A stretch of 64,000 bases of DNA, from assembly GCA_021815445.1 (NCBI GenBank), contig JAKAGM010000001.1, positions 3,447 to 67,446 on the forward strand. Direction: 5' to 3'. The DNA is from a bacterium. GTDB lineage: Bacteria > Patescibacteriota > Patescibacteriia > UBA10025. Positions 1 to 64,000 of the stretch are shown here, piece by piece. A program made the translations under genes and the position numbers. Numbering within the stretch: position 1 is the stretch's first letter; every line of letters starts with the position of its first letter. The notes beneath the pieces are model-generated. The model was not told the origin of the DNA. It saw only the letters and a list, made by a program, of their open reading frames with translations, and did no database searches.

Positions 1-52
1 AAGACATGCAGACTCAGATTTTGTTCAGTTAGCGGATAAGAATCATGCCCGT

Positions 53-718
53 ATGACAAAAAAAGAAAAAATCATACTTCTCATCCTGGTAGGCGTTACG
101 ATTGTCGCGGCAGCTGTGTTCGTAGGAATCTACAAATATAACCTCGGCGGACTCATACATACCGCTCCCGGAAATAGCAACCGGAACACAGCGAGGATGC
201 CACTGCCTGAATCGAGAACAATCACCCCGCAAGACCGCAAGGATCTCGGCTTGGCGGAAGGTATTGACGGGGTGATCAAGTATGCGTATAAACCGGATGG
301 CAGTGTGATGTCGTACGTGGAGATTACCAAAGATACGCGGCCGGCTGATGACGACGGCGACGGTCTCTCCAACGATCTGGAAGCTAAGCTGGGCACCGAC
401 CCGAAGAACCCGGATACTGATCGCGATGGACTGCTTGATGGCGATGAAGTCAGGATCGGTACCAACCCGAAGAAAGTGGATACCGACGGAGATAAAGTGA
501 ACGACGGAACGGAAGTAAAATATTGTCTCGACCCGCTGAAGCTCGATACTCTGGGAAACGGGAAAGGGGATGCGGCGAACCTGAAGGCTCACCCGGAAGG
601 GTTTTGCAGTACGGCCGCGTCGCCTACAAATTCTGCCACGAATAGTGACAGCAACGCCAGGGTATTTATTGAGAACGTCAATTCCACACCGAGCGTTCAA
701 ACTAACTCGGCGCAGTGA
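53..718 (+). CDS. Membrane-anchored protein with thrombospondin type-3-like Ca-binding repeats (DxDxDGxxDxxE)
   Basis: N-terminal TM helix; repeated D-x-D-x-D-G-L-x-D-x-x-E motifs (DDDGDGLSNDLEAKLGTDPKNPDTDRDGLLDGDEV...). Function unknown. Confidence 0.55.
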   Translation: MTKKEKIILLILVGVTIVAAAVFVGIYKYNLGGLIHTAPGNSNRNTARMPLPESRTITPQDRKDLGLAEGIDGVIKYAYKPDGSVMSYVEITKDTRPADDDGDGLSNDLEAKLGTDPKNPDTDRDGLLDGDEVRIGTNPKKVDTDGDKVNDGTEVKYCLDPLKLDTLGNGKGDAANLKAHPEGFCSTAASPTNSATNSDSNARVFIENVNSTPSVQTNSAQ

Positions 719-745
719 TGCATAAGTATGCTATACTGATTCATT

Positions 746-1351
746 ATGGCTGACAAAAACAATATCCACCCCGAAGATATATTTGGAGGGCAAGAAAAGC
801 CGGCGCCTCTGGGGGACGTCGTCCAAAGGAGCGCCCGAAGGACAGCAATCGGGACACAACCGCCTCAAAGAGCGCCGTTGTTGCCGCAGGCGGACAACGT
901 ACCGCCAAACAGGAAATTCATTTACCTCGGGGCCGGTGTCGGGATAATCGTGCTCGTCGCGCTTGCGGTATATTATGTTACGGCGAAACCGTTCGCAAAT
1001 AAAAATGCTCCGGCAAATACGAATTCCGCCACGCCGGCCGAGACGACGATCCTGCCCTCGAAAGTTACCCCTCCCGTCAATGTGGCGCAGGCAGATACCG
1101 ACAAGGACGGGCTTACAGACCAAGAGGAGGCTCAGTTGGGCACGGATCCCAAGAATCCTGACACCGATGGCGACGGATTGTCAGATCATGATGAAGTGAA
1201 AATTTATCACACCAACCCTCTGAAAAAAGACACCGACGGTGACGGCGTCAGCGACGGGGATGAGGTGAGGCAAGGCACAAATCCCAACGGCCCCGGACTC
1301 TTACGCGACCTCCAAAAAGGGATACAGGGAATTTCAAACATCGCCCAGTAA
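746..1351 (+). CDS. Second tandem paralog of the TSP3-repeat membrane-anchored protein
   Basis: TM anchor (GAGVGIIVLVALAVYYV) plus repeated DTDKDGLTDQEE / DTDGDGLSDHDE / DTDGDGVSDGDE motifs. Confidence 0.55.
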   Translation: MADKNNIHPEDIFGGQEKPAPLGDVVQRSARRTAIGTQPPQRAPLLPQADNVPPNRKFIYLGAGVGIIVLVALAVYYVTAKPFANKNAPANTNSATPAETTILPSKVTPPVNVAQADTDKDGLTDQEEAQLGTDPKNPDTDGDGLSDHDEVKIYHTNPLKKDTDGDGVSDGDEVRQGTNPNGPGLLRDLQKGIQGISNIAQ

Positions 1352-1363
1352 CGCCAAACGAAT

Positions 1364-2494
1364 ATGCCGGATGACACCATGCCCCCGCAAAATAACCAAC
1401 CCGCGTTTCACGCGATGCCTGAGAAGTATTATCTCGGCAAACAGCCAAAGGCAAAATCAAAGCGGCTGCTGGTTACGGTAATCGTGCTGGTAGTCATTGC
1501 GCTCGGGTTAGGAGTCGCGTATTTCTTTACCCGAGGGATGAATAATGGTCGCACAACGAATATAACAGCCAACTCTCTCTCGCCCGTGAATCAGGCAACC
1601 CTTAATCGGAATGCGAATAGGAACATAAATGCTCTGGCGCCGGCAAACGCAAATCTCAATACAAACACTTTGACTTTCCTGAACACCAATAGTACTCAGC
1701 TCAACACCCAGCCGACCAACACCGCGGGGCCTGTTATCAATACTGTGACCAATTCATTGTTTTCCACAAATACGAACACCGCTACGATAACCAACGTCGC
1801 CCGCCTTGCGGATTCGGTAGACACCGACCATGACGGGCTGACTGATGTGGAGGAGCTTCTCTATGGGACAAACAAAAACCTTGCCGATACCGATGGTGAC
1901 GGTTACTCGGATGGTGTCGAAGTCGCCGGAGGCTACAATCCCCGCAGCGCCGGCCTTATCATCTCTACAAATCTGGTAAAAGAATACGTCCATCCCATGT
2001 TCGGTTATAAGATACTCTTCCCGTCGACCTGGATCCAGAATCCGAATCCGCAAACATCGAACGGGGTCATTTTTTCAACGTCTACAGGCGAGTTTGTGGG
2101 AATAGATGTCGAAAATAATACAGCAAAGCTTTCTGCACGAGACTGGTATCTCAAAGCTTCCCCCGGAATAGATTTGCGCTCGGTCACCACTATCCAAAAT
2201 ACTGCGAAAACGCTCGAAGGAGTCCTGAGCCTTGACGGGCAGACGGCATACTATACGGCAGGGGAACGCGCGTATATCATTTCGTACAATACCAATCTTT
2301 TGAGTACGATAAATTTTCGGACGACATTTGAGATGATGTATAAAAGCTTTTCCCTGACTCCCGTAGTCCTCACGAACACAAACTCCGGCGCGAACACGAA
2401 TGCTGGTACTGCAAATACAAACTCAAGCCTCAATTCAAACGCAAATACCAACAGCAGCACGCCGACAAACGTCTCGACCAACACGGGATATTAA
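1364..2494 (+). CDS. Third tandem paralog: TM anchor, N/T-rich low-complexity linker, TSP3-like repeats, extra C-terminal domain
   Basis: TM helix (LLVTVIVLVVIALGLGVAYFF), Asn/Thr-rich linker, DTDHDGLTDVEE / DTDGDGYSDGVE repeats, about 150 aa globular C-terminal part. Confidence 0.5.
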   Translation: MPDDTMPPQNNQPAFHAMPEKYYLGKQPKAKSKRLLVTVIVLVVIALGLGVAYFFTRGMNNGRTTNITANSLSPVNQATLNRNANRNINALAPANANLNTNTLTFLNTNSTQLNTQPTNTAGPVINTVTNSLFSTNTNTATITNVARLADSVDTDHDGLTDVEELLYGTNKNLADTDGDGYSDGVEVAGGYNPRSAGLIISTNLVKEYVHPMFGYKILFPSTWIQNPNPQTSNGVIFSTSTGEFVGIDVENNTAKLSARDWYLKASPGIDLRSVTTIQNTAKTLEGVLSLDGQTAYYTAGERAYIISYNTNLLSTINFRTTFEMMYKSFSLTPVVLTNTNSGANTNAGTANTNSSLNSNANTNSSTPTNVSTNTGY

Positions 2495-2507
2495 CGCGAA
2501 AGGCGGT

Positions 2508-2981
2508 ATGCTCGATATAGCGTTTCGCTCAGTACATGGTGTTCGCGGCCCGCGTGAGGCTGTTACCGGAGTGCTGGGATGCGCAGCGCGGGTACCTCTG
2601 GTCAGGAAAAAACTTACACAAAGAACTCAGAACAGTGTCACGGTTATTTTTTGCGGGATATCCACAATTCGCGCATTGAACTTCCGTTATCGCAACGTGC
2701 GGAAACCTACCGATGTTCTGTCATTCTCATACCCGTTTTCGCGCCGAGATTCCCAGCATGGAGATTCAGTATTCCTTGGCGAGATATTTATCTGTGTCCC
2801 GATTGCCCGTCGGCAGGCTCGTGAATACGGACATTCCATGCGCGCGGAGATTGAGTTGTTGGTTGTGCATGGTTTATTACACATTCTTGGCTTTGATCAT
2901 ACCACTCGATCCGGGGCCCGGAAGATGAGGATAATCGAGAATAAAATTCTCCGGCGGACTGTTTCGAGAACCGAACATTAG
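2508..2981 (+). CDS. ybeY: Endoribonuclease YbeY (rRNA maturation factor)
   Basis: Zinc-binding signature HGLLHILGFDH (H-x3-H-x5-H) near the C-terminus; about 157 aa. I place the start at the internal ATG at 2508 because the longer ORF overlaps the upstream gene. Confidence 0.85.
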   Translation: MLDIAFRSVHGVRGPREAVTGVLGCAARVPLVRKKLTQRTQNSVTVIFCGISTIRALNFRYRNVRKPTDVLSFSYPFSRRDSQHGDSVFLGEIFICVPIARRQAREYGHSMRAEIELLVVHGLLHILGFDHTTRSGARKMRIIENKILRRTVSRTEH

Positions 2982-3042
2982 GCCCAAGGGTTTGGGGAAA
3001 CGGTTTTCCTCGATGCTATGTACGTTTTGATATCATAATCGT

Positions 3043-3402
3043 ATGTTCCAATTCCAAAAACTGATCAAAAGTTTCCGCTACGCGTTTCGCGGTCTTTGGT
3101 ACGTGACAAAGCACGAACAGAGTTTCAGGCTGCACCTTATTGCCGCAGCTGTCGTTGTGTTTCTTATGCTGTATTTTCATATCACCATTAAAGAAGCCGT
3201 CATCCTGTCGCTCGTTATAGCTGCTGTCCTGGTTTTGGAGCTCATTAACACCATTTTTGAGAGCCTCGTTGATATGCTCCAGCCGAGGATTCATCATCTT
3301 GCCGAAGTAATAAAGAATATCATGGCGGCCACTGTCCTCATAGCCTCACTTGGAGCGCTCATTATAGGCATTCTCATCTTCGCTCCGTATGTTTTCCATT
3401 AG
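3043..3402 (+). CDS. dgkA: Diacylglycerol / undecaprenol kinase family (DgkA)
   Basis: 119-aa protein with 3 TM helices, ELINT(I)FE motif, classic ybeY-dgkA adjacency. Confidence 0.7.
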   Translation: MFQFQKLIKSFRYAFRGLWYVTKHEQSFRLHLIAAAVVVFLMLYFHITIKEAVILSLVIAAVLVLELINTIFESLVDMLQPRIHHLAEVIKNIMAATVLIASLGALIIGILIFAPYVFH

Positions 3403-3533
3403 TATTCGATCACGAGTATGGCCACTCCGACGCTGAACACAAAATCTGGACACCCGTGCCGCCGTTGCGCGCTTTTGCATATTCATTTATACTGTTAGAT
3501 ATCAACATCTGTGCGTATTAAAGCATTCAGACT

Positions 3534-4784
3534 ATGCCACGAGACGAAATAATTACCGGTCTTGATATCGGTTCGATGACTATCCGGGTAGCAATGGGCC
3601 AGCTCGATCCCACGGGGCAGGGCATCCAGATTCTTGGGGCCTCAGAGGCCCAGGCTGACGGCCTGAGCAAAGGAGCAGTTACGAGCATCGAGGATGCGGT
3701 GTCATCTGTCTCAAAAGCTCTAGAGGATGTCGAGCGCATGACGGGCATCCCCGTCGAGAATGCGTTTGTCGGCATTGGCGGAACGCACATTTCAGCGCAG
3801 GAAAGTCATGGCGTTGTTGCGGTTTCCAAAGCCGACGGTGAGATCAAGGAGGAAGATGTTGAGCGTGTCGTCGAAGCGGCGCAAACCGTGGCGACTCCGC
3901 CGAATTACGAGATACTGCACGTGCTCCCGCGAAGCTTCATCGTCGATAACCAAAAGGGGATCAAGGATCCCATCGGTATGACCGGCATCCGACTTGAAGT
4001 CGATGCGCAGATCATTCAGGGGCTCTCGTCACAGATCAAAAATCTTACCAAGTGTGTTTACCGTACCGGCGTCGATATTAACGATGTAGTCGTCGGCGTA
4101 CTCGCGGCGTCGGAATCTGTACTGACCAAACGCCAAAAGGAGCTCGGTGTGGCGCTCGTAAACCTTGGGGGCTCCACGACGAGCGTTTTGGTTTTTGAGG
4201 AGGGCGACGTCATCCACGCGGCGATCCTGCCTGTCGGCGCGTCACATATCACCAATGACATTGCTATAGGACTGCGTACGTCCATAGATGTCGCTGAAAA
4301 AATAAAGCTCGAATACGGTACGGCAATTCCCGGAGATGTAGCCAAACGCGACGAGATCCGTCTCGAGGATATTAGCCAGCAGGAGACTGGTGTCGTCGAG
4401 CGCAAACACGTTGCCGAAATCATCGAGGCACGCTGTGAAGAGATTTTTAAGCTTATTGAAAAAGAACTTGTGAAGGTCGACAGGTCGGGTCTGCTGCCTG
4501 CAGGGGTGGTCCTCACGGGCGGCGGTGCGAAACTTCCCGGGCTTGTCGACATAGCCAAACGCGAATTCAGGCTCCCGGCTGTCGTCGGATTCCCCCAGAA
4601 CATCGCCCACACTCCTGTCGATAAGATCAATGACCCCGCGTGGTCGACTGCCGTAGGGCTTGTCGTCTGGGGAGCTTCGCTCTCCGCCAAGCACAGCGGA
4701 ACCGGATCGTCTCTTCCCCGGTTTTCTTCCGTTGCAGATGTCACCGGAAAGATGCGGAAGTGGTTCAAATCCCTTATCCCCTAA
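3534..4784 (+). CDS. ftsA: Cell division protein FtsA
   Basis: Actin-like ATPase fold motifs ([26 protein letters not shown]); lies immediately upstream of ftsZ. Confidence 0.9.
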
Positions 4785-4801
4785 AAATCCATACTGCACG
4801 T

Positions 4802-5977
4802 ATGAAAAGTCGTCTTAACGGAGGAACGAATGTGGAAATAAAACCTGACATAGAAACATTTGCCAAAATCAAGGTGATTGGCGTTGGCGGATCCGGTGGC
4901 GCGGCTATCGACCGCATGATTTCAGAAAAAATTCGCGGCGTTGATTTTATCGCCGTTAATACTGATGCGCAGGCGCTCCATCATTCCCGGGCCCCCCATC
5001 GCATCCACATTGGCAAGATGACGACAAAAGGCCTCGGTGCTGGTATGGATCCTGAGGTTGGGGCGAAGGCGGCCGAAGAGAGCAGGGACGAGATCCATGA
5101 GGCGTTAAAGGGCGCTGACATGGTATTTATCACCTGCGGTTTGGGCGGGGGCACGGGCACGGGCGCCGCTCCGGTGATTTCAGATATCGCCAAAGAGGTC
5201 GGCGCGCTGACAGTCGCCGTTGTCACCAAACCGTTCGCTTTCGAAGGCGCCCAGCGCAAGTCGATTGCGGAATCAGGCTATCATGAACTCTCAGACCGCG
5301 TGGACACGATCATCATGATACCCAACGACAGAATCCTCCAGATTGTGGACAAAAAGACATCCTTGCTCGAGGCGTTCGGGACAGTTGACGATGTGCTTCG
5401 CCAGGGTGTGCAGGGGATTTCCGAGCTTATCACTATCCCCGGCCTCATAAACGTTGACTTTGCAGATGTGAAATCAATCATGGAAGGGGCAGGTTCAGCG
5501 CTCATGGGCATCGGCCGCGGGACAGGGGAGAACAGGGCAGTGGAAGCTGCGAAGGCGGCAATTGACAGCCCGTTGCTCGAGCTCTCTATCGACGGCGCAA
5601 AAGGCATTCTCTTTACCGTTACCGGCGGGCCTAACTTGGGCATGTATGAGGTCAACGAAGCGGCCCGCGTTATTACCGGATCCGCAGATCCGAACGCGCG
5701 AGTTATCTTTGGCACGATTATCGACGAGGATATGAAGGATGAAATCAAGATAACAGTCATTGCGGCCGGTTTTGGCGAACGAAGTAAGACGAAACGCATC
5801 ACCCCTCAAGTATCAATGCAGGAACGAAGGCCGGAAATGCCCGCCCCGCAACCCCGACCGGTCCAGTCAACTCCTCGCGTCATGCCTCCTGTCCGGCCTA
5901 AGACTCCAGAGCAGCAAAAGACGGCCCAGGAAGAAGAGCTTGAGATCCCCGCGTTCATACGGAAGAAAATGATGTAA
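4802..5977 (+). CDS. ftsZ: Cell division GTPase FtsZ
   Basis: Tubulin signature [12 protein letters not shown] and N-terminal [17 protein letters not shown]. The start is taken at the internal ATG at 4802; the longer ORF would overlap ftsA. Confidence 0.95.
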
Positions 5978-6472
5978 AACCGGAACATTCGACAGCTTTC
6001 ACACATGCACTCCCAACCCGAGAGTGCATTTTGGTAAGCCGACTTTTCCACAAGCAAAGGTGGCGCGATGCGTTTGCAGAGGATCTATCGACAGAGTATC
6101 CTTATTTTATGTAAATATTTTACAGAATATTTTTTTTACTTTACGATGTACATTGCTACCTCATCATCCGATATGCATGGGAGGTTGTCGGCACTCTTTG
6201 CTGTCTGCCTGGATGCTCGGACGACGGCGAAGTGCCTTGGCGGTTCATCTGTTTTCTTCATGTTTCTTGATATAGACCGCCGGAACTCTCCAGGCATCCG
6301 CCCGATAATCAGGAGGCAGGTTTTTATCTCTGCAAAATGCCTCTACAGGGTCCTTGAGCTCCCGAAATGCAGTTATCCACAGACTTTTTGTCTTCAGTAA
6401 AGCAGGAATCTTTTTTCCGACACTTATTTCTTCCAAGAGGTTAGCGCAAAAAGTTTAATAGACCCCAAAATG

Positions 6473-6500
6473 TTGACAAATCTATATATAGTAGTATAAT
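6473..6500 (+). promoter_or_regulatory. Sigma70-like promoter TTGACA-16-TATAAT upstream of nrdR
   Basis: TTGACA at 6473-6478 and TATAAT at 6495-6500, about 40 bp upstream of the nrdR ATG. Confidence 0.45.
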
Positions 6501-6526
6501 GACAGTTAGGGTACTAGATATTGTAC
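6482..6526 (+). promoter_or_regulatory. Two tandem NrdR-box-like palindromes (CTATATATAG; GTACTAGATATTGTAC), centres about 32 bp apart
   Basis: AT-rich 10-16 bp palindromes resembling the NrdR box (acaCwAtATaTwGtgt), with the typical roughly 3-helical-turn tandem spacing. The first sits inside the promoter spacer. Confidence 0.35.
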
Positions 6527-6538
6527 TAAAATCCGATT

Positions 6539-6988
6539 ATGAATTGCTTATCCTGCGGCAAAGAAGACACGAAGGTCACTGATTCACGGGTAGTAAACGA
6601 TGGAATGGCGATTCGGAGACGTCGAGAATGCCAAAAATGCGGTTTCCGGTTCTCTACCTACGAAGAAGTTGAAATTTTAAATCTTTCAGTGGTCAAAAGG
6701 GACGGGGTCCATGAGCCCTATTCACGCGAGAAGGTTGAGCGCGGACTCAAAAAAGCTCTCGAGAAACGGCCGATAACGCAAGAGAAGTTCCGCATGCTCA
6801 TTGCAAACATTGAGCGGGATATTCAGACCGAGGCGAAATCCGACGAGGTGACCAGCAGCCAGATCGGCGAGATTATCATGCGCCATCTCAAAAAAGCCGA
6901 TAAGGTCGCATATATCAGGTTCGCGTCAGTGTATAAATCTTTTGAGGATATCGATTCTTTTAAACAAGAAATTAAAAAAATCACTTAA
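6539..6988 (+). CDS. nrdR: Transcriptional repressor NrdR
   Basis: N-terminal zinc ribbon (CLSCG...CQKCG) plus an ATP-cone domain; directly precedes the ribonucleotide reductase gene. Confidence 0.9.
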   Translation: MNCLSCGKEDTKVTDSRVVNDGMAIRRRRECQKCGFRFSTYEEVEILNLSVVKRDGVHEPYSREKVERGLKKALEKRPITQEKFRMLIANIERDIQTEAKSDEVTSSQIGEIIMRHLKKADKVAYIRFASVYKSFEDIDSFKQEIKKIT

Positions 6989-6999
6989 AAACCATCTTT

Positions 7000-9777
7000 A
7001 TGTCCTCTTCCGACGTATCTCCTACCCAAACAAAGGTTAAGGAGTCGGTGAGTGTGCTGACTCAAGAGCAGACTGCGGGGGCCGCGCACGCACGCGAAGG
7101 ACTCCATATGGATTATTTTTTTTCCCGCAAGGGTGTGCACCCCTATGATGAGATCGAATGGGAACTGCGCGAAGCCAAGATTGTCGGAAGCGACGGGAAA
7201 GTCGTTTTTGAGCAAAAAGATGTTGAATTGCCTAAGACGTGGTCGCAGCTTGCGACGAATGTTGTCGTATCCAAATATTTTCGCGGCAGGCTCGGGAGTC
7301 CCGAGCGCGAAACAAGCGTCAAGCAGATGGTATCGAGGGTAGCCGATACGATTGCCGCATGGGGGAAAGCAGGAGGCTATTTCGCCAGCGACGAGGACGC
7401 GGAGACTTTCCGCATGGAGCTTACGCATCTTCTCGTCTATCAAAAAGCGGCGTTTAACAGTCCCGTGTGGTTTAATGTCGGGGTCAAGGAACATCCGCAA
7501 TGTTCGGCCTGCTTTATCCTCTCCGTCCAGGATTCCATGGAGTCTATTTTAGATTGGATCAGGAAAGAAGGACTCATCTTTAAGGGCGGGTCCGGATCAG
7601 GCGTCAACCTCTCGACGCTCCGGTCATCGCGGGAACAGCTGTCCGGCGGCGGGTACGCGTCCGGTCCGGTCTCGTTCATGCGCGGCGCCGATGCTTCGGC
7701 CGGTTCCATAAAATCCGGCGGCACGACGCGCAGGGCGGCCAAGATGGTTATCCTCAATGTCGACCACCCCGATATCATTGAATTCATACATTGCAAAGAG
7801 GTCGAGGAAAAGAAGGCGTGGGCGCTCGGCGAACAGGGATACGATATGTCGATGAACGGTGAGGCGTGGAAGTCCATCCAATTCCAGAATGCCAACAATT
7901 CAGTGCGCGCGACGGATGAATTCATGCAGGCTGTTGAGAATGACGGTCTCTTTTCTACCCGCTCGGTAGGCAGCCACAACCCCGTAGACCAATACCGTGC
8001 CCGCGACATCCTGCGGCAGATATCCGAGGCGACCTGGGTATGCGGCGATCCCGGTTTGCAGTACGACACTACGATCAATGCGTGGCACACCTGTCCCAAT
8101 ACGGGCAGGATTAACGCCTCGAATCCGTGTTCAGAGTACATGCACCTCGATAATTCAGCGTGCAACCTCTCCTCAATCAACCTGATGAAATTCCTCAAGG
8201 ACGATGATTCTTTCGATGTCGGGGGGTACAAACGGGCGATAGATATCATGATTCTCGCGCAGGAAATACTCGTAGGATTTTCGAGCTATCCGACGGAGGA
8301 AATCTCGCGGAATGCCCATGATTACCGGGAGCTCGGTCTGGGATACGCGAACCTCGGCGCTCTTCTAATGTCATGGGGCCTGCCGTATGATTCAGACGCG
8401 GGCCGCGCGGTGTCTGCGGCTCTCACGGCGTTTCTTACCGGTGAAGCGTATGCGGAATCGGCGCGAGTAGCCGCTGTCGTCGGGCCTTTTGCCGGATACG
8501 AGAAAAATCGCGAGCCCATGCTCAATGTTATCGCAAAACACAAATTTCACCTGGATGATATCAACCGGCACTACGTCCCGGCTGAACTTTTTGCCGCCGC
8601 TGAAACCTCATGGACAGACGCACTGGAGCTTGGCAAGCACAACGGATTCAGAAACTCACAGACGACTGTCCTTGCCCCCACCGGAACGATCAGCTTCCTG
8701 ATGGATTGTGATACGACAGGCATCGAGCCCGACATAGCCCTGGTCAAATACAAGAATCTTGTCGGCGGCGGCGTCATGAAGATTGTCAACCACTCGGTGC
8801 CTCGCGCCCTGCACAGGCTCGGGTACAGCCAGGACCAGGTCGACGCTATCATAAGGTACGTCGACGACAAGGGGACTATCGAAGGAGCTCCGGAACTGAA
8901 AGAGGAACATCTCTCAGTTTTCGACTGCGCGTTCAAACCGGCGAATGGCGTCCGCTTCATCCACTACATGGGCCATATCAGGATGATGGGAGCCGCGCAA
9001 CCGTTTATCTCCGGGGCCATCTCAAAGACGGTAAACCTGCCGAAAGAAGCGACTGTCGATGATATTTCCACTGCGTATACCGAAGGGTGGAAGCAAGGCC
9101 TCAAAGCGCTCGCCATTTATCGCGACGGTTCCAAGCGCACGCAACCGCTCTCGACGGCCGATGATGATACGACCCAAAAGACGCGTGAGACAAAGCAAAA
9201 GTCATTGCGCAGACGGCTGCCGGACGAGCGCAAATCCATCACCCACAAATTCTCCGTCGGCGGCCATGAGGGGTACATCACCGCCGGGCTCTATGACGAC
9301 GGTACGCCCGGAGAAGTGTTCATTACCATGGCGAAAGAAGGCTCGACAATATCGGGGCTCATGGATGCCTTTGCTACCTCAATCTCCATCGGCCTCCAGT
9401 ACGGCGTCCCGCTCAAGACGATGGTCAATAAGTTTTCCCACATGAGGTTCGAGCCCTCAGGATTTACCGGTAACGCTGATATTCCGATAGCAAAGTCGAT
9501 TGTCGATTACATCTTCCGCTGGATGGGCAGGAAATTCCTCCCCCAGGAGGAGCAGGCGGAGGCGACAAAAGAAGCTGTCAAACCGATTGTCGAGAATGGC
9601 AATCATGACAGTGTAAAAGCAGAGACAGCGCCATCTGTTCCGTCCGCGTTCCAGCAAAAGATAACGTTCACCAACCAGGAGGACGCGCCTGCATGCCAGA
9701 CCTGCGGATCAATCATGGTCCGCAACGCGGCCTGCTACAAATGCACCAACTGCGGCGCTACAAGCGGGTGCAGCTAA
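7000..9777 (+). CDS. nrdJ: Class II adenosylcobalamin-dependent ribonucleoside-triphosphate/diphosphate reductase (NrdJ)
   Basis: 925-aa monomeric RNR with motifs NPCSEYMHL, SACNLSSINL and ATDEFMQAVENDG, and a C-terminal CxxC...CxxC zinc ribbon. Confidence 0.9.
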   Translation: MSSSDVSPTQTKVKESVSVLTQEQTAGAAHAREGLHMDYFFSRKGVHPYDEIEWELREAKIVGSDGKVVFEQKDVELPKTWSQLATNVVVSKYFRGRLGSPERETSVKQMVSRVADTIAAWGKAGGYFASDEDAETFRMELTHLLVYQKAAFNSPVWFNVGVKEHPQCSACFILSVQDSMESILDWIRKEGLIFKGGSGSGVNLSTLRSSREQLSGGGYASGPVSFMRGADASAGSIKSGGTTRRAAKMVILNVDHPDIIEFIHCKEVEEKKAWALGEQGYDMSMNGEAWKSIQFQNANNSVRATDEFMQAVENDGLFSTRSVGSHNPVDQYRARDILRQISEATWVCGDPGLQYDTTINAWHTCPNTGRINASNPCSEYMHLDNSACNLSSINLMKFLKDDDSFDVGGYKRAIDIMILAQEILVGFSSYPTEEISRNAHDYRELGLGYANLGALLMSWGLPYDSDAGRAVSAALTAFLTGEAYAESARVAAVVGPFAGYEKNREPMLNVIAKHKFHLDDINRHYVPAELFAAAETSWTDALELGKHNGFRNSQTTVLAPTGTISFLMDCDTTGIEPDIALVKYKNLVGGGVMKIVNHSVPRALHRLGYSQDQVDAIIRYVDDKGTIEGAPELKEEHLSVFDCAFKPANGVRFIHYMGHIRMMGAAQPFISGAISKTVNLPKEATVDDISTAYTEGWKQGLKALAIYRDGSKRTQPLSTADDDTTQKTRETKQKSLRRRLPDERKSITHKFSVGGHEGYITAGLYDDGTPGEVFITMAKEGSTISGLMDAFATSISIGLQYGVPLKTMVNKFSHMRFEPSGFTGNADIPIAKSIVDYIFRWMGRKFLPQEEQAEATKEAVKPIVENGNHDSVKAETAPSVPSAFQQKITFTNQEDAPACQTCGSIMVRNAACYKCTNCGATSGCS

Positions 9778-9926
9778 AAGCCGGATTAAAGGCGTAGTGG
9801 CAGACCTGCCCGCCGTATGAGACTACGGCAAGCGGGGCTTGCTCTGCGGCATGATTTTAAGAAACAATCCCAAAAAGCCCCGGAAGCAGTCACGCATCGG
9901 GACTTTTTGAATCATCCGGCGAAATA

Positions 9927-10073
9927 TTATACTTCTTCCGCTGGAGCCGCTTTATCCGACCTGAGTTTATTGAGTTCGCTGCGCATTTTTGCGAGCGATT
10001 CCATCAGTCCCTCGAGGCCGAGATCAACATCTGCGGCTCTGAGGTTTGACAGATGATCCTTGAGTTCTTCCAT
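9927..10073 (-). CDS. Possible small ORF (48 aa, MEELKDHLSNLRAADVDLGLEGLMESLAKMRSELNKLRSDKAAPAEEV)
   Basis: Uninterrupted ATG-to-TAA frame on the minus strand in the nrdJ/HD intergenic region, with helical, coiled-coil-like composition. It is below the 60-aa cutoff of the ORF track. Speculative. Confidence 0.2.
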   Translation of the reverse strand: MEELKDHLSNLRAADVDLGLEGLMESLAKMRSELNKLRSDKAAPAEEV

Positions 10074-10208
10074 ATTTTTCGGTGTTTTTTACCTGTGAAT
10101 TAAACAGGCCAGTGTAGCAGAAATTGAAGTATTGTCAAGGGCCGCCTTTGCATTTACCGCCCGGGTGCAGTATCCTGAATCTTACCGGGCATTAAACGCA
10201 CGATACCT

Positions 10209-10808
10209 ATGACTTTCAACCAGCGCGACATAGAATTTCTCTACGAAATCGGCTCCCTGCGCAATGTGCAGAGGGGCTGGCGCCAGCATTTGGCAAAAGA
10301 CTGCGCCAACGACCTCGAGCATACGTACCGCGTCATATGGATAGCCCTCATGCTCGCGAGGAAAGAAGGGGTGACGGACGAGAACAAAGTTATTAAGATG
10401 GCGCTGGTGCATGACCTGGCCGAGGCGCGGACCTCTGACTTGAGCTATGTGCAGAAAGTGTACGTGAAAGCCGACGAAGACAAGGCGGCGCACGACACGT
10501 TCGACGGGACGAGCGTAAATGATTTTTACTCCGAGATACTGAGTGAGTTTGAAAAACGAGACTCATTAGAAGCAAAAATAGTCAAAGATGCCGACAATCT
10601 TGATGCGCAGATTGAGCTGAAAGAGCTTGAGGAAACCGGCTCGAAGATTGCCACGAAATGGATGGCCACTTTTCGCAAACTAGTCAGAAAGGAAAAACTC
10701 TACACCCGGGCGGCCAAAGACCTCTGGGATGCTCTCGACGAAGCTGATGTCGCTGACTGGCACATGAAGGCCAATAAATGGCTCAAGATCCCCGGCGCTG
10801 GCAAGTAA
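10209..10808 (+). CDS. HD-domain phosphohydrolase (YfbR-like 5'-deoxynucleotidase family)
   Basis: H...HD metal-binding motifs (HTYRV..., VHDLAEARTSDL). Confidence 0.65.
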   Translation: MTFNQRDIEFLYEIGSLRNVQRGWRQHLAKDCANDLEHTYRVIWIALMLARKEGVTDENKVIKMALVHDLAEARTSDLSYVQKVYVKADEDKAAHDTFDGTSVNDFYSEILSEFEKRDSLEAKIVKDADNLDAQIELKELEETGSKIATKWMATFRKLVRKEKLYTRAAKDLWDALDEADVADWHMKANKWLKIPGAGK

Positions 10809-10818
10809 GAGGCAAGTT

Positions 10819-11250
10819 ATGACAGTTGTCGATAAAAAGAAACGCGTTCTCGATTTCATCAAACGCCAACATGTAGCCGTGTTGGCGACGGTTGACGGCG
10901 TGCGGCGCGTACCCGAGTGCGCTGTCGTTGAATTCTCAGAGACGGATAACCTTGAGATTATTTTTGACACATTTTCCTCGTACCGCAAGTACGGAAATTT
11001 GCAGACGAACCAGCGCGTTGCGCTCGTGATCGGCTGCGAGGACGACGTCACTGTCCAGTACGAGGGCGTCGCCCGCGAGGTGACCGGTGACGAACTGAAA
11101 CGGTGCCAGAAAATTCATACGGCCAAGCTTCCCGGTGCGAAAAAGTTCACGACGATGGAAGACATCAGATTTTTTCGTATTACCCCGGTGTGGATCCGCT
11201 ACGTGAATGTGTCGCTCGATCCGTGGGAAGTCTTCGAGCTTTCATTATGA
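10819..11250 (+). CDS. Pyridoxamine 5'-phosphate oxidase-like FMN-binding split-barrel protein
   Basis: About 143 aa; the pattern HVAVLATVDG...P...VVEF is typical of the PNPOx-like family. The stop overlaps the next start (ATGA). Confidence 0.5.
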   Translation: MTVVDKKKRVLDFIKRQHVAVLATVDGVRRVPECAVVEFSETDNLEIIFDTFSSYRKYGNLQTNQRVALVIGCEDDVTVQYEGVAREVTGDELKRCQKIHTAKLPGAKKFTTMEDIRFFRITPVWIRYVNVSLDPWEVFELSL

Positions 11251-11822
11251 AGAGTACTCCCAAAAAGAAGTTTAAAGTCCTGAATCGCGGACTGACCATT
11301 GCCTATATCGGAAACGGGAAAGGGAAGACAACCGCGGCTGTCGGCGCGGCAGTCAGAGCGCGCGGCTGCGGGATGCGAGTGCTTTTTTTGCAGTTCTATA
11401 AAAGTCCCGAATGGCCCTCGGGAGAACGGCAGGCTCTCGTGAAGCTGGGCGTCAAGGTTCACGTTGTCGGCGAGGGGTTTGTCGGCATCCTCGGAGACAG
11501 AAAAAAACTTGCCGTACACAAAAAGGCCGCGGAGCGGGCGCTGAGAGAGAGCCGTAGAGCCCTTGTTTCAGGCGCATACGACCTTATTATCCTCGACGAA
11601 GCTATTTCGTGCCTCGAGCAGAAGCTGTTTACGCCTGCCCGGCTGGCGACACTCCTGAAGCTCAAACAAAAATCCACAAAAGCATCTCATGTCCACTTGA
11701 TTTTGACCGGCCACAAAAGATTTCCGCAGATACTCAAGCTCTGCGACCTGGTCACTGAGATGAAGATGGTGAAGCACCCATATTACCAAGGGTTTTTGGC
11801 GGTAAGGGGAGTGGATTATTAA
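11247..11822 (+). CDS. btuR: Cob(I)yrinic acid a,c-diamide / cob(I)alamin adenosyltransferase, CobA/BtuR type
   Basis: P-loop GNGKGKTTAAVG in an about 190-aa protein with the characteristic IILDE motif. It makes adenosylcobalamin, the cofactor of NrdJ. The start is the internal ATG at 11247, overlapping the upstream stop. Confidence 0.75.
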   Translation: MKSTPKKKFKVLNRGLTIAYIGNGKGKTTAAVGAAVRARGCGMRVLFLQFYKSPEWPSGERQALVKLGVKVHVVGEGFVGILGDRKKLAVHKKAAERALRESRRALVSGAYDLIILDEAISCLEQKLFTPARLATLLKLKQKSTKASHVHLILTGHKRFPQILKLCDLVTEMKMVKHPYYQGFLAVRGVDY

Positions 11823-11954
11823 CCACAAAGTACTATGGACACCCCAACACCTCAGCCCACCCCACAATCCTCATCAAGCACAATGATGCGAGTCATTTTG
11901 GTAATCATTCTCATTATCGTCGGCGCGGGCGCTTACTTCTGGTGGCAGAAAGGG
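11815..11954 (+). repeat. 140-bp exact direct repeat, copy 1 (RBS region plus first 40 codons of the paralogous anchored proteins)
   Basis: Identical to 13371-13510 as read by eye: attattaaccacaaagtactatggacacc...ggtggcagaaaggg. Confidence 0.85.
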
Positions 11955-13304
11955 CAAGCAAATACGAACAGTGCGAACCTCGTCCTCAATGCCATGAACC
12001 AGAGTACCAATGCGCCCTCCAACATCAATTCGGTTGCCAACGCGAACACCACCTTGAATACCAATATCGCCGTAAATGCCAATACTCCCGCTAATCTCAA
12101 CACGGCAGTAAACACCAATACTGCGGTAAACTCAAATACCAATACCGCAGTGGATACGAGCGGGTGGCTGGCCGAGACGGCGCGATGCAGTCATGAGCCC
12201 GTATCTCAGCAAAAGGAAAGTATCTTAACTGATAACTCTGACTGGCAAGTCATACGGGTATACAGGGGTGAGCTAAAATTCTCGTACGAAGTACCTTCTA
12301 GTGCAACTTTTAATACCGGTCTGGACAGATATACGAAAACTGGGTCAGAAGAGAGGGAAGTAATATCCGAAGTAAATCTAGAAGGTATGGCTATTGATGT
12401 TAGATGGTATAAAAACAACTCTTCGTTTGAGCTGTGGACTAGGGATCATGAGAATGAGATTTATACTTCCTATATTGCCAGCTCACGTGGCGCGGCAATA
12501 TCGGAACCAGAGCAGATAGTTGTTGATGGACGCAAAACAAAAACATATGAAGTTACGAGTCCTTTTGGGTTTAAGGTAATGCTGGTTTTTGTTGAGGATG
12601 GGGATAAAATATATCAAATAGAGGTTCGGGGGCCAGCGGAGAATATGGAAAACTTCAAAGGGGATATCAATAAAGTATTAATGAGTTTTCACTTTGAAAT
12701 CCCTGATCCAGGTGAATTGATATTTACCTATCGCGAAATTGATCTGTCCTTCAGGTATCCTTCATCCGTCGGCACTCCTCAGCTTGCATGGGGTACCCCA
12801 GTGAATAATAAAAATTGGGAGAAAGCTATGATTGAAGTAGGTCAGAAAGGCCAAAGTGCTTTTTCAATAACACGGGAAGCGGATTATTATAGCTCACATG
12901 AAAATGAGTGGCTGTATACTTTTTACGGGAAAGCGGTCGATGCTAAGCAGCCTCTTTCAGATTTAATCCTTTTTATAAGTAGAGATTTCAAAAATATTCT
13001 CGGTATTTCAAATAAATGTGGTTTCGTTGAGATAGTTGAACTAGACCAATATAATACTCAAACAGCGTTAATTTATCGAGCATTTGTTCCTCATCCTGAT
13101 TATAAGGTTGTATTAGCAACTTTCGTGATAAGTACATCTTTTCCTAATCTTGAAAATAGTAATATTGATCCTAATCTTGTGATAGCCAATGATATGCTCA
13201 ATGACATTAAAATGGGTACATTTCAACAAGATATTATTCAGAATTTAGACACATTTCGTGCGATCTTACCAACAATAAAAACTGCAACACCCCTACCCCG
13301 CTGA
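11835..13304 (+). CDS. Membrane-anchored protein, paralog A: conserved N-terminal anchor, N/T-rich linker, AT-rich unique C-terminal domain
   Basis: N-terminus MDTPTPQPTPQSSSSTMMRVILVIILIIVGAGAYFWWQKG is identical to the next gene. The C-terminal about 370 aa are encoded by markedly AT-rich DNA. Confidence 0.55.
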   Translation: MDTPTPQPTPQSSSSTMMRVILVIILIIVGAGAYFWWQKGQANTNSANLVLNAMNQSTNAPSNINSVANANTTLNTNIAVNANTPANLNTAVNTNTAVNSNTNTAVDTSGWLAETARCSHEPVSQQKESILTDNSDWQVIRVYRGELKFSYEVPSSATFNTGLDRYTKTGSEEREVISEVNLEGMAIDVRWYKNNSSFELWTRDHENEIYTSYIASSRGAAISEPEQIVVDGRKTKTYEVTSPFGFKVMLVFVEDGDKIYQIEVRGPAENMENFKGDINKVLMSFHFEIPDPGELIFTYREIDLSFRYPSSVGTPQLAWGTPVNNKNWEKAMIEVGQKGQSAFSITREADYYSSHENEWLYTFYGKAVDAKQPLSDLILFISRDFKNILGISNKCGFVEIVELDQYNTQTALIYRAFVPHPDYKVVLATFVISTSFPNLENSNIDPNLVIANDMLNDIKMGTFQQDIIQNLDTFRAILPTIKTATPLPR

Positions 13305-13370
13305 CTTCGATGGCGACGGCCTTTCTTAATACTTGCTGCTAGGTTACAATGGATATGTAATCTGACAGTA

Positions 13371-13510
13371 ATTATTAACCACAAAGTACTATGGACACCC
13401 CAACACCTCAGCCCACCCCACAATCCTCATCAAGCACAATGATGCGAGTCATTTTGGTAATCATTCTCATTATCGTCGGCGCGGGCGCTTACTTCTGGTG
13501 GCAGAAAGGG
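13371..13510 (+). repeat. 140-bp exact direct repeat, copy 2
   Basis: Identical to 11815-11954. Confidence 0.85.
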
Positions 13511-14113
13511 GATACAAAAATAAACACCGCAAACATTGCCATTAATACTACCAATAGGAACACAAATACCGTCTCCAATGCCAATTCGGCTGTGAATACC
13601 AATGTTGCCTCAAATGTCAACACTGCCGCTAATCTCAACACAGCGGTGAATGTGAATGCGGGGGCAAACTTAAACACCAACGCGGCAGTGGATACGAGCG
13701 GGTGGAAGACGTATGAGAATAGCACGTATGGGTACAACATCAAATATCCAACAGACTGGAAGGTAGTTGAGGCCACGGGGATGCTTACAGAATTCTCGCC
13801 CACGAGCAAGGATTATACCGTCGAGGGCTCGATTGCCTACCCCGTGGGGATAACAGGCTATACAGGCGCTGCATCTGATTTCTTAAGTCAGGTGTCGTCA
13901 GATAAGAAGAGTTCAGTAACCATTAATAATCAGGCTGCCACAAAGGTCATAGGATATTCGAATTCAATCTCTTATGTCTTTTCTAATCAGGCGCGAGTGC
14001 AATATCTGGTAATTGGTCCAAATAGCGCGCTGTTAAATAACGTAGATGTTTCAGATCGATCAACAATAGAATCGATGTTTGAGGCAATGCTTCGGACGTT
14101 CACAATTCAATAG
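13391..14113 (+). CDS. Membrane-anchored protein, paralog B, with a different, shorter C-terminal domain
   Basis: Same first 40 aa as paralog A, N/T-rich linker, shared AVDTSGW junction motif, then an unrelated about 140-aa domain. Confidence 0.55.
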   Translation: MDTPTPQPTPQSSSSTMMRVILVIILIIVGAGAYFWWQKGDTKINTANIAINTTNRNTNTVSNANSAVNTNVASNVNTAANLNTAVNVNAGANLNTNAAVDTSGWKTYENSTYGYNIKYPTDWKVVEATGMLTEFSPTSKDYTVEGSIAYPVGITGYTGAASDFLSQVSSDKKSSVTINNQAATKVIGYSNSISYVFSNQARVQYLVIGPNSALLNNVDVSDRSTIESMFEAMLRTFTIQ

Positions 14114-14197
14114 GAGGTAAGAATGCACTTTAACAACTGGTCTACCTGAAGGTCAGATAGAAACCACTATCCAACTCCCAAACTAAAGAGGTGTTAC

Positions 14198-16189
14198 ATG
14201 AGAACTGTAATGGTCGCTCTTGTTGCGCTGGTGCTGTCAGCTACCAGCGCTGTAGCAGTCGATCTAACGGAAACTGGATTTTACTACCCAACTGGCAGCC
14301 ACACATTAGGCAGCTATGCCGGATGGTTAGCAGTTCCGCCAGCTTACTTTGACGGCTACTACCATATCGGCAAAGATATTGACACCGGTGAAGTTGCGCC
14401 TGTGTACGCAATTTCGAATGGCATCGTGATCTACATCAGTTCTGGTGGATGGGGGACGAACAACAAGGGGGTGTTTGTGAGGCACACCCTTGTAGATGGG
14501 TCTCAGTTCGTTGCGCTTTACGGACACGTGAGAACAAGCAAGGTGGTGAATGACGCGGTACAAGCTGGTGTTCAATTTGCGACGATTGGGCCGTGGGATC
14601 CGACACATTTGCATTTTGGCATTCATCCTGGAGGGACTATACCCTCCGATCCATACGGTATGCTACCCTTGCCGGTGACATCGCCGTACAATGGCTGGCA
14701 GGATCCAATCGATTGGATTGCAACGCACAGTCCCGCTGGTGCTTACTCCTGCTCCTTCGTCTCCAAGTCTATCTCGCCTGCCGGTCCGTATGTTCCAGGG
14801 CAGACAGTTACCTGCCAGGTGAAGTTCAAGAACGAGGGTACGGCAACGTGGAGTAAGACAGGCGGCCAGTCGAATTACGTCGAATTGGGATCGTGCGACG
14901 GAAACGGAGGCATCGGCTACAGTTTCTTCAACTATCCCTGCACACTCCCCAATGACGGCCAAGTTCCATCATGGCTGAATTGCAAAGTGCCATGCACCTT
15001 CGTAGAATCCAATGTGCCGCATGGCAGTAATGCGACCTTCAACTTCACGGGTAAGATTAGGGACACGTTACCCAGTACATACAGCGTGTATTTCGGACCT
15101 GTCTGGAATAGCGCAATCATGTCTGGCTGGGTCGGGACGCATTACGCCGTCCAAGTCACCATCCCTGAGTCGTTCTCTACCATGACCCTTACCCCCATCG
15201 CAGGTGATTGGAACGGAGATGGAGTCTCCGAGGTCGGGGTCTATGCCGACGAGACGCAAACCTTCTATCTGGACACCAACAATGACGGGTATACGGAGTT
15301 GGAGCTTCATTACAGCTCAGCCGTAGACAAACCTTTGGCCGGCAACTGGGCTGGCGGCGGGTACTACGGCGTTGGTTTTTACCGTCCCGCCTATCGCACC
15401 TTCTGGCTGGATTATGACAACAACGGCCAGATGGACAATGGCATTGTGTTTGGTGACGGTGGAGACACGCCTTTGGCAGGTGACTGGCTTGGGAACGGCT
15501 ATTCCCGAATTGGCCTATACCGCCCTTCAACCAGGACATTCTGGCTGGACTACGACAACAACGGCACTGCAGACTTTAGCCGTGTCTTTGGAGATGCCAC
15601 GGACATTCCTATCACGGGAGACTGGGACTGTGACTTGGACTGGAACATCGGCGTTTACCGCCCGTCTACCAGGACGTTCTGGTTAGACTACAATAATGAC
15701 GGCTCGGCCGATTTCTCCCGAACCTTCGGAGACGCCGGTGATCTTCCCGTTGTCGGAGACTGGACCGGCAACTGCGGCACCAACATCGGCGTATTCCGCC
15801 CCTCCACCCAGGAATTCTGGCTCGATTACAACAACGACGGAACGGCTGACCGAGGGTTCCAGATCCAACGGATTATTCCCGGTTCGCCTAAGATCACGGC
15901 ACATGGAGAAGACAATACTCTGCCTCGGACATTCTCCCTGTCCCAGAATTACCCGAACCCGTTCAACCCGGGCACGACGATCAGGTACACCTTGCCGAGG
16001 AGTACCCACGTCGTTCTTTCCATCTACAATGTTCTGGGGCAGAAGCTGGAGACTCTGATTGATGAGCACCAGTTCGCCGGAGAGTATATCGCTTTCTGGG
16101 ACGGATCGCGCTTCGCATCGGGCATGTACTTCTACCGCCTCGTCACCGATCAGGCGGTGGAGACAAAAAAGATGATTCTTTTGAAGTAA
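14198..16189 (+). CDS. Secreted multidomain protein: M23-like metallopeptidase domain, 5 VCBS/FG-GAP-like repeats, T9SS-type C-terminal sorting domain
   Basis: Signal peptide. M23 motifs HIGKD (HxxxD) and HLHFGIH (HxH). Five repeats of FWLDYDNNG..DFSRxFGD..D.P..GDW. The C-terminus NYPNPFNPGTTIRY...VVLSIYNVLGQKLETLID...AGEYIAFWDGSRFASGMYFYRL matches the Por-secretion (T9SS) CTD consensus. Confidence 0.6.
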   Translation: MRTVMVALVALVLSATSAVAVDLTETGFYYPTGSHTLGSYAGWLAVPPAYFDGYYHIGKDIDTGEVAPVYAISNGIVIYISSGGWGTNNKGVFVRHTLVDGSQFVALYGHVRTSKVVNDAVQAGVQFATIGPWDPTHLHFGIHPGGTIPSDPYGMLPLPVTSPYNGWQDPIDWIATHSPAGAYSCSFVSKSISPAGPYVPGQTVTCQVKFKNEGTATWSKTGGQSNYVELGSCDGNGGIGYSFFNYPCTLPNDGQVPSWLNCKVPCTFVESNVPHGSNATFNFTGKIRDTLPSTYSVYFGPVWNSAIMSGWVGTHYAVQVTIPESFSTMTLTPIAGDWNGDGVSEVGVYADETQTFYLDTNNDGYTELELHYSSAVDKPLAGNWAGGGYYGVGFYRPAYRTFWLDYDNNGQMDNGIVFGDGGDTPLAGDWLGNGYSRIGLYRPSTRTFWLDYDNNGTADFSRVFGDATDIPITGDWDCDLDWNIGVYRPSTRTFWLDYNNDGSADFSRTFGDAGDLPVVGDWTGNCGTNIGVFRPSTQEFWLDYNNDGTADRGFQIQRIIPGSPKITAHGEDNTLPRTFSLSQNYPNPFNPGTTIRYTLPRSTHVVLSIYNVLGQKLETLIDEHQFAGEYIAFWDGSRFASGMYFYRLVTDQAVETKKMILLK

Positions 16190-16329
16190 TTCCTTTGTGG
16201 GGGAAAGGATTAACTAGCCATCAACCCTTGCGACAACGGTGCTGCAGGGGATTTTTTTATTTAACCTTCGCGATTCTGCGTTCTGTCTACCTCGGTTTGA
16301 GTTATGCACCATTGACTGGTTGAGCGAAA

Positions 16330-16562
16330 CCCTGGTACACTTCATCCACATTAACAACTCATAACAGGTAAGCCGGTGAGATTCCGGCACGGTCCCGCCA
16401 CGGTAATAAATAGTCCGACACCTTTTCGCCCCCTTACGTAGTAAGGAGCGGATAAAGCCAAATCATTCGAGCTTGAGCTCGAGTCCTTCGGGGAAAGGTC
16501 GGACGATACTTGCCTTAGTTTACACTGCAGCGCGGCCTTAGAAGGGAACTAAGGTTTTTTTA
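16330..16562 (+). ncRNA. Cobalamin (AdoCbl) riboswitch with terminator/antiterminator expression platform
   Basis: B12-box core ggtgagattccggcacggtcccgccacggtaa (16373-16404) matches GGTG-AATTCC-GCACGGTCCCGCCAC. It is followed by the hairpin ccttag-aagggaa-ctaagg plus T7 (16536-16561); an upstream copy of ccttagtt (16513-16520) can form the alternative helix. It sits in the 390-bp leader of the DUF4430 gene. Confidence 0.7.
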
Positions 16563-16583
16563 ATTTAGTAACATCACTTTCAT

Positions 16584-17054
16584 ATGGATAAACCTCCAAT
16601 GGTAGTAGTCAAACAAAAAGCAAAAACGAATTATGCGGCACTCGGAATCATCGCCGTCGTGGCGGCCGGCGTATTATTTTTCGGGAATGCCTATAACAAA
16701 GGAGTAACCAATGACGCCCAGAAAGCGGGCGCAGGCGTTGTTGCCGGAGTAGAGTCAGTCCAGCAGGAAGCGACGCTCACCATCAACAACGGCAAAACCA
16801 CCCGCAGTATGGTCATGACCCTCAATCCGGGCGTCTCTGCGCTTGATCTCGTCATCCGGGCGGGAATGAGGGAAAACTTTACAGTCGAAACGAAGAAATA
16901 TGACTTCGGGACCATCGTCGAATCTATCGACGGCGTGCGCGGCGGCGACCAGAAGAAATACTGGCTGTACTATGTGAACGGCAAACAGGCGACAGTCGGC
17001 GCGGATGCGTACAAAGTGCAATCCGGGGATACCATAGACTTCAGATTCGAATAA
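16584..17054 (+). CDS. Membrane-anchored DUF4430-like (transcobalamin C-terminal-domain-like) putative cobalamin-binding protein
   Basis: N-terminal TM anchor, about 100-aa beta domain ending in ...GDTIDFRFE. To my recollection DUF4430 is the transcobalamin/intrinsic-factor beta domain and occurs in B12-uptake loci. It is controlled by the riboswitch. Confidence 0.5.
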   Translation: MDKPPMVVVKQKAKTNYAALGIIAVVAAGVLFFGNAYNKGVTNDAQKAGAGVVAGVESVQQEATLTINNGKTTRSMVMTLNPGVSALDLVIRAGMRENFTVETKKYDFGTIVESIDGVRGGDQKKYWLYYVNGKQATVGADAYKVQSGDTIDFRFE

Positions 17055-17059
17055 TTTCC

Positions 17060-17584
17060 ATGAAAAAAAAGTACTCCATTGCCGTAGCTCTCGCATTGAT
17101 TCTGGTCGGGATGGCCGTCCGTCTCCTTCCGCATCCGGCCAATTTTACCCCCCTTGCCGCAATAGCGCTTTTTTCCGGCGTGTATCTTCCCCGCAGGTTT
17201 GCTCTCGTTGTGCCTCTCGCCGTGATGGTGGCTTCTGATGCGTTGATTGGCTTTCACAACCTCGTACTCTTTACCTGGGGATCCTTCGCGCTGATCGGAG
17301 TGATCGGCTGGTGGGTACAAAAGCATAAGCACGTCACTACGGTCATCGGCGGGGCGCTTGCCGGGTCTCTGCTCTTTTACCTCGTGACTAACTGGGCCGT
17401 GATGCAATTCGGGACTATGTACCCGCACACCATCTCGGGATTACTTGGCTCGTATGCTGCGGGGATACCTTTTTTCCGCAACATGCTTCTCGGAGACCTT
17501 TTTTACACGTCGACCTTTTTCGGGGCCTATGAATTGGCTGAGCGGCTGGGCGTGCGGATAGGAGCCCGCGCAGAAATTCGGTAA
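17060..17584 (+). CDS. Small 6-TM membrane protein, ECF-transporter S-component-like; putative cobalamin permease
   Basis: 174 aa, about 6 TM helices; co-transcribed with the DUF4430 gene (6-nt gap) behind the cobalamin riboswitch. Family assignment by topology and size only. Confidence 0.4.
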   Translation: MKKKYSIAVALALILVGMAVRLLPHPANFTPLAAIALFSGVYLPRRFALVVPLAVMVASDALIGFHNLVLFTWGSFALIGVIGWWVQKHKHVTTVIGGALAGSLLFYLVTNWAVMQFGTMYPHTISGLLGSYAAGIPFFRNMLLGDLFYTSTFFGAYELAERLGVRIGARAEIR

Positions 17585-17690
17585 CTCTAGGTCCCTTTCT
17601 AGGGTCCAAAACCCGGATTGAATTCCTGGCATAACTGTTGTTTTTCTTGAGAAATCTTGATATACTTGGGGGGTTCACACATATTGTCGT

Positions 17691-18620
17691 ATGGCTAATT
17701 ATCAAAACTATCGCAGGTACCGCAACCAAGGAGGGGACGGACGCCAGCGGGTGGGAAAGGCGGTACTTCTTTTGGCGGCCTTTCTTTTTATTTACCTGAT
17801 CGCGCGGGCAATCTTTGGCAGCGATAAAAACACCTCGATACTCAATACGCTGAATGAACCGCTTGCCAATGTCGGGTCTGCAAACACGGCAAATAACATA
17901 AATGGCATCGTCAATGGCGCTATCAACGGTAATAACAACAGCAATACCAACACAAACGTCAATGCAAGCCCTTCGGCTTCATCATCGACGTTTTCGGTTG
18001 CAAGCAATTGCGCCGCAGTAAAGTCGCGCGGGAGCGAAACGAAAAAAGCAGTAGCCCTCACCTTTAATGTCGGTACGATCAAAGAGGGAAGCATCGACGC
18101 TGTTTTGACCGGACTGAAAAACGGATCGGTGCCGGCGGCTTTCTTTGCGACAGGTGATGTCGCGTCGGGCAACGCGGCGCTTGTCAAGAAAATAGCCGAT
18201 GCGAATTTCCCGGTCTATAATTTCGGCAACAGCCTCGTGAAGTTTACCGACCTGCAAGAGGCGGGCATTACCGAACAGTTGACGAAAGCCGAAGCAAGCA
18301 TTTCAGCTGTTACCGGCGTGAGCACCAAACCGTTTTTCCGCCCCCCGTACAATGCCGTCGACGATACCGTGCTTGCCACTGTCAAGAAAGACGGGTACTG
18401 TCCCGTGGTCTCGACTTTTGATGCTCTCGACTGGAGCGCTGACAGCACGGCGGCTTCCTCGAAGGAGCGCGTGCTTTCAAAGGCCTCGAACGGGTCTATC
18501 ATCCTGATGCAAGCGTCGAACAGCATTACAGCCGAGATTCTTCCCGATGTGATCAGCGGCCTGAAGGCAAAAGGGTTTACTTTTGTAAGTCTTGATGCGC
18601 TTTTAGCGAGCTCATCATAA
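17691..18620 (+). CDS. Membrane-anchored polysaccharide deacetylase (NodB-homology domain)
   Basis: TM anchor, N-rich linker, then the NodB-like motifs FFRPPYN and DALDW. Confidence 0.65.
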   Translation: MANYQNYRRYRNQGGDGRQRVGKAVLLLAAFLFIYLIARAIFGSDKNTSILNTLNEPLANVGSANTANNINGIVNGAINGNNNSNTNTNVNASPSASSSTFSVASNCAAVKSRGSETKKAVALTFNVGTIKEGSIDAVLTGLKNGSVPAAFFATGDVASGNAALVKKIADANFPVYNFGNSLVKFTDLQEAGITEQLTKAEASISAVTGVSTKPFFRPPYNAVDDTVLATVKKDGYCPVVSTFDALDWSADSTAASSKERVLSKASNGSIILMQASNSITAEILPDVISGLKAKGFTFVSLDALLASSS

Positions 18621-18648
18621 TGTAACATAAGGAGGTCCTTTTGAGCCT

Positions 18649-19068
18649 ATGGCCGGAGAAGAAAAACAACAGTCTTCCACAGCTTTAAATGCCGGTCTCA
18701 TAGCCCTTGCCGCGCTTGTGATTGCGGGAAGCATCTTTTTTGCATTCCGACACAAGGTTGCGCCTGCGATGAACGCTCCATCAGCGGGGACAAACACCCC
18801 GGCGGCTGCGCAAAATGCCAACACGGGAAAATTTGAAGGCGATTCCATCACCGTGGGATGCTCCAGTAATGACGACTGTGTCGTCTGGGGGTGTTCAAGC
18901 CAGCTCTGCGGGAGAAAGGTGAAAGTGCAAGACTTAACAACGACGTGTGAATATAAGGACGTTTACTCGTGCACAAAGCTGACAACATGCGGATGCTTCG
19001 AAGGGGAATGCCAATGGCAGCAGACGCCCGATTATACTTCCTGCGTGGAGAAAAAGAAGTCTTCATGA
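18649..19068 (+). CDS. Small membrane-anchored Cys-rich protein (12 Cys in a roughly 70-aa extracytoplasmic domain)
   Basis: TM anchor then GCSSNDDCVVWGCSSQLCGRK...CEYKDVYSCTKLTTCGCFEGECQWQ...SC. Lies immediately upstream of htrA. Confidence 0.45.
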   Translation: MAGEEKQQSSTALNAGLIALAALVIAGSIFFAFRHKVAPAMNAPSAGTNTPAAAQNANTGKFEGDSITVGCSSNDDCVVWGCSSQLCGRKVKVQDLTTTCEYKDVYSCTKLTTCGCFEGECQWQQTPDYTSCVEKKKSS

Positions 19069-19176
19069 AATTTTCAGGAAGCGATTTTATCCTGTATCTA
19101 TTGAGAAGTTGACAGTCTTTTTATCGCGAAGGTATACTTTTTACCACATCGCGTAATAACGAAATACGAACGTTGT

Positions 19177-20442
19177 ATGGACACAAAACCTCAAGTGCAT
19201 TCAAAACCCCCGGAAATGTCTCTCAGCAAGAATCTGTTTGTAGTGGCGATAATCACCAGTCTCGTTATCGGCGGACTTTCAGGAGGTATTTTTGGCGTTG
19301 TGGCAACACAAAATCCCCAGTTTACCTCATGGATCCAAAAAAATGTCTTAAACTCTTCCCGGGCCTCTTCGACAGCAAATCTCACGGGCACCGGCAGCAC
19401 GCTCCAAGTCCAAGAGGATTCGGCCACTGTCGACGTGGTCAAACAGGCGACGCCGGCTGTCGTGAGCATCGTTGTCAAGCAGGACTTGAGCAAGCTCAAT
19501 AATAACAATACGTTCCCTTTTTTCAATTCGCCTTTCCAATTTAACGTTCCCCAAGGAGAACAGCAGATCGGCGCGGGAACCGGCTTTATCATCACCTCCG
19601 ACGGGCTTATCCTTACCAATAAGCACGTCGTTTCAGCCGGGCAAGACACCACGGGCAGCGCGACGCAATACACGGTCATCATGAATGACGGCAAGCAGTA
19701 TGACGCGACAGTCGTCGATACCGACCCGGTGAACGATTTTGCGCTGATTCGAATCAAGGCCACGGGGCTCCCCAAGCTTGACCTGGGAGATTCCGATACC
19801 GTCCGGGTAGGGCAGACGGTCATAGCCATCGGCAATGCCCTGGGACAATTCAGCAACACGGTGACGAAAGGGGTGATCTCGGGACTGTCCCGGACTATCA
19901 CGGCAGGAGACAGCCAAAACACGTCCGAAAGGCTGGAAAATATCTTTCAGACTGACGCGGCAATAAACTTCGGCAATTCGGGCGGACCGCTTCTCAACCT
20001 GGCCGGCCAGGTCGTCGGTCTCAACACGGCCATCAGCCAGCAAGGCCAGCTCATCGGATTCGCTATCCCTATTAACCAGGCAAAGACCGTTATCGCGAGC
20101 GTGCAAAAGTACGGCAAAATCGTGCGTCCGTACATGGGCGTCAGGTATGTGCAGGTGGATGATGCCGTAGCCGCTGAAAACAAATTAAGTGTCAACTACG
20201 GGGCGCTCCTGCTCAAGGGAAGCTCGGCAAATGAACCAGCGGTGATAGCAGGCAGCCCGGCGGACAAAGCCGGACTCGTGGAGAATGACATTATTCTCGA
20301 GTTTAACGGGAAGAAAATTACCGCTGATAACTCACTTGCGAGCGCCATCCAGAAGCTCAATCCAGGGGATACCGTCCAGCTCAAAGTTCTGCGCCAGGGA
20401 AAAGAAAAAAATATTTCGGTGACTCTCGAGGAGTTTAAATAA
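19177..20442 (+). CDS. htrA: Periplasmic serine endoprotease HtrA/DegP family (trypsin-like domain plus PDZ)
   Basis: Catalytic triad context TNKHVV, DFALIR, GNSGGPLLN; C-terminal PDZ domain; N-terminal TM anchor. Confidence 0.85.
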   Translation: MDTKPQVHSKPPEMSLSKNLFVVAIITSLVIGGLSGGIFGVVATQNPQFTSWIQKNVLNSSRASSTANLTGTGSTLQVQEDSATVDVVKQATPAVVSIVVKQDLSKLNNNNTFPFFNSPFQFNVPQGEQQIGAGTGFIITSDGLILTNKHVVSAGQDTTGSATQYTVIMNDGKQYDATVVDTDPVNDFALIRIKATGLPKLDLGDSDTVRVGQTVIAIGNALGQFSNTVTKGVISGLSRTITAGDSQNTSERLENIFQTDAAINFGNSGGPLLNLAGQVVGLNTAISQQGQLIGFAIPINQAKTVIASVQKYGKIVRPYMGVRYVQVDDAVAAENKLSVNYGALLLKGSSANEPAVIAGSPADKAGLVENDIILEFNGKKITADNSLASAIQKLNPGDTVQLKVLRQGKEKNISVTLEEFK

Positions 20443-20455
20443 TAACAAGAACGTT

Positions 20456-20938
20456 ATGAATATACGGGCAGAGGAAGAACTCGGAAAAACGCATTCCATG
20501 CACGAAGGGCAGGGAGATCAGGGTGCTGATACAGAGCACCAGGATTCCGAGGACGGGCATGAGGAAGAAACGAAACTTTCATGGGGTGAGCTTCATGATG
20601 CGCTCGAGGAGACATGGAAGATCGCGCAGGGCCTTACGGAGGACGAAGCTACCGGTTCAAAAGCGGCTGCAAAGCTCGGACAGCGTCTCCGGATGAAAAG
20701 CCAGGCGCTTTTTGATGTGTTAGAGGGGACATTGGAACTCGCAGGTCTCGACCATACGCGTGTGAGAGAAGCTATGGAGGATCTCGTATCGTTGGCTCGA
20801 AATCACCAAAAGGAATTCTTTGTCCATGGTCTCACGGACTCATCTGCGGCAAGCGGAGAACTGTTAAAAATCCACAACCAGTTCAAAAAAGGGCTTGGCA
20901 GCAAGGCAGAATTGGAAGAGCACCGGAAGGCCGCATAA
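20456..20938 (+). CDS. Acidic, helical hypothetical protein
   Basis: 160 aa, highly charged (E/D/H-rich N-terminus). No recognisable motif. Confidence 0.35.
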   Translation: MNIRAEEELGKTHSMHEGQGDQGADTEHQDSEDGHEEETKLSWGELHDALEETWKIAQGLTEDEATGSKAAAKLGQRLRMKSQALFDVLEGTLELAGLDHTRVREAMEDLVSLARNHQKEFFVHGLTDSSAASGELLKIHNQFKKGLGSKAELEEHRKAA

Positions 20939-21007
20939 GAGAACAACTATTTAGGAATAAAAAAACGGGGGCACAACTGTGTGTCCCCGGGGTATTTCGG
21001 TGCTTCT

Positions 21008-22357
21008 TTAGAGCAACGACAGGCACTGGTCGAGCTCATAATTCGTCACCGCTGTGCGGTAGCCGTCCCACTCGTGGCGTTTATTGTCAACCAGCGAGCC
21101 ATGAATGTGCGGGCCAAGCGTCTCCTGCATCAACGTGCTTGCCTCGAAGAGATCCGTTGCTTCGGCCAGACTGCCCGGAAGCGATCCGATGCCATGCTCT
21201 TTCAGCTCCGCTGTAGTCATTTCGAAGATGTTCTGTTCGATGGGCTCCGGCAGCTTATAACCTTTGTCGATTCCATCAAGTCCAGCGGCGAGCATGCAGG
21301 CGAAGGCGAGGTACGGGTTGCACGCCGGGTCGGCTGAACGAAGCTCGATGCGCGTGGCTTTTTCTTTCCCGACACGGTACATCGGCACGCGGACGAGCGA
21401 CGAACGATTTCTGCGTCCCCACGAGATGTAGACGGGCGCCTCATATCCTGCCACAAGGCGCTTATACGAATTCACCCACTGGTTGAGCACAAGCGTCATT
21501 TCGCGGACATGGGTGAGAATCCCGGCCATGAAAGAGCGCGCCAGTGCGGAGAGATTGTAGGGATCATCGGGATCGAAGAAGGCATTCTTGTCGCCTTTGA
21601 AGAGCGACATATGCGTGTGCATCCCGGAGCCGTTCTGGCCGAAGATCGGTTTGGGGATGAAGCTTGCATACGCACCTGCTTCAAGCGCGAGCTCTTTCAC
21701 CACAAACCTGTAGAGCATCGCGAAGTCAGCCATTGTTGATGCCTCCTGATATCGGAGGTCGATCTCGTGCTGGGAAGGGGCGACTTCATGATGAGAACAC
21801 TCGACCGGAATGCCGATTGCCTCCAGAGAAACCACGGCTTTTTTGCGCAGTCTGGTGCCCTCGTCCACTGTCGAGTAATCGAAGTACCCGCCACTGTCGA
21901 GGGGCGTGGTCCCGTGAGCGTCGCGAAAATAGAAGTACTCGATTTCCGGACCGCAATTGAATTTGTAGCCGCGGTCCGAGGCCTTCTTCAGGACACGCCT
22001 CAGAACCTGGCGAGGATCGCCATGGTAAGGAGTGCCGTCGGGATTGCAGATATCGCAGAACATCAAGGCGATCTTTTCCCCGCCGATTTCCCAGGGGATA
22101 ATCCGAAACGAGTGGAGGTCGGGCATTGCCATCAAGTCAGATTCTTCGATGCGGACAAACCCCTCGACGGAAGAGCCGTCAAAACCCTGTCCCTCTTCCA
22201 GAACTGTCTCCATTTCACTGCGAGTGATCGACATTCCCTTCATCTGGCCGAGAATGTCAGTGAACAGAAGGCGCACGTACCTAATCTTGTTCGTGTCGAG
22301 CGCATCGCGCGCCTGCTGCGAGTTGGTCACTTCGCGTTGTTGTGTACCCTGTTCCAT
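21008..22357 (-). CDS. glnA: Glutamine synthetase type I
   Basis: 449 aa with a GS beta-grasp N-domain and catalytic C-domain motifs (KPIFGQNGSGMHTHMSLF, NPYLAFA). Confidence 0.85.
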   Translation of the reverse strand: MEQGTQQREVTNSQQARDALDTNKIRYVRLLFTDILGQMKGMSITRSEMETVLEEGQGFDGSSVEGFVRIEESDLMAMPDLHSFRIIPWEIGGEKIALMFCDICNPDGTPYHGDPRQVLRRVLKKASDRGYKFNCGPEIEYFYFRDAHGTTPLDSGGYFDYSTVDEGTRLRKKAVVSLEAIGIPVECSHHEVAPSQHEIDLRYQEASTMADFAMLYRFVVKELALEAGAYASFIPKPIFGQNGSGMHTHMSLFKGDKNAFFDPDDPYNLSALARSFMAGILTHVREMTLVLNQWVNSYKRLVAGYEAPVYISWGRRNRSSLVRVPMYRVGKEKATRIELRSADPACNPYLAFACMLAAGLDGIDKGYKLPEPIEQNIFEMTTAELKEHGIGSLPGSLAEATDLFEASTLMQETLGPHIHGSLVDNKRHEWDGYRTAVTNYELDQCLSLL

Positions 22358-22607
22358 ACGAGCTCCTTTGGGTTAGCGGTTGGTTGCCTATATTGACAAT
22401 GATCCATTTTTCCTCGGAAAACGCGAAAACTCTCCGGTTTGAGCTTCCTTTTTTTACCCCTCCGACTCCGGGAAAAAAGGAAAAAACTCCGTTTGGAGAG
22501 TTTTTTTTATTCTACTTTGAATTGTAGATATAGAGAGTGTAGCAAGATTTTACCAGAGGGTAAAAGAGGGTTATCCACAGGCTCTTATTGCGTAGACAGG
22601 GAAAGCT

Positions 22608-22690
22608 CATGCCTCCGGCAGGGCTTACTTTTTGTGACCAAAAAGTAGGCAAAAAGTCTCGGGGTTTTCGATTCGCGAGAAAGTCAGATC
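22608..22690 (+). repeat. About 75-bp repeat element, copy 1 (upstream of prfB); contains a 12-bp inverted repeat (ctcggggttttcg / cgaaaaccccga)
   Basis: gcctccggcagggcttactttttgtgacc...tctcggggttttcgattcgcgagaaagtc aligns with 23959-24030. Confidence 0.5.
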
Positions 22691-22810
22691 CTTTTTCTAT
22701 CTCGGATTGGCTCAGCGAAAACCCCGAACCCCATATGTAGGAGTAGTATGGCGGGGTTTACCCCAAGGGCAGCGCTTGTTTGTTCGTCTTTTTTACTATA
22801 CACTTCCCCC

Positions 22811-23909
22811 ATGAACGAGATTATTGGGCAACTCAAAGAGCTTCAAAACAAAATCGCCCAGACCTGGGGGTTTCTTTGACCTGGACCAGACGCGGCAAAA
22901 AATCGGCGAACTGGAAAGTGAAGTAAGCGAACCGGATTTTTGGAAGGACACGAAGCACGCCAAGGCGAAAAGCCAGGAGCTCGACGAGCTCAAGGAAGAA
23001 GTTTCGCGTTGGGAGGCAATCAAAAAAGACGTTGATGACCTTGTCGACCTATCTTCGCTGGCCCACAAAGAGCACGATGAGTCCATACGCGGCGATGTCG
23101 AGAAAAAGTTCGCCGAAGTGACTAAACGCTTCAGGGAGCTTGAGTTTTACATCATGTTTTCCCAGAAGTACGATAAACGGAACGCGATTCTCGCTATCCA
23201 CGCCGGCGCAGGCGGGACGGATTCTCAAGACTGGGTCGCTATGCTTCTTCGGATGTATCTGCGTTTCTGCGAACGCAAGGGGTGGGTGGTAAAAATAGTC
23301 GATGAATCGTTCGGACAGGAAGCGGGCATCAAGAGCGTCACCATGGAAATCCACGGCCGATGGGCGTACGGACATCTGCGTTCTGAAGCGGGTGTACACA
23401 GGCTGGTGCGCATTTCACCGTTCGACGCTGAGAAGATGCGCCACACCTCGTTCGCGCTCGTTGAAATCCTGCCGGAGCTTGAAGAGCTTGAGGAGGTCAA
23501 GATTGACGACAAAGATCTCCGCATAGACACTTTTATGTCGTCGGGGAAGGGCGGACAAAGTGTCAATACGACGTACTCGGCGGTGCGCATCGTCCATATC
23601 CCGACCGGCATCATGGTTTCGTGCCAGAATGAGCGCTCTCAGCTCCAAAACAAAGCAACAGCGATGAAAATCCTCAAAAGCAAGCTGTATAAAATTACTC
23701 TTGAGAAACAGCAGGAAGAAAAACAGCAGTTGCGCGGCGAGTACCAATCGGCCGAGTGGGGGAGCCAGATACGTTCGTACGTGCTCCAGCCCTACCAGAT
23801 GGTGAAAGACCACCGGACAAAATACGAGGAGAATAATCCGGACGAGGTATTGAACGGGAAGCTGGAAGGGTTCATCGAAAGCTACTTGCGCTGGAAGGTG
23901 AAGAAATAG
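22811..23909 (+). CDS. prfB: Peptide chain release factor 2 with programmed +1 ribosomal frameshift
   Basis: ORF0 MNEIIGQLKELQNKIAQTWGFL ends at CTT TGA C (22874-22880) and is preceded by the SD-like GGGGG. The +1 frame continues DLDQTRQKIGELESE... and carries the RF2 GGQ motif (SGKGGQSVNTT). Confidence 0.9.
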
Positions 23910-23958
23910 CGGCAACACAAAAGCATCGGTTATTCAAAAAAACAACGACATTGCTTTG

Positions 23959-24030
23959 TCTTCGGCGGAGCGCTTTTTTGTGACTGAAAAAATCTCGGGG
24001 TTTGCGATGTGCGAGACGGATCGAGGTTTG
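23959..24030 (+). repeat. About 75-bp repeat element, copy 2 (downstream of prfB)
   Basis: gtcttcggcggagcgcttttttgtgact...tctcggggtttgcgatgtgcgagacggatc is homologous to 22608-22690. Confidence 0.5.
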
Positions 24031-24044
24031 GGAATTAGAGTAGT

Positions 24045-24072
24045 GTATCAGTGTGTTAACACATTGATACAT
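24045..24072 (+). promoter_or_regulatory. Palindromic operator-like site A (TGTATCAGTGTGTTAACACATTGATACA)
   Basis: A 28-bp near-perfect palindrome centred on GTTAAC. It is one of four related sites; this one lies about 165 bp upstream of the small membrane protein gene at 24240. Confidence 0.55.
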
Positions 24073-24239
24073 ACATAAAACTGTTTTTATAATGCATTGA
24101 CACTTGTGTGGGCGACTGCTACCATTGTCTAACCCTTTCGTACATTCGACATTCAAAAACATAACTACCAATAACAGTGCAGCCCTTTATATGTAGGCAA
24201 CACAAATTCTTAGTCCACGTTCTGAAGAAGGAGGATCAC

Positions 24240-24611
24240 ATGTCTAGAAAAGCGAAGTTCTGGATAACCTTAGTGCTTGGTCTCATCTACACCCTGTTTG
24301 GGTGGATGATGACCCATCATTTGCTGGCGGTCATCCTGACCTACGGCGCGCAGTCGGTGATTGCTGCGATCATCGCCGCGTCGTGCAACGAGCGCAATCA
24401 GCGTATCGGCGGCTGGTGGACGTTTGCCCAGGGTATGGCTTTCTGTGTCGTCGGCGGTTTCATCACTGGATTGCTCTACGTCTGGATCGCCTGCGGTCTC
24501 GCGGCAGTTGTCTACGGCGCTGGGATCGGAGGGATCAAGCTGGAAGAAGAGTTTCAGGAGAATCCTTCGATTCCAAAAGCACAACTGGGCATATGTTCAG
24601 TGTGGTGCTGA
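24240..24611 (+). CDS. Small integral membrane protein (about 123 aa, 4 TM)
   Basis: Strong RBS AGGAGG 6 nt upstream of the ATG at 24240; hydrophobic throughout. Confidence 0.5.
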   Translation: MSRKAKFWITLVLGLIYTLFGWMMTHHLLAVILTYGAQSVIAAIIAASCNERNQRIGGWWTFAQGMAFCVVGGFITGLLYVWIACGLAAVVYGAGIGGIKLEEEFQENPSIPKAQLGICSVWC

Positions 24612-24733
24612 TGTGACCATCAGTATGTTTCTTTCGACCCGCTTATGAGTGGGTCTTTTTTTATGTGCTTGCCCAGATGAACGTTTTGTGATAGAATACT
24701 CCTGTTAGCAACTTTATTCATCTTACCGCACTT

Positions 24734-26230
24734 ATGGGTCCGGCAAGAGCTTTTTTGTATATTCTCATCAGTTTTATCCTCGGGGTGGGGACTCGTTCTT
24801 TACTGCCTATCCCAACGGTTTTCGCTTTGACTGTCAGTGTGGTGGCGTTTTTGGGCATGATAATTGCGTTTCGTCACGCGACGGCGCGGTTCATATTTCT
24901 CTGCGCGCTTTTGTTTGCTCTCGGCATATTGCGCTTTAACATTTCAGAACCGCGCAATGATTCTACTGCCATTCGGTCGCTGAATAATAAGGGAACTGTG
25001 ACATTTATGGGTGTTGTTGTGCAGGAGCCTGATGTTAGGCAAGACAGCGTTAAGTTGACGGTCTCGGTGCGAAAGGTCCAACTCAAAAAACGTGATGCCG
25101 CCTACCGTGGCAAAGTTCTTGTAACAGCTCCGCTATATCCTGAGATTGCATATGGAGAGGCGCTTCTCATAACCTGTACGTTCAAATCTCCGGAGCCTGT
25201 CCAGGACTTTGCCTATGACCAGTACCTGAGCCGATTCGGCGTGTATTCTCTGTGTTCTTTCCCCCGCATCAAACGTGTCTCATCAGGGCAGGGGAATCCG
25301 ATCATGAACAGTATTCTCAACGTTAAGCGTTTATTCACCAACCGCATCCAAATGGCCGTACCTGAGCCGGAAGCGTCGTTTCTCGGGGGACTTGTGCTTG
25401 GTGCAAAACGCTCAATACCTCAAAAACTTATGGATGCATTCGCTCGGACAGGGACGACGCACGTCGTGGCGTTGTCAGGGTACAATATTACCATCATCGC
25501 AGTATGTATCCAGAATCTCTGCCGAGCTCTGCGAATTCCAAAGCGTAAAGGGTTCTGGGTGGCGCTTGGAGTGATTGCCATATTCATCCTTATGACCGGA
25601 GCTCAGGCATCAGTCGTGCGGGCGGGGATTATGGGTGGTCTTACTTTGCTTGCCAACCGCCTCGGCCGGCTTTCACGGATTACCAACGCGCTCGTACTTG
25701 CCGCATTTTGCATGTTGGCCATCAACCCGCGCATCCTTGCTTTTGACGCCGGCTTCCAGTTATCTTTTTTGTCCACTCTCGGGCTCGTGTACTGTTCGCC
25801 GCTCATAGAGAAATGGTTCGTTAAAGTTCCCGATGTCCTCGGGATGAGGTCGAGCCTTGTTGCCACTCTTTCGGCAATGATGTTCACGCTACCGCTGATT
25901 GTCGCGACTTTCGGGAGGATTTCGCTTATTGCGCCGCTTGTGAACGCGCTCATACTTCCGTTTGTCCCTCTTGCCATGGGTGTCGGATTTGCTACGGGTA
26001 TTGCGGCGTTTGTCTGGCTGCCGCTCGGGAAACTGTGCGGCTGGCTCGCCTGGCTGGTACTACGTTCAATACTTTTGGTTATCGAAACAGGATCATCACT
26101 GCCTTTCACATCATATTCGCTGTCACATATTCACTGGGCGTTGATTATTGCATGCTATGCCGGTATTATTTTTGTCCTTTGGAAAAATAAAAAAAGACCG
26201 CGGGGCGATATCGTGCGCCCTGCGGTATGA
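24734..26230 (+). CDS. comEC: DNA internalisation competence protein ComEC/Rec2 (DUF4131 plus competence channel domain), lacking the C-terminal MBL domain
   Basis: Multi-TM protein with motif ARTGTTHVVALSGYNITII, typical of the ComEC competence domain. Confidence 0.75.
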   Translation: MGPARAFLYILISFILGVGTRSLLPIPTVFALTVSVVAFLGMIIAFRHATARFIFLCALLFALGILRFNISEPRNDSTAIRSLNNKGTVTFMGVVVQEPDVRQDSVKLTVSVRKVQLKKRDAAYRGKVLVTAPLYPEIAYGEALLITCTFKSPEPVQDFAYDQYLSRFGVYSLCSFPRIKRVSSGQGNPIMNSILNVKRLFTNRIQMAVPEPEASFLGGLVLGAKRSIPQKLMDAFARTGTTHVVALSGYNITIIAVCIQNLCRALRIPKRKGFWVALGVIAIFILMTGAQASVVRAGIMGGLTLLANRLGRLSRITNALVLAAFCMLAINPRILAFDAGFQLSFLSTLGLVYCSPLIEKWFVKVPDVLGMRSSLVATLSAMMFTLPLIVATFGRISLIAPLVNALILPFVPLAMGVGFATGIAAFVWLPLGKLCGWLAWLVLRSILLVIETGSSLPFTSYSLSHIHWALIIACYAGIIFVLWKNKKRPRGDIVRPAV

Positions 26231-26260
26231 ATTCCTTGATAAAACATTGACACTTGACTG

Positions 26261-27190
26261 TCAGGTTTTCTCGGCCCAGATGGCCTCGGCTTCCTCAAGA
26301 AGTTGGATTCCTTCATTCTCGGGGCGCTGGAAGATATTGCGTCCAATGATGCTTCCAAACCCTCCGCCATCTCTGATGGCACGGATTTCCGAGAGAACCG
26401 CGGCCTTGTCTTTTGCTTCGCCCCCCGAGAAGAGGACGATCCTCCGGCCGCCGAAAGCGGACTGTATAACGTGTTTGATACTGTCGACGAGCGCAGTATG
26501 AGGGATGTCCAGATCTTCGTAGAGTTTCGATCCCTCTTGCTTACCGGCGAAGTACAGACTTCCTCGCGGCGGCTTCACCTTGACGATGTGCGCCCCAAGC
26601 TGGCAGGCGATGTGCGCGGCGTAGGCGATCACATCCGTAGCCTCCTGTTTCGCCTTGGTGTCGAGGTTGCCGCCTCGCGGATACGACCATACGACGACGA
26701 CCAGCCCGGCTGCCTTGGCCTCTGCGGCGATCTCGCGAAGCTGCTCATACATTTCACGCGAACGCGGAGATCCGGGGTAGATCGTAAATCCCACGGCGCG
26801 ACAGCCCAGGCGCAGCGCATCTTGGACTGAAGCCGTTACGGCAGGGCACGGATCGCCGGTGGAGAGCAGGTCGCTGTTGTTGAGTTTGAGTATCAAGGGG
26901 ATTCCCCCTTTGAATTCTTCGAATCCGGCTTCCAGAGCACCGAGAGGAGCAGCGTGGGCGTTACACCCCGCCTCGATGGCAAGATGGAAATGGTATCTGG
27001 GGTCGTATCCTGCCGGGTTCTTTGCGAAACTGGCTCCCGGACCATGCTCAAAACCCTGGTCAACGGGCAGGATGACCAATTTGCCGGTGCCCGCCAGCCT
27101 GCCGTGGTTGAGAATCTGTGCAAGATTCGCCAGCACTTGCTTATTTTCTCCCCGGTACCACGAGAGAATTTTATCAACTGGTTCTGACAT
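26261..27190 (-). CDS. fbaB: Class I fructose-bisphosphate aldolase, DhnA/FbaB (archaeal) type
   Basis: Motif ILPVDQGFEHGP and TIM-barrel length (about 309 aa from the ATG at 27190 with AGGAGG RBS). Confidence 0.6.
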   Translation of the reverse strand: MSEPVDKILSWYRGENKQVLANLAQILNHGRLAGTGKLVILPVDQGFEHGPGASFAKNPAGYDPRYHFHLAIEAGCNAHAAPLGALEAGFEEFKGGIPLILKLNNSDLLSTGDPCPAVTASVQDALRLGCRAVGFTIYPGSPRSREMYEQLREIAAEAKAAGLVVVVWSYPRGGNLDTKAKQEATDVIAYAAHIACQLGAHIVKVKPPRGSLYFAGKQEGSKLYEDLDIPHTALVDSIKHVIQSAFGGRRIVLFSGGEAKDKAAVLSEIRAIRDGGGFGSIIGRNIFQRPENEGIQLLEEAEAIWAEKT

Positions 27191-27339
27191 ACTCTTCCTC
27201 CTGTTACGTGGTGGTTTTGGTGAGCGATGTTGTTTCATGTTATTGCGAGATCACTCTATCATGTACCGTCTTGAGCGTCAATATAAGAAAAACGACCGCG
27301 GATTAATGCGGTCGTGACGTATTCAGAGTGTGCCGAGGG

Positions 27340-28293
27340 TCAGCAGTTGTTCCTTCCAAACTGATGTTTGGTTTCCATGAAGCGGATAGTGCCTGAAGCC
27401 GAGCGTCCCATGATTGAGTAGGTCACGTCTCCGTGAGGAGTGGTGCGTACACCGCGGAGCAGATCGCCGTCAGTGACCCCGGTGGCAGCAAAGATCACAT
27501 CCTCACCGCTGGCCAATTCCTTTGCCGTGTAGATCCGATCGGGATCCGTGATGCCCATTTCACGCGCTCGTTCTTTCTGGGCATCATCTTTCCACTGGAG
27601 CTGGCCGAGTATCTCGCCGCCCATGCAGCGAAGCGCCGCGGCGGCAAGCACCCCTTCAGGCGCGGCACCGATACCCATGAGCACATCAACGGGACTGTCA
27701 GGGAGCGCTGTCGCTATAGCCCCTGCGACGTCGCCGTCCTGGATGAAGTGGATGCGGGCGCCCGTAGAGCGGATCTCAGCCACCAGATCGTTATGTCGAT
27801 CGCGCTTCAAGACGACCACTACCAGGTCGCGCATCGGTTTACCAAGGGCCTTGGAAATCCTCTGAAGGTTCCAGGTGGGGGACTCTCGCAGATTGATGAC
27901 TCCGCATGCTTTGGGCCCGACAGCAAGTTTCCGCATGTAGCCGTCGGGAGCATGGAGCAGAGTGCCGGGATTGCCTGCGGCTATCACGGACATTGCGTTC
28001 TCGCCGCCCTCGGCAGTCCGGTCCGTACACTCGAGAGGATCGACAGCGATGTCGAGCTCGAGGCCATGTCCGGATCCAACCTTCTCGTCGATGAAGAGCA
28101 TGGGAGCTTCATCACGCTCTCCCTCGCCGATGACGATAGTGCCTCGGATGTCGATGAAGTTAAATTCACTCCGCATGGCTTCGACAGCGGCACTATCAGC
28201 GGCATGTTTATCGCCCCGACCAATCCAACCCGCGGCGGCTCGTGCAGCCGCCTCGGTGACTCTGACAAATTCAAGTGCAATGTTTTTATCCAT
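27340..28293 (-). CDS. glpX: Fructose-1,6-bisphosphatase class II (GlpX)
   Basis: N-terminus MDKNIALEFVRVTEAAARAAAGWIGRGDKHAADSAAVEAMR closely resembles E. coli GlpX. The same aacaggagg RBS as fbaB is present. Confidence 0.85.
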   Translation of the reverse strand: MDKNIALEFVRVTEAAARAAAGWIGRGDKHAADSAAVEAMRSEFNFIDIRGTIVIGEGERDEAPMLFIDEKVGSGHGLELDIAVDPLECTDRTAEGGENAMSVIAAGNPGTLLHAPDGYMRKLAVGPKACGVINLRESPTWNLQRISKALGKPMRDLVVVVLKRDRHNDLVAEIRSTGARIHFIQDGDVAGAIATALPDSPVDVLMGIGAAPEGVLAAAALRCMGGEILGQLQWKDDAQKERAREMGITDPDRIYTAKELASGEDVIFAATGVTDGDLLRGVRTTPHGDVTYSIMGRSASGTIRFMETKHQFGRNNC

Positions 28294-28394
28294 TCCTTTG
28301 CCTCCTGTTCTCGTGTTTGTAGGTTTGTTTTCCATAGTTCAGTCGTATTAAAATCATCTCATTTTTCGAAAGGTTTTGTCAACATCTGTAATGT

Positions 28395-29243
28395 ATGCGC
28401 TATATAAAAAAATACATTTACCTTGTGCCTATCGTCATACTGTTAATGCTCGCAGTAGGTTTTTTCGTATTTCGAGGCGACGGAATGCTCGTCGTCACCT
28501 TCCTCGATGTCGACCAAGGAGACAGTATCCTTATCCAAAGCCCTTCAAGCGCCACTGTCCTTATCGATTGCGGGCCGGACAGATCAGTGCTCTCGGAGCT
28601 CGGCCGCAGTGTGCCGTTTTATGACCGGACAATTGATCTTCTCGTCATCACGCATCCCGATGCCGACCATATCACCGGATGCATTGATGTCGTCGAGCGG
28701 TATCGCATTTCACGGGTGCTGATCACAGGCATTGCCTCAACAAGCAACCTGTGGTCAATTTTGGACGATGCCATAGAACGAAAACACATTCCCGCCACTG
28801 TAGCGCGGGCTGGTGAATCATTTATGTTTGATAGGGCTGTGCTGCGCGTCCTGTTTCCTCTTGAGGACGTTTCCGGCCAAACGTTTAAAAACACGAACGA
28901 CAGCTCGATAGTTGCGATGCTTGAGTATGGCGATGAAAGATTCCTTTTCACGGGCGATGCGAATGTCAGTGTTGAGCAGAAACTTCTCCAAGTGGGAACC
29001 AACGTGTCCGCCCAAGTGCTCAAAGTCGGGCATCACGGGAGCAGGACATCGTCATCACGGGAGTTTCTCGAAAAGGTGCATCCGGCTTATGCCGTCATCC
29101 AAGTAGGTGAGAAAAATAAATACGGACATCCGACTCAGGATGTTCTCGAAAGGTTGCGGCACATTGGAGCCAAAGTGTTGAGAACGGACAGAGACGGACG
29201 GTTAGAGATGAAGAGTGATGGAAGACAGGTGCGGGTTAAGTAG
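28395..29243 (+). CDS. Membrane-anchored MBL-fold metallo-hydrolase resembling the ComEC C-terminal beta-lactamase-like domain
   Basis: Motifs LDVDQGDSILI, ITHPDADHITG and KVGHHGSRTSS, encoded separately from comEC. Confidence 0.65.
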   Translation: MRYIKKYIYLVPIVILLMLAVGFFVFRGDGMLVVTFLDVDQGDSILIQSPSSATVLIDCGPDRSVLSELGRSVPFYDRTIDLLVITHPDADHITGCIDVVERYRISRVLITGIASTSNLWSILDDAIERKHIPATVARAGESFMFDRAVLRVLFPLEDVSGQTFKNTNDSSIVAMLEYGDERFLFTGDANVSVEQKLLQVGTNVSAQVLKVGHHGSRTSSSREFLEKVHPAYAVIQVGEKNKYGHPTQDVLERLRHIGAKVLRTDRDGRLEMKSDGRQVRVK

Positions 29244-29253
29244 ACTCTGAACT

Positions 29254-29784
29254 ATGTCGCGGCCCTTTCACTTACACGTAGAAGAAGGATATTATTTTCT
29301 TACTGCTCGGACTCAGCAAGGATACCCGTTTTTACATAGCCAAAATGCCAAAAGAATTCTCTTAGGATCAATTGAACAATCGGTTCAACAATGCACGATT
29401 AAACTTTTTGCGTGGGTAATAATGGATAATCATTACCACATTCTTATCGGTACCGATAGGGGGCAAAGAATACAACAGCTTATGCAGCTGATTCATGGAA
29501 GAAGCTCAAGACGTCTACGAAAGTTTAATCAAACGGAGGGCAGACTGATCAGTCTGCCCTCCACGGGGTGGAAAGTCTGGCAAAATTACTGGGACATATG
29601 TATCCGTGATGAGGCAGATTTCTTTACCCACCTGAACTATATCCACCACAACCCGGTCAAGCACGGATTAGTGAGAAGGATGGAGGACTACCCATTTTCA
29701 AGCTATAGACAATACGTTCAAACAGAGGGTTCTCAGTGGCTCGACAGCTCCTTTGAGACTTATCCCGTCATTGACTTTACATAG
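29254..29784 (+). mobile_element. IS200/IS605-family Y1 transposase / REP-associated tyrosine transposase (RAYT)-like gene
   Basis: HYHIL (HxH) motif plus C-terminal ...YIHHNPVKHGLV...DYPFSSYRQY (catalytic Tyr region) in an AT-rich segment. No flanking IS ends were identified. Confidence 0.6.
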
Positions 29785-29906
29785 TAGTAACCTTTCAGCT
29801 GCCTGACCATTACGTCCGCCTTGACAAAAGTTTACAGTTCATGTACGGTATGGGGAATTTCTAAATCACAAACTGTTCATCACATTCAACAGAAAGAGAG
29901 GTTTGT

Positions 29907-30974
29907 ATGGCCGCGGATCCAAGCGCTGAAAACACAGGATCCCGCCCGGGGCGACTCAGTGCGCTTCGAGATTTTACTTCGCGTTTTAAACCCACATTCA
30001 AAGCCGATGATAAGGCAATGCTCTTACTTCGGCTGGTCCTCTTCGTCGCGTGGGTCGGAGCCACCCTGGCTCTAGCTTTCACGCACCCGTTTCTGGCCGT
30101 CACCTTGTTTGGCACGGTTATGTTCTTCTTCGGCACCGTCAAGGTGGACGAAGGCAACCGTGGACTTCCATCTCTGCTTGGCGGGCGCAAACCCGTAAGT
30201 TTGCCTGAGGGCCTGAAGCCAGTCCTACCATTTTTGATCACGGTGCGCAGTATTGATATCCGTGATCATCTGACGATGGTAACTGTCAGGCATCAATCCG
30301 CGGACGGTTTCTTTCATGATGTGCAGGTTGCCGTGCAGTGGCATGCCCCTCGACGAAATGATGAGTCTGGTCGATGGTTCGACGGTCGTCAGCTTCTGGC
30401 GTTCGACAACCTTGAACCAGGGGTTGCTGAGCGGCAAGTGATCGCGCTGACCGAACAGGCTACAGAGCCCACCATAGCTTCCTATGCCCACGATCAGCTG
30501 TCCGGCATTAATGTCTACCAGTTGGTGGACAAGCTCAAGGATGCTCTGGAAAATGGGGTCAGCCTTGACCTGGGCGCAATCTTCTCCCGGGACTCGGCAA
30601 TCGCCCTGAAAACCCGGGCGGACATGGCTCGCCAAATCCGCGATGTCATTTCCGTCCAGCTGAAGTCTGTCGGGATTGTTGTCTCGATGGTCGCTATGGC
30701 CGTCGTGAATCCCGACAAGACCATTGTTGACCTCCTGGAGGAAATCCAAAGGCAGTTTGTCGAGAAGTCCTCCCAGGCGCTCGATACCGCGGGTGACATT
30801 CAGAAAGCGCTTCAGTTTGTCGAGGCGGCTAAGAGGCGCGGCCAGGAAGTTACGCTGCTTGACGCGTATCGAACGATTCGCGACCTCGATAACCGGGAAG
30901 TTGCAGCGAAGCAGGGCCTCTCAAGTGCCCTCATTGAAAGTCTTGCGAGGGCGGTCAGCAGTCAGGCAGCATGA
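29907..30974 (+). CDS. SPFH/Band-7 domain protein (stomatin/flotillin-like) with N-terminal membrane anchor
   Basis: TM region then a Band-7-like core and a C-terminal coiled coil (EEIQRQFVEKSSQALDTAGDIQKALQFVEAAKRRGQE). The start codon is ambiguous. Confidence 0.5.
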   Translation: MAADPSAENTGSRPGRLSALRDFTSRFKPTFKADDKAMLLLRLVLFVAWVGATLALAFTHPFLAVTLFGTVMFFFGTVKVDEGNRGLPSLLGGRKPVSLPEGLKPVLPFLITVRSIDIRDHLTMVTVRHQSADGFFHDVQVAVQWHAPRRNDESGRWFDGRQLLAFDNLEPGVAERQVIALTEQATEPTIASYAHDQLSGINVYQLVDKLKDALENGVSLDLGAIFSRDSAIALKTRADMARQIRDVISVQLKSVGIVVSMVAMAVVNPDKTIVDLLEEIQRQFVEKSSQALDTAGDIQKALQFVEAAKRRGQEVTLLDAYRTIRDLDNREVAAKQGLSSALIESLARAVSSQAA

Positions 30975-31431
30975 TCTTTCAACTTCTTCGGGTGTGAGCG
31001 GCCCAAGGGTGTTCACCTCCCACGGACTCGTGTATTTTGCGGGTCCTTTTTTTGTTCAAGTGGGATTACGAATCCCACCTACACGTGAGGCGGTCTTGAC
31101 AAGATCATGGTAAATGTGGTAAGGTGGGGTGCTTTTTATGATGCACAAAGTGTGTCTTAGGAAGCTTGTCAGGAGGGTAGTATTTGAATGCTCTTTGACA
31201 ATTGAATGAACAATCAACTTAAGTTCTCATAACTCATAGCTCACCCCAGATGCGGGTGGAAAGGAGTAATTCCTTATGAACGCGCATGCGTTCAAAGTGT
31301 CTTTTGGCACTTGGTGCGCCAGGGCACCCGCAAATTCCTGGACGTTTCCACTTCCAACGCGGGAGGTGAGCGATGGTTGAGCAGTATCTTGGAATGGCGC
31401 AAGTTGTTGAAGCGGGAGGAGGTGATCCTTC

Positions 31432-32355
31432 GTGAGGGAAAATCCAGCTTTACCCTTCGGCACATTAATTCGATGGGGAATTTCTGCTGCCAGACGGCAC
31501 AGCGAAGGTGAATTTAAGGATGGCATCCACTTCCTACATGAAGCCGACCACATGCTCTTTGCTTTTTTGCGAGAGCTAACCGACCGCACACAAAGTCCAG
31601 AACTTCGAGCACTTTTGAATTCCGTCGTCGAAGAACTGGGCCATTCCATTGGAGACAGCGAAATGGTACAGCAGCGGAGAGACAGAGGCAGGGGACAGCC
31701 CCAAGGAGCCTCTGTACAGAAAGATCGTCAACAGAATGTTAAAGTTGGCGATTCAGCACGAGGCAGAGTAAAGGTGAACGATCTTTCGGGCGCCGGCGGA
31801 GACCGTCTCAGACATATTCTGCAAGTAATTGATACCAAGGATGCGGAGCGAGCTTCATTGGTTTGCGAGAAGCTTGATGAGCACAGTCAATCGGGGCTGC
31901 TGCATCTTGGTCAAAGTCTGATCGCAGCGGGTGGTACGGATAATGAACAAAAGGACCTGCTGCTGAGACTCCTCGGCATCGGTGTTGGTGAAGAAAAACA
32001 AGCACACTCGAACACCGAAGTGATTACGAGAGCCGCGGAAGTTCTTTCGTGGCTTTCACCCGAGACTAAGCTGAAACTTCACGCAGCTAAGGCAAGCAAT
32101 GAAGCGCTCGCTGCTTTGCATCCTCTGGGAGAAGATCGCGTGCGCAAGTTGCTTGACGAAATGGCGCAAGATCTGGAGTTTCTCGAACAGCTCGTTGCGG
32201 CTAAACACGGGAGAATCCAGAAGGGTTTTTCTTGGATAGGCCGCATGTTTCAAAACTTGCGCGGAACACCGGCAAGCACAGATCAAGTGGAGGCCGCGCG
32301 CGCAAGCAACCTTGCAGCATGGGCAGCGGTCGAAGCACAACGCAATGCGAGTTAA
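31432..32355 (+). CDS. Hypothetical all-helical protein
   Basis: Long ORF with no recognisable motif; start uncertain. Confidence 0.35.
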   Translation: MRENPALPFGTLIRWGISAARRHSEGEFKDGIHFLHEADHMLFAFLRELTDRTQSPELRALLNSVVEELGHSIGDSEMVQQRRDRGRGQPQGASVQKDRQQNVKVGDSARGRVKVNDLSGAGGDRLRHILQVIDTKDAERASLVCEKLDEHSQSGLLHLGQSLIAAGGTDNEQKDLLLRLLGIGVGEEKQAHSNTEVITRAAEVLSWLSPETKLKLHAAKASNEALAALHPLGEDRVRKLLDEMAQDLEFLEQLVAAKHGRIQKGFSWIGRMFQNLRGTPASTDQVEAARASNLAAWAAVEAQRNAS

Positions 32356-32409
32356 CTGCAACCAATCCCCGGTGACGACAATTGTCCCGGTGCAAACTGG
32401 AGAAATACA

Positions 32410-33023
32410 TGGCTGATAAAAGTGATGAAAGGGAAAAGCGTCCCGACAAGGACGAAAGGCCGAAATCAACCGCCGAAAAGGTGGCTGAGATAGCGGCTGA
32501 TCCTGTCACAGGGATGCTCGAAGGATTCGCCCAGGCGTTCCGCGAAATCGTGATGGACAGATCCGTCGCGGAGCTTGTGGTTCTGTGGCTGATGGGACTC
32601 GTGACTACGAAGATTGTAGTTAACGGGATCTCAAACTTCATTCGCAATGATGCAAACCTCGTGGACATGAAACACCAGCACAAGATGGAGCTTCTTGGCC
32701 GCCTCACCGGGAACACTGAATGGTTCCTGAAGCAGTGCAAGAAGACTCTGATTGAATGCAAGGACTTCGTGTTCGACAGAGCGAGTAAGTATTACCAGTT
32801 CCTCAAGACCAAGGACACCGAAAGTGCGGCATGGATCACGACCCACGCAGATCGTTTTGCAGCGGATGCGGAACGGATCCGTTTGGGGAGGAAGCAGGTA
32901 AGCTTTCTTCACCCACTCAGTGTGTTCAACCGGAGATTGGTATGGCGTCGTCGCTTGTGGCCAATCTCAATCCAGACGATCACCGTACCAACAACAGCAG
33001 TCAATGCTCAGGAGGTAAACTAG
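32410..33023 (+). CDS. Hypothetical protein with one predicted TM helix
   Basis: GGAG RBS before the ATG at 32410; charged N-terminus (MADKSDEREKRPDKDERPK); TM at VAELVVLWLMGLVTT. Confidence 0.4.
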
Positions 33024-33024
33024 C

Positions 33025-34995
33025 ATGTCGGATGCAAATTCGACTTCAACTGGCCCGGAAGACGGCGCTGATACCATTTCTAAAAAGCGCGGTCTCTTCA
33101 AGTGGCTGTTACACTTGTTTGACAAGGAAAAGATGGATCCGGCAGCTCGTGGCCTCCTCAACGAGATTGACACTGAGGAAGGCACCAAACCGGTATGGCT
33201 CCTATGGGGTGCGTTGGCGGGAATGTTCTTCGCCTTCACTCAAACCGGCCGGTCTGGCGTCGACGCTGGCTACCAGTTCGTGAATCGCGAGCTGCAGCGT
33301 TTTCTGGATTTCACAAAACGCATCGCAGTGTTTACGGTATGGTGCGTGCTTCCAGGAGCGTTCTCGTACGTATTCTGGCTCTTGATGGCGACATGGCTGC
33401 AATTCGATCCGTCGTTTTGGCTGTTCTGGTCGGGGATCCTGGTTGCTCTCGGATGGACTGTGTTCTTCACCTATTTGGTGGTCATCCAGAGCATCATTCG
33501 GCTTCTCAAAGTTCAGGAAGACCTGTCGACAATCGACACCAAAACTCCGGAAGGAAAGAGGCTGAAGGAAGAGCGACGTGCGGCACGTTTTGCTCTCGCT
33601 GGCGCGTTCTCGAAATCGATCCTGTGGTGTTGCCTCTATATCCTGTTCGGTATGCTGTTGCGGCCGTGGGAACATCTCCTCACGTTCGTTATCTTCAACC
33701 TTTCCCTCTTTGTGACGCTCTTGACGAAAGACTCGTCACAGCGGGGGCGTGAAGGTAAGTGGACGATCGGACATCTCATGGAAGCTGTGCAAATCGGCAG
33801 CATAGCCGCGGTATGCATTTTCCTGACGATTCACTACTGGAATGTTGGTCTTCGGCGCGCGGGTGGTCCCCAGGTTGCAAAAGTCCTCGATGCCCTTGCT
33901 GACGTGGGTATTGTCACTTCGGACCAAGTTCTCGGTTGGGCACCGGTGAAGAGACAGGTCGACTCACTGAAAGTCGTCCGTTCAAAAGCAGAAGATCGGA
34001 ACAAGGACGGTTTTGTCGATGCTCTCGATACCGCATTTGCCGTCATGGATATCGACGGTCGCGGCGGGATGCCAAATCTCGCCGATCTGAGAGCTTTCCC
34101 GCTGTATTTCAGGTCAACCGCTGACACCACCATCAGTGAGCTCGGTGACGGTACGATGGATACCACAATTGTACGTGGCCCGCGCGAGTGGACTCTTCAT
34201 GCCACTGTCGGACCCTACAAGCAGCCGGTCGGCGACTTCAACGGCGATTTCCATGTCAACATGGAGGACTCCCTAGATTTCGCAAATTATCTGCTTATGG
34301 GTGGACACCCGCCAATCTACCAGACCGATCCGGATATGATCCCCGCCGGCGACAGACCTCTCACATCCGAGCCTCCAAAGAAGGACACTCTCGTGCTTTA
34401 CGGATCCTTGGAGAAACCTGAGGCTCGCTATCCGTCAGCCGATGTGAGGGATCGCGCTGACAGAATCCGCCAGCTCGCGGAACGCCAAGTAGAGGGAGAA
34501 CAGCAGCGTGCGGTGGTCGTACCGTCGGTATCTGAAGTGCCGATGGCATACTCACCGCAAACGGTGAATTACAACGTGGATGCGAAGAATCCCGAGCCCC
34601 TCTCCATAGGGCGATTCCCCAGCGGTTCTGTGATTCACATCCTGGCCACGGGCAAGATCAGGTACGATAATTTACTCGCCCAAAGGTTCACGATCGGTCC
34701 CATCGGAGATCCCGAGCAGGGGCCGGTATGGAAGGCCAATGTTGCCGGCGAAGACTTACCGATCTGGCATGGAGCACTATGCATCGTGGTCCCGCCAGAT
34801 AAGTCCATCAAAGGATTCGTACCCCCGTCGCAACACATGCCCTTGAATTGGATAAGGGATGGTGGCGGCGTATGGATTGCCGACTTCCCTGTCTCAATCG
34901 ACGGGGAGTATGAGCTTGTCGTCGCAGACGGAGGATACGGCGACAATGACGGGTATTACGTGGCTACGGTCAAGTGGTCACGTCAGTCAAGTTAG
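33025..34995 (+). CDS. Large hypothetical membrane protein (about 7 TM N-terminal half plus about 330-aa soluble C-terminal domain)
   Basis: Tightly coupled to the previous gene (1-nt gap). No known motif. Confidence 0.45.
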   Translation: MSDANSTSTGPEDGADTISKKRGLFKWLLHLFDKEKMDPAARGLLNEIDTEEGTKPVWLLWGALAGMFFAFTQTGRSGVDAGYQFVNRELQRFLDFTKRIAVFTVWCVLPGAFSYVFWLLMATWLQFDPSFWLFWSGILVALGWTVFFTYLVVIQSIIRLLKVQEDLSTIDTKTPEGKRLKEERRAARFALAGAFSKSILWCCLYILFGMLLRPWEHLLTFVIFNLSLFVTLLTKDSSQRGREGKWTIGHLMEAVQIGSIAAVCIFLTIHYWNVGLRRAGGPQVAKVLDALADVGIVTSDQVLGWAPVKRQVDSLKVVRSKAEDRNKDGFVDALDTAFAVMDIDGRGGMPNLADLRAFPLYFRSTADTTISELGDGTMDTTIVRGPREWTLHATVGPYKQPVGDFNGDFHVNMEDSLDFANYLLMGGHPPIYQTDPDMIPAGDRPLTSEPPKKDTLVLYGSLEKPEARYPSADVRDRADRIRQLAERQVEGEQQRAVVVPSVSEVPMAYSPQTVNYNVDAKNPEPLSIGRFPSGSVIHILATGKIRYDNLLAQRFTIGPIGDPEQGPVWKANVAGEDLPIWHGALCIVVPPDKSIKGFVPPSQHMPLNWIRDGGGVWIADFPVSIDGEYELVVADGGYGDNDGYYVATVKWSRQSS

Positions 34996-35161
34996 TTGAT
35001 TGTGTCATTTCAATTGTTCAACGGGGGACGAGTCTTTACGATTCGCCCCCTTTTTATTTAGCGGCATCAGATGTTTGCATAATGGGTCATGCAGACATTT
35101 TTTAAGTTGAAATAAATTTTCGAGCGGCGATAGCATGTAAAAAACTTGGAAGAATTCTCAC

Positions 35162-35190
35162 TTGAAATAATATGCGTTCCATGGTATACT
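35162..35190 (+). promoter_or_regulatory. Sigma70-like promoter TTGAAA-17-TATACT upstream of the NHL/FG-GAP protein gene
   Basis: TTGAAA 35162-35167, TATACT 35185-35190, AT-rich UP-like region upstream. Confidence 0.4.
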
Positions 35191-35224
35191 GAGTCAGGAA
35201 ATAAAAAACCAAAACCATTATCCC

Positions 35225-38200
35225 ATGCTACGACGGTATCTCTTTTTTACCGCAGTGTTTGGCGCGATAGCCATCGCGATAAGCATTTTTGCTGTGCCTG
35301 TCGGCCATGCTGCTTACGGTGATACGTCAACATTTATAGGTCAAATCTATGCCGGGGATGGCGGTCAGGTGCTGGACGCGTACTTTGATTTTCCTGATGA
35401 CATGATCCTTGATGCATCCGGAAATTTTCTCATCGCCGATACGTATAACAATGTCGTTCGGAAAGTGGACGGCTCGGGTATCGTGAGCACGATGGCCGGC
35501 ACGGGGTCGACGGGATTCATTAACGGTGCGAGCGGGTCAGCCGAATTTTATCAGCCGCGGGCGCTTGTCGCCGCTGCGAACGGCGATATCTACGTTGCTG
35601 ATTCCGCGAACAACGCCGTGCGAAAAATAAGCGGAGGAATTGTTTCCACCGTAGTTTCATCGGGGCTGAATTCGCCTCTGGGGCTCGCACTTGCCGGTAC
35701 GGCACTCTATATCTCTGATTCAGGAAACAATGCAATCAAGTACGTGAGCACGAGCGGAGGCGCCGTCACTACGTTGGCGACTGGCGTGAATGATCCCCGT
35801 AAACTTATCGTCAGCGCCGACGGTTCAAAACTTTATGTTGCTGATAACGGGAATCACCGTGTTGTTTCCATTGCACTGCCCGGAGGAGCCGTCACGGTTG
35901 TCGCCGGGTCGGGAACGTCAGGGTATGTCGAAGGAACCGGCACGGCTGCCCAATTCCAAAATGTCTGGGGGCTTGTCCAGGATGGAACGACACTCTACGT
36001 CACCGATCATGACGGGCTGGTGACTGACAGGATTCGCACTATTAATTTAAATACCGGGACGACCGGCCTTTTTGCCTTTGACCAGTACCAGCGCACAATG
36101 CTCTACCCCGGGGCCCTTGTCATAAAAGATGGTTACCTCTACGCGATGATGACCGGTAGAGGCACCATTCAACGATTTCTCCTTACTGATTCCGCTACGA
36201 CAGACCACTTCGGAGGTGTGGAGGCCTTCAGCGACACGATAGGCACCAACGCATTGGTGGGCAGGCCGCTTGATTTGACGTTGTCTCCCGACGGGAAGTA
36301 CGTGTACTTTTCCGAGAACAACAAGGTACGGAAGTTTGATGCGACCACGGGCGAGGTGCTCACCGTGCTTGGCTCCATTACTGACGGGTACCGTGAAGGC
36401 ACGGATGCGTACCCGAGTCCCATGAGATTCAGCGGGCCTTTTGGCATCACCGTGAACTCCACAGGCACGCGGCTGTATGTCGCCGACAGGAACAATAACA
36501 GGATCCGGGGAGTGCTTCTTGACGCGACTCCAATTTCTTCGTTCCTGGTGAGCGGAGCCGGGTTGACGAATACGACCGGCACGCAGGACAACGGCTACCA
36601 GGAGGGCGTGAAGTGCGAAGGAGAACTTGCCCAAGGGGTGTCAGGATGCGCGTATTTCAAAAATCCTGCGGGTATAGTCATTGACCCGACAAACACGTAT
36701 CTCTATGTCACCGATACGGGGAATAACCGCGTGAGGAGAGTCCGCATCTCCGACGGCCAAACTTCACTCATAGCCGGATCCGGGACAGCGGGATTTGCCG
36801 ACGGCGCCGGTTCCGCGGCAAAATTCAACCGGCCATTCGGGATAGCGATTGATTCGGCGGGCAAATTCCTCTATATCGCCGATTCAAACAATCATCGCAT
36901 TCGCAAGATTGACCTTGCTACCAATACAGTCTCGACATTGATCGGAACCGGGGCCCTCGGCTACGCCAATGCAACCCCGTTGAATTCAGTGCTCTCGTAT
37001 CCCGAATATGTCGATGTCACCAGTAATGGCAATGTGTATTTTACCGAAGCGGGCTCCCAGCGCATCCGTGTGTTTGATATTGCCGCAAACGCAGTCAAGC
37101 TTGTCGCCGGCTCCGGCACCCGCGGCTTCCTCAATGGCGCCGCGTCGGTGGCGAAGTTTAACAATCTCAAGGGGCTCGCAGTAGATACTCAAAAGAACAA
37201 GATTTTTGTCGCAGATTCCTGGAACGACCTCATTCGCGCCGTCAATATTACCGGAGATATTCCGTATACTGACCCGGCTCCCGAGGTTGCGGCTGTATCA
37301 CCGAAAAACGTCAATCCCGCGTGGAACACCGGGTCGGGCCTTAAAGTCCAAATCACGGGAAAAAACTTTCGGTATAACGCGACTGTATTGTTTGGAAACT
37401 TCACTGCTGAGAAGACATGGGTAGTGTCGGGGACTGCGATAGTTGCGCAGCTCCCGCTTTCAAAGATGTCCCCTGGAATCTATGACGTCACCGTTCGTGA
37501 AGCTGACGGGCAGGAAGCGACGCTGGAAAAAGGGTTCAATCTTACGCAGACAAATAATGCTCTCTCAACCACCTACTTTGCCTATGCGGGAAAGAAGCAG
37601 GCGAACATTGCCGTGGCGCCGGGAAGTTCTTTCTTTGCTTTCTCCTCAACGTTGAGAGGAGGTTTCAATGTTACCTCGGGAAATGTGGCCGGGGACAGCA
37701 AAAGCGAAATCATTGTCGGGACGGGAAACGGTATGAATCCCGAAATCCGTGTTTTCACGAATGGAGGAAAACTTCTCAGCGCGTTTGCACCGTATAGCCC
37801 CTCCATTAAGTCGGGCGTGCGCCTCTATGTCTGCGATGTGAATGGCGACGGGGCGAAGGATATAGTCACAGTCCCCGGGCCGGGCGCTGCACCGCTCGTC
37901 AAAGTATTTTCGGGCGAGGGAAAATTGGAGTCAAGTTTTTCCGCGCTCGACGGAAAGTTTAAAGGCGGCGCGTTCTTGGCCTGCGGAGATGTGAATGGCG
38001 ACGGTGTCAGCGATATAGTCGTATCCGCGGGAAAAGGCGGGGGGCCACATGTCACCGCGCATTCGTCCTCCGGCAAAATCATAGCGAACTTTTTCGCTTA
38101 TGATAAAAATTTCCGAGGAGGCATCAGGGTCGCTACGGCAGATATTGACGGTGACGGCAAGGAAGAAATCATTACCGGGCCCGACAACGGCGCGCCGCAC

Positions 38201-38551
38201 ATACAGACATTCCAGTTCCGTTCAGGGATCGTCAAGCGCCTCAATCCCGGGTGGTTCGTATTTTCCCGTGATTATCGCGGAGGGGTTTCAGTCGCGGGAG
38301 CCGATGTCGACGGAGACGGGTCAAAAGAAATCATCGTCGGGGTAGGGGACAATGCGACGCCCCTGGTGAAAGTGCTCAACAAGAGCGGTACGCTTGTGAA
38401 ACAATTCTATGCTTTTGCCACGACCTTCTTGGGCGGTGTCAATATAGGCGGTGGCGATGTCGACGGTGACGGGCTGGACGAAGTTCTTGTGCTTCCTAGA
38501 AGCGGGGGAGGGCCGAATCTCCGGATTATCAATGTCGAACAGTTGAAGTAA
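35225..38551 (+). CDS. Giant secreted protein: NHL-repeat beta-propellers plus IPT/TIG-like segment plus FG-GAP/VCBS (integrin-alpha-like) repeats
   Basis: Signal peptide; many NHL-type repeats (YVADxxNNRIRKI, NNRVRRV, NHRIRKID); C-terminal DVNGDGxxDIV / DIDGDGKEEII / DVDGDGSKEII repeats. Confidence 0.6.
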   Translation: MLRRYLFFTAVFGAIAIAISIFAVPVGHAAYGDTSTFIGQIYAGDGGQVLDAYFDFPDDMILDASGNFLIADTYNNVVRKVDGSGIVSTMAGTGSTGFINGASGSAEFYQPRALVAAANGDIYVADSANNAVRKISGGIVSTVVSSGLNSPLGLALAGTALYISDSGNNAIKYVSTSGGAVTTLATGVNDPRKLIVSADGSKLYVADNGNHRVVSIALPGGAVTVVAGSGTSGYVEGTGTAAQFQNVWGLVQDGTTLYVTDHDGLVTDRIRTINLNTGTTGLFAFDQYQRTMLYPGALVIKDGYLYAMMTGRGTIQRFLLTDSATTDHFGGVEAFSDTIGTNALVGRPLDLTLSPDGKYVYFSENNKVRKFDATTGEVLTVLGSITDGYREGTDAYPSPMRFSGPFGITVNSTGTRLYVADRNNNRIRGVLLDATPISSFLVSGAGLTNTTGTQDNGYQEGVKCEGELAQGVSGCAYFKNPAGIVIDPTNTYLYVTDTGNNRVRRVRISDGQTSLIAGSGTAGFADGAGSAAKFNRPFGIAIDSAGKFLYIADSNNHRIRKIDLATNTVSTLIGTGALGYANATPLNSVLSYPEYVDVTSNGNVYFTEAGSQRIRVFDIAANAVKLVAGSGTRGFLNGAASVAKFNNLKGLAVDTQKNKIFVADSWNDLIRAVNITGDIPYTDPAPEVAAVSPKNVNPAWNTGSGLKVQITGKNFRYNATVLFGNFTAEKTWVVSGTAIVAQLPLSKMSPGIYDVTVREADGQEATLEKGFNLTQTNNALSTTYFAYAGKKQANIAVAPGSSFFAFSSTLRGGFNVTSGNVAGDSKSEIIVGTGNGMNPEIRVFTNGGKLLSAFAPYSPSIKSGVRLYVCDVNGDGAKDIVTVPGPGAAPLVKVFSGEGKLESSFSALDGKFKGGAFLACGDVNGDGVSDIVVSAGKGGGPHVTAHSSSGKIIANFFAYDKNFRGGIRVATADIDGDGKEEIITGPDNGAPHIQTFQFRSGIVKRLNPGWFVFSRDYRGGVSVAGADVDGDGSKEIIVGVGDNATPLVKVLNKSGTLVKQFYAFATTFLGGVNIGGGDVDGDGLDEVLVLPRSGGGPNLRIINVEQLK

Positions 38552-38578
38552 AAAGCGTTGAAAAAGGAATAGCGTGGG

Positions 38579-38608
38579 TATATCAACGTGTTAACACATT
38601 AATACATT
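38579..38608 (+). promoter_or_regulatory. Palindromic operator-like site B (GTATATCAACGTGTTAACACATTAATACAT)
   Basis: Same GTTAAC-centred palindrome family; ends 22 bp upstream of the ATG at 38630. Confidence 0.5.
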
Positions 38609-38629
38609 TCGAAAGACAAGAACAGATCC

Positions 38630-39280
38630 ATGAAAGCAAAAATACCGCTCACAAACACCACGGTTGCGGTCGTATGGTCGTTTGTTGCTGTCTTTTACGC
38701 CATAATCTTCACTACATCAAAGTATTTATTCTGGCAGAAACTTGGTGAAACAAGCATTTTGTTTGCTTTTATCATTATACTTTTACCATACTTTGTCGTA
38801 CTCTTTTTTATTGTTCGTTTTGTGAGAGAAGGGGTAGAAATAACGCGCAGAATTCGGGCAGACCTAGGGGAAGCGGCAGAATACGCCTCAGGTGACACGA
38901 TTACTTCACGGATGTATTTTATTATTCCTGCGCTCCAGGGCAAGTATGCAATCCCTGAGGAAAACGTGCTGACGTATTATCAAACCCATATCCAGGATAT
39001 CAAAACGCAAGCCGCAGGGTTTATGCATTTTGCTATTCTTCTGACCGTTTCAGGTGTGGCGATATCTCTTCGGGTAAATTCAGTTTCAGGAACTCTATTC
39101 GCGATTCTTATCGCTGTCATTGCTCTAGGTATGTGGGGGTGGGCCTTTGATTATCGCAGTATCGAGGCATTGCGTACAAGGCGATTCACGGGATTTTTGA
39201 GAAAGAATCCTAAACTCTTTGCTGTTGGGTTTCTGAGTTTAGTATGCGCGATGGTTTTACTGGCTGTAGTCGGGTATTAG
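38630..39280 (+). CDS. Hypothetical integral membrane protein (about 216 aa, AT-richer codon usage)
   Basis: 5-6 predicted TM helices; no motif. Confidence 0.45.
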   Translation: MKAKIPLTNTTVAVVWSFVAVFYAIIFTTSKYLFWQKLGETSILFAFIIILLPYFVVLFFIVRFVREGVEITRRIRADLGEAAEYASGDTITSRMYFIIPALQGKYAIPEENVLTYYQTHIQDIKTQAAGFMHFAILLTVSGVAISLRVNSVSGTLFAILIAVIALGMWGWAFDYRSIEALRTRRFTGFLRKNPKLFAVGFLSLVCAMVLLAVVGY

Positions 39281-39318
39281 TGTACTTTGAGGGCCATGAT
39301 GTAGCGTCGCATATGTTA

Positions 39319-39348
39319 GTGTTCCGATGTGTTAACACACTAGTACAT
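39319..39348 (+). promoter_or_regulatory. Palindromic operator-like site C (GTGTTCCGATGTGTTAACACACTAGTACAT)
   Basis: Same palindrome family; about 160 bp upstream of malQ. Confidence 0.5.
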
Positions 39349-39508
39349 TTCGTAAATAAAAAATTCCAGCCAGCCTTTTATGTGCAAACAGGGGTTGTTT
39401 TTGTTTCAGTAAGCGTATAAACTACCGGCGGTAGAGATGGTATCGCGATGTAGTGTTTTGAGAATACATCAAGGGGTCATGAGCAATGTTTTATGCTAAC
39501 ATGATAAT

Positions 39509-40990
39509 ATGAAAACACGCCGATCAGGCATTCTCCTCCACCCGACTTCGCTCCCCAGTCCGTACGGCATTGGGGACTTTGGGCCGGAGGCGTACAGTTT
39601 CGTGGATTTTCTGAGAAAAGCCGGGCAAAAGTTCTGGCAGGTTTTGCCGCTCAGAATACCCGATGAAACCGGCTCCCCGTACGCGTCGTCGTCTGCGTTT
39701 GCCGGTAACTGGCTCTTGGTCAGTCCGGATCTTTTGGTCGCGCAAGGGCTGTTGCCTGAATCAGAACTCCCGCGCGAACGAAAGGTCGGTTTTGTGAATT
39801 ATGACAACCTGATTCACGACAGGAAAAATATGCTTGACCGTTCTCTGCGGTATTTCGACGATTCGGTATCCGAACGGCTTAAAAAAGCCTTCTGGGAATT
39901 TAAAAAGCGCGAGTCGTGGTGGCTGAGGGATTTTTCCCTTTTTATGGCCATAAAGGATTTTTTTGGAGGCAGATCGTGGCATCGATGGTCCGACGGTTTG
40001 GCGCGAAGAAATCCAGATACGCTCCGGTTATGGGCAAAAACTCTTGGAAATGGAATGAGAATATACGAGTACGGGCAGTGGCTTTTTTTCAGGCAGTGGG
40101 AGAGTTTGCGGGCGTATGCAAATCGTCGCGGAATCCAGATCATCGGTGACGTGCCGTTTTTTGTGCGTCACGACAGCGTGGATGTGTGGAGCCATCGCAG
40201 GTTGTTCATGCTTGATAAGAGGAATCTCCCGCGGGTCGTTTCCGGCGTCCCGCCCGACTATTTCAGTTCCCGAGGACAGATATGGCGCGACCCCCAGTAT
40301 GACTGGAAGGCGATGGAACAGGGGCAATTCACATGGTGGGTACAGCGTCTCGGGATGGTGCTGCGGCTGTATGATAAAGTCAGGCTTGACCATTTCCGCG
40401 GGTATGAAGCAGTCTGGCACATCAGACGGGGGAGTCTGACAGCGCGAAACGGGCACTGGTCTCCCGTGCCTGGCGATAAACTCTTTACTCGCATGTGCAA
40501 ATTTTCGAAACATATGCCGTTTATTGCGGAAGATCTCGGATTGATAACTGACGACGTAACCGCATTGCGGAAAAAATTCGGCTTTCCTTCAATGCGCGTC
40601 CTCCAGTTCGGTTTCTCGCTCAATGCCGGAAATCCGCACGCCATCAAAAACCTGCCTCTGAACGCGGTGGTCTACACAGGGACGCATGATAACAATACCG
40701 CGCAAGGGTGGATTCTCGATGATGCGCCCGCAAATATTCGACGGCACGCTCTCGCCGTGCTTAAAGCCGACAAGCGCACTTTCGCATGGAAGCTTATCCA
40801 AGCAGGGATGAAGTCCCGGGCTGATACGTTCATTGCGCCGCTCCAAGATGTGCTCGGTCTGGGCTCGGAGGCACGCATGAATACCCCATCGACAAAACGA
40901 AAAAATTGGCGGTGGAGACTCAAGCCCGCAGTCCTGACGGACCAGATTGCAAAGAAATTAAGGAAACTCAGCACAGATTCGGGCAGGTAA
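39509..40990 (+). CDS. malQ: 4-alpha-glucanotransferase (amylomaltase, GH77)
   Basis: N-terminal ILLHPTSLPSPYGIGDFG signature and GH77 catalytic region motifs. Confidence 0.85.
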   Translation: MKTRRSGILLHPTSLPSPYGIGDFGPEAYSFVDFLRKAGQKFWQVLPLRIPDETGSPYASSSAFAGNWLLVSPDLLVAQGLLPESELPRERKVGFVNYDNLIHDRKNMLDRSLRYFDDSVSERLKKAFWEFKKRESWWLRDFSLFMAIKDFFGGRSWHRWSDGLARRNPDTLRLWAKTLGNGMRIYEYGQWLFFRQWESLRAYANRRGIQIIGDVPFFVRHDSVDVWSHRRLFMLDKRNLPRVVSGVPPDYFSSRGQIWRDPQYDWKAMEQGQFTWWVQRLGMVLRLYDKVRLDHFRGYEAVWHIRRGSLTARNGHWSPVPGDKLFTRMCKFSKHMPFIAEDLGLITDDVTALRKKFGFPSMRVLQFGFSLNAGNPHAIKNLPLNAVVYTGTHDNNTAQGWILDDAPANIRRHALAVLKADKRTFAWKLIQAGMKSRADTFIAPLQDVLGLGSEARMNTPSTKRKNWRWRLKPAVLTDQIAKKLRKLSTDSGR

Positions 40991-41304
40991 ATAAAAAAAG
41001 CCCCTCGCCTCAATGGTGGGTCTCATCGAGTACTCAAAGGGGCTTCTCGGGCAGCCGCGCAGGGTACGGAGTTTCATACCCACTAACGTCGCCAACGTTC
41101 TTCGCGACACCCGGTCGTTTCCAGGGAAAACCTGGTTCTGCTTGTTCTTGTCGGATAAAATAAATGTACCAATTACAAGCCTACCTTCGGTTGCCATTAA
41201 GGTCAAGTGGAATTTTTGAAATTAGTCGGACTTCTTTGTGGATCCACGTCAAACTCGCTAAGCACGACGGTACGGGCAGGCGGGGAGACTGTTTTCAGAA
41301 GTAA

Positions 41305-41353
41305 GCGGACCCAACCCCGTCATTCGCGAATGACGGGGTGGTCTTCTCCGTGA
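41305..41353 (-). repeat. Partial copy of the tRNA-Asp 3' half (anticodon-stem 3' side, variable loop, acceptor 3' strand) with the T-arm replaced by a 12-bp perfect hairpin
   Basis: Minus strand reads CACGGAGAAGACCA-CCCCGTCATTCGCGAATGACGGGG-TTGGGTCCGC. Compare the intact tRNA: CACGGAGAAGACCAGGGGTTCAAATCCCCTTGGGTCCG. Confidence 0.6.
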
Positions 41354-41413
41354 TCCCGCACCATGTCGCTTCGCTCCAGATGCGGGACTTCGCAGGGAGG
41401 CATTTTCCTCAAA

Positions 41414-41445
41414 CCGGACCCAAGGGGATTTGGTTCCGGGGTCTC
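41414..41445 (-). repeat. Second partial copy of the tRNA-Asp 3' end (about 22 nt AAATCCCCTTGGGTCCGGTTT)
   Basis: Direct repeat of the 3' terminal segment of the tRNA at 41573-41647, about 115 bp downstream of it. Confidence 0.6.
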
Positions 41446-41572
41446 GCTGTTCCTTCGGAACATCGCTCGACCCGTCTCGTCCCGCGCGAAGCAAAACTAT
41501 TTGCTTCGCTTGTTGACTCAACCCCCTGATCTTCTCGGGGATCTGTGCAAGTTAGGCGCATTGTTTCCAAAC

Positions 41573-41647
41573 CGGACCCAAGGGGATTTGAACCCCTGGT
41601 CTTCTCCGTGACAGGGAGACGTGTTAACCGGGCTACACCATGGGTCC
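41573..41647 (-). tRNA. tRNA-Asp (anticodon GTC)
   Basis: Manual cloverleaf fold. Acceptor GGACCCA/TGGGTCC, D-arm GTGT..ACAC, anticodon stem TCTCC/GGAGA with loop CTGTCAC, T-arm AGGGG-TTCAAAT-CCCCT, discriminator G. No encoded CCA. Confidence 0.85.
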
Positions 41648-41757
41648 GGTTTGGAAACAATATGTTAATGTGACGTTCACTACTTTACCAAGCGAAATGG
41701 GAAATGTACAGGGATAGCACAAAGAACTGTCACTGTCCGCCGGAGGGGCGGTTTTTC

Positions 41758-42105
41758 CTATTTTTTTGCGGCTTTCTCAACCACTGCGGCAAAGATTTGA
41801 GGATGGAATTCAGCAAGGTCAGCCAATATTTTTCTATTGAGCTCAATCTTGGCAATCTTCAGGAGATGAATTAATTTAGAATAACTCATCTTGTTCTGGC
41901 GAGCAGCGGCGTTGACTTGCATCGTCCATTGAGAGCGAAAGTCGCCTTTTTTCATCTTGCGATGCTTGTACGCGAAGGATCCCGCTTTTAGGTGAGCGAC
42001 TTTGGCAAGCCGGGGTATATTTTTCCTGCCCCACCTGTAGCCTTTTACTTTGCGCAGGAGGCGTTTTCTTTTTTTTGCCCTAATTGTTCCACGTTTGACG
42101 CGCAT
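41758..42105 (-). CDS. rplT: 50S ribosomal protein L20
   Basis: MRVKRGTIRAKKRKRLLRKVKGYRWGRKN... matches the L20 N-terminus; ILADLAEF motif at the C-terminus. Confidence 0.9.
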   Translation of the reverse strand: MRVKRGTIRAKKRKRLLRKVKGYRWGRKNIPRLAKVAHLKAGSFAYKHRKMKKGDFRSQWTMQVNAAARQNKMSYSKLIHLLKIAKIELNRKILADLAEFHPQIFAAVVEKAAKK

Positions 42106-42110
42106 AGATA

Positions 42111-42308
42111 TTATCGGTAGGGGGTTACACGGCGAACAATCTTTTCGAATGAATGGTCAACATTTTTATCACGACGTTTCCGGCGTGTAACAATGCTCGA
42201 CTCTCGGGCGTTGAAATGGTCTTGGCCCGCTTTTCGCCTGATGAGCTTTCCGCGTTTGGTGACCCTGAAGCGTTTCGCAGTTGCTTTATGTGTTCTGAGC
42301 TTTGCCAT
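42111..42308 (-). CDS. rpmI: 50S ribosomal protein L35
   Basis: MAKLRTHKATAKRFRVTKRGKLIRRKAG...; 65 aa. Confidence 0.9.
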   Translation of the reverse strand: MAKLRTHKATAKRFRVTKRGKLIRRKAGQDHFNARESSIVTRRKRRDKNVDHSFEKIVRRVTPYR

Positions 42309-42313
42309 AGAAA

Positions 42314-42829
42314 TTATTTCTTTTTCATGAGAAGCATAGTCAGCCTGCCGCCCATTTTTGATACGTCCTGTTCTATCTGTACCGTGTCGCCGAATGAACG
42401 GGCAAACTCATGCATTTGGTCGATTGCCCGGCGCACATGTGCGCGTTCCCGTCCCCGTAAAATCATTTCCACCTGAACCTTATCTCCCTTTTCAAAAAAT
42501 TTCTCCGACTGGGCATGTCTCATCTCAAGATCGTGCTTGCCGATATTGATAGAGATACGGATGCCCTTTATCTCAACCCGTTTCTGTCTGGCCTTGTTTT
42601 TCCGTTCCAACTTCTCCTGCCGAAATTGGTAGGCGCCATAGTCCATAATACGGACCACCGGCGGATTCGCCAGGGGGGAAACCTCGATAAGGTCAAGCCC
42701 ACGCTCTTGTGCCATCTGGAGAGCGTCGCGAATAGAAACGACACCTATTTGGGCATCTTTTTCGTCGATCAACCTTACTTCCGGTACTCGAATCTGATGG
42801 TTCAGCCGATAGCGCTTAGTAGTACTAAT
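42314..42829 (-). CDS. infC: Translation initiation factor IF-3, initiating at an AUU codon
   Basis: Extending the ORF upstream in frame gives (M)STTKRYRLNHQIRVPEVRLIDEKDAQIGVVSIRDALQMAQERGLDLIEV, which matches the IF3 N-terminus. The first in-frame start is ATT at 42829, the conserved autoregulatory AUU start of infC. The track ORF starts at a TTG inside the gene. Confidence 0.8.
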   Translation of the reverse strand: MSTTKRYRLNHQIRVPEVRLIDEKDAQIGVVSIRDALQMAQERGLDLIEVSPLANPPVVRIMDYGAYQFRQEKLERKNKARQKRVEIKGIRISINIGKHDLEMRHAQSEKFFEKGDKVQVEMILRGRERAHVRRAIDQMHEFARSFGDTVQIEQDVSKMGGRLTMLLMKKK

Positions 42830-42840
42830 TGTTCTATGAA

Positions 42841-43110
42841 TTAATGATTAACTTTCTTGTAGGGGTGACCAAATTCGATCAAATTGAGTTTTTTGTCTCG
42901 CCGCCAGCCTTTAATCTGTCTTTCTCGGTTTCTTGCTTCTCGAAGAGTATCAAATTGTTCTTGATATACCAACTTTACTGGAAGCCTTTTTCTCGTATGT
43001 TCGGGACCCAACCCGAGATTGTGTATCTTAACTCTTACTTTAAGGTGGCTACTAGTTCCTGTATACAGCGAGTTATCAGAGCAAAGAAGGATGTAAAGAT
43101 AGTACTTCAT
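42841..43110 (-). CDS. GIY-YIG nuclease superfamily protein (UPF0213/YhbQ-like, about 89 aa)
   Basis: MKYYLYILLCSDNSLYTGTSSHLKVRVKIHNLG...GWRRDKKLNLIE: GIY...YIG...R...E core. The surrounding DNA (42830-43230) is conspicuously AT-rich. Confidence 0.65.
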   Translation of the reverse strand: MKYYLYILLCSDNSLYTGTSSHLKVRVKIHNLGLGPEHTRKRLPVKLVYQEQFDTLREARNRERQIKGWRRDKKLNLIEFGHPYKKVNH

Positions 43111-43231
43111 ACTCTTGGTGCCCTTCGGTATGCTCAGGGCACCATTCGATTCAAGGCTGCCTTGACTTAAGGGGTTGTCGATCCTCCTATTGGTCGAAGA
43201 CCATGAGTGAGGAGCGTAGCGACGAATCGAA

Positions 43232-43641
43232 TGGTGGAGATGAGGGGAATTGCACCCCTGTCCAATATACGAACCAGTCAACGTCTCCAAGCTATCCTAT
43301 TTTAGCGTGGTCGATGGCAGAAGTCAAAATAGGAAAAAGGTCCTGCCATCCGAGTCTCGTGGTACGGCCGGGAGCAAGAGACACGCTCGTCGGTCGTCCT
43401 CCGTTTGTGACACCTCCGACCTTCTCAGGAGGAATCAGAAGGGGAGATGGTTATCGGTTTTTACGCGACAACAGGCGCAAAGGAAGGCGCAAATACGCTT
43501 GCAAGTGCGGTCTTCGCTTTGCTTACAAATGATTTGGCATTTGTCTAATTGGAGCCAGTTTAACGTCATGAACTGCCGTGGACGGCTTGCAGTTGAGATG
43601 GCAATGTACACTGTCGATTATAAGCATCCCCATGATGCGCC
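43232..43641 (-). ncRNA. ssrA: tmRNA (ssrA)
   Basis: Minus strand 5' end GGGGATGCTTATAATCGACAG... pairs with the 3' end ...AGGGGTGCAATTCCCCTCATCTCCACCA. The acceptor stem has the G3:U70 Ala-identity pair, with T-arm and encoded CCA. It is located 25 nt downstream of smpB on the same strand. Confidence 0.8.
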
Positions 43642-43665
43642 TGATTGCGGAAAGGTTGAAAATGA

Positions 43666-44109
43666 TCAGTAGTCCAGCGCTTGCCTGATCCGCCGGTCAA
43701 CCTCGCGTTTCTTAATGGTTTCGCGCTTATCCTGTTTCTTCTTCCCGCGCGCCAAACCCAGCTCAACCTTGATCAAGCTACCCTTAGTATAGACAGAAAG
43801 CGGAATAAGTGTCAAGCCTGCCGAAGCCATCTTCCCGATCAATGATTTGATGTCCTCACGCTTCACAAGCAGCTTCTTTTCTCGGTCAGGATCCTCGTGG
43901 GATTCTTTCGAAGCACGCTGGTATCTCGCTATATGGCAGCCGATCAGCCAGAGTTCATTGCCGCGCATGCTCACATAACTTCCCATCAGAGTACAGTTGC
44001 CCAGCTTGACCGACTTTACCTCTGCGCCTCTCAATACAATACCGGCCTCAATTTTTTCGAGGATTGTGTAGTTGAAATAGCCTTTTTTGTTCTTAGCGAG
44101 GGTAGGCAT
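43666..44109 (-). CDS. smpB: SsrA-binding protein SmpB
   Basis: Motifs GIVLRGAEVKS, GYVSMRGNELWL and the basic C-terminal tail KKKQDKRETIKKREVDRRIR. Confidence 0.9.
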   Translation of the reverse strand: MPTLAKNKKGYFNYTILEKIEAGIVLRGAEVKSVKLGNCTLMGSYVSMRGNELWLIGCHIARYQRASKESHEDPDREKKLLVKREDIKSLIGKMASAGLTLIPLSVYTKGSLIKVELGLARGKKKQDKRETIKKREVDRRIRQALDY

Positions 44110-44182
44110 AGGAATATGAGTAGTATACAGGATTTTTGAACTGTGGATAATCGGGGTTGACGTCCGAAGTTGTTTGGGTGTA

Positions 44183-44212
44183 GTGTATCAATGTGTTAAC
44201 ACACTAATACAC
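44183..44212 (+). promoter_or_regulatory. Palindromic operator-like site D (GTGTATCAATGTGTTAACACACTAATACAC)
   Basis: The best-formed copy of the palindrome; ends 20 bp upstream of the TrpR-like gene start, so probably autoregulatory. Confidence 0.55.
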
Positions 44213-44232
44213 CTCAGCATGTACCCCATTTT

Positions 44233-44586
44233 ATGCCAAAGCGTTCGATAGACTGGAACAAAAGAAAAACAAGCGATCTCTTTGAAGCGGTTCTCGCGCT
44301 TAAAACGCAGGATGAGTGCAGGCGTTTTTTCCGTGACCTGTGCACGCTTGAGGAAATTGCCGCACTTGCCGACAGGTGGCAGATGGTCAAAATGATGGTC
44401 CAAGGATATTCATACCGCGATATATCGGCGAAACTCAAAGTGAGCACAACGACTGTTGCCCGTGTCGCGCAGTGGTTCACACGAGGCGAAGAGGGTTATC
44501 GGCTCGTGGTTAAGAGACTGGGGCTCACCAGACTGCCTGAAGCAAAAATTTCTTCAAATCATTATCACCACGCTTCTCTTCACTGA
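44233..44586 (+). CDS. TrpR-like DNA-binding protein (YerC/YecD family)
   Basis: LFEAVLALKTQDECRRFFRDLCTLEEIAALADRWQMVKMMVQGYSYRDISAKLKVSTTTVARVAQW is the hallmark of the Trp-repressor-related YerC/YecD family (HTH). A weak terminator-like hairpin plus T8 follows at about 44626-44656. Confidence 0.7.
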   Translation: MPKRSIDWNKRKTSDLFEAVLALKTQDECRRFFRDLCTLEEIAALADRWQMVKMMVQGYSYRDISAKLKVSTTTVARVAQWFTRGEEGYRLVVKRLGLTRLPEAKISSNHYHHASLH

Positions 44587-44874
44587 AGAGGTGTCGTGAT
44601 GTGGTAGACATTTCACCGCATCCGGAGAAACCCCTTCAGTGCAAGAGGTTTTTTTTGATACATGCGTACCTTGAGAAAATCTTGAGACACGATGGGACGT
44701 GATGACAACCGTTCGCACCGAGAGAGGTGTATGTTGATGCGACAACATAAACATACCCCCTTCTCGTCATTGAGAAGAGCTTGTCGGACTGCTCCTGCAA
44801 TCCGAGACTGTCACCGTCCGGTGGCCGCCCTCACTCTCGAGCTTGCTCATGTTCATTTCATTTGGAGGTGTACC

Positions 44875-45972
44875 GTGTCAAAGCACGAAGCCAGCACGCA
44901 AACAGTGTTCGATCCAATCGGCCAGCGCTATGAAGGCCTCGCCAGGCCGTCAGGACTTCGATACGGCATTATTGAGGTAACAACCCGGTGCCAACTCGCT
45001 TGCCCAGGATGCTACATGGTTCGACGTGGCGCGCTCAATCACGGCAGTTTGTCTTTTGACCAGGCGGTCGGCGTACTTGACCGGTGCTGCGAATATACTG
45101 GCCGAGAGCTCGAAACAATGGACATCCTCGGCGGCGAGCCGCTCCTGTGGCCGCCGCTCAAAGAATACATCGTCGAGCTACTCAATCGCGGCATCAAACC
45201 TTGGCTTTTTACCAACATGCTGACGATCACGCCGTCACTGGCCCGGTGGCTCTTTGAGCGGAAGGTGCATATCACCGGCAAGCTGAACGTGGATCCGTCT
45301 GATCCTGCTCAGCTCTCTGTCCAAGCGGCGATGATTGGCCGGAACGAGCGCGTAGCCCGCCGAATGGCCGCGGCAATTTCTGTTTGGCTTGGAGTCGGAT
45401 ATCGCAACCCATTATTCCGGCTCCAAAATCTGGTTCGTCAGGCAAACATCGGATTTGTGCCCGATTACTACCGCTGGTGCCTCGAACAAGGGATTGGGAC
45501 GGATCTTGAACTCATGGGTTCCGGCGAAACGGTAGGCGCGGAGTACTATGCGGTGGCGCCGACTCCGAAACAAGTCGCCCGCATGATAGAAGCGATCCAT
45601 GCGGTTCGGCGCGAGTACGGTTTGCCGGAAGCTGAAGTGCTGATGCCCCACGTCTTTGGATCCTGCCCTTTTTATGACAAGGGGCTCTACTTCGCCGCCG
45701 ACTGTTCAATCCGTGCCTGTTCCAACTCCACGGTCACGCTTGCACACTTAAGCGACCAGGATCCGATCCGGAAAGCCTATGAGTCGCCGCTCATCTGCCG
45801 CCGGCTCAGCCTGTGCCGTGAGGTGGTAGGAGAGCCATGCCGTTCGTGCGATCGGTGGGAACGGTGCCGCGGTGGCTGCCGGGCAACCGTGGAAGGGATG
45901 GGCGACCCGTACGGCGGATATACGCTTTGTCCGCTTCCTTACCTCGGCAATGGTAAGCCCAAAGTCGGCTAG
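44875..45972 (+). CDS. Radical SAM enzyme with C-terminal SPASM domain (peptide/protein-modifying maturase class)
   Basis: CQLACPGC (CxxxCxxC) radical SAM cluster motif. The C-terminal C...C...CRSCDRWERCRGGC fits the SPASM CX2CX5CX3C signature. The GTG start with GGAGG RBS at 44875 is preferred; in-frame ATGs at 44692/44731 would add a Cys-containing 50-60-aa N-terminal extension. Confidence 0.7.
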   Translation: MSKHEASTQTVFDPIGQRYEGLARPSGLRYGIIEVTTRCQLACPGCYMVRRGALNHGSLSFDQAVGVLDRCCEYTGRELETMDILGGEPLLWPPLKEYIVELLNRGIKPWLFTNMLTITPSLARWLFERKVHITGKLNVDPSDPAQLSVQAAMIGRNERVARRMAAAISVWLGVGYRNPLFRLQNLVRQANIGFVPDYYRWCLEQGIGTDLELMGSGETVGAEYYAVAPTPKQVARMIEAIHAVRREYGLPEAEVLMPHVFGSCPFYDKGLYFAADCSIRACSNSTVTLAHLSDQDPIRKAYESPLICRRLSLCREVVGEPCRSCDRWERCRGGCRATVEGMGDPYGGYTLCPLPYLGNGKPKVG

Positions 45973-46045
45973 GCAGCACGCAATAGTAGCGGGGGGCTGG
46001 AATAATGAACTTCTAAAGTTCCGGCCCCCCTATTTTCTCTCGACT

Positions 46046-46588
46046 ATGCGTCAAAAAATTATTACAACAGCTCAAAAGAAATTACTAGAGCTTAACCGCC
46101 GATACAACGGGTTCATGGCAGTCATCCTTGATAACTGGCGCGGTTATCGTTTTATTTACGACACTGTCGATGTTCGACGATGCCAGAATAATTGCACGCA
46201 GTGTCCGCTTTTCCGATTGTTAGCAAATGAAAAAGACGGCGCTTTTACAGCTCGCCTTCTCCGGGCGTCGCCTGCCGACCGCAGACTGTTCGGTCCCCAA
46301 AAGTATCTCAATTGTAAAACAATTTCGCAGTACCGAATGTGTTATAAGAATTTTATTGCTCAAAAAATAGCAACGCAAAAAGAATTGACGGCCGAATTAC
46401 GGCTTGTTCAAGGACTCAGGGTGCTCTACGCCAAAGAGCGAGATCCCTTGCTTGTCGAACAAGAGATAAAAAGGAATATTATCAACTTTTCTGCTCGATG
46501 GTCGCCACTCTCAGCAGCAGCCGGCAAGAGCCGGCGCAAATCATTTGACAGCTTGTTGAAAAAGGATTACACTTTATCCACATTATGA
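46046..46588 (+). CDS. Hypothetical Cys-containing protein (about 180 aa) in AT-rich DNA
   Basis: CQNNCTQC and CKTISQYRMC motifs; start ambiguous (alternative ATG at 45950 overlapping the rSAM gene); strongly AT-rich relative to its neighbours. Confidence 0.35.
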   Translation: MRQKIITTAQKKLLELNRRYNGFMAVILDNWRGYRFIYDTVDVRRCQNNCTQCPLFRLLANEKDGAFTARLLRASPADRRLFGPQKYLNCKTISQYRMCYKNFIAQKIATQKELTAELRLVQGLRVLYAKERDPLLVEQEIKRNIINFSARWSPLSAAAGKSRRKSFDSLLKKDYTLSTL

Positions 46589-46772
46589 ATCTAACTTCAC
46601 TCCAACAGAAAAACCTGAAGATGTTCCGCTGGAACTTTCGTCACTATGGCGGCAGGGTTTCTTTACTGTTTGGAGTAGATATGGCGTAATAACGAATTCC
46701 AAAATATTCCACAGAAAGAAACCTCAAGCTGCCGCTCGAGGTTTTTTGGTAAATAATTAATTTTAAGAAAGT

Positions 46773-47663
46773 ATGAACACACGCACGATTTTCATCGGAA
46801 CTATCGGCACATTCCGCGTCGAGATCCCGGTTATAGAAATAGGCTCAGGAGAGCCGAAAGGTTTGATTGTGGCCGTTCAACACGGGGGTGAGCTAAGCCC
46901 GTTATGGATTATCAAAGAACTTATCAACGCTCCCCCACGTTCGGGCGCCATGACGCTAATTCCCGTAGCAAATCCATTCGGATTCGTGTTTGGGGAGCGA
47001 AATGAGGTCATCGAACAGAAAGATCCGAACCGCCAATATCCGGGGAGGGCAAGCGGTGATTTCTCAGCCAGGATCGCGGATAAAATTTTTTCCCTGGCAA
47101 AGGAGGCTGACTTCGTTGTCGACCTGCACACGTTTACGCGCCAAGCTCCATTCCTTGTCGGCTATGAACGGGGCGGGATATCAGACGGTAACGATGTGGA
47201 AAAACTCATCCAACTGCTAGGGCCGGATGTCGTATGGACGGTTGATGAAAAGCAAGGAGAGGATAGGCGGTTTGCCGGAAGTTTTGACGGCGCTCTGGGG
47301 CGGGAGGGCGTCCCGTCGGTATTCATTGAAATGCCGAACTACCAGATGATTTCACAGGATCTCATTGTCCGTATCGCTTCCGGTATCAGAAACGTATTCG
47401 AAGGGTACTCGTCGCCTTTTCAAAAAGGGAAGGAGATCAAAAGGTTCTCGGCAAAGTATCTGTACGCGGATGATGCTGGGATCTTTGATCCGACGGTGAA
47501 ACCGCTTGAAACAGTTGTTGCGGGACAGGAGATTGGCACGCTTTATCTTCTGCCAAATTTCAAAAAGCAAAAGGTGATCACGCCCATCGGAGGGACGGTA
47601 CTCACGGTAAAAGGAAAGGATGTGATAAGGACAGGGACAAAACTTGCCAGTATCGGAGTGTAA
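46773..47663 (+). CDS. Zinc-dependent deacylase/carboxypeptidase-like protein of the AstE/AspA (succinylglutamate desuccinylase/aspartoacylase, M14-like) family
   Basis: N-terminal VQHGGE (HGxE zinc ligands) and a later VVDLHT (second His ligand), with a C-terminal beta-rich domain typical of the family. Confidence 0.55.
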   Translation: MNTRTIFIGTIGTFRVEIPVIEIGSGEPKGLIVAVQHGGELSPLWIIKELINAPPRSGAMTLIPVANPFGFVFGERNEVIEQKDPNRQYPGRASGDFSARIADKIFSLAKEADFVVDLHTFTRQAPFLVGYERGGISDGNDVEKLIQLLGPDVVWTVDEKQGEDRRFAGSFDGALGREGVPSVFIEMPNYQMISQDLIVRIASGIRNVFEGYSSPFQKGKEIKRFSAKYLYADDAGIFDPTVKPLETVVAGQEIGTLYLLPNFKKQKVITPIGGTVLTVKGKDVIRTGTKLASIGV

Positions 47664-47714
47664 ACCGCACGAAACAGAAAACAACAGAGAACGTTCACAA
47701 TTCACGAAAGGGGA

Positions 47715-49097
47715 GTGGTCATGAGACCAACTCAAGAGCTGTTCAGCGATTTGCTGGCACAGGGATGCTCGTTTCGGTATCAGCCCGAGCGTTTCTGCGA
47801 ACTCGAAGGCGGAGGGCATCCGTATCCTTCACTCACACGTACAGTTTCCACACCTTCCGGCGACATGATCGAGGAGCTTATCCAGCCGGTGCTGCAACCG
47901 ATTGTCCTCGACCAACGTCTTGTCGCCAATGTACGGAAAGCTTCGGCGGCGTGGCCAACGTTTCTCGGGGTCCAACTCGAGCTTTTCCGCGCGGCGCAAA
48001 AAGGCGAGCTCAGCGGATCGGACGTCGCACTCATTAGGGGTATGTGCACCGAGCGGGAATGGAAGTGCGGACTCGTAGAGCCCGGCTACCGGACGATTCA
48101 CCCGTTTATCCGCCTGGACGCCGTGTTGACCGATGACGGTTTTAAAGTCATCGATATCAATTCGACGCGTCCGGCCGGCGTAGGGGACCTGCTCGGTTTC
48201 CACGTGGCGATGAACGGCAGTGATGGTTCGGGCATCAAACCGTTTCCCATCGGGTGCTCATTCAGCCGCATCGTGTCTTCGTGCGTGGGCGACTGGGCCT
48301 CGGCAAAACATCTGCCGGGCGAGTCGATTCCCGTTGATATTGTCGTGCGGCACACGGACGGTGACTGGAACAATTTCCGGAACCTGAGCCGCCAGCTGGC
48401 ACGTTCAGGCCTGAATACCCGGCTCATCGAACCAGATGAACTGAGGAGCGGAGAGCCAAGCGCCATTGTGCGGGGTCGCATCAAGGAAGGCGACCCGGCG
48501 TATGCCATCTTGCAGCAGGGTTACCCGAATGAGCGCTGCGTGATGTCTCCGCTCTATCGCCGTTTCCTCGGAAACAAAGTGTGGATGTATCTTTTCCGGA
48601 TTCCGCCGTTCTCCGAGCATTTCAAGCGGGTAATGGGCGAGGCATACCAGCTTTTTGACCGTCTGTTCCCGCCCATAGGGCTCTTTTCCGGCACCTCCGT
48701 TCGTTTCCCGGAAGGCTTCCTGGATATCGCGAAACTCGATCGGCAAGAATGGGTCCTCAAAGATCCGGCGAGCTCGTCAGGGCGCAGGATGTATCTCGGG
48801 TACCTGATGGGAAAGAAAAAATGGGCCGATGCGCTTGCGCAGATGCAGGACGGCTGGATCGTGCAGCGTTTCTACCGCGCGACCGAAAAACTTGCAGTTG
48901 CCGGTCCGTGTGGCGAGCCGATTGAAGAATCGCTCTTCACGAAGTACGGCATCTACATTTTCGGTTCGGAGCTTGCCGGACTGGAATTCAACGCCCGGAA
49001 AATGCCCGTTGTCCATGGTGCGCGGAATACATACTGCAACGCCGTGTACGAAACCGCAGGCCCCTCATCGTGCGCAGGAGAATTGGGGGCTCAATGA
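47715..49097 (+). CDS. ATP-grasp-type amidoligase resembling the glutathionylspermidine-synthetase / circularly-permuted ATP-grasp families
   Basis: C-terminal region WVLKDPASSSGRRMYLG...DGWIVQRFY...KYGIYIFGSELAGLEFNARKMPVVHGARNT resembles the W.LKP..GREG / ..G.W.V.G...G.G.RE...FxPH pattern of the GSP-synthetase ATP-grasp family. Family call from memory. Confidence 0.45.
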   Translation: MVMRPTQELFSDLLAQGCSFRYQPERFCELEGGGHPYPSLTRTVSTPSGDMIEELIQPVLQPIVLDQRLVANVRKASAAWPTFLGVQLELFRAAQKGELSGSDVALIRGMCTEREWKCGLVEPGYRTIHPFIRLDAVLTDDGFKVIDINSTRPAGVGDLLGFHVAMNGSDGSGIKPFPIGCSFSRIVSSCVGDWASAKHLPGESIPVDIVVRHTDGDWNNFRNLSRQLARSGLNTRLIEPDELRSGEPSAIVRGRIKEGDPAYAILQQGYPNERCVMSPLYRRFLGNKVWMYLFRIPPFSEHFKRVMGEAYQLFDRLFPPIGLFSGTSVRFPEGFLDIAKLDRQEWVLKDPASSSGRRMYLGYLMGKKKWADALAQMQDGWIVQRFYRATEKLAVAGPCGEPIEESLFTKYGIYIFGSELAGLEFNARKMPVVHGARNTYCNAVYETAGPSSCAGELGAQ

Positions 49098-49483
49098 TCC
49101 CCATGGTCAGCAAGTATTGGCTTGTCCGCGTTTGGGATATTAAAGATGTCCTGAGCGACTACGGGTTGACACCTGAGCAGACTGCGACTGTATGCGGTAC
49201 TATCGTGAACAACACGTGCATCCGCTTTACAATACAGTCGCAGTATCAGTGCGGAGTTGGCGAACCTCACGTAGTACCTTTTACCGGCGAGTACGTGGGT
49301 GTGTTTCCCGCCTTGATCCGATCGTCGCTCCTCGAGCACCATGTCATCCTCCGGCGATACAGGAGAATGATATTCCGACTCTGGAATCGGAAAGTCGCTA
49401 CTATGTATCTCGGGACGCTGGTGTGCGCGGAGCACTTTACGTACGTTAAGTCTATTCCCCTGGACTATTGGGGACCATGGTAA
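49094..49483 (+). CDS. Hypothetical small protein (about 130 aa) translationally coupled to the ATP-grasp gene (ATGA overlap)
   Basis: MIPMVSKYWLVRVWDIKDVLSDYGLTPEQTATVCGTIVNNTCIRFTIQSQYQCGVGEP...; no known motif. Confidence 0.35.
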   Translation: MIPMVSKYWLVRVWDIKDVLSDYGLTPEQTATVCGTIVNNTCIRFTIQSQYQCGVGEPHVVPFTGEYVGVFPALIRSSLLEHHVILRRYRRMIFRLWNRKVATMYLGTLVCAEHFTYVKSIPLDYWGPW

Positions 49484-49683
49484 CGCAAAGCAGAGTGGCA
49501 GTGGAACCTGATCGAAAGATTTGGGTCTGTAAGATCAGTAGGTTCCTCTGCACACTCTGCAGAATGCAGGCTAGGCGATCCGTCTCGGATTGTCAAGCCG
49601 ACAGGCAGAGCTTTTTTGAGCTATCTGCCTGTTTTTCTTGACAACTTTTTACACGCAGTATACAGTGCTCACAAACGCAGATT

Positions 49684-49740
49684 CCCCCCGTAGTGCAGTC
49701 TGGTAGCACGCTCGGTTCGGGACCGAGAAGTCGCTAGTTC
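49684..49740 (+). pseudogene. 5' fragment of a tRNA-Pro(CGG)-like gene (acceptor 5' strand, D-arm, anticodon arm, variable loop), truncated before the T-arm
   Basis: CCCCCCG-TA-GTGC-AGTCTGGTA-GCAC-G-CTCGG-TTCGGGA-CCGAG-AAGTC folds as tRNA positions 1-48, but no T-arm or 3' acceptor strand follows. It is flanked by a promoter-like TTGACA(49638)-15-TATACA and a downstream nested hairpin plus T-run (49744-49811). Confidence 0.5.
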
Positions 49741-49883
49741 TCCGCCACCTAAATATCCAAAGAGGCGGATCCGCCTCTGGCGGAAAATCCGGCTGGTGGC
49801 CCTCACTTTTTTCCCAATGATCGTTGCAGGACGGTCTTTTTTTCTTACCTCTTTCTCGATTCCTTGATATACTGTACACATCT

Positions 49884-51536
49884 ATGACGCTCAAAGGATT
49901 GATAGCGAGACAACTCACCAAAGATATTCTGGCGCTCTGGCCGGATGCTCGAGAAGCCCTCGAACAGGGTTCCTTTGTTGTTGATATCAGCTATCCGCCC
50001 GATTCGAAGTTCGGCCACTATACCACGAACATTGCCCTCCGGCTTAGCGCTGTTGCTAAAATGGCTCCCCAGGAGACTGCAAAAAAGATTGCTGATCGCT
50101 TCTCGCTTCCCGCTGTGCAAAAAACCGAGGTGGCGGGCCCCGGCTTCGTGAACTTTTTCCTCAAAGAATCCTGGCTTTCACGCCAGCCGGAAAAGATTAT
50201 CAAGGAAAAGAAAGCATTCGGTAAAAGCGTGCTCGGCAAAGGCCAGCGCGTTGACGTCGAGTTCATCTCAGCCAACCCCACGGGTCCGCTGACGCTCGGC
50301 AATGGCAGGGGAGCATTCATGGGCGATACATTGGCAAACGTTCTCTCGGCCGCAGGATATGTCGTGAAGCGGGATTATTATGTCAACGACATGGGCAACC
50401 AGGTCAATATCCTCGCAGAATCAGTCCTGCGCAGGTATTGGATTTCTCAGGGCATCCGCATGGAATATCCCGCATACTGTTATCAGGGGGAGTACATCGA
50501 CGATATAGCAAAAAGCCTCTACCTCCCAAATTACAATCTGGGGAAAACGTCGCTTTCCGACATTCGGGACAAGATCAAGGGGAGAATCCTCAAGCGAATG
50601 CTTGGCGGTATCCAACGTTTTGTCACGAAGCGGCTCGGGATCAAGTTCGATATGTGGTTTTCTGAACGGAGCCTCTATGTCTCGGGAAAAATGGACAAGA
50701 TGCTCGACACGCTCCGCTCGCTCGACCTCATTTTTGAGAAGGAAGATGCGATCTGGTTCCGTACGACTCAGTTCGGCGACGACAAAGACCGCGTATTGAT
50801 CCGCGCTAACAGCGAACCGACATATTTTCTCCCAGACATTGCCTACCATCACGATAAGTTCACCCGGAGGAAATTCAACAGAGTGATTAACTTCCTCGGC
50901 GCCGACCACGCGGGGTACGCGCCGAGACTGCAGGCGGCTATGAAGGCGCTCGGGCACGGCGGCAAGCTGGATATTATCGTATTCCAGCTCGTGAAGCTTA
51001 TCTCCGGCGGCAAGGAGGTCCGCATGTCGAAACGCAAAGGCATGTTTGTCACTTTCGAGGAGCTTATCGACGATGTGGGGCCTGATGCGGCGCGATACTT
51101 TTTCCTCATGCACGCGCCGAACACGCACATGGACTTCGATCTTGATTTAGCCAAGAAAAAAACGCAGGATAATCCCGTGTATTACGTCCAGTATGCTCAC
51201 GCGCGTATTTGTAGTATACTCAGGAATGCGAAAGGACTGCCGGTACTTCAAAAAGCAACGGTGGAAAGCAGCGTCCACCCAAGCCAGTTCAATCTGATGG
51301 TCAAACTTGCCCAGTGGCCTGAGATAGTCGAAGATATCGCCCAGACCTATGCGATGCACCAGCTGCCCACGTACGCGTATGAGCTTGCAACCCTTTTCCA
51401 TGAGTTTTATACTCATGTACGCGTGATTGACCAGGGTGCTGTAGCGAAAATGCCTTTTGAGCTTATCCAAGCAGCAAAAATCGTGCTCGCCAACGTGCTT
51501 ACCATGATGGGCATTTCAGCGCCTGAAAAAATGTAA
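49884..51536 (+). CDS. argS: Arginine--tRNA ligase
   Basis: Motifs SANPTGPLTLGNGRG (HIGH-region equivalent of ArgRS) and the Rossmann catalytic core; C-terminal anticodon-binding DALR-type domain. Confidence 0.85.
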   Translation: MTLKGLIARQLTKDILALWPDAREALEQGSFVVDISYPPDSKFGHYTTNIALRLSAVAKMAPQETAKKIADRFSLPAVQKTEVAGPGFVNFFLKESWLSRQPEKIIKEKKAFGKSVLGKGQRVDVEFISANPTGPLTLGNGRGAFMGDTLANVLSAAGYVVKRDYYVNDMGNQVNILAESVLRRYWISQGIRMEYPAYCYQGEYIDDIAKSLYLPNYNLGKTSLSDIRDKIKGRILKRMLGGIQRFVTKRLGIKFDMWFSERSLYVSGKMDKMLDTLRSLDLIFEKEDAIWFRTTQFGDDKDRVLIRANSEPTYFLPDIAYHHDKFTRRKFNRVINFLGADHAGYAPRLQAAMKALGHGGKLDIIVFQLVKLISGGKEVRMSKRKGMFVTFEELIDDVGPDAARYFFLMHAPNTHMDFDLDLAKKKTQDNPVYYVQYAHARICSILRNAKGLPVLQKATVESSVHPSQFNLMVKLAQWPEIVEDIAQTYAMHQLPTYAYELATLFHEFYTHVRVIDQGAVAKMPFELIQAAKIVLANVLTMMGISAPEKM

Positions 51537-51611
51537 ATAATCTGTAGGTGCAGAGCTTGCTCTGCGAGATGGCATTCAGGCGAGCAAGCTCGCCACCTAC
51601 GCGCCTATACT

Positions 51612-52751
51612 ATGAAAATAGGTATCGACAGCCGAACAATTCTGAATCCCGCATCCGGCGAGCGCGCCGGGGTGGGGCATTATACCTATTATTTAGTTAA
51701 AAACCTCCTCAAGATAGACACAAAGAACCAGTACGTGTTGTTTTTTGACTATCGCACGCAAAACACGAATGAGTTTCGCCAGAAGAACGTAATCATCCGC
51801 CACTTCCCGTTTTCGCAATACAAGTCATTCCTGCCTTTTGCGTATTCACACATGCTCATCTCAGCGTATCTGGTGAAATTCGGACTCGACGTGTACCATT
51901 CGCCGATCACCGCCTTGCCGCTGACCTATCCCCGGAAATCAGTCGTCACTGTCCACGACCTCGCTATTTACAAGAACCCGGGCTGGTTTCCTTCGCAGAT
52001 TTTTTCCACGAGACTCCTTGTCCCGCAGGCTTTGCGTAGCGCCGATAAGATTATCGCCGTGTCGGAGAGCACAAAAAAAGATCTCAAAGAACTCTTTAAC
52101 GTTTCAGACAAGAAAATCAGCGTGATATACGAGGGCGTCCGCGTCGAAAAGATACGCTTAAAGAAGCAGAAAGAAAACATTGCCAGGTTTAAGCTGGGCC
52201 CCAAGTTTATCCTTTTTATCGGCACGCTCGAACCGCGAAAAAATCTCGTGACACTTGTGCGTGCGTATAAGAAGCTCCTCACTTGGCACAAAGAATTTGT
52301 CAGGTACCCGCTGGTCATCGCCGGTCATCCCGCGTATAAATCGGAAGAGGTGTACGACGAAGTGAAGGAACTAAAGCTCGGCAAGCTCGTCAAGTTCATT
52401 GGATATATTACGCACAATGAGAAAGTAGACCTCCTCAAAGCGTGTTCCTGTTTCATTAATCCCTCAAGTTATGAGGGATTCGGACTGACGCTGGTCGAGG
52501 CAATGGCGCTGGGAGCTCCCGTCATCACGAGCGGCATTTCCTCAATGCCCGAGATTGTCGGCAAGGCCGGCGTGCTAATTGACCCTGAAAAAGAATACGA
52601 GATTGCCGCGGCGATGAAAGAAGTTCTTTCGAACACCCGTCTGCGGAGCAAGCTCAAAAAGCTCGGCATCGAGCAGGCGGCAAAGTTCTCTTGGGAAAAA
52701 TGCGCACGCCAGACACTCGCCGTCTACAAGGACGCGGGGAAGAAAAAGTAA
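51612..52751 (+). CDS. Glycosyltransferase family 4 (GT-B fold)
   Basis: EGFGLTLVEAMALGAPVITS (E-x7-E region) typical of GT4. Confidence 0.75.
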   Translation: MKIGIDSRTILNPASGERAGVGHYTYYLVKNLLKIDTKNQYVLFFDYRTQNTNEFRQKNVIIRHFPFSQYKSFLPFAYSHMLISAYLVKFGLDVYHSPITALPLTYPRKSVVTVHDLAIYKNPGWFPSQIFSTRLLVPQALRSADKIIAVSESTKKDLKELFNVSDKKISVIYEGVRVEKIRLKKQKENIARFKLGPKFILFIGTLEPRKNLVTLVRAYKKLLTWHKEFVRYPLVIAGHPAYKSEEVYDEVKELKLGKLVKFIGYITHNEKVDLLKACSCFINPSSYEGFGLTLVEAMALGAPVITSGISSMPEIVGKAGVLIDPEKEYEIAAAMKEVLSNTRLRSKLKKLGIEQAAKFSWEKCARQTLAVYKDAGKKK

Positions 52752-52847
52752 CTGGAATTGCGCAGGCGTGATGTTTAGTCCATTGTTCAAAAACTATGGG
52801 GTTAGTTTGGTATGGTATACTAGAAATAAGAGGATAAAAAACTTCCT

Positions 52848-53468
52848 ATGAGCGCCGACCAACTCAGGTCAACGTACAACACCATCGCAGCCGACTACCA
52901 CAAGGAACACATCACAGATGCCTGGAACAATGATTACATCGTGCTTTTTTGCTCGTTATTACCCGCAGGTGCGCATGTCCTTGACCTAGGGTGCGGGCCG
53001 GGCACTGACACGAGTACATTGGTGAATGCAGGGTTCAAGCTGGACGGATTTGACCTTTCAGATGAACTCTTAGCTATTGCGAGAACAAAAAATCCCTCCG
53101 TGGCATTTACACAGGGAGACATGCGCAAACTACCCTATACGCCAGGTATGTTTGATGGTGTTTTTGCTAAAGCATCGCTCCTCCATATCCCAAAGAAAGA
53201 ACTTCCTGCAGTCCTCCAAGAAATTTGGAGAGTCCTGAAGCCAGGTGGAATAGTGCAGATCTCGGTAAAGAAAGGAGAAGGGGAAAGCGAGCTCACCGAA
53301 GACGACTACGGGTATTCCTACACACGTTTTTTTGCCTACTGGACGAGTGAAGAAATGCGGTCAGCATTGAATCTTGCGGGGTTCAGCGTCGAACATGGCA
53401 CGGAGACTCCGATACCAGGCAAAAAGACTGTCTGGATCAAGCTGGTTGCTAGGAAAAAAGCGGGATAA
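52848..53468 (+). CDS. Class I SAM-dependent methyltransferase
   Basis: Motif I VLDLGCGPGTDT. Confidence 0.7.
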   Translation: MSADQLRSTYNTIAADYHKEHITDAWNNDYIVLFCSLLPAGAHVLDLGCGPGTDTSTLVNAGFKLDGFDLSDELLAIARTKNPSVAFTQGDMRKLPYTPGMFDGVFAKASLLHIPKKELPAVLQEIWRVLKPGGIVQISVKKGEGESELTEDDYGYSYTRFFAYWTSEEMRSALNLAGFSVEHGTETPIPGKKTVWIKLVARKKAG

Positions 53469-53469
53469 C

Positions 53470-54009
53470 ATGCTCACCATCATTTTCGAATCTCACGGTA
53501 CGACGTTAGACAATGAGGCCGGCCTTTCCTCGGGTATTTTTGACGTACAATTGTCTGAGCTTGGCAAACGCCAGGCGCGGGAGTTGGGCGACCGGTACCG
53601 CACCACCGACCTCGCCGCTGTCTATTGTTCAGATTTACAACGCTCGTATAAGACTGCCGAAATAGCGTTCAAAGGAAAGAGCATCCCTATCATCCATGAT
53701 GCGCGGCTCCGCGAGTGCGATTACGGAACGTTCACACGGCGTTCGGTCAAAGAGGTTGAAGCACTCAGGGGCGCTCATGTCCATAACCCGTTTCCCAATG
53801 GAGAAAGCTATGAACAGACGACGGCTCGAATGAAAGATTTCTTACGCGACGCGTTGCGCGCCTATGACGGCAAGACAGTCATGATTATCGGTCACCGGGC
53901 GACCCAGTACGGACTTGAACATTGGATTCGCCAAGTTCCTCTGGAAGAAGCTGTCATCGCGTCATGGAAGTGGCAACCTGGGTGGACGTATCAGCTTGAA
54001 GAAATTTAG
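53470..54009 (+). CDS. Histidine phosphatase superfamily (phosphoglycerate-mutase-like) protein with SHG in place of the canonical RHG
   Basis: MLTIIFESHGTTLDNEAG...; family fold conserved but catalytic-motif Arg replaced by Ser; ATG at 53470 overlaps the upstream stop. Confidence 0.5.
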   Translation: MLTIIFESHGTTLDNEAGLSSGIFDVQLSELGKRQARELGDRYRTTDLAAVYCSDLQRSYKTAEIAFKGKSIPIIHDARLRECDYGTFTRRSVKEVEALRGAHVHNPFPNGESYEQTTARMKDFLRDALRAYDGKTVMIIGHRATQYGLEHWIRQVPLEEAVIASWKWQPGWTYQLEEI

Positions 54010-54122
54010 CGCAGGCCCGCTTCGCCGGATTTCAGCGAGGCGAGCAGAGCCGCCTGCGCTACGTGGTTAAAATAACCGAGCGCGCCCGGCCCTGGGTGCG
54101 CGAGAAAAAATAAGGACAAGAC

Positions 54123-55112
54123 CTAGGAAATAGTTTTTACCAATAAATAGACAGCACCTCCGACGAGCGCGGCGCCGGGGATAGTAAGAAGCCAGGCCCA
54201 GACAATCCTCACCGTAATATCCCATCTCACCGCGGAGATCCGTTTTGCCGCGCCCACTCCGGAAATGGCGCCGGTGATGACGTGCGTCGTGCTGACCGGC
54301 GCGCCGAGAGCAGTGGCGACAAAAATGCTTATCGCGCTCGCGGTCTCGGCGCAGAATCCGTCTAGCGGCCGCAGCTTGGTAATTTTCTGTCCCATCGTTT
54401 TCACGATGCGCCAGCCTCCCGAGAGTGTACCGAGTGCGATAGCCGTGTGAGCACTGAGAACAACCCATAGCGGGACGTGGAAACTTTTGAGAAATCCAGC
54501 TGTGACAAGAAGGCTCGTGATGATACCCATGGTTTTTTGCGCATCATTCCCGCCGTGGCCTAAACTGTAGAGCGCGGCGGAAACCAGCTGGAATCGCCGG
54601 GACCATTTCGTGATGACCGCGGGACGCCTGTTCCGCACCATCCACATCGTGATAACCATAAAGAGGAGGCCCAGAACGAGGCCAATGCCCGGCGCCAGGA
54701 CAAGGAAAACCAGCGTTTTTATCCACCCGCTGGCAATAATAACGCCGAATCCGCCTTTTACGATAGCCGCTCCCGCGTATCCTCCTATCAACGCGTGGGA
54801 TGAGCTTGTCGGGAGCCCGAGATACCAGGTGAAAAGGTTCCAACTGATCGCGCCAAGGAGCCCGCCGAAGATGACCTTAGGCGTGACGAGGGAGATATCA
54901 ATAAGTCCCTTGCCTATTGTCGCCGCGACGGCAGTGCCGAAGATAAGAAAAGCGACGAAATTGAAAAATGCCGCCCACGCGACAGCCTGCCGGGGGGTGA
55001 GGACGCGCGTGGAGACAATTGTAGCTATCGAGTTCGCCGCATCGTGGAGGCCGTTTGTGTAATCAAACGCTAGCGCGATCAGGATGATGATGACCACGAA
55101 GATGAGGTTCAT
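54123..55112 (-). CDS. Inorganic phosphate transporter, PiT family
   Basis: Motif GLHDAANSIATIVSTRVL and its duplicated counterpart GGNDAQKTMGII; about 10 TM. Confidence 0.8.
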   Translation of the reverse strand: MNLIFVVIIILIALAFDYTNGLHDAANSIATIVSTRVLTPRQAVAWAAFFNFVAFLIFGTAVAATIGKGLIDISLVTPKVIFGGLLGAISWNLFTWYLGLPTSSSHALIGGYAGAAIVKGGFGVIIASGWIKTLVFLVLAPGIGLVLGLLFMVITMWMVRNRRPAVITKWSRRFQLVSAALYSLGHGGNDAQKTMGIITSLLVTAGFLKSFHVPLWVVLSAHTAIALGTLSGGWRIVKTMGQKITKLRPLDGFCAETASAISIFVATALGAPVSTTHVITGAISGVGAAKRISAVRWDITVRIVWAWLLTIPGAALVGGAVYLLVKTIS

Positions 55113-55128
55113 GCTCGTTGTCGCTCCG

Positions 55129-55755
55129 CTACGCTGTCTTAATTACGATGCCCTCAATAACGTTCGCCACATCCTCGCAGCGGTCTGACGCAATCTCGAG
55201 CCGACCGTAGATTTCTTTGAGCCTGATCAGGTCTTTCAACTGCTCTACCGTTTCCGCATGTTCAAAAAGGGAAGCTGTTGCAGACTGACAGATGAGGTCG
55301 GCCCGGTTTTCAAGCGTGTTGATCTCCTCGCAAAACGAGTGGACGTGTTCAAGCGTTTTGAGCCGGGCAATCGCCTCGTAAATCTGGCATACCGCCTTGT
55401 TGATTATCGTTACGAGTTCTACCAGCTGGGGTGTCGGCTCTTTGATGCCAAAAAAATTCAGTCTGCTCGCCACTCCCTCAATGCAGTCGAGCACATCGTC
55501 GAGTCCGCTGGCAAGCTCGTGGATATCTTCCCGGTCAAACGGGGTGATAAACGTTTCGCGCAGACGGGTAAAAATATCATGGGTGATGGCGTCCCCCTCG
55601 TGCTCGATGTGTTCGATTTTCCTATATTTTTTCTCGATGTCGACATAGTTGTTCACCATCTCGTCGAGCGCTTCAATCCCTTCTTTGACTTTATTCGCTT
55701 GCAATTTAAAAAGCTCAAAGAATTTTTCCTCCTTTGGCAAAAGATTAAATTTCAT
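55129..55755 (-). CDS. DUF47 / PhoU-like putative phosphate-transport regulator (pairs with PiT)
   Basis: Helical about 208-aa protein immediately upstream of the PiT gene in the canonical PiT-DUF47 arrangement. Confidence 0.6.
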   Translation of the reverse strand: MKFNLLPKEEKFFELFKLQANKVKEGIEALDEMVNNYVDIEKKYRKIEHIEHEGDAITHDIFTRLRETFITPFDREDIHELASGLDDVLDCIEGVASRLNFFGIKEPTPQLVELVTIINKAVCQIYEAIARLKTLEHVHSFCEEINTLENRADLICQSATASLFEHAETVEQLKDLIRLKEIYGRLEIASDRCEDVANVIEGIVIKTA

Positions 55756-55845
55756 AGGTGCCCGAGAATATTGAATAATTCTACATTCTTTATATCATAC
55801 TTTTTGACCTCAGGTCAAAGCAAAAAAAGAACCTCACCAGGAGGT

Positions 55846-56343
55846 TCATGGCCAAGGTTCGATGTGTTCGGGAAGCTCAGTAACTTCTTCGAGATGATAC
55901 CAGAGAATTGTTTTCTCGCTGGTATTGTCGAGATGAAAATGTCCGACGAATCGCTCACCGAGCAGGAGCATAGGCAGGAAGTAGCTGTCGTTCGACCACA
56001 TGTCCGGGTAAGGGATTCCGTCGAGGGAAAACCAGCCAGGAATCATCTCGTCGGTCTCGCGGGGTTCACCGGAGAATTCCCGGCTCGAGAACACGTGGAG
56101 CTCGACTTCGAGCGGACTCTCGGCGTAGGTGATGAGTACCACGCCGTGCTTTGTGAGATTCCGGGGGCGTATTCCGCTTTCGTCGAATGTCTCACGCACT
56201 GCTGTCTGTTCGATAGTCTCGCCGCTTTCATTGTGGCCTCCGTACCCCGTCCAGAGACCGGCTCCAAGGCGGACTTTCTTATGTCCCAGCAAAATGTGCG
56301 TCTCCGTGAGGAGGAAGCACAGTGTCATTGCAGTTGGCGGCAT
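55846..56343 (-). CDS. NUDIX hydrolase
   Basis: Nudix box GGHNESGETIEQTAVRETFDESGI (GX5EX7REUXEEXGU pattern). Confidence 0.75.
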   Translation of the reverse strand: MPPTAMTLCFLLTETHILLGHKKVRLGAGLWTGYGGHNESGETIEQTAVRETFDESGIRPRNLTKHGVVLITYAESPLEVELHVFSSREFSGEPRETDEMIPGWFSLDGIPYPDMWSNDSYFLPMLLLGERFVGHFHLDNTSEKTILWYHLEEVTELPEHIEPWP

Positions 56344-56538
56344 GCACCCTCCTTTTCAGAGAATTGTGTGATGGATCTTTATAAAGATCAAATCGTACAG
56401 GTTCTTTTAACCACGGGCTGGAGAATGTGTCAATATCTTCCTTTTTCGTAGCAAGGACCTTTAGGTCCGACGCCCCAACTACATTGTTGCTGTGGGTCTA
56501 AAGACCCTTGCTACACAGTCGATGTTCCGCTACACTGA

Positions 56539-59500
56539 GTGTACTTCCCTGATATGGAAGCACCACAAAAGCCCGTAAAAACCCGCGCGTCTGTTCCAAA
56601 CTTCCCCAAACTTGAGGAAGGCGTTTTAGATTTTTGGGATAAAGAGCGGATTTTCCAAAAGACGCTCGAAAAGACGGCCGGCGGAAAACGGTTTGTTTTC
56701 TTTGAAGGCCCGCCGACAGCGAACGGATTGCCCGGCATCCACCATGTGATTGCGCGTGCGTTTAAAGATATTATCGTCCGGTACAAAGCGCTCCGCGGTT
56801 TTTTTGTCGAGCGCAAAGCCGGCTGGGACACGCACGGCCTGCCTGTGGAAATCCAAGTCGAGAAAGCGCTGAAACTTTCCGGGAAAAAACAGATCGAGGA
56901 CTACGGGATAGAAAAGTTTAACGCGAAATGCAAAGAGAGCGTTCTGGAATACAAAAAAGAGTGGGAAACGCTCACCAAGCGCATCGGATTTTGGCTCGAT
57001 ATGGAGCATCCATACATGACCTATACGAATGATTACATCGAATCGCTCTGGTGGCTTATCAGGCAGATTTGGAGCAAAGGGCTGCTCTATAAAGGACACA
57101 AGGTAGTCCCGCACTGTCCGCGTTGCGGTACGGCGTTATCGAGCCACGAAGTGGCGCAGGGATATAAGGATGTGACTGAAGATTCTGTCTTTGTGAAATT
57201 CGAGGTAAAAAATCCAGAAAGGGTTGGGATGAAGGGCCCATTATTTATTCTTTCATGGACGACTACACCGTGGACACTGCCGGGGAATGTTGCGCTTGCG
57301 GTGGGAGCGGATATTAAATATGTTGCAGTCACGATTGGTAGTGAAACATATATTCTTGCTGAGGACAGGGTTAGTTCGGTAATTGAATTTCCACTTGGGA
57401 AAAAACTTGAGTCAGAAAAACCCTTAGACCCGAGCACAAAAATACAAAAGGGCTTAAAAGGAAAAGATCTCGTCGGACTGGAGTATGAACCCCTCTATCC
57501 AGTAATCCCCCTCGAAGGAAAAAAAGCCTATTACGTCGCTCCGGCAGACTTTGTAACCACTGATGAGGGAACGGGCGTGGTGCATACCGCTGTCATGTAC
57601 GGCGAAGATGACTACACTCTCGGAGAAAAGCTTGATTTGCCTAAGCATCATACAGTTCACCGCGACGGTACATTCACCGACGAATTGCCAAAATGGAAAG
57701 GCATGTTTGTCAAAGATGCCGAGAAAGATATTATTGAGGATCTCCGTTCACGAGGCCTACTTTATAATGCGGTTTCGCATACACATTCATACCCCTTTTG
57801 CTGGCGATGCGGCACGCCGCTTCTCTATTACGCGAAAGACAGCTGGTTTATCGCGATGTCAAAGCTTCGTGAACAACTGGTGGCGAATAACCAGCAGATC
57901 AACTGGGTTCCGTCACATATTAAAGATGGCCGGTTCGGAGAATGGCTCAAAGAGGTGAAAGATTGGGCATTCTCGCGCGAACGGTATTGGGGGACACCAT
58001 TACCTATTTGGGAGTCAGCTAACGGCGAAAAAATCTGTGTCGGTTCATACGAGGAACTCCGTTCCTTAGCGAAAGACAAATCATTGGTGGGGGAGACATT
58101 TGACCCTCATAGGCCGTTTGTCGATAACATAACTCTCGTCAAAAATGGTAAAGAATATACACGCGTGAACGAAGTCATCGACGTGTGGTTTGATTCGGGA
58201 TCGATGCCGTTTGCCCAGTGGCACTACCCGTTCGAAAACGCTGAGCGGGTTGACGGCGGACTCAGTTTTCCCGCCGACTATATTTCAGAAGCGATTGACC
58301 AGACGCGGGGATGGTTTTATACCCTTCTCGCAATTTCCACATTACTCGGCAAGGGCGCTCCGTATAAAAACGTCATCTGCCTCGGGCATATTTTAGATGA
58401 AAAAGGCCAGAAGATGTCGAAGTCAAAAGGAAACATCTTGAAACCGTACGACGTGATTGATACATACGGGGCTGACCCGCTCCGCATGTATCTCGCCACG
58501 ATGAACCCGCCGGGCGAACCGAAGCGGTTCGATACCAAAGGACTTGATGAAGTGGTCAAAAAATATTTCTTTACGCTCTGGAATGTCACTGAGTTCTATT
58601 TGCTGTATGCTAGCCATGGTCCGGCAGCCGAGATTAAGCCGGTGGACGTTCTCGACAGGTATATCCTTGCGCGGCTGGCACAGCTCGTGGAGCAGGCGAC
58701 ACGGGCATTTGACGCGTTCGATGTCTATACAGTCGGCCGGAAACTGATGGAGTTCGCCACGGAGCTGTCCACGTGGTACGTGAGACGGTCGCGGGAACGG
58801 TTCAAACATGGCGGCGAGGAAGCCCAGCAGGCTGTCAGCACATTGGGGAAGGTGCTCAAAACCCTCGCGCAACTTATGGCCCCATTAACGCCGATGTACG
58901 CCGATATTATCTGGAAAAAACTCGATCCACAGGCAGTTTCCGTGCACTTGAGTTCGTGGCCGGAAAGCGGGGGAGACGCAGATGAGGATTTACTCGATGC
59001 CATGGAAACAGTGCGCCTCGTCAGCGAGCTTGGGCATGCCCTGAGAGCCGAACACGCTTTGCGCGTACGCCAGCCATTGCCGCAGTGCGTGCTCATCGGC
59101 AAACGGATTCCCGACGCATTTATCCGCCTCGTGGCAGAAGAGCTTAATGTAAAAGAGGTTAACTTTGGCACCAAGGCTCCTACAGGCACAGAGTTCGCCA
59201 AAAAAGAATCTGGCGGACTCACCGTGGTTCTCGATACCACCATCACTGACGAACTGCTCCAGGAAGGGATGCTGCGAGACATCATTCGCCATATCAATGC
59301 CCAACGCAAAGCACTCGGTTTTACACTTGCAGACACCGCGTGTATCACGTACGTTACGGAAGATGAAGATATTGTGAAACTCCTCGAACACTTTACCGAT
59401 GTATTACTCAAAGACACGCTGTCGTCTACGCTGCAGCATGCCGAGTCCGAGGAAAAGCTCGCCGGCGCCGGTGAGCCGCTCAAGGTGAAATACGGCACTG

Positions 59501-59553
59501 TGCGTTTTGGGTTGGAGAAAATTGCCGAAGCTTCATCCCGCTCAAACAGCTGA
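56539..59553 (+). CDS. ileS: Isoleucine--tRNA ligase (type 2, about 1000 aa)
   Basis: HIGH-region PPTANGLPGIHHV, KMSKSKGN, CP1 editing domain; no long C-terminal zinc-finger extension. Confidence 0.9.
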   Translation: MYFPDMEAPQKPVKTRASVPNFPKLEEGVLDFWDKERIFQKTLEKTAGGKRFVFFEGPPTANGLPGIHHVIARAFKDIIVRYKALRGFFVERKAGWDTHGLPVEIQVEKALKLSGKKQIEDYGIEKFNAKCKESVLEYKKEWETLTKRIGFWLDMEHPYMTYTNDYIESLWWLIRQIWSKGLLYKGHKVVPHCPRCGTALSSHEVAQGYKDVTEDSVFVKFEVKNPERVGMKGPLFILSWTTTPWTLPGNVALAVGADIKYVAVTIGSETYILAEDRVSSVIEFPLGKKLESEKPLDPSTKIQKGLKGKDLVGLEYEPLYPVIPLEGKKAYYVAPADFVTTDEGTGVVHTAVMYGEDDYTLGEKLDLPKHHTVHRDGTFTDELPKWKGMFVKDAEKDIIEDLRSRGLLYNAVSHTHSYPFCWRCGTPLLYYAKDSWFIAMSKLREQLVANNQQINWVPSHIKDGRFGEWLKEVKDWAFSRERYWGTPLPIWESANGEKICVGSYEELRSLAKDKSLVGETFDPHRPFVDNITLVKNGKEYTRVNEVIDVWFDSGSMPFAQWHYPFENAERVDGGLSFPADYISEAIDQTRGWFYTLLAISTLLGKGAPYKNVICLGHILDEKGQKMSKSKGNILKPYDVIDTYGADPLRMYLATMNPPGEPKRFDTKGLDEVVKKYFFTLWNVTEFYLLYASHGPAAEIKPVDVLDRYILARLAQLVEQATRAFDAFDVYTVGRKLMEFATELSTWYVRRSRERFKHGGEEAQQAVSTLGKVLKTLAQLMAPLTPMYADIIWKKLDPQAVSVHLSSWPESGGDADEDLLDAMETVRLVSELGHALRAEHALRVRQPLPQCVLIGKRIPDAFIRLVAEELNVKEVNFGTKAPTGTEFAKKESGGLTVVLDTTITDELLQEGMLRDIIRHINAQRKALGFTLADTACITYVTEDEDIVKLLEHFTDVLLKDTLSSTLQHAESEEKLAGAGEPLKVKYGTVRFGLEKIAEASSRSNS

Positions 59554-59558
59554 ACGCC

Positions 59559-60314
59559 ATGGCAACTTTTTCTACTGAAGGCGTCGTGCTCTCCCATTCG
59601 TCGCCTACCGATTCAGGAAGGCTAGTGACGCTGTATACCTGGGGGCACGGCAAGCTCCAAGCGCGCCTCCGTGGAAGCCATAAGACACTCAGTAAGCTCG
59701 CAGGGAACATGGAGCCGTTTTGCGACGGGCTTTTTTTCCTTGCCCACGGGCCGGGCGGGTACACTGTTATCGGCGTCGATGCCGCCTCGCCGCGGAGCGC
59801 GCTCAAGCGAAAGCTCCAGACGACGGCCGCTGCAAGCATCGTTGCGGAAGCTGTCATACGCCTTACGCATGACCAGCAGCCTGACCGCAGGCTTTTTGCC
59901 GTCGTACAGTCCGTCTTTTCTTTTCTTGACCAGAAAGCGCTTCGGACAGGATCTCTCTTGCTCCTCATCACATGGTTTTTCCTCCGTTTCTTTTCTTTGC
60001 AGGGAAGCGGACTCGAGTTTTCACAATGCGTGCGCTGCAGGAAAAAGCTCACCCCCGGGACGCTCAGCATTAGTTTCTCGCTTGGCGGCGCTCTCTGCGG
60101 AGAATGCGGGAGACTGACTTCCGATGCGCAAGCTTTGCGGGCTGATACGCTCAAGCTTTTTCGCCTCCTCAACGAGGCTCCGCTCGCTGACGTCCTTCGT
60201 GTAAAGACTTCGACAGCCAGCCTTGTCCAGGCGCTCAACGTCGTTTCACGGCTGTATCGCTATCACCTCGAGGATAGCTCGCCGGCGCAACAATTCTTTC
60301 AGGCGCTCTCCTGA
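59559..60314 (+). CDS. recO: DNA repair protein RecO
   Basis: OB-fold N-terminus and C-terminal zinc-binding CVRCRK...CGEC. Confidence 0.75.
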   Translation: MATFSTEGVVLSHSSPTDSGRLVTLYTWGHGKLQARLRGSHKTLSKLAGNMEPFCDGLFFLAHGPGGYTVIGVDAASPRSALKRKLQTTAAASIVAEAVIRLTHDQQPDRRLFAVVQSVFSFLDQKALRTGSLLLLITWFFLRFFSLQGSGLEFSQCVRCRKKLTPGTLSISFSLGGALCGECGRLTSDAQALRADTLKLFRLLNEAPLADVLRVKTSTASLVQALNVVSRLYRYHLEDSSPAQQFFQALS

Positions 60315-60349
60315 GCAGTTGTTTATGGCACCGCTCCCTGCTATACTTT

Positions 60350-62335
60350 ATGCGTACCGAGCGTATGAAAAAAAACTATAAACCATTCACTCCCCCCAAG
60401 CGCCAGGCTTCGGAGGAGGAAGATGCAGACAAGGAACAACATATCCCGATACGCGATGTCCGCACTGATGACGTTCCCCGATCCGGCGTGAGGAAATTTT
60501 CAGTCAAGCGCATCGCTGAGATTTACCAGGACGACGGCAAGCTTCCTGACATGTCAAAAATAGTCCGCAAGGATCCGCACAGAAAGCGGACAGTATTCAC
60601 TTTGATCATCGTCGCGCTTGTGGTACTTCTCGGAGCTTCACTCGGGGGTTTTTATCTTTTTAACCAGAGTCGCAATACGTTCTCGGGAAACAACATTAAT
60701 GTGACCGTCAAGGGGCCGCAACTGGCGACATCAGGTGATGACATGACGCTCACTGTTACCATCCACAATGGCGAGAAGATCTCCCTCACGCATGGGGAGC
60801 TCACTGTGCTGTATCCTACGAATTTCCAGTTTGGCTCCGCCCAGCCGTCTCCTCTGGCTGACCGCCAGAATATCTGGGAGGTCGGGGATGTCGGTGCAGG
60901 GAAAGATATACAAATTGTGTTGCGCGGATCTCTTGTCGGGGAAGTGGGGGACAAGAAGCTTTTCTCTCTCACATTCGCCTATGTCCCGCAGAATTTCAAT
61001 TCCGAGTTTCAGGAATCCGTTAATTTTACCGTTACGCTCGGCTCATCAATCATCAGCTTGAAGCTTGATGCCCCTTTGCGGGTCGGTGTAGGGAAAGACA
61101 GCGAATTTAAAATTACTTACCGCAACGAGTCAGATAAAGATATTGATCGTGTCCGCATCCAGGCGACCTATCCTGACGGGTTTTCTGTCATCAGCAGCGC
61201 ACCGCAAGCCAAAGAGGGGACAAACGTCTGGGATATCGACAAGCTGAAAAGCGGGGAGAGCGGCACCATCTCCATCCACGGCACGTTGGCGGGCAACGGA
61301 GGGGAAAATAAGGAGTTTAAAGTACAGGCAGGTCTACTCGCCCAGGACAATACCTTCCGCCTCCAAGTGGAAAAATCCGCGCTTATTCTCCTGCTCAAGC
61401 CGGAGCTTTCGCTCACCCTTACGGCGGGCGGCAGTGAAAAAGGCGGTATCGCCGCACTTGGGGATCTCATTTCATATTCCCTCGCGTACACTAATAACGG
61501 CGATGTCGAGGTGAAAAATGTCGAAATCACCGTCACGCTCGCGTCTCCTATTGTCGACTGGGATCATATCATCGACCCGCAGAAAGGCAAAATGGATGCT
61601 ACGACGATTACCTGGACATCCGACCAAATTGCCGCGCTGGCTTCAGTGAAACCGAACGAAGGCAGTACAATTACTTTTTCGGTGCCAGTCATGTCCGCGC
61701 TGACCGCCAAGACGCTTGCGAAAAACCTTTCACTTATCGCGAGCGCCAAGGCAAAGTCGCAGAAGGTCACTGACCTCGAGGGGCAGGCATTTGAGACCGA
61801 GAGCAACACGACGGTGACGAAGATAGCCAGTACCTTCACGTTCAAGGCCGAGGCGCGGTATTACAATGACGAATTTCTCCAGGTGGGTTACGGTCCGCTC
61901 CCGCCCACTGTCGGTCAAAAAACCACCTACAGGATTTTTTGGAACCTTGCGAATACGAGCAACGAAGTGACTGACGTTGTGGTAAAGACGACGTTGCCGG
62001 ATAATGTCATCTGGACGGGGACGACATCGGTGTCTGCGGGCGAGAAGCTTGTCTATGACGATGCCGCGCGCACAGTAACGTGGAAAATCAACAGAATCCC
62101 TGTCGGCGTAGGGATTACTCTCCCCGAGCTTGAGGCGTACTTCGATCTGACGGTGACGCCCACCTCAGCGGATGTCGGCAAAATACTCGTCTTGAGCGAA
62201 AAGTCCGAGGCGACGGGCGTCGATTCATATACCGAGCAGAAGCTCGATATCACGAAGGAGCTTCTCACCACTGACTTAAGCTCAGACCCCAACGCCAAGG
62301 GAAAGGGGATAGTCGCCGAGGCAAAGACGCCGTAG
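60350..62335 (+). CDS. Membrane-anchored protein with multiple Ig-like (DUF11/CARDB-like) beta-sandwich repeats
   Basis: Basic cytoplasmic N-terminus, one TM (FTLIIVALVVLLGASLGGFYLF), then about 560 aa of repeated beta-rich modules. Confidence 0.45.
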   Translation: MRTERMKKNYKPFTPPKRQASEEEDADKEQHIPIRDVRTDDVPRSGVRKFSVKRIAEIYQDDGKLPDMSKIVRKDPHRKRTVFTLIIVALVVLLGASLGGFYLFNQSRNTFSGNNINVTVKGPQLATSGDDMTLTVTIHNGEKISLTHGELTVLYPTNFQFGSAQPSPLADRQNIWEVGDVGAGKDIQIVLRGSLVGEVGDKKLFSLTFAYVPQNFNSEFQESVNFTVTLGSSIISLKLDAPLRVGVGKDSEFKITYRNESDKDIDRVRIQATYPDGFSVISSAPQAKEGTNVWDIDKLKSGESGTISIHGTLAGNGGENKEFKVQAGLLAQDNTFRLQVEKSALILLLKPELSLTLTAGGSEKGGIAALGDLISYSLAYTNNGDVEVKNVEITVTLASPIVDWDHIIDPQKGKMDATTITWTSDQIAALASVKPNEGSTITFSVPVMSALTAKTLAKNLSLIASAKAKSQKVTDLEGQAFETESNTTVTKIASTFTFKAEARYYNDEFLQVGYGPLPPTVGQKTTYRIFWNLANTSNEVTDVVVKTTLPDNVIWTGTTSVSAGEKLVYDDAARTVTWKINRIPVGVGITLPELEAYFDLTVTPTSADVGKILVLSEKSEATGVDSYTEQKLDITKELLTTDLSSDPNAKGKGIVAEAKTP

Positions 62336-62708
62336 GAACATTGAGCGTAGAAGTATTTATTTATCCCACCACTCCGAGCTTGCCTGCCCGCCCCTGGAGG
62401 GACCCGGAGTCCCGTTGTCGTACTTCGGAATGCTGAGCCCAATAGACAGTCTTTGCTGCGGGAAAAAAGTGTGTGTAACAAGGACCTTTAGGTTCGTAAG
62501 CCAGCGGCCATTTTCGCCAGCTCTTGGCAGTCTTGACAAAAACCCCAGGATATGATAGTATACGCGGTTACGCTAGTACTTCTTTATGTTCTTTGATAAC
62601 TCGCTTACGCAGTTAGTTCGCAGTTAACGCACAGCAGTAATTGGACATAACGTCCATCGTCTCCAACAAACGGTCTTCACCGCATGGTGCAAGGCTAAGG
62701 GAGGTCCC

Positions 62709-63731
62709 GTGGAAAGCAAGAGTCACGTAGTTGTGGTCCCCAACGAGCTGACCATTGACAAGATGTTTTCACTCTTTGTGTACACGAGGGAGGTTCTTGG
62801 GTTTACCCTCGAACAAATGGACATCCACTTCGAGGATGAATATCTCGGGAAGGGTATTCCTGAAGGCATCCCTGACATTGACGTCAGGCAAAAGTACAAC
62901 AAGCGCGGGTTCGGATCCGCGCTGGAGTGCCTCGCCAGGGTATTTCCGAAACTCCACCGGGTACTCGGCATGGATCACCTCATTGATATCCTGAACAGGA
63001 ACAACAAGACAGGATATCTCAAATCTGACTCGTTGAGCCTCGTATGGCTTATTCGCCAAATGCCCCGCCTGGCTCACAACTGCTCACCACGGCAGCACCG
63101 GCTGTACATCATCGGACTATTCTGGTCGGTGTGCGAGATCTACTTCGCTGCCGCACAGAACGACGAAAACTGTGGTCTTGATACCGTAACCTCGCTTCAA
63201 AACCCTTTCACGATGGAGGGGTACATGAAGATGTGGGACACCATCGAGTCGGCGTATGAGGGCGATCCGCGCTTCAGTGAGTTCGACGAACTGTTCACTC
63301 GGGCTGACGCACGCGAGGAGCAGGCCCAGGAGCGAGCGATCGCAATCCAGCCGACGCACACCTTCGAGGTGAGATCCATCAACGGCGGCAAGGTTGTCGG
63401 TCACTACATCGAGAGCGATGACGATCGCGTCCCGCGCCGGTATTTTCACCTACATCCTGAAGTTCTGGTGCTGTTGGCGCGGAAACCGGAAAAGCGGAAC
63501 TACGCCGTGTTTACTCGCGGCAGTCAGAACCTCAATCCGTTGTTCCAGGCTCTCTCGAACCAGGAGCCGGATCGCTGGGATCTGGTTCCCGGAGGAGGCA
63601 GTGCAATGCTGCTCAACGGATCCAGCACTCGTGCGCGCCAGGCTTCGGACTTGAAGCCATTGGAGCTGATTGAGCTCGTCACCACTCATCTCCGGTATCG
63701 GTCGCGCAGTGAGGCAAGGCGGCGCAAGTAG
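62709..63731 (+). CDS. Hypothetical protein (about 340 aa)
   Basis: Long ORF with typical codon usage; no motif recognised; followed by a terminator. Confidence 0.4.
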   Translation: MESKSHVVVVPNELTIDKMFSLFVYTREVLGFTLEQMDIHFEDEYLGKGIPEGIPDIDVRQKYNKRGFGSALECLARVFPKLHRVLGMDHLIDILNRNNKTGYLKSDSLSLVWLIRQMPRLAHNCSPRQHRLYIIGLFWSVCEIYFAAAQNDENCGLDTVTSLQNPFTMEGYMKMWDTIESAYEGDPRFSEFDELFTRADAREEQAQERAIAIQPTHTFEVRSINGGKVVGHYIESDDDRVPRRYFHLHPEVLVLLARKPEKRNYAVFTRGSQNLNPLFQALSNQEPDRWDLVPGGGSAMLLNGSSTRARQASDLKPLELIELVTTHLRYRSRSEARRRK

Positions 63732-63757
63732 CGTCGCGCGTAAGCAAGTTGGACATG

Positions 63758-63808
63758 GCCCGGGGTCACGAGACATTTCGTCTTTGTGACCGCCGGGCTT
63801 TTTTCTTA
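63758..63808 (+). terminator. Rho-independent terminator
   Basis: GGCCCGG-GTCACGAGAC-ATTTC-GTCTTTGTGAC-CGCCGGGC nested hairpin followed by TTTTTTCTT. Confidence 0.55.
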
Positions 63809-64000
63809 TTTATTAAGTCCACCAGTTTGAGCTGGTGAATTAGTTTTTATAGTATTAGACTGTGAGCGTCGCTGTGACTTGGAAGAAAGAAAATAACTGC
63901 CCCTCCGGGGCGGGCTCCACTTTTCTTTGCTCGTCCAAAAAAAAGTGGAGAGAAAAGAAAAGACGTCGCGGCGCAAACTCGGCCGTTTGGTCTATATCAT

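Follow-up and report, generated by a model that had tools for sequence, protein, structure and literature searches.

The DNA analysed here is a 64-kb stretch (the window) of the genome of a Patescibacteria/Parcubacteria (CPR, ultra-small) bacterium, and the interval of interest within it consists of three neighbouring, separate units and not of a single mobile or defence module. These are a ComEC-nuclease (MBL) gene with a domesticated RAYT, a monocistronic SPFH gene and, as the actual system, an operon composed of a leader and three genes termed X, Y and Big. All three units sit within an extended stretch of synteny that one small clade of Parcubacteria has inherited vertically. The explanation that we favour, with modest confidence, is that the leader-X-Y-Big unit specifies a clade-specific surface lectin/adhesin complex.

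The preliminary description of this region had recognised a transposase gene followed by a 5.1-kb co-directional block, interpreted as a dedicated SPFH-associated membrane machine next to a mobile element. Its observations were confirmed in part, and its interpretation was also supported in part. The five ORFs lie where it had placed them, all on the + strand, and the SPFH gene precedes the three unknown genes in most loci; the 5.1-kb block is interrupted by the terminator-like hairpin behind the SPFH gene and by the promoter-like leader (Table 1).

Table 1. Features of the locus (positions in the window).
Feature	Position	Strand	Evidence
MBL-fold gene, stand-alone, C-terminal nuclease domain of split ComEC/Rec2	28395..29243	+	NCBIfam ComEC_Rec2, Pfam Lactamase_B
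RAYT (REP-associated tyrosine transposase-like Y1/HUH nuclease), 176 aa	29254..29784	+	NF047646, Pfam Y1_Tnp
Perfect palindrome, 14+14 nt, within RAYT ORF	29535..29562	.	palindrome scan
Promoter-like site of SPFH, TTGACA-N17-TACGGT	29821..29849	+	pattern evidence only
SPFH/Band-7 protein, 355 aa, N-terminal hydrophobic hairpin	29907..30974	+	Pfam Band_7
Intrinsic-terminator-like hairpin and T-run, 50 nt past SPFH stop codon	31024..31056	+	pattern match
Conserved 5' leader of X-Y-Big, ~340 nt	31096..31431	+	alignments of relatives
Promoter-like box P1 in leader	31096-31125	+	pattern match
Second TTGACA box in leader	31195-31200	+	pattern match
Hairpin and strong SD in leader	31240-31266	+	alignments of relatives
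Leader mini-ORF, 34 codons, MNAHAFKVSFGTWCARAPANSW...	31276..31380	+	alignments of relatives
Gene X, 307 aa, soluble, predicted helical, first operon gene	31432..32355	+	positional homologs in 8 loci
Gene Y, 204 aa, one TM segment	32409..33023	+	homologs in all loci
Gene Big, 656-aa polytopic membrane protein	33025..34995	+	family of 7 representatives
Big TM core, ~residues 54-270	33184-33834	+	topology analysis
Big dockerin/EF-hand region, residues 321-435	33985-34329	+	Pfam Dockerin_1, F-hand loops
Big LecA/PA-IL-type lectin domain, residues 511-656	34555-34992	+	Foldseek, hhalign
Terminator-like GC-rich hairpin and T-run closing operon	35023..35059	+	pattern match

Eight loci with their context were compared (the window, L004, L007, L008, L010, L011, L012 and L013); as all of them belong to one lineage, co-occurrence statistics are weak. 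Promoters and terminators were called by pattern match, and the leader alignments A2, A3 and A5 comprise 4, 5 and 8 loci, respectively. Synteny spans RF1 and ComEC, then the gluconeogenesis genes, then NHL and GH77; the operon is not in an island. The neighbours encode surface proteins: an NHL/FG-GAP protein (1108 aa), a LamG protein and, in the relatives, an 11-TM protein of ~531 aa. The gene for the latter follows Big in all relatives and is missing from the window, where any function depending on it would be altered.

The MBL gene covers positions 440-663 of the 663 of the NCBIfam ComEC_Rec2 model; the other ComEC part is a gene at 24734-26230, matching positions 83-383. The gene located 10 nt downstream of the MBL gene is a RAYT, as had been proposed: it scores 126.8 bits with NCBIfam REP_Tyr_transpos (NF047646; cutoff 80) and matches Pfam Y1_Tnp, the transpos_IS200 model yielding only 23 bits against a cutoff of 55. 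The family alignment shows both its HUH motif (NHYHIL) and its Tyr motif (LNYIHHNP) to be intact. The AT-rich patch previously noticed is real (GC 0.44 for the gene vs 0.52 for the locus); as the RAYT-like gene is low in GC at every locus, this composition characterises the gene family and is no sign of recent import. A RAYT-like gene directly follows the MBL gene, at 1-122 nt, in six of seven related loci (window, L007, L008, L010, L011 and L013; L012 has none), in genomes whose housekeeping proteins are merely 45-77% identical, and two very divergent RAYT types (~21% identity) fill the same slot in different genomes. No IS ends, terminal hairpins, REPs or other repeats were found in the flanks of the gene, and no duplicated copies of it. 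From the conserved position, without IS ends or flanking REPs, we infer that the RAYT is domesticated and vertically inherited; it is no mobility marker, stands outside the downstream operon and is unrelated to the X-Y-Big system. RAYTs have already been described as housekeeping-like in behaviour, with vertical inheritance and stable position (PMC5581495). The window gene resembles them in these respects, in both motifs, in passing the NCBIfam equivalog model and in being present as a single copy in the 64 kb, and differs in lacking flanking REP/REPIN sequences and in its fixed place after the ComEC nuclease-domain gene. The palindrome within its ORF is unique and the longest perfect one in the 64 kb; it corresponds to a 9-codon in-frame insertion with respect to L010, L011 and L013, peculiar to this genome and seen in two independent assemblies.

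The second unit was correctly assigned to the SPFH family (Pfam Band_7, 33.1 bits vs a gathering score of 23.6). Residues 38-56 and 62-80 of the protein form hydrophobic segments, and the closest solved relative of its family profile is HflC (E 1.6e-4). Sequence patterns suggest that it is a transcription unit of its own. A site equivalent to its promoter-like site, TTGACA(A)-N17-TAAGGT/TACGGT, is found upstream of SPFH in L004, L007, L010 and L012. The terminator-like hairpin comprises 9 pairs, then TTTTTTTGTT, and has counterparts in L004 (13 pairs) and L012, others being visible for L007 and L010 in alignment A2. A clear SPFH ortholog directly precedes the operon in five of the eight loci; the gene is absent from L008, and its slot contains an unrelated gene of 277 aa in L013 and a very divergent Band_7 gene in L011, X-Y-Big and the leader being kept in each case. 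With SPFH/Band-7 scaffolds (HflK/C, stomatin, flotillin) the protein shares a Band_7 match above the Pfam threshold, an N-terminal membrane anchor and a site beside membrane-protein genes. It differs from them in having no NfeD or protease partner gene and in being a predicted separate transcription unit that is missing or replaced in 3/8 loci; unlike in HflK/C, the predicted two-helix hairpin would place its SPFH domain in the cytoplasm.

The three genes of the third unit were rightly considered a tightly spaced unit: all eight loci share the order X-Y-Big, neighbouring genes being separated by -8 to 53 nt, and the gap between Y and Big is indeed 1 nt in the window. Taking into account the DNA alignment with the relatives' start codons and the N-terminal homology to L011, gene X starts at GTG 31432, preceded by GGAGGTGAT, whereas gene callers choose ATG 31552 (267 aa). 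X has zero TM segments, gave no match with Pfam, NCBIfam, PADLOC or PHROG, and is the least conserved of the set, with positional homologs in all eight loci at 16-32% identity. For gene Y, the most likely start is ATG 32409 (MADK..., as in the relatives) rather than 32382; in its product, a charged N-terminus is followed by a single TM segment (residues 47-65) and then by a C-terminal part that is helical, and its homologs share 18-37% identity. Apart from these homologs, neither relatives nor a predicted fold could be obtained for X and Y. Spacing and co-conservation within one syntenic clade suggest that both may form a complex with Big.

Big is polytopic, as first described, but the seven TM segments then counted are not clear, the family averaging ~6 (5-7 per member); its soluble domain exists as well, C-terminal and of ~386 rather than 330 aa. 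The TM core includes a conserved cytoplasmic loop, KDSSxRGRxGKWTIGH. Over eight members, odd loops contain 123 K+R vs 46 in even loops, an excess that, hydropathy being the only basis for the topology, would put the C-terminal region on the outer face. The TM part and region 271-510 were modelled with pLDDT <50. Lack of recognisable motifs, claimed for all three genes, is wrong for Big, in which three dockerin/EF-hand loops and a lectin domain of the LecA type were recognised. Pfam Dockerin_1 matches 6/8 family members (L010 at 39 bits); Big of the window reaches 21.4 bits, just under the cutoff of 22.9, and the profile matches PDB 4dh2 (E 4e-4). The repeated F-hand Ca2+ loops, D-x-N/D-x-D-G-x-V/I-x-x-x-D, are those of cellulosomal type I dockerins. 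Big differs from these in the number of its loops (three), in a long insert that separates the last two, and in having neither an identified cohesin partner nor a cellulosome context.

The C-terminal head of Big has a LecA-type fold. All top 10 Foldseek matches are LecA, PllA or EclA-N (E 3e-6 to 1e-4; target TM 0.61-0.66), and hhalign against LecA gives 89% probability; with Pfam PA-IL no match was reached. The head keeps the Ca2+ loop Y-G-[N/D]-N-x-G-x-F, in which LecA N108 is invariant, and the galactose-contacting residues H50 and Q53 of LecA are not conserved. In LecA, D100 and N107 mediate the binding of Ca2+ and galactose (PMC8048816). Big probably displays a Ca2+-dependent LecA-type lectin domain at the cell surface. 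The known PA-IL/LecA lectins, among them P. aeruginosa LecA and Photorhabdus PllA, occur as small soluble tetramers that stand alone or, with Enterobacter EclA, as tandem lectins; the head described here, in contrast, is the C-terminal part of a polytopic membrane protein of 600-750 aa with dockerin-like loops, does not conserve the H50/Q53 contacts and belongs to a CPR bacterium. In cultivated Patescibacteria, host binding has been suggested to be based on glycans/lectins (PMC11623550).

The operon is fast-evolving and limited to a small CPR group. Compared with the window proteins, Big of the relatives is 23-39% identical, X no more than 32% and Y 29-37%, vs 74-77% for RF1, 60-68% for NHL and 57-64% for GH77 in the flanks, and the Big family has only 7 representatives among 1.84 billion clusters. 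Within Big, mean identity is 43% in the dockerin region and 26% in the lectin head; after the former, TM4-6 and the KDSSxRGRxGKWTIGH loop are best conserved. Instead of being widely conserved in scattered contexts, the genes are confined to the clade and keep this location throughout; co-location alone therefore cannot prove functional linkage.

In the proposed lectin/adhesin complex, about six helices would anchor Big in the membrane, its outer face bearing the conserved Ca2+-binding dockerin-like module and the variable head. The head may bind a galactoside-type or other glycan, either on a partner/host cell or on the cell's own envelope, and a fast-changing ligand could account for the fast evolution of the operon. 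The dockerin-like module and the cytoplasmic loop would tie the complex to bitopic Y and cytoplasmic X; SPFH, which is dispensable, may scaffold it.

That SPFH, X, Y and Big form one dedicated machine, the core of the original interpretation, we consider rather unlikely. The SPFH ring or cage would corral Big and Y in a microdomain, as HflK/C does with FtsH, and the co-directional SPFH gene in front of the operon (a divergent Band_7 gene in L011), its membrane hairpin and the relationship to HflC speak for it. In a region that is syntenic throughout, this adjacency weighs little; SPFH comes with a promoter-like site and a terminator-like hairpin of its own, L008 and L013 keep operon and leader intact without it, and both proteins diverge out of step (L010 and the window share 76% identity in SPFH, 23% in Big).

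Less plausible still is that X-Y-Big is a transmembrane sensor and not an adhesin, the head detecting an external glycan and signalling through TM4-6 and the KDSS loop to X as the output. The conservation of these parts of Big and the gene for a cytoplasmic partner in every locus agree with such a role; X, however, shows no DNA-binding, kinase, cyclase or other output domain in Pfam, NCBIfam or PADLOC and is the least conserved gene, and a linked regulator gene is absent. That the block arrived with the IS200-like gene, as a mobile or accessory module or one for anti-phage defence, is highly improbable. The adjoining low-GC gene of the Y1-transposase family, the rapid divergence of X, Y and Big out of step with the flanks and their restriction to one lineage might suggest it, but PADLOC is blank for all five proteins and PHROG for X, Y and Big, IS ends, duplicated copies and flanking repeats are missing, low GC marks the RAYT-like gene at every locus, and the position between housekeeping genes is the same in all relatives. 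We regard this possibility as largely refuted.

The leader, which the favoured lectin/adhesin operon keeps at all eight loci, including the SPFH-less L008, also contains a 5' stem-loop, a mini-ORF and the SD of gene X. Rfam yielded no matching family; RNAalifold support for a structure is weak, with fold z-scores of -1.9 and -2.0. As a side lead, the conserved mini-ORF carries a SecM/RAPP-like motif, C-x-R-A-(G/P), encoded by an invariant hairpin-forming 16-mer (31313-31328). Every indel between the ATG and the motif is a multiple of 3, and one subclade uses AGG for the Arg, the other CGA. The motif reads R-A-G-P in L004 and L007, R-A-P-x in the window, L008, L010 and L011, and RAGF in L012; L013 is without it. 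RAGP, RAPA, RAPS and RAPD are listed as motifs of SecM/ApcA/ApdA-type arrest peptides (PMC10987492), which the mini-ORF resembles in its upstream location, strong SD and RAGP or RAP-x motif. It differs from them in that the ORFs are short (22-44 codons), with the motif at codons 10-18 and not C-terminal, have no N-terminal signal or TM segment, and precede genes that are neither Sec nor YidC. As the motif bases also form the conserved hairpin, the constraint may act on the RNA.

The five ORFs reported in the preliminary description of the interval are all present on the + strand, and the single nucleotide separating Y and Big, the last two genes of the X-Y-Big operon, is real. Y most likely starts at ATG 32409 (MADK...). 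For X, alignment with the ATG starts of the relatives places the start at GTG 31432, behind GGAGGTGAT, which yields a protein of 307 aa; homology of residues 1-40 to the protein from L011, one of the relatives' loci, supports this start. Public gene calls put it instead at ATG 31552 (267 aa). No above-threshold match was found for X, Y or Big in Pfam, NCBIfam, PADLOC or PHROGs. Word-indexed homology searches retrieved three relatives for Big, one for the SPFH gene and, for X, only X itself. As these searches were nearly empty, relatives were recovered via their loci and by exhaustive profile search. Run against 1.84 billion cluster representatives, the HMM found seven full-length Big members, the remaining matches being short dockerin-loop matches only, and a metagenome scan recovered just the L007 contig, already known. 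The window belongs to a Patescibacteria/Parcubacteria genome, and the nearest named relatives of Big belong to entries labelled "Parcubacteria/Patescibacteria group bacterium". The distribution of Big is extremely restricted.

Contigs of the Big relatives, plus one SPFH relative, provided eight loci with context (the window, L004, L007, L008, L010, L011, L012 and L013), all of one clade. Their common gene order is RF1, ComEC, gluconeogenesis genes on the opposite strand, MBL, (RAYT), (SPFH), X, Y and Big, followed by a ~531-aa 11-TM protein, NHL/FG-GAP, (LamG) and GH77. Because one long gene order is common to the loci, the block flagged previously is not an island, and with synteny this long within the clade, co-location alone cannot prove function. 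Gaps between X, Y and Big range from -8 to 53 nt. Promoters and terminators were called by pattern match, which detected a strong terminator after Big in the window. The interval is thus composed of three units (MBL+RAYT; SPFH; leader-X-Y-Big), not of one system. In every relative, a conserved protein of ~531-559 aa with ~11 TM helices is encoded directly after Big. Neither Pfam nor PDB yielded a match for this family, and a GT-C identity considered for it was dropped. The whole 64 kb of the window contains no copy of the gene; there, the stretch after Big (34996-35224) has the terminator, and the NHL/FG-GAP gene comes next.

Coordinates of the features in the window and in the loci of its relatives
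Locus	Feature	Coordinates	Strand	Description
Window	ComEC part	24734-26230		ComEC/Rec2 model positions 83-383
Window	Gluconeogenic genes	26261-28335	-	DeoC-type aldolase + GlpX
Window	MBL gene	28395-29243	+	ComEC/Rec2 model positions 440-663
Window	RAYT gene	29254-29784	+	
Window	Palindrome within RAYT ORF	29535-29562		14+14 nt, perfect
Window	SPFH gene	29907-30974	+	
Window	Hairpin 3' of SPFH	31024-31056		9 bp + T-run
Window	Leader	31096-31431	+	5' of X
Window	Mini-ORF	31276-31380	+	within leader
Window	Mini-ORF motif bases	31313-31328		16-mer
Window	X	31432-32355	+	
Window	Y	32409-33023	+	
Window	Big	33025-34995	+	656 aa
Window	~30-nt extragenic palindrome	24043-24072		
Window	~30-nt extragenic palindrome	~39319-39348		
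Window	~30-nt extragenic palindrome	44183-44212		
L004	Leader counterpart	1681-1981		
L007	Leader counterpart	8224-8524		
L008	Leader counterpart	8067-8375		
L010	Leader counterpart	3151-3463		
L011	Leader counterpart	8155-8480		
L012	Leader counterpart	7867-8154		
L013	Leader counterpart	8182-8462		
L004	~531-aa-type gene after Big	5942-7537		
L007	~531-aa-type gene after Big	12382-13977		
L008	~531-aa-type gene after Big	11976-13583		
L010	~531-aa-type gene after Big	6927-8606		
L011	~531-aa-type gene after Big	12161-13756		
L012	~531-aa-type gene after Big	11885-13480		
L011	Gene in SPFH slot	6867-8006		379 aa
L013	Gene in SPFH slot	7300-8133		277 aa
L008	Gluconeogenic gene	5415-6563	-	single FBPase_3 (class V FBPase family)
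L013	Gluconeogenic genes	3724-4737		class I "Glycolytic" aldolase + GlpX

The three proteins of the operon had been described as lacking recognizable motifs. For Big this proved wrong, since it carries both dockerin loops and a LecA-type lectin domain. Its C-terminal region contains three dockerin/EF-hand-type Ca2+ loops, which were aligned to dockerins. The Pfam model Dockerin_1 scores 21.4 bits on the window protein, just under the cutoff of 22.9, and 39.3 bits on the L010 homolog; six of the eight members are matched at E<=0.01, and a PDB dockerin profile matches the family with an E value of 4e-4. Cohesin has no Pfam match among the genes adjoining Big. For the membrane part, family-averaged hydropathy predicts six TM segments. 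K+R counts over the eight members (123 in odd loops vs 46 in even loops) suggest that the highly conserved loop KDSSxRGRxGKWTIGH is cytoplasmic, and that the C-terminal region of ~386 aa would lie outside.

The predicted structure of a domain of Big has the beta-sandwich fold (about 120 aa) of PA-IL/LecA lectins. Aligned by hhalign to a LecA sequence in which all eight published residue numbers checked were reproduced, the family domain matches with 89% probability. No PA-IL Pfam match was obtained for Big, phmmer returned nothing and the PDB profile match only reached an E value of 0.22. LecA coordinates Ca2+ and galactose via D100, N107 and the Tyr36 backbone (PMC8048816). The Ca2+-loop motif Y-G-[N/D]-N-x-G-x-F is kept in the Big family; the equivalent of N108 is invariant, that of N107 is either D or N, and all members have an acidic residue 5-7 positions upstream which is not column-aligned with D100. 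H50 and Q53, which contact galactose in LecA, are not conserved, both positions being variable across the family. In sum, Big is anchored in the membrane and bears a LecA-type lectin head, which would bind a glycan. PA-IL/LecA lectins are small, soluble and related to virulence, whereas Big extends their fold to an integral-membrane architecture.

The operon also diverges in a manner different from that of its surroundings. Judged by housekeeping genes, all relatives stand at much the same distance from the window (identities of 74-77% for RF1, 46-54% for ComEC, 60-68% for NHL and 57-64% for GH77). Identity to the window is 23-39% for Big and 29-37% for Y; for X it is at most 32% or undetectable. 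Divergence is moreover out of step between genes: L010 is the closest locus in SPFH (76%) and MBL (58%) and the most distant in Big (23%). Conservation along Big peaks in the dockerin-like region (mean identity 43%; 76% between the window and L004); TM4-6 ranks second at 35%, and the variable parts are the lectin head, with 26%, and the linker, with 21%. Such a pairing of a conserved stalk or assembly part with a variable head that would bind the ligand is what may be expected of a surface recognition protein.

Little is known of the means by which Parcubacteria and other CPR bacteria that have not been cultivated recognize partner cells and attach to them, and a clade-specific, fast-evolving, membrane-anchored LecA-type lectin provides a concrete, testable candidate for partner recognition. 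We lean towards X-Y-Big being a clade-specific surface lectin/adhesin complex, in which the outside lectin head of Big would bind a glycan carried by a partner cell or by the cell's own envelope, with X (predicted cytoplasmic) and Y (predicted bitopic) as putative obligate partners. The genes neighboring the operon encode large surface proteins. For cultivated Saccharibacteria, glycan/lectin-mediated host binding has been proposed, implicating lectin-like pilins as well as glycans of the host cell wall (PMC11623550). With X placed in the cytoplasm, a glycan sensor having X as its output is also conceivable, and we consider it quite improbable. Another reading, that of a dedicated four-gene membrane machine organized by the SPFH protein, stems from the preliminary description. 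The SPFH/Band-7 identity itself is confirmed: Pfam Band_7 scores 33.1 bits (threshold 23.6), and two hydrophobic stretches (residues 38-56 and 62-80) provide an N-terminal membrane anchor. Typical SPFH systems have NfeD, or else a client protease or channel, as operon partner; the window gene does not, and X, Y and Big match no NfeD, FtsH or channel family in Pfam or NCBIfam. The SPFH gene has its own promoter-like site (TTGACA-N17-TACGGT) and is closed by a hairpin with a T-run; terminators also follow it in L004 (13 bp) and L012. Its slot is variable, with clear orthologs in five loci (39-76% identity) and an empty slot in L008. Where the whole region is syntenic, an adjoining SPFH gene is no evidence of such a machine, which we regard as unlikely. 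The slot gene of L011 is very divergent, its match covers no more than the C-terminal portion of Band_7, and it has no predicted TM; that of L013 has no detectable SPFH-family similarity. A special regulatory motif common to SPFH and the operon was also considered and rejected: TTGACAA-N17-TAnnnT recurs at other genes and is hence just a general promoter.

An accessory or defence-like module next to a mobile-element gene had been suggested. The transposase gene is not an IS200/IS605 element but a RAYT, scoring 126.8 bits with NCBIfam REP_Tyr_transpos (NF047646; cutoff 80) and only 23.2 bits with transpos_IS200 (cutoff 55). Its Y1/HUH core motifs, NHYHIL (HUH) and LNYIHHNP (catalytic Tyr), align with those of the relatives. 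Inspection of the flanks (29244-29253 and 29785-29906) revealed no notable hairpin, repeated 12-mer or REP/REPIN, nor were flanking inverted repeats, terminal hairpins or second copies found around the gene, which occurs once in the 64-kb window. Only 10 nt separate it from the upstream MBL gene, and a RAYT-like gene lies 1-122 nt after MBL in six of seven loci, L012 being the one without. Two types occupy this position, one in the window, L010, L011 and L013 (mutual identity about 50%) and another in L007 and L008 (about 21% identity to the former), both keeping the HUH and Tyr motifs. Such a conserved position, with no IS ends, agrees with the housekeeping-like behavior published for RAYTs, among which a strong association with REPs is limited to groups 2 and 3 (PMC5581495); a RAYT beside the gene block is therefore no evidence of mobility. 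The RAYT-like gene is 4-13 GC points below its locus in every genome that has it here (the window, L007, L008, L010, L011 and L013; for example, 0.44 vs 0.52 in the window and 0.35 vs 0.45 in L011). The AT-rich patch noted before is thus real, but it is a property of the gene family and not a sign of recent import. As to defence, PADLOC component models gave noise-level matches only (E at least 0.003) and PHROGs matched none of X, Y and Big, and that part of the reading was rejected. We consider a mobile or defence module highly improbable.

The operon of the presumed surface complex begins with a leader of ~280-340 nt before X, conserved in all eight loci and situated directly after the RAYT-like gene in L008. 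It contains two TTGACA boxes, a 5' stem-loop and a hairpin with a strong SD (GAAAGGAG), behind which every locus has a mini-ORF of 22-44 codons. Seven of the eight mini-ORFs include a C-x-R-A-(G/P) motif at codons 10-18 (L013 does not): WCARAP in the window, L010 and L011, RCARAP in L008, ACFRAGP in L004 and L007, and TCLRAGF in L012. By class, this corresponds to RAGP in two loci, RAPA/S/D/L in four, RAGF in one and none in one. RAGP is the SecM motif, and RAPA, RAPS and RAPD are among the ApcA-cluster variants (PMC10987492). The motif resembles those of RAPP-like arrest peptides (SecM, ApcA, ApdA/P, RQH), which are encoded just upstream of the gene they regulate. The mini-ORF differs from classical arrest peptides in that it is very short, has no hydrophobic N-terminus or signal and its motif is not C-terminal; moreover, the genes that follow are X, Y and Big, whereas Sec or YidC follow RAPP-like monitoring peptides.

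Every indel between the ATG and the motif preserves the reading frame (multiples of three), and the motif Arg is AGG in one subclade and CGA in the other, so that translation of the mini-ORF is favored. The bases encoding the motif also make up a hairpin, GGTGC-GCCAGG-GCACC, which is invariant in four diverged loci. This lack of synonymous variation points to a constraint at the RNA or DNA level and speaks against a classical arrest peptide; the element under constraint may hence be the peptide or the RNA. A riboswitch or structured leader RNA was considered and the evidence found insufficient, the leader having no Rfam match, a weak RNAalifold consensus and z-scores of about -2. It is a rather doubtful extension of the lectin/adhesin reading that X-Y-Big is a previously undescribed host/partner-glycan recognition apparatus at the surface of this clade, made of a polytopic membrane protein with a variable LecA-type head on a conserved dockerin-like stalk and of two obligate partners, its expression being set by a new, very short SecM/RAPP-like arrest leader unable to act as force sensor.

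Other observations concern the surroundings of the operon. As two genes of the window match separate parts of the ComEC model, ComEC is split. The same arrangement, with a channel gene (DUF4131 + Competence) and a separate MBL nuclease-domain gene, occurs in L007, L008 and L010-L013, opposite-strand gluconeogenesis genes separating both parts. A functional link of DNA-uptake processing with the RAYT, a HUH ssDNA nuclease, is conceivable. The gluconeogenic pair shows non-orthologous replacement between loci at one syntenic position.

Of all perfect palindromes in the 64 kb, the longest (GGAGGGCAGACTGA/TCAGTCTGCCCTCC) lies in the RAYT ORF of the window. It corresponds to nine codons inserted in frame between the HUH and Tyr motifs, which the closest RAYTs lack. 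The insertion is unique to the window's genome, was found in two independent assemblies and has the appearance of an inverted copy of the 14 nt just before. A different palindrome of ~30 nt, GTGTATCA-n-TGTGTTAACACA-n-TGATACAC, has three intergenic copies in the window (0 expected by chance) and none in the relatives' loci. GTAG precedes two of the three copies, and E. coli REPs are likewise preceded by GTAG. This sequence may be the REP of the window's genome and a substrate of the RAYT; alternatively, it could be the operator of a regulator.

What the first reader, a model, noticed from the sequence alone, without database searches (positions are those of the whole stretch)
44692..49483. Uncharacterised rSAM/SPASM, ATP-grasp ligase, AstE/AspA-like hydrolase and small Cys-protein locus next to smpB-tmRNA
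Five co-directional genes sit between the TrpR-like regulator gene and a promoter-driven tRNA-Pro fragment. Two are enzymes of classes that act on peptides or proteins. The radical SAM/SPASM enzyme (CxxxCxxC plus CX2CX5CX3C) belongs to the group that forms thioether or C-C crosslinks in ribosomal peptides, as in sactipeptides, ranthipeptides and the QhpD maturase. The GSP-synthetase-like ATP-grasp is an amidoligase. A third gene encodes an M14-like AstE/AspA zinc hydrolase that could remove or trim an acyl or peptidyl group. Two small proteins with clustered Cys (CQNNCTQC..CKTISQYRMC; CGTIVNNTC..QYQCG) are candidate substrates or scaffolds. The 46000-46600 gene is strongly AT-rich compared with its neighbours, suggesting acquisition. 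I do not recognise this gene combination as a described RiPP class or cofactor-maturation system. It may be a new peptide or small-molecule modification pathway.
Basis: partly seen in the sequence, partly recalled or inferred. Interest (0 to 1): 0.7.

Follow-up and report, generated by a model that had tools for sequence, protein, structure and literature searches.

The report
Two histidine-regulated enzyme modules, juxtaposed
The supposed five-gene peptide-modification cluster is really two separate, uncharacterised enzyme pairs of Patescibacteria sitting side by side: a radical SAM enzyme with a small partner protein, and a zinc hydrolase with an ATP-dependent ligase. Both appear to be switched by amino-acid (probably histidine or arginine) supply, through a HisR-type repressor and a previously undescribed leader-peptide attenuator.

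Summary

Module A is the HisR(YerC)-like regulator, a novel rSAM/SPASM enzyme and the 180-aa Cys protein. These stay together in 16-17 of 19 Patescibacteria loci. Published-type HisR boxes lie upstream in 7 of those loci.

Module B is the AstE-like Zn amidohydrolase and a glutathione-synthetase/GspS-fold ATP-grasp ligase. They are adjacent in all 19 loci that hold enough sequence, usually without module A.

The fifth ORF (137/129 aa) is an orphan.

- it has its own promoter and is nearly leaderless;
- its peptide carries an aromatic-Arg/His motif;
- an antiterminator strand inside the ORF pairs with the terminator's 5' arm in 16 of 17 leaders.

The same leader drives module B in most genomes and module A in two. 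The modules therefore probably share an amino-acid-responsive (His/Arg) regulon.

No RiPP precursor is conserved next to the rSAM gene. The biochemical substrates remain unknown.

The locus is a new variant of known kinds, of moderate to high interest.

The parts
44233..44586 (+). HisR (YerC/YecD, TrpR-family) regulator gene
   Evidence: TIGR02531 scores 87.4 bits (cut-off 42.2) and PF01371 E 5e-24. E 7e-18 to PDB 3G1C, the E. eligens HisR (PMC9413887). It lies directly upstream of the rSAM gene in 16 of 19 loci.
44875..45972 (+). radical SAM/SPASM enzyme of a novel Patescibacteria-wide subfamily (365 aa; the ORF is open in frame from 44692)
   Evidence: It is 57-71% identical to homologues in many Patescibacteria lineages. 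No curated subfamily reaches its cut-off.
46046..46588 (+). p180, the conserved partner protein of the rSAM enzyme. It carries CX3CX2C plus an invariant Cys90 (LNCK) and a DxWRGYRF motif, and its fold matches nothing known.
46545..46573 (+). sigma-70-type promoter of the leader (TTGACA-17-TACACT), inside the 3' end of the p180 gene
   Evidence: Equivalent TTGACA/-10 pairs lie 5-15 nt before the leader ATG in the other loci.
46585..46689 (+). 34-codon leader ORF MNLTSLQQKNLKMFRWNFRHYGGRVSLLFGVDMA. Arg19 and His20 codons are at 46639-46644.
   Evidence: It is conserved at peptide level upstream of AstE in 13 loci and upstream of the rSAM gene in L007 and L009. His is 3.0-fold and Arg 1.9-fold enriched.
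46654..46666 (+). antiterminator strand (R2, AGGGTTTCTTTAC) inside the leader ORF. It pairs with 46713-46725.
   Evidence: Duplex -16 to -17 kcal/mol, z -4.1 against shuffles. The truncated transcript folds into this helix.
46713..46748 (+). intrinsic terminator. The 5' arm is shared with the antiterminator; the stem is 46721-46742, followed by a T-run.
46773..47663 (+). AstE/AspA-family zinc amidohydrolase with an intact active site
47721..49097 (+). ATP-grasp carboxylate-amine ligase with a circularly permuted glutathione-synthetase/GspS-like fold (458 aa from ATG 47721)
49094..49483 (+). orphan ORF (129 aa; 137 aa from GTG 49070), with no evidence that it belongs to either module
49433..49452 (.). 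HisR-box-like palindrome CACTTTACGTACGTTAAGTC (2 mismatches to the published consensus); significance uncertain
49638..49843 (+). promoter, tRNA-like fragment (49690-49746) and terminator (49819-49843) upstream of argS (49884-51536)

Best explanation
The locus holds two independent, uncharacterised two-gene enzyme modules that lie side by side in this Kerfeldbacteria-like genome. They belong to one amino-acid-responsive regulon, not to one biosynthetic cluster.

**Module A.** A HisR-family repressor gene is followed by a novel rSAM/SPASM enzyme and its dedicated 150-180-aa partner protein, p180. Shown here: the triad is conserved across Patescibacteria, and in many genomes canonical HisR boxes precede it. 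Inferred: L-histidine with HisR represses the operon, and the rSAM enzyme acts on or with p180, whose invariant Cys90/Lys91 loop is the candidate site.

**Module B.** An AstE-type zinc amidohydrolase and a glutathione-synthetase-fold ATP-grasp ligase form an obligate pair. Inferred: they break and make an amide bond between a carboxylate and an amino acid (an N-acyl, gamma-glutamyl-like or dipeptide conjugate). This would serve salvage, trapping or buffering of an amino acid.

**Control of module B.** A leader of its own controls transcription: a promoter, a nearly leaderless 23-34-codon ORF and an intrinsic terminator.
- Shown: the 3' third of the ORF is complementary to the 5' arm of the terminator, giving an antiterminator.
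- Shown: the peptide keeps an aromatic-Arg/His motif 10-25 nt upstream of that strand.
- Inferred, by trp/his-type geometry:
  - A ribosome pausing at the Arg/His codons, when charged tRNA is scarce, leaves the antiterminator free, and the operon is read through.
  - A ribosome that runs to the stop codon covers it, and the terminator forms.
For: **Module split**
- TrpR-like + rSAM + p180 are adjacent in 16-17 of 19 genome loci, and none has AstE or ATP-grasp nearby.
- AstE + ATP-grasp are adjacent in 16 of 16 loci with upstream sequence, and also in L046, L048 and L049. In L049 the order is reversed.
- The syntenic relatives L025 and L026 read smpB-hisR-[93-aa gene, two tRNA-His]-leader-AstE-ATPg-argS, without rSAM/p180.

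**HisR**
- The regulator matches TIGR02531 above its cut-off and the solved HisR structure 3G1C.
- YerC is HisR, an L-His-dependent repressor with the box cacTTTAnnnnnnTAAAgtg (PMC9413887).
- Thirteen perfect-core boxes occur in 376 kb of loci. Eleven sit directly upstream of hisR in 7 hisR-rSAM-p180 loci, often as tandems 18 bp apart. One lies between hisR and AstE in L003.

**Leader**
- Peptide-level conservation persists across loci whose DNA no longer aligns.
- The R2:R3 duplex is -9.7 to -27.8 kcal/mol, with z of -1.7 or lower in 16 of 17 leaders.
- L001's terminator arm pairs best with its own R2, which is covariation.
- A promoter lies 5-15 nt before the ATG.
- Every His/Arg-type leader (15) has at least one His and one Arg.
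- Two tRNA-His genes lie directly upstream of the leader in L025 and L026.
- argS follows the ATP-grasp gene after 20-34 nt in L046 and L025.
- In L049 two ATP-grasp paralogues carry leaders rich in Phe/Tyr/Trp and in Ile/Leu/Val respectively. This fits codon-based attenuation with class-specific leaders.

**Link between the modules**
- The same leader family precedes rSAM-p180 in L007 and L009 (nhmmer E 2e-9 and 4e-4).
- L001 (leader-AstE-ATPg) and L009 (leader-rSAM-p180) are otherwise syntenic.

**Enzyme competence**
- The AstE zinc, catalytic and carboxylate-binding residues are invariant or have one exception in 15 homologues.
- The ATP-grasp fold is confident, and a DIN...RPAG motif, lysines and a glutamate are invariant.
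Against: - In the window itself no canonical HisR box lies upstream of hisR or of the rSAM gene. Only a 2-mismatch box occurs, at 49433.
- The leaders hold only 1-3 His and 1-6 Arg codons, not the runs typical of his/phe/leu attenuators. Conservation of the N-terminal MNxxFxQxN and of the flanking aromatics suggests that the nascent peptide itself matters.
- No experiment, substrate or transcript data exist.
- Whether genomes with one module carry the other elsewhere was not determined.
- A ligase and a hydrolase induced together on starvation do not give an obvious net supply of amino acid.
- One leader (L049a) shows weak R2:R3 pairing (z -0.7).
- L003 and L038 have a different small ORF upstream of AstE.
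Confidence: 0.5

Rival explanations
1. One reading: all five genes form one new RiPP or cofactor-maturation pathway. The rSAM/SPASM enzyme crosslinks a small Cys protein, the ATP-grasp enzyme adds residues, and the AstE-like enzyme trims.
For: The genes are co-directional and adjacent in the window. The rSAM enzyme has a full SPASM domain, and its weak best hits are the peptide maturases PqqE and MftC. p180 is a conserved Cys-containing neighbour. The same leader or regulator can precede either half.
Against: The five genes occur together only here. The two halves occur apart in 19 and 18 loci. The second Cys protein is an orphan. No short precursor is conserved by the rSAM gene. A promoter and a terminator separate the halves. 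The rSAM family (253 or more clusters) is far commoner than the ATP-grasp family (32-34 clusters).
Confidence: 0.08
2. The 34-aa ORF is a RiPP precursor, for example an aromatic-X-basic cyclophane or an ATP-grasp-modified peptide. The hairpin after it only sets the precursor:enzyme stoichiometry.
For: The ORF is short, conserved at peptide level, and lies immediately upstream of modifying-enzyme genes, including the rSAM gene in L007 and L009. It has alternating aromatic and basic residues. Precursor genes followed by leaky terminators are common in RiPP clusters (general knowledge).
Against: The ORF is absent beside the rSAM gene in 17 of 19 loci. It is complementary to the terminator 5' arm in 16 of 17 cases, which a precursor would not need. 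It shows no conserved Cys, Ser/Thr or Asp/Glu pattern for thioether or graspetide links. Its length and C-terminus vary freely (23-34 aa). The ATP-grasp enzyme is of the glutathione-synthetase type, not the MdnB/C type. L049 paralogues have quite different peptides, rich in Ile/Leu/Val or in aromatics.
Confidence: 0.1
3. The leader is a metabolite-sensing arrest peptide (TnaC/SpeFL-like), not a sensor of tRNA charging. The nascent aromatic-Arg/His motif binds a free small molecule in the exit tunnel and stalls the ribosome, which opens the antiterminator.
For: Peptide-level conservation covers the N-terminus and the flanking aromatics. There are only 1-3 His codons. SpeFL is also 34 aa, with an HIRRxxH sensor and a Phe-rich effector domain (bioRxiv 10.1101/604074). 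L001 reads YRRHFHFF.
Against: There is no sequence homology to SpeFL or TnaC. The stall would have to occur mid-ORF, not at the stop codon, for the geometry to work. Induction by a high ligand level would run opposite to HisR repression if the ligand is His. The L049 leaders look like classical Ile/Leu/Val and aromatic codon leaders.
Confidence: 0.2
4. Pure chance juxtaposition: the two modules have unrelated functions and unrelated regulation. The shared leader and hisR neighbourhood only reflect local synteny and rearrangement.
For: The modules occur independently. The window has no canonical HisR box. hisR, smpB and argS synteny is lineage-wide.
Against: The homologous leader drives A in L007 and L009, and B elsewhere, at the same syntenic site next to SHMT. 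A perfect HisR box lies upstream of AstE in L003. hisR is adjacent to both modules in different genomes.
Confidence: 0.15

Closest known systems
HisR (YerC) histidine repressor regulons of Firmicutes and other phyla (PMC9413887)
   Same: The regulator family is the same (TIGR02531; similar to 3G1C). The 20-bp box core CTTTA-N6-TAAAG is the same, often in tandem and upstream of hisR itself (autoregulation).
   Different: Known regulons hold his biosynthesis genes and histidine transporters. Here the regulated genes are a radical SAM/SPASM enzyme with an unknown partner protein, and in L003 an AstE/ATP-grasp pair, in organisms generally held to lack His biosynthesis. Patescibacteria were not covered in that study. 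The window genome itself lacks the canonical box.
Leader-peptide transcription attenuators (trp, his, pheST, ilv/leu operons; Rfam His_leader RF00514)
   Same: There is a short ORF with an alternative antiterminator/terminator. The control codons lie about 10-25 nt upstream of the antiterminator strand, and the regulated genes are related to amino acids (argS lies downstream in some loci).
   Different: There is no Rfam match. The mRNA is nearly leaderless. There are only 1-3 His and 1-6 Arg codons, embedded in a conserved aromatic motif. The antiterminator strand lies inside the ORF. The host is Patescibacteria, and the regulated genes are not biosynthetic.
SpeFL and TnaC ligand-sensing arrest peptides
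   Same: The length is similar (SpeFL has 34 aa). The sequences are rich in basic His/Arg and aromatic residues, and they control premature transcription termination of downstream genes.
   Different: No homology is detectable. SpeFL and TnaC act at the stop codon and through Rho, whereas here an intrinsic terminator and a mid-ORF pause are implied.
Eukaryotic-type glutathione synthetase, glutathionylspermidine synthetase and E. coli YjfC/YgiC (circularly permuted ATP-grasp ligases)
   Same: The whole-chain fold matches (Foldseek E 6e-15 to 1e-8, TM up to 0.67). The protein is presumably an acyl-phosphate-forming carboxylate-amine ligase. In GspS the ligase is likewise coupled to an amidase of opposite activity.
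   Different: Identity is 10-14%. The window protein has no Pfam match. The partner hydrolase is an M14-like AstE enzyme, not a CHAP amidase, and is a separate polypeptide. The substrates are unknown.
AstE / aspartoacylase / DoeB N-acyl-amino-acid amidohydrolases
   Same: The catalytic domain PF24827 is present, with HxxE...H zinc ligands, a catalytic Glu and an Asn-Arg carboxylate clamp.
   Different: The protein scores far below every equivalog cut-off (DoeB 36 against 403). It is obligately paired with an ATP-grasp ligase, and no AST or ectoine pathway genes lie nearby.
rSAM/SPASM protein and peptide maturases with a dedicated substrate (QhpD-QhpC, anSME-sulfatase, PqqE-PqqA, MftC-MftA)
   Same: It has a CX3CX2C cluster plus a 7-Cys SPASM domain, and an adjacent conserved small protein with an invariant Cys.
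   Different: No subfamily HMM reaches its cut-off. The partner is a 150-180-aa folded protein whose fold matches nothing known. No RRE or PqqD-type domain was detected. The operon is regulated by HisR.

Membership tests
radical SAM / SPASM superfamily | CX3CX2C [4Fe-4S]/SAM motif | tested here: met
   C39, C43 and C46 are invariant in 26 homologues. PF04055 scores 29.4 bits against a cut-off of 29.5.
radical SAM / SPASM superfamily | C-terminal 7-Cys SPASM motif (C..G..C, CX2CX5CX3C, C) | tested here: met
   C264, C282, C322, C325, C331, C335 and C352 are invariant. However, TIGR04085 scores only 17.3 against a cut-off of 27.
characterised SPASM subfamilies (PqqE, MftC, anSME, sacti-/ranthipeptide maturases) | score above the curated equivalog cut-off | tested here: not met
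   The best hits are PqqE at 34.6 (cut-off 381) and MftC at 34.3 (cut-off 265). Against the PDB, only PqqE at E 7e-6 and ChlB at E 3e-4 appear.
RiPP biosynthetic gene cluster | short precursor peptide gene conserved next to the maturase | tested here: not met
   No conserved small ORF lies between hisR and the rSAM gene in 17 loci. The conserved neighbour is a folded 150-180-aa protein.
RiPP biosynthetic gene cluster | maturase and tailoring enzymes co-conserved | tested here: not met
   rSAM and AstE/ATP-grasp genes occur apart in every related locus.
AstE/AspA zinc amidohydrolases (PF24827) | HMM above cut-off and HxxE...H zinc ligands plus catalytic Glu | tested here: met
   61.8 bits against a cut-off of 25. 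H37, E40, H119, E186, N86 and R87 are invariant or have one exception in 15 homologues.
GSP_synth / CP_ATPgrasp / GSH_synth_ATP (circularly permuted ATP-grasp) | family HMM match | tested here: not met
   The window protein has no Pfam or NCBIfam hit. Only distant relatives hit CP_ATPgrasp_1/2 or GSP_synth, near or below their cut-offs.
GSP_synth / CP_ATPgrasp / GSH_synth_ATP (circularly permuted ATP-grasp) | fold | tested here: met
   Foldseek against the PDB: human, yeast and plant glutathione synthetase at E 6e-15 to 1e-11 (TM 0.54-0.67); YjfC/YgiC at E 4e-11 to 8e-10; GspS at E 3e-9 or weaker. The model has pLDDT 92.8.
GSP_synth / CP_ATPgrasp / GSH_synth_ATP (circularly permuted ATP-grasp) | ATP/Mg2+ ligands in place | tested here: inconclusive
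   D145-I-N147, K255, K286, K408 and E422 are invariant. No residue-level superposition on glutathione synthetase was possible.
HisR (YerC/YecD) repressors | TIGR02531 above cut-off and similarity to the solved HisR structure | tested here: met
   87.4 bits against a cut-off of 42.2. 3G1C matches at E 7e-18.
HisR (YerC/YecD) repressors | cognate 20-bp palindrome upstream of regulated genes | tested here: inconclusive
   The box is present in 7 related hisR-rSAM-p180 loci and in L003. It is not present upstream of hisR or the rSAM gene in the window itself.
HisR (YerC/YecD) repressors | L-histidine as co-repressor | not testable with these tools
   Shown only for R. gnavus HisR (PMC9413887).
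leader-peptide transcription attenuator | short translated ORF, intrinsic terminator and mutually exclusive antiterminator | tested here: met
   Sixteen of 17 leaders have z of -1.7 or lower. Translation is inferred from peptide-level conservation; it was not measured.
leader-peptide transcription attenuator | run of codons for the regulatory amino acid | tested here: inconclusive
   His is enriched 3.0-fold and Arg 1.9-fold, and both are present in all 15 His/Arg-type leaders. There are only 1-3 His codons and no run.
anti-phage defence systems (PADLOC) | match to a defence protein model | tested here: not met
   Only the generic rSAM core matches pVip (27.9 bits). The other four proteins match nothing.

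The most novel reading that the evidence does not exclude
Patescibacteria, which cannot make most amino acids, carry a previously unrecognised amino-acid-responsive regulon. A family of nearly leaderless leader-peptide attenuators has peptides specific to amino-acid classes (His/Arg-aromatic, aromatic, Ile/Leu/Val). These attenuators, together with HisR, switch on AstE-hydrolase/glutathione-synthetase-fold-ligase pairs that form a new ATP-driven route for salvaging or trapping amino acids. In the same regulon, a HisR-controlled radical SAM/SPASM enzyme installs a modification on a partner protein whose fold matches nothing known.
Probability: 0.25. Interest if true: 0.8.

Novelty: new variant of a known kind. 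Interest (0 to 1): 0.6.

Why it matters
Patescibacteria (CPR) make up a large share of bacterial diversity. They have tiny genomes and depend on scavenged amino acids, yet almost nothing is known about how they sense or manage amino-acid supply.

This locus gives three concrete, testable handles:
1. A HisR regulon whose members are not his genes but a highly conserved radical SAM/SPASM enzyme (57-71% identity across CPR lineages) and its partner protein.
2. An obligate hydrolase/ligase pair with no characterised member.
3. A new leader-peptide attenuator family, with variants that look specific to amino-acid classes.

If confirmed, the attenuators would be the first ribosome-mediated attenuators I know of in CPR. 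They would also point directly to the substrates of the enzymes they control.

The result also corrects a tempting but wrong annotation of the locus as a novel RiPP cluster.

Tried and rejected
- **Curated libraries.** Pfam, NCBIfam and PADLOC give nothing for p180, the ATP-grasp protein or the orphan ORF.
- **Sequence search of the PDB.** The ATP-grasp protein has no real hit. The rSAM profile finds only weak ChlB and PqqE matches.
- **Rfam.** The leader region and the argS upstream region match no family above threshold.
- **RNAalifold on a MAFFT alignment of 7 leaders.** It gave no consensus because the terminator arms were misaligned. I replaced it with per-sequence duplex and shuffle analysis. 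No covariance model was built.
- **HisR consensus in the window.** The search returned only chance-level hits.
- **Palindrome upstream of hisR in the window.** I considered the 28-bp palindrome as the local HisR operator. I rejected this because copies precede unrelated genes.
- **Small ORFs between hisR and the rSAM gene.** None is conserved, so there is no precursor candidate.
- **Literature.** Searches for rSAM + Patescibacteria, YerC + radical SAM, and CP-ATP-grasp + succinylglutamate desuccinylase found nothing. Iyer et al. 2009 on amidoligases could not be retrieved, so its content is cited nowhere as evidence.
- **Anti-phage defence.** Rejected.
- **Recent acquisition of the AT-rich p180 gene.** Rejected, because of its conserved position.

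Full report
**What is in the window**

The window comes from a Patescibacteria genome close to Candidatus Kerfeldbacteria. All homologues of the locus proteins carry such names, and the contig on record is 881 kb.

Between smpB/tmRNA (43232-44109) and argS (49884-51536) lie, all on the + strand:
- **TrpR-family gene, 44233-44586.** PF01371, and TIGR02531 yecD_yerC at 87.4 bits against a cut-off of 42.2.
- **Radical SAM/SPASM gene.** The likely start is GTG 44875, behind a GGAGG. The ORF is open from 44692, but homologues begin near 44875.
- **180-aa protein, 46046-46588 ('p180').**
- **AstE/AspA-type hydrolase, 46773-47663.** PF24827, E 8e-17.
- **458-aa protein, 47721-49097.** No Pfam or NCBIfam match.
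- **ORF of 129-137 aa, 49070/49094-49483.**

**The ATP-grasp assignment holds at fold level**

An AlphaFold2 model built on 32 homologues is confident (pLDDT 92.8, pTM 0.92). Foldseek against the PDB gives:
- human, yeast and plant glutathione synthetases, E 6e-15 to 1e-11, TM 0.54-0.67;
- E. coli YjfC/YgiC, E 4e-11 to 8e-10;
- glutathionylspermidine and trypanothione synthetases, E 3e-9 or weaker;
- the CP_ATPgrasp-type protein 3n6x.

A profile search of 1.84 billion representatives finds only 34 close clusters (E < 1e-30). A tail of distant relatives then follows, some touching CP_ATPgrasp_1/2 and GSP_synth at or below threshold. This is a small, Patescibacteria-restricted branch of the circularly permuted ATP-grasp ligases.

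The AstE-like protein keeps its likely active-site residues: the zinc ligands H37, E40 and H119, the catalytic E186 and the N86-R87 carboxylate clamp. These are invariant or have one exception in 15 homologues. The role assigned to each residue rests on general knowledge of the AstE/AspA family.

**The five genes are two modules plus an orphan**

I fetched 19 genome loci through the rSAM protein, and 22 further non-redundant loci through the ATP-grasp family, 18 of which carry the pair.

*Module A.* In the rSAM loci the TrpR-like gene lies immediately upstream in 16 of 19, and p180 immediately downstream in 17 of 19. None has AstE or ATP-grasp nearby. The rSAM protein is 57-71% identical across lineages labelled Buchananbacteria, Doudnabacteria, Gribaldobacteria, Magasanikbacteria, Peribacteria and Gracilibacteria. 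Such conservation is unusual for a RiPP maturase.

*Module B.* AstE and ATP-grasp genes are adjacent in 16 of 16 ATP-grasp loci that hold upstream sequence. They are also adjacent in the more distant L046, L048 and L049. In L049 the order is reversed and a second ATP-grasp paralogue follows. Almost all of these loci lack rSAM/p180.

*Closest relatives.* L025 and L026 read smpB-hisR-[93-aa gene, two tRNA-His]-leader-AstE-ATPg-(M29)-argS-GT4. The slot that rSAM-p180 occupies in the window is empty there.

*The fifth ORF.* It has no homologue in any locus and is a singleton cluster among about 15 billion proteins.

The neighbours are conserved, but as two separate pairs. The rSAM enzyme shows no affinity to sulfatase maturases: no curated subfamily comes near its cut-off, and a family profile finds only weak ChlB and PqqE hits in the PDB.

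**p180 is a folded partner, not a precursor peptide**

Its conserved features are:
- D29-x-W31-R32-G33-Y34-R-F36;
- F82-G83-x-Q85-x-x-L88-N89-C90-K91;
- Y96.

The CX3CX2C triad (C46/C50/C53) is lost in one sub-clade (P0171-P0173), while C90 stays invariant. No conserved small ORF lies between hisR and the rSAM gene in the 17 usual loci.

I infer that p180 is the dedicated substrate or partner of the rSAM enzyme. This is an inference from adjacency only.

**The regulator is a HisR**

A full-text search showed that YerC-family proteins have been characterised as HisR (PMC9413887):
- HisR is an L-histidine-dependent repressor of his biosynthesis and transport genes.
- It binds the 20-bp palindrome cacTTTAnnnnnnTAAAgtg.
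- This was validated in vitro for the R. gnavus protein.

The window protein matches the E. eligens HisR structure 3G1C at E 7e-18.

I scanned the 376 kb of fetched loci for the perfect core CTTTA-N6-TAAAG and found 13 sites. Eleven lie directly upstream of the hisR-like gene of hisR-rSAM-p180 operons (L006, L008 x2, L011, L012 x2, L014, L015 x2, L023 x2). The paired boxes are 18 bp apart. One more lies between hisR and AstE in L003. By my estimate, chance would give about one such site in that much sequence.

In many Patescibacteria the triad is therefore an autoregulated HisR operon, and module B can also carry a HisR box. The window genome itself has no canonical box upstream of hisR or the rSAM gene. 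It has only a 2-mismatch box at 49433-49452.

**A leader-peptide attenuator sits between the modules**

The stop codon of p180 overlaps an ATG (46585) that opens a 34-codon ORF, MNLTSLQQKNLKMFRWNFRHYGGRVSLLFGVDMA. An intrinsic terminator follows (stem 46721-42, then a T-run), 25 nt before the AstE start. A TTGACA-17-TACACT promoter ends 11 nt before the ATG.

*Conservation.* tblastn and nhmmer find the element upstream of AstE in L025, L026, L005 and L001. They also find it upstream of rSAM-p180 in L007 and L009, the two rSAM loci where tblastn found no hisR between the leader and the rSAM gene. In more distant loci the DNA no longer aligns, but the arrangement recurs. L027, L031, L034, L036, L037, L039, L040 and L046 each show:
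- a promoter;
- an ORF of 23-33 codons starting 5-15 nt after the -10 hexamer, so the mRNA is nearly leaderless;
- a terminator.

*Peptide motif.* The peptides share an N-terminal M-N-x-x-F-x-Q-x-N and an aromatic-[RH][RH]-aromatic core. Examples are FRHY, YRRHFHFF, NYHRW, YRRHRIH, RWYHRY, YRRHYW, CRHCH and YHAWHFTRR. His is enriched 3.0-fold (p 7e-6) and Arg 1.9-fold (p 3e-5). Every one of the 15 leaders has both.

*Alternative pairing.* In 16 of 17 leaders examined, the 3' third of the ORF is complementary to the 5' arm of the terminator:
- Duplex energies run from -9.7 to -27.8 kcal/mol.
- z against shuffles runs from -1.7 to -6.8.
- The sequences differ between lineages. For example, GGGTTTCTTT:AAAGAAACCT in the window corresponds to GAAGAGGTATC:GATGCCTCTTC in L001.
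- L001's terminator arm pairs best with its own R2.

Transcripts truncated before the 3' arm fold into this antiterminator in the window, L025 and L001. In L007 and L009 an upstream segment (codons about 7-12) can also pair with R2 at -18.5 kcal/mol. That gives the four-segment layout of the trp attenuator.

*Geometry.* The last Arg/His codon of the motif lies 10-25 nt before R2. In the window, His20 is at 46642-46644 and the R2 core starts at 46654. This matches the trp-leader geometry, recalled from general knowledge. A ribosome paused there leaves R2 free to pair with R3. A ribosome that reaches the stop codon covers R2, and the terminator forms.

Rfam has no family for the element.

**Which signal?**

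His is supported by:
- the HisR association;
- a His in every His/Arg-type leader;
- two tRNA-His genes directly upstream of the leader in L025 and L026.

Arg is supported by:
- the Arg enrichment;
- argS following the ATP-grasp gene after only 20-34 nt in L046 and L025.

In L049 two ATP-grasp paralogues (30% identical) flank AstE, and each has its own promoter, small ORF and terminator. One peptide is rich in Phe/Tyr/Trp (…NSFFGCYFYWF…). The other is rich in Ile/Leu/Val (…IIQLTQSAIIILVVLLII…). This looks like classical codon-based attenuation with leaders specific to amino-acid classes. It suggests that each ligase/hydrolase pair handles the amino-acid class its leader reports.

The small number of His codons and the conserved flanking residues leave room for a nascent-peptide (SpeFL/TnaC-like) component.

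**How the modules relate**

The modules are separable, but they are not unrelated:
- The same leader family drives A in L007 and L009, and B elsewhere.
- L001 (leader-AstE-ATPg) and L009 (leader-rSAM-p180) are otherwise syntenic, between SHMT and a shared 520-590-aa ORF annotated in L001 with Pfam Radical_SAM and Radical_SAM_C.
- hisR precedes A in most genomes, and precedes B in L003, L025 and L026.

My best reading is one amino-acid-responsive regulon with two output modules, brought side by side in this genome.

**Mechanism: what is shown and what is inferred**

Shown:
- gene content and the conservation patterns;
- the folds and active-site conservation;
- the HisR boxes;
- the leader architecture and its alternative pairings.

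Inferred:
- L-His as co-repressor;
- ribosome pausing at Arg/His codons as the switch;
- module B as a make-and-break pair for an amide-linked amino-acid conjugate, used for salvage, trapping or buffering. This rests on analogy with GspS synthetase/amidase and with N-acyl-amino-acid hydrolysis by AstE/AspA/DoeB;
- module A as a protein-directed rSAM modification of p180.

The substrates are unknown.

**Rejected readings**
- A single RiPP pathway.
- The small ORF as a precursor peptide. Its complementarity to the terminator, its variable C-terminus, the lack of cross-linkable residue patterns and its absence beside most rSAM genes all argue against this.
- Anti-phage defence.
- Recent acquisition of the AT-rich gene.

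**Verdict**

The interpretation as one novel peptide-modification cluster is not supported. What is there is still uncharacterised and regulated in an interesting way:
- a HisR-controlled rSAM/SPASM enzyme and partner protein conserved across Patescibacteria;
- a narrow AstE/ATP-grasp pair;
- a new leader-peptide attenuator family.

Noticed in passing
window ~24040-24070, 38575-38605, 39316-39346, 44180-44210; also L043 ~165-195: A 26-30-bp near-perfect palindrome, TGTATCAaTGTGTTAACACAtTGATACA, recurs in intergenic regions upstream of unrelated genes: DUF308/ComEC, an unknown 216-aa protein, 4-alpha-glucanotransferase and hisR. It may be the operator of a global regulator or a repeated palindromic element. 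It is not specific to HisR.
   Followed up: partly
window 49638-49843: A strong promoter (TTGACA-17-TACAGT) is followed by a tRNA-like fragment with intact D and anticodon arms (CGG loop) but a truncated T arm (RF00005 18.9 bits, below threshold). A perfect palindromic hairpin AGAGGCGGATCCGCCTCT and a terminator come next, just upstream of argS. This could be a decayed tRNA-Pro gene, a small RNA or a leader for argS.
   Followed up: partly
window 49433-49452: A HisR-box-like palindrome, CACTTTACGTACGTTAAGTC (core 1 mismatch, full consensus 2 mismatches), lies inside the orphan ORF. At up to 3 mismatches the window has two matches, about the number chance gives (mean 1.8); this is the closer of the two.
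   Followed up: partly
window 44692-44874: The rSAM ORF is open in frame for 61 codons upstream of the likely GTG start. This extension is rich in Arg and His (…DNRSHRERC…RQHKH…) and is not conserved in homologues. It might be a second leader-like ORF fused in frame.
   Followed up: no
L049 3744-8134: Two ATP-grasp paralogues (30% identical) flank the AstE gene. Each is preceded by its own promoter, small ORF and terminator. One leader peptide is rich in Phe/Tyr/Trp and the other in Ile/Leu/Val.
   Followed up: partly
L009 5530-5980: Between the leader and the rSAM gene lie two further small ORFs. One ends …PPNPYPFAGCGAWC. The other is an 82-aa Cys-rich ORF. They were not seen in other loci.
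   Followed up: no
L025 1647-2170; L026 5574-5752: Two tRNA-His(GTG) genes and a conserved 93-aa protein occupy the position that rSAM-p180 holds in the window, directly upstream of the leader.
   Followed up: partly
L001 3430-5637; L003 4187-6318; L007 1-1089; L009 3326-4642: SHMT lies divergently upstream of the leader or hisR, beside loci of either module. In L001 and L003 FolD accompanies it. This may be plain synteny or a link to one-carbon metabolism.
   Followed up: no
L003 6927-6986; L038 ~205-340: Upstream of AstE these two loci carry a different, Gly-rich small ORF (…SLGGxGPH…) in place of the Arg/His-aromatic leader. L003 also has a perfect HisR box at 6868.
   Followed up: no
window 44620-44655: A hairpin plus T-run (AAACCCCTTCAGTGCAAGAGGTTTTTTTT) lies directly after hisR. 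hisR and the rSAM gene may therefore be separated by a partial terminator in this genome.
   Followed up: no
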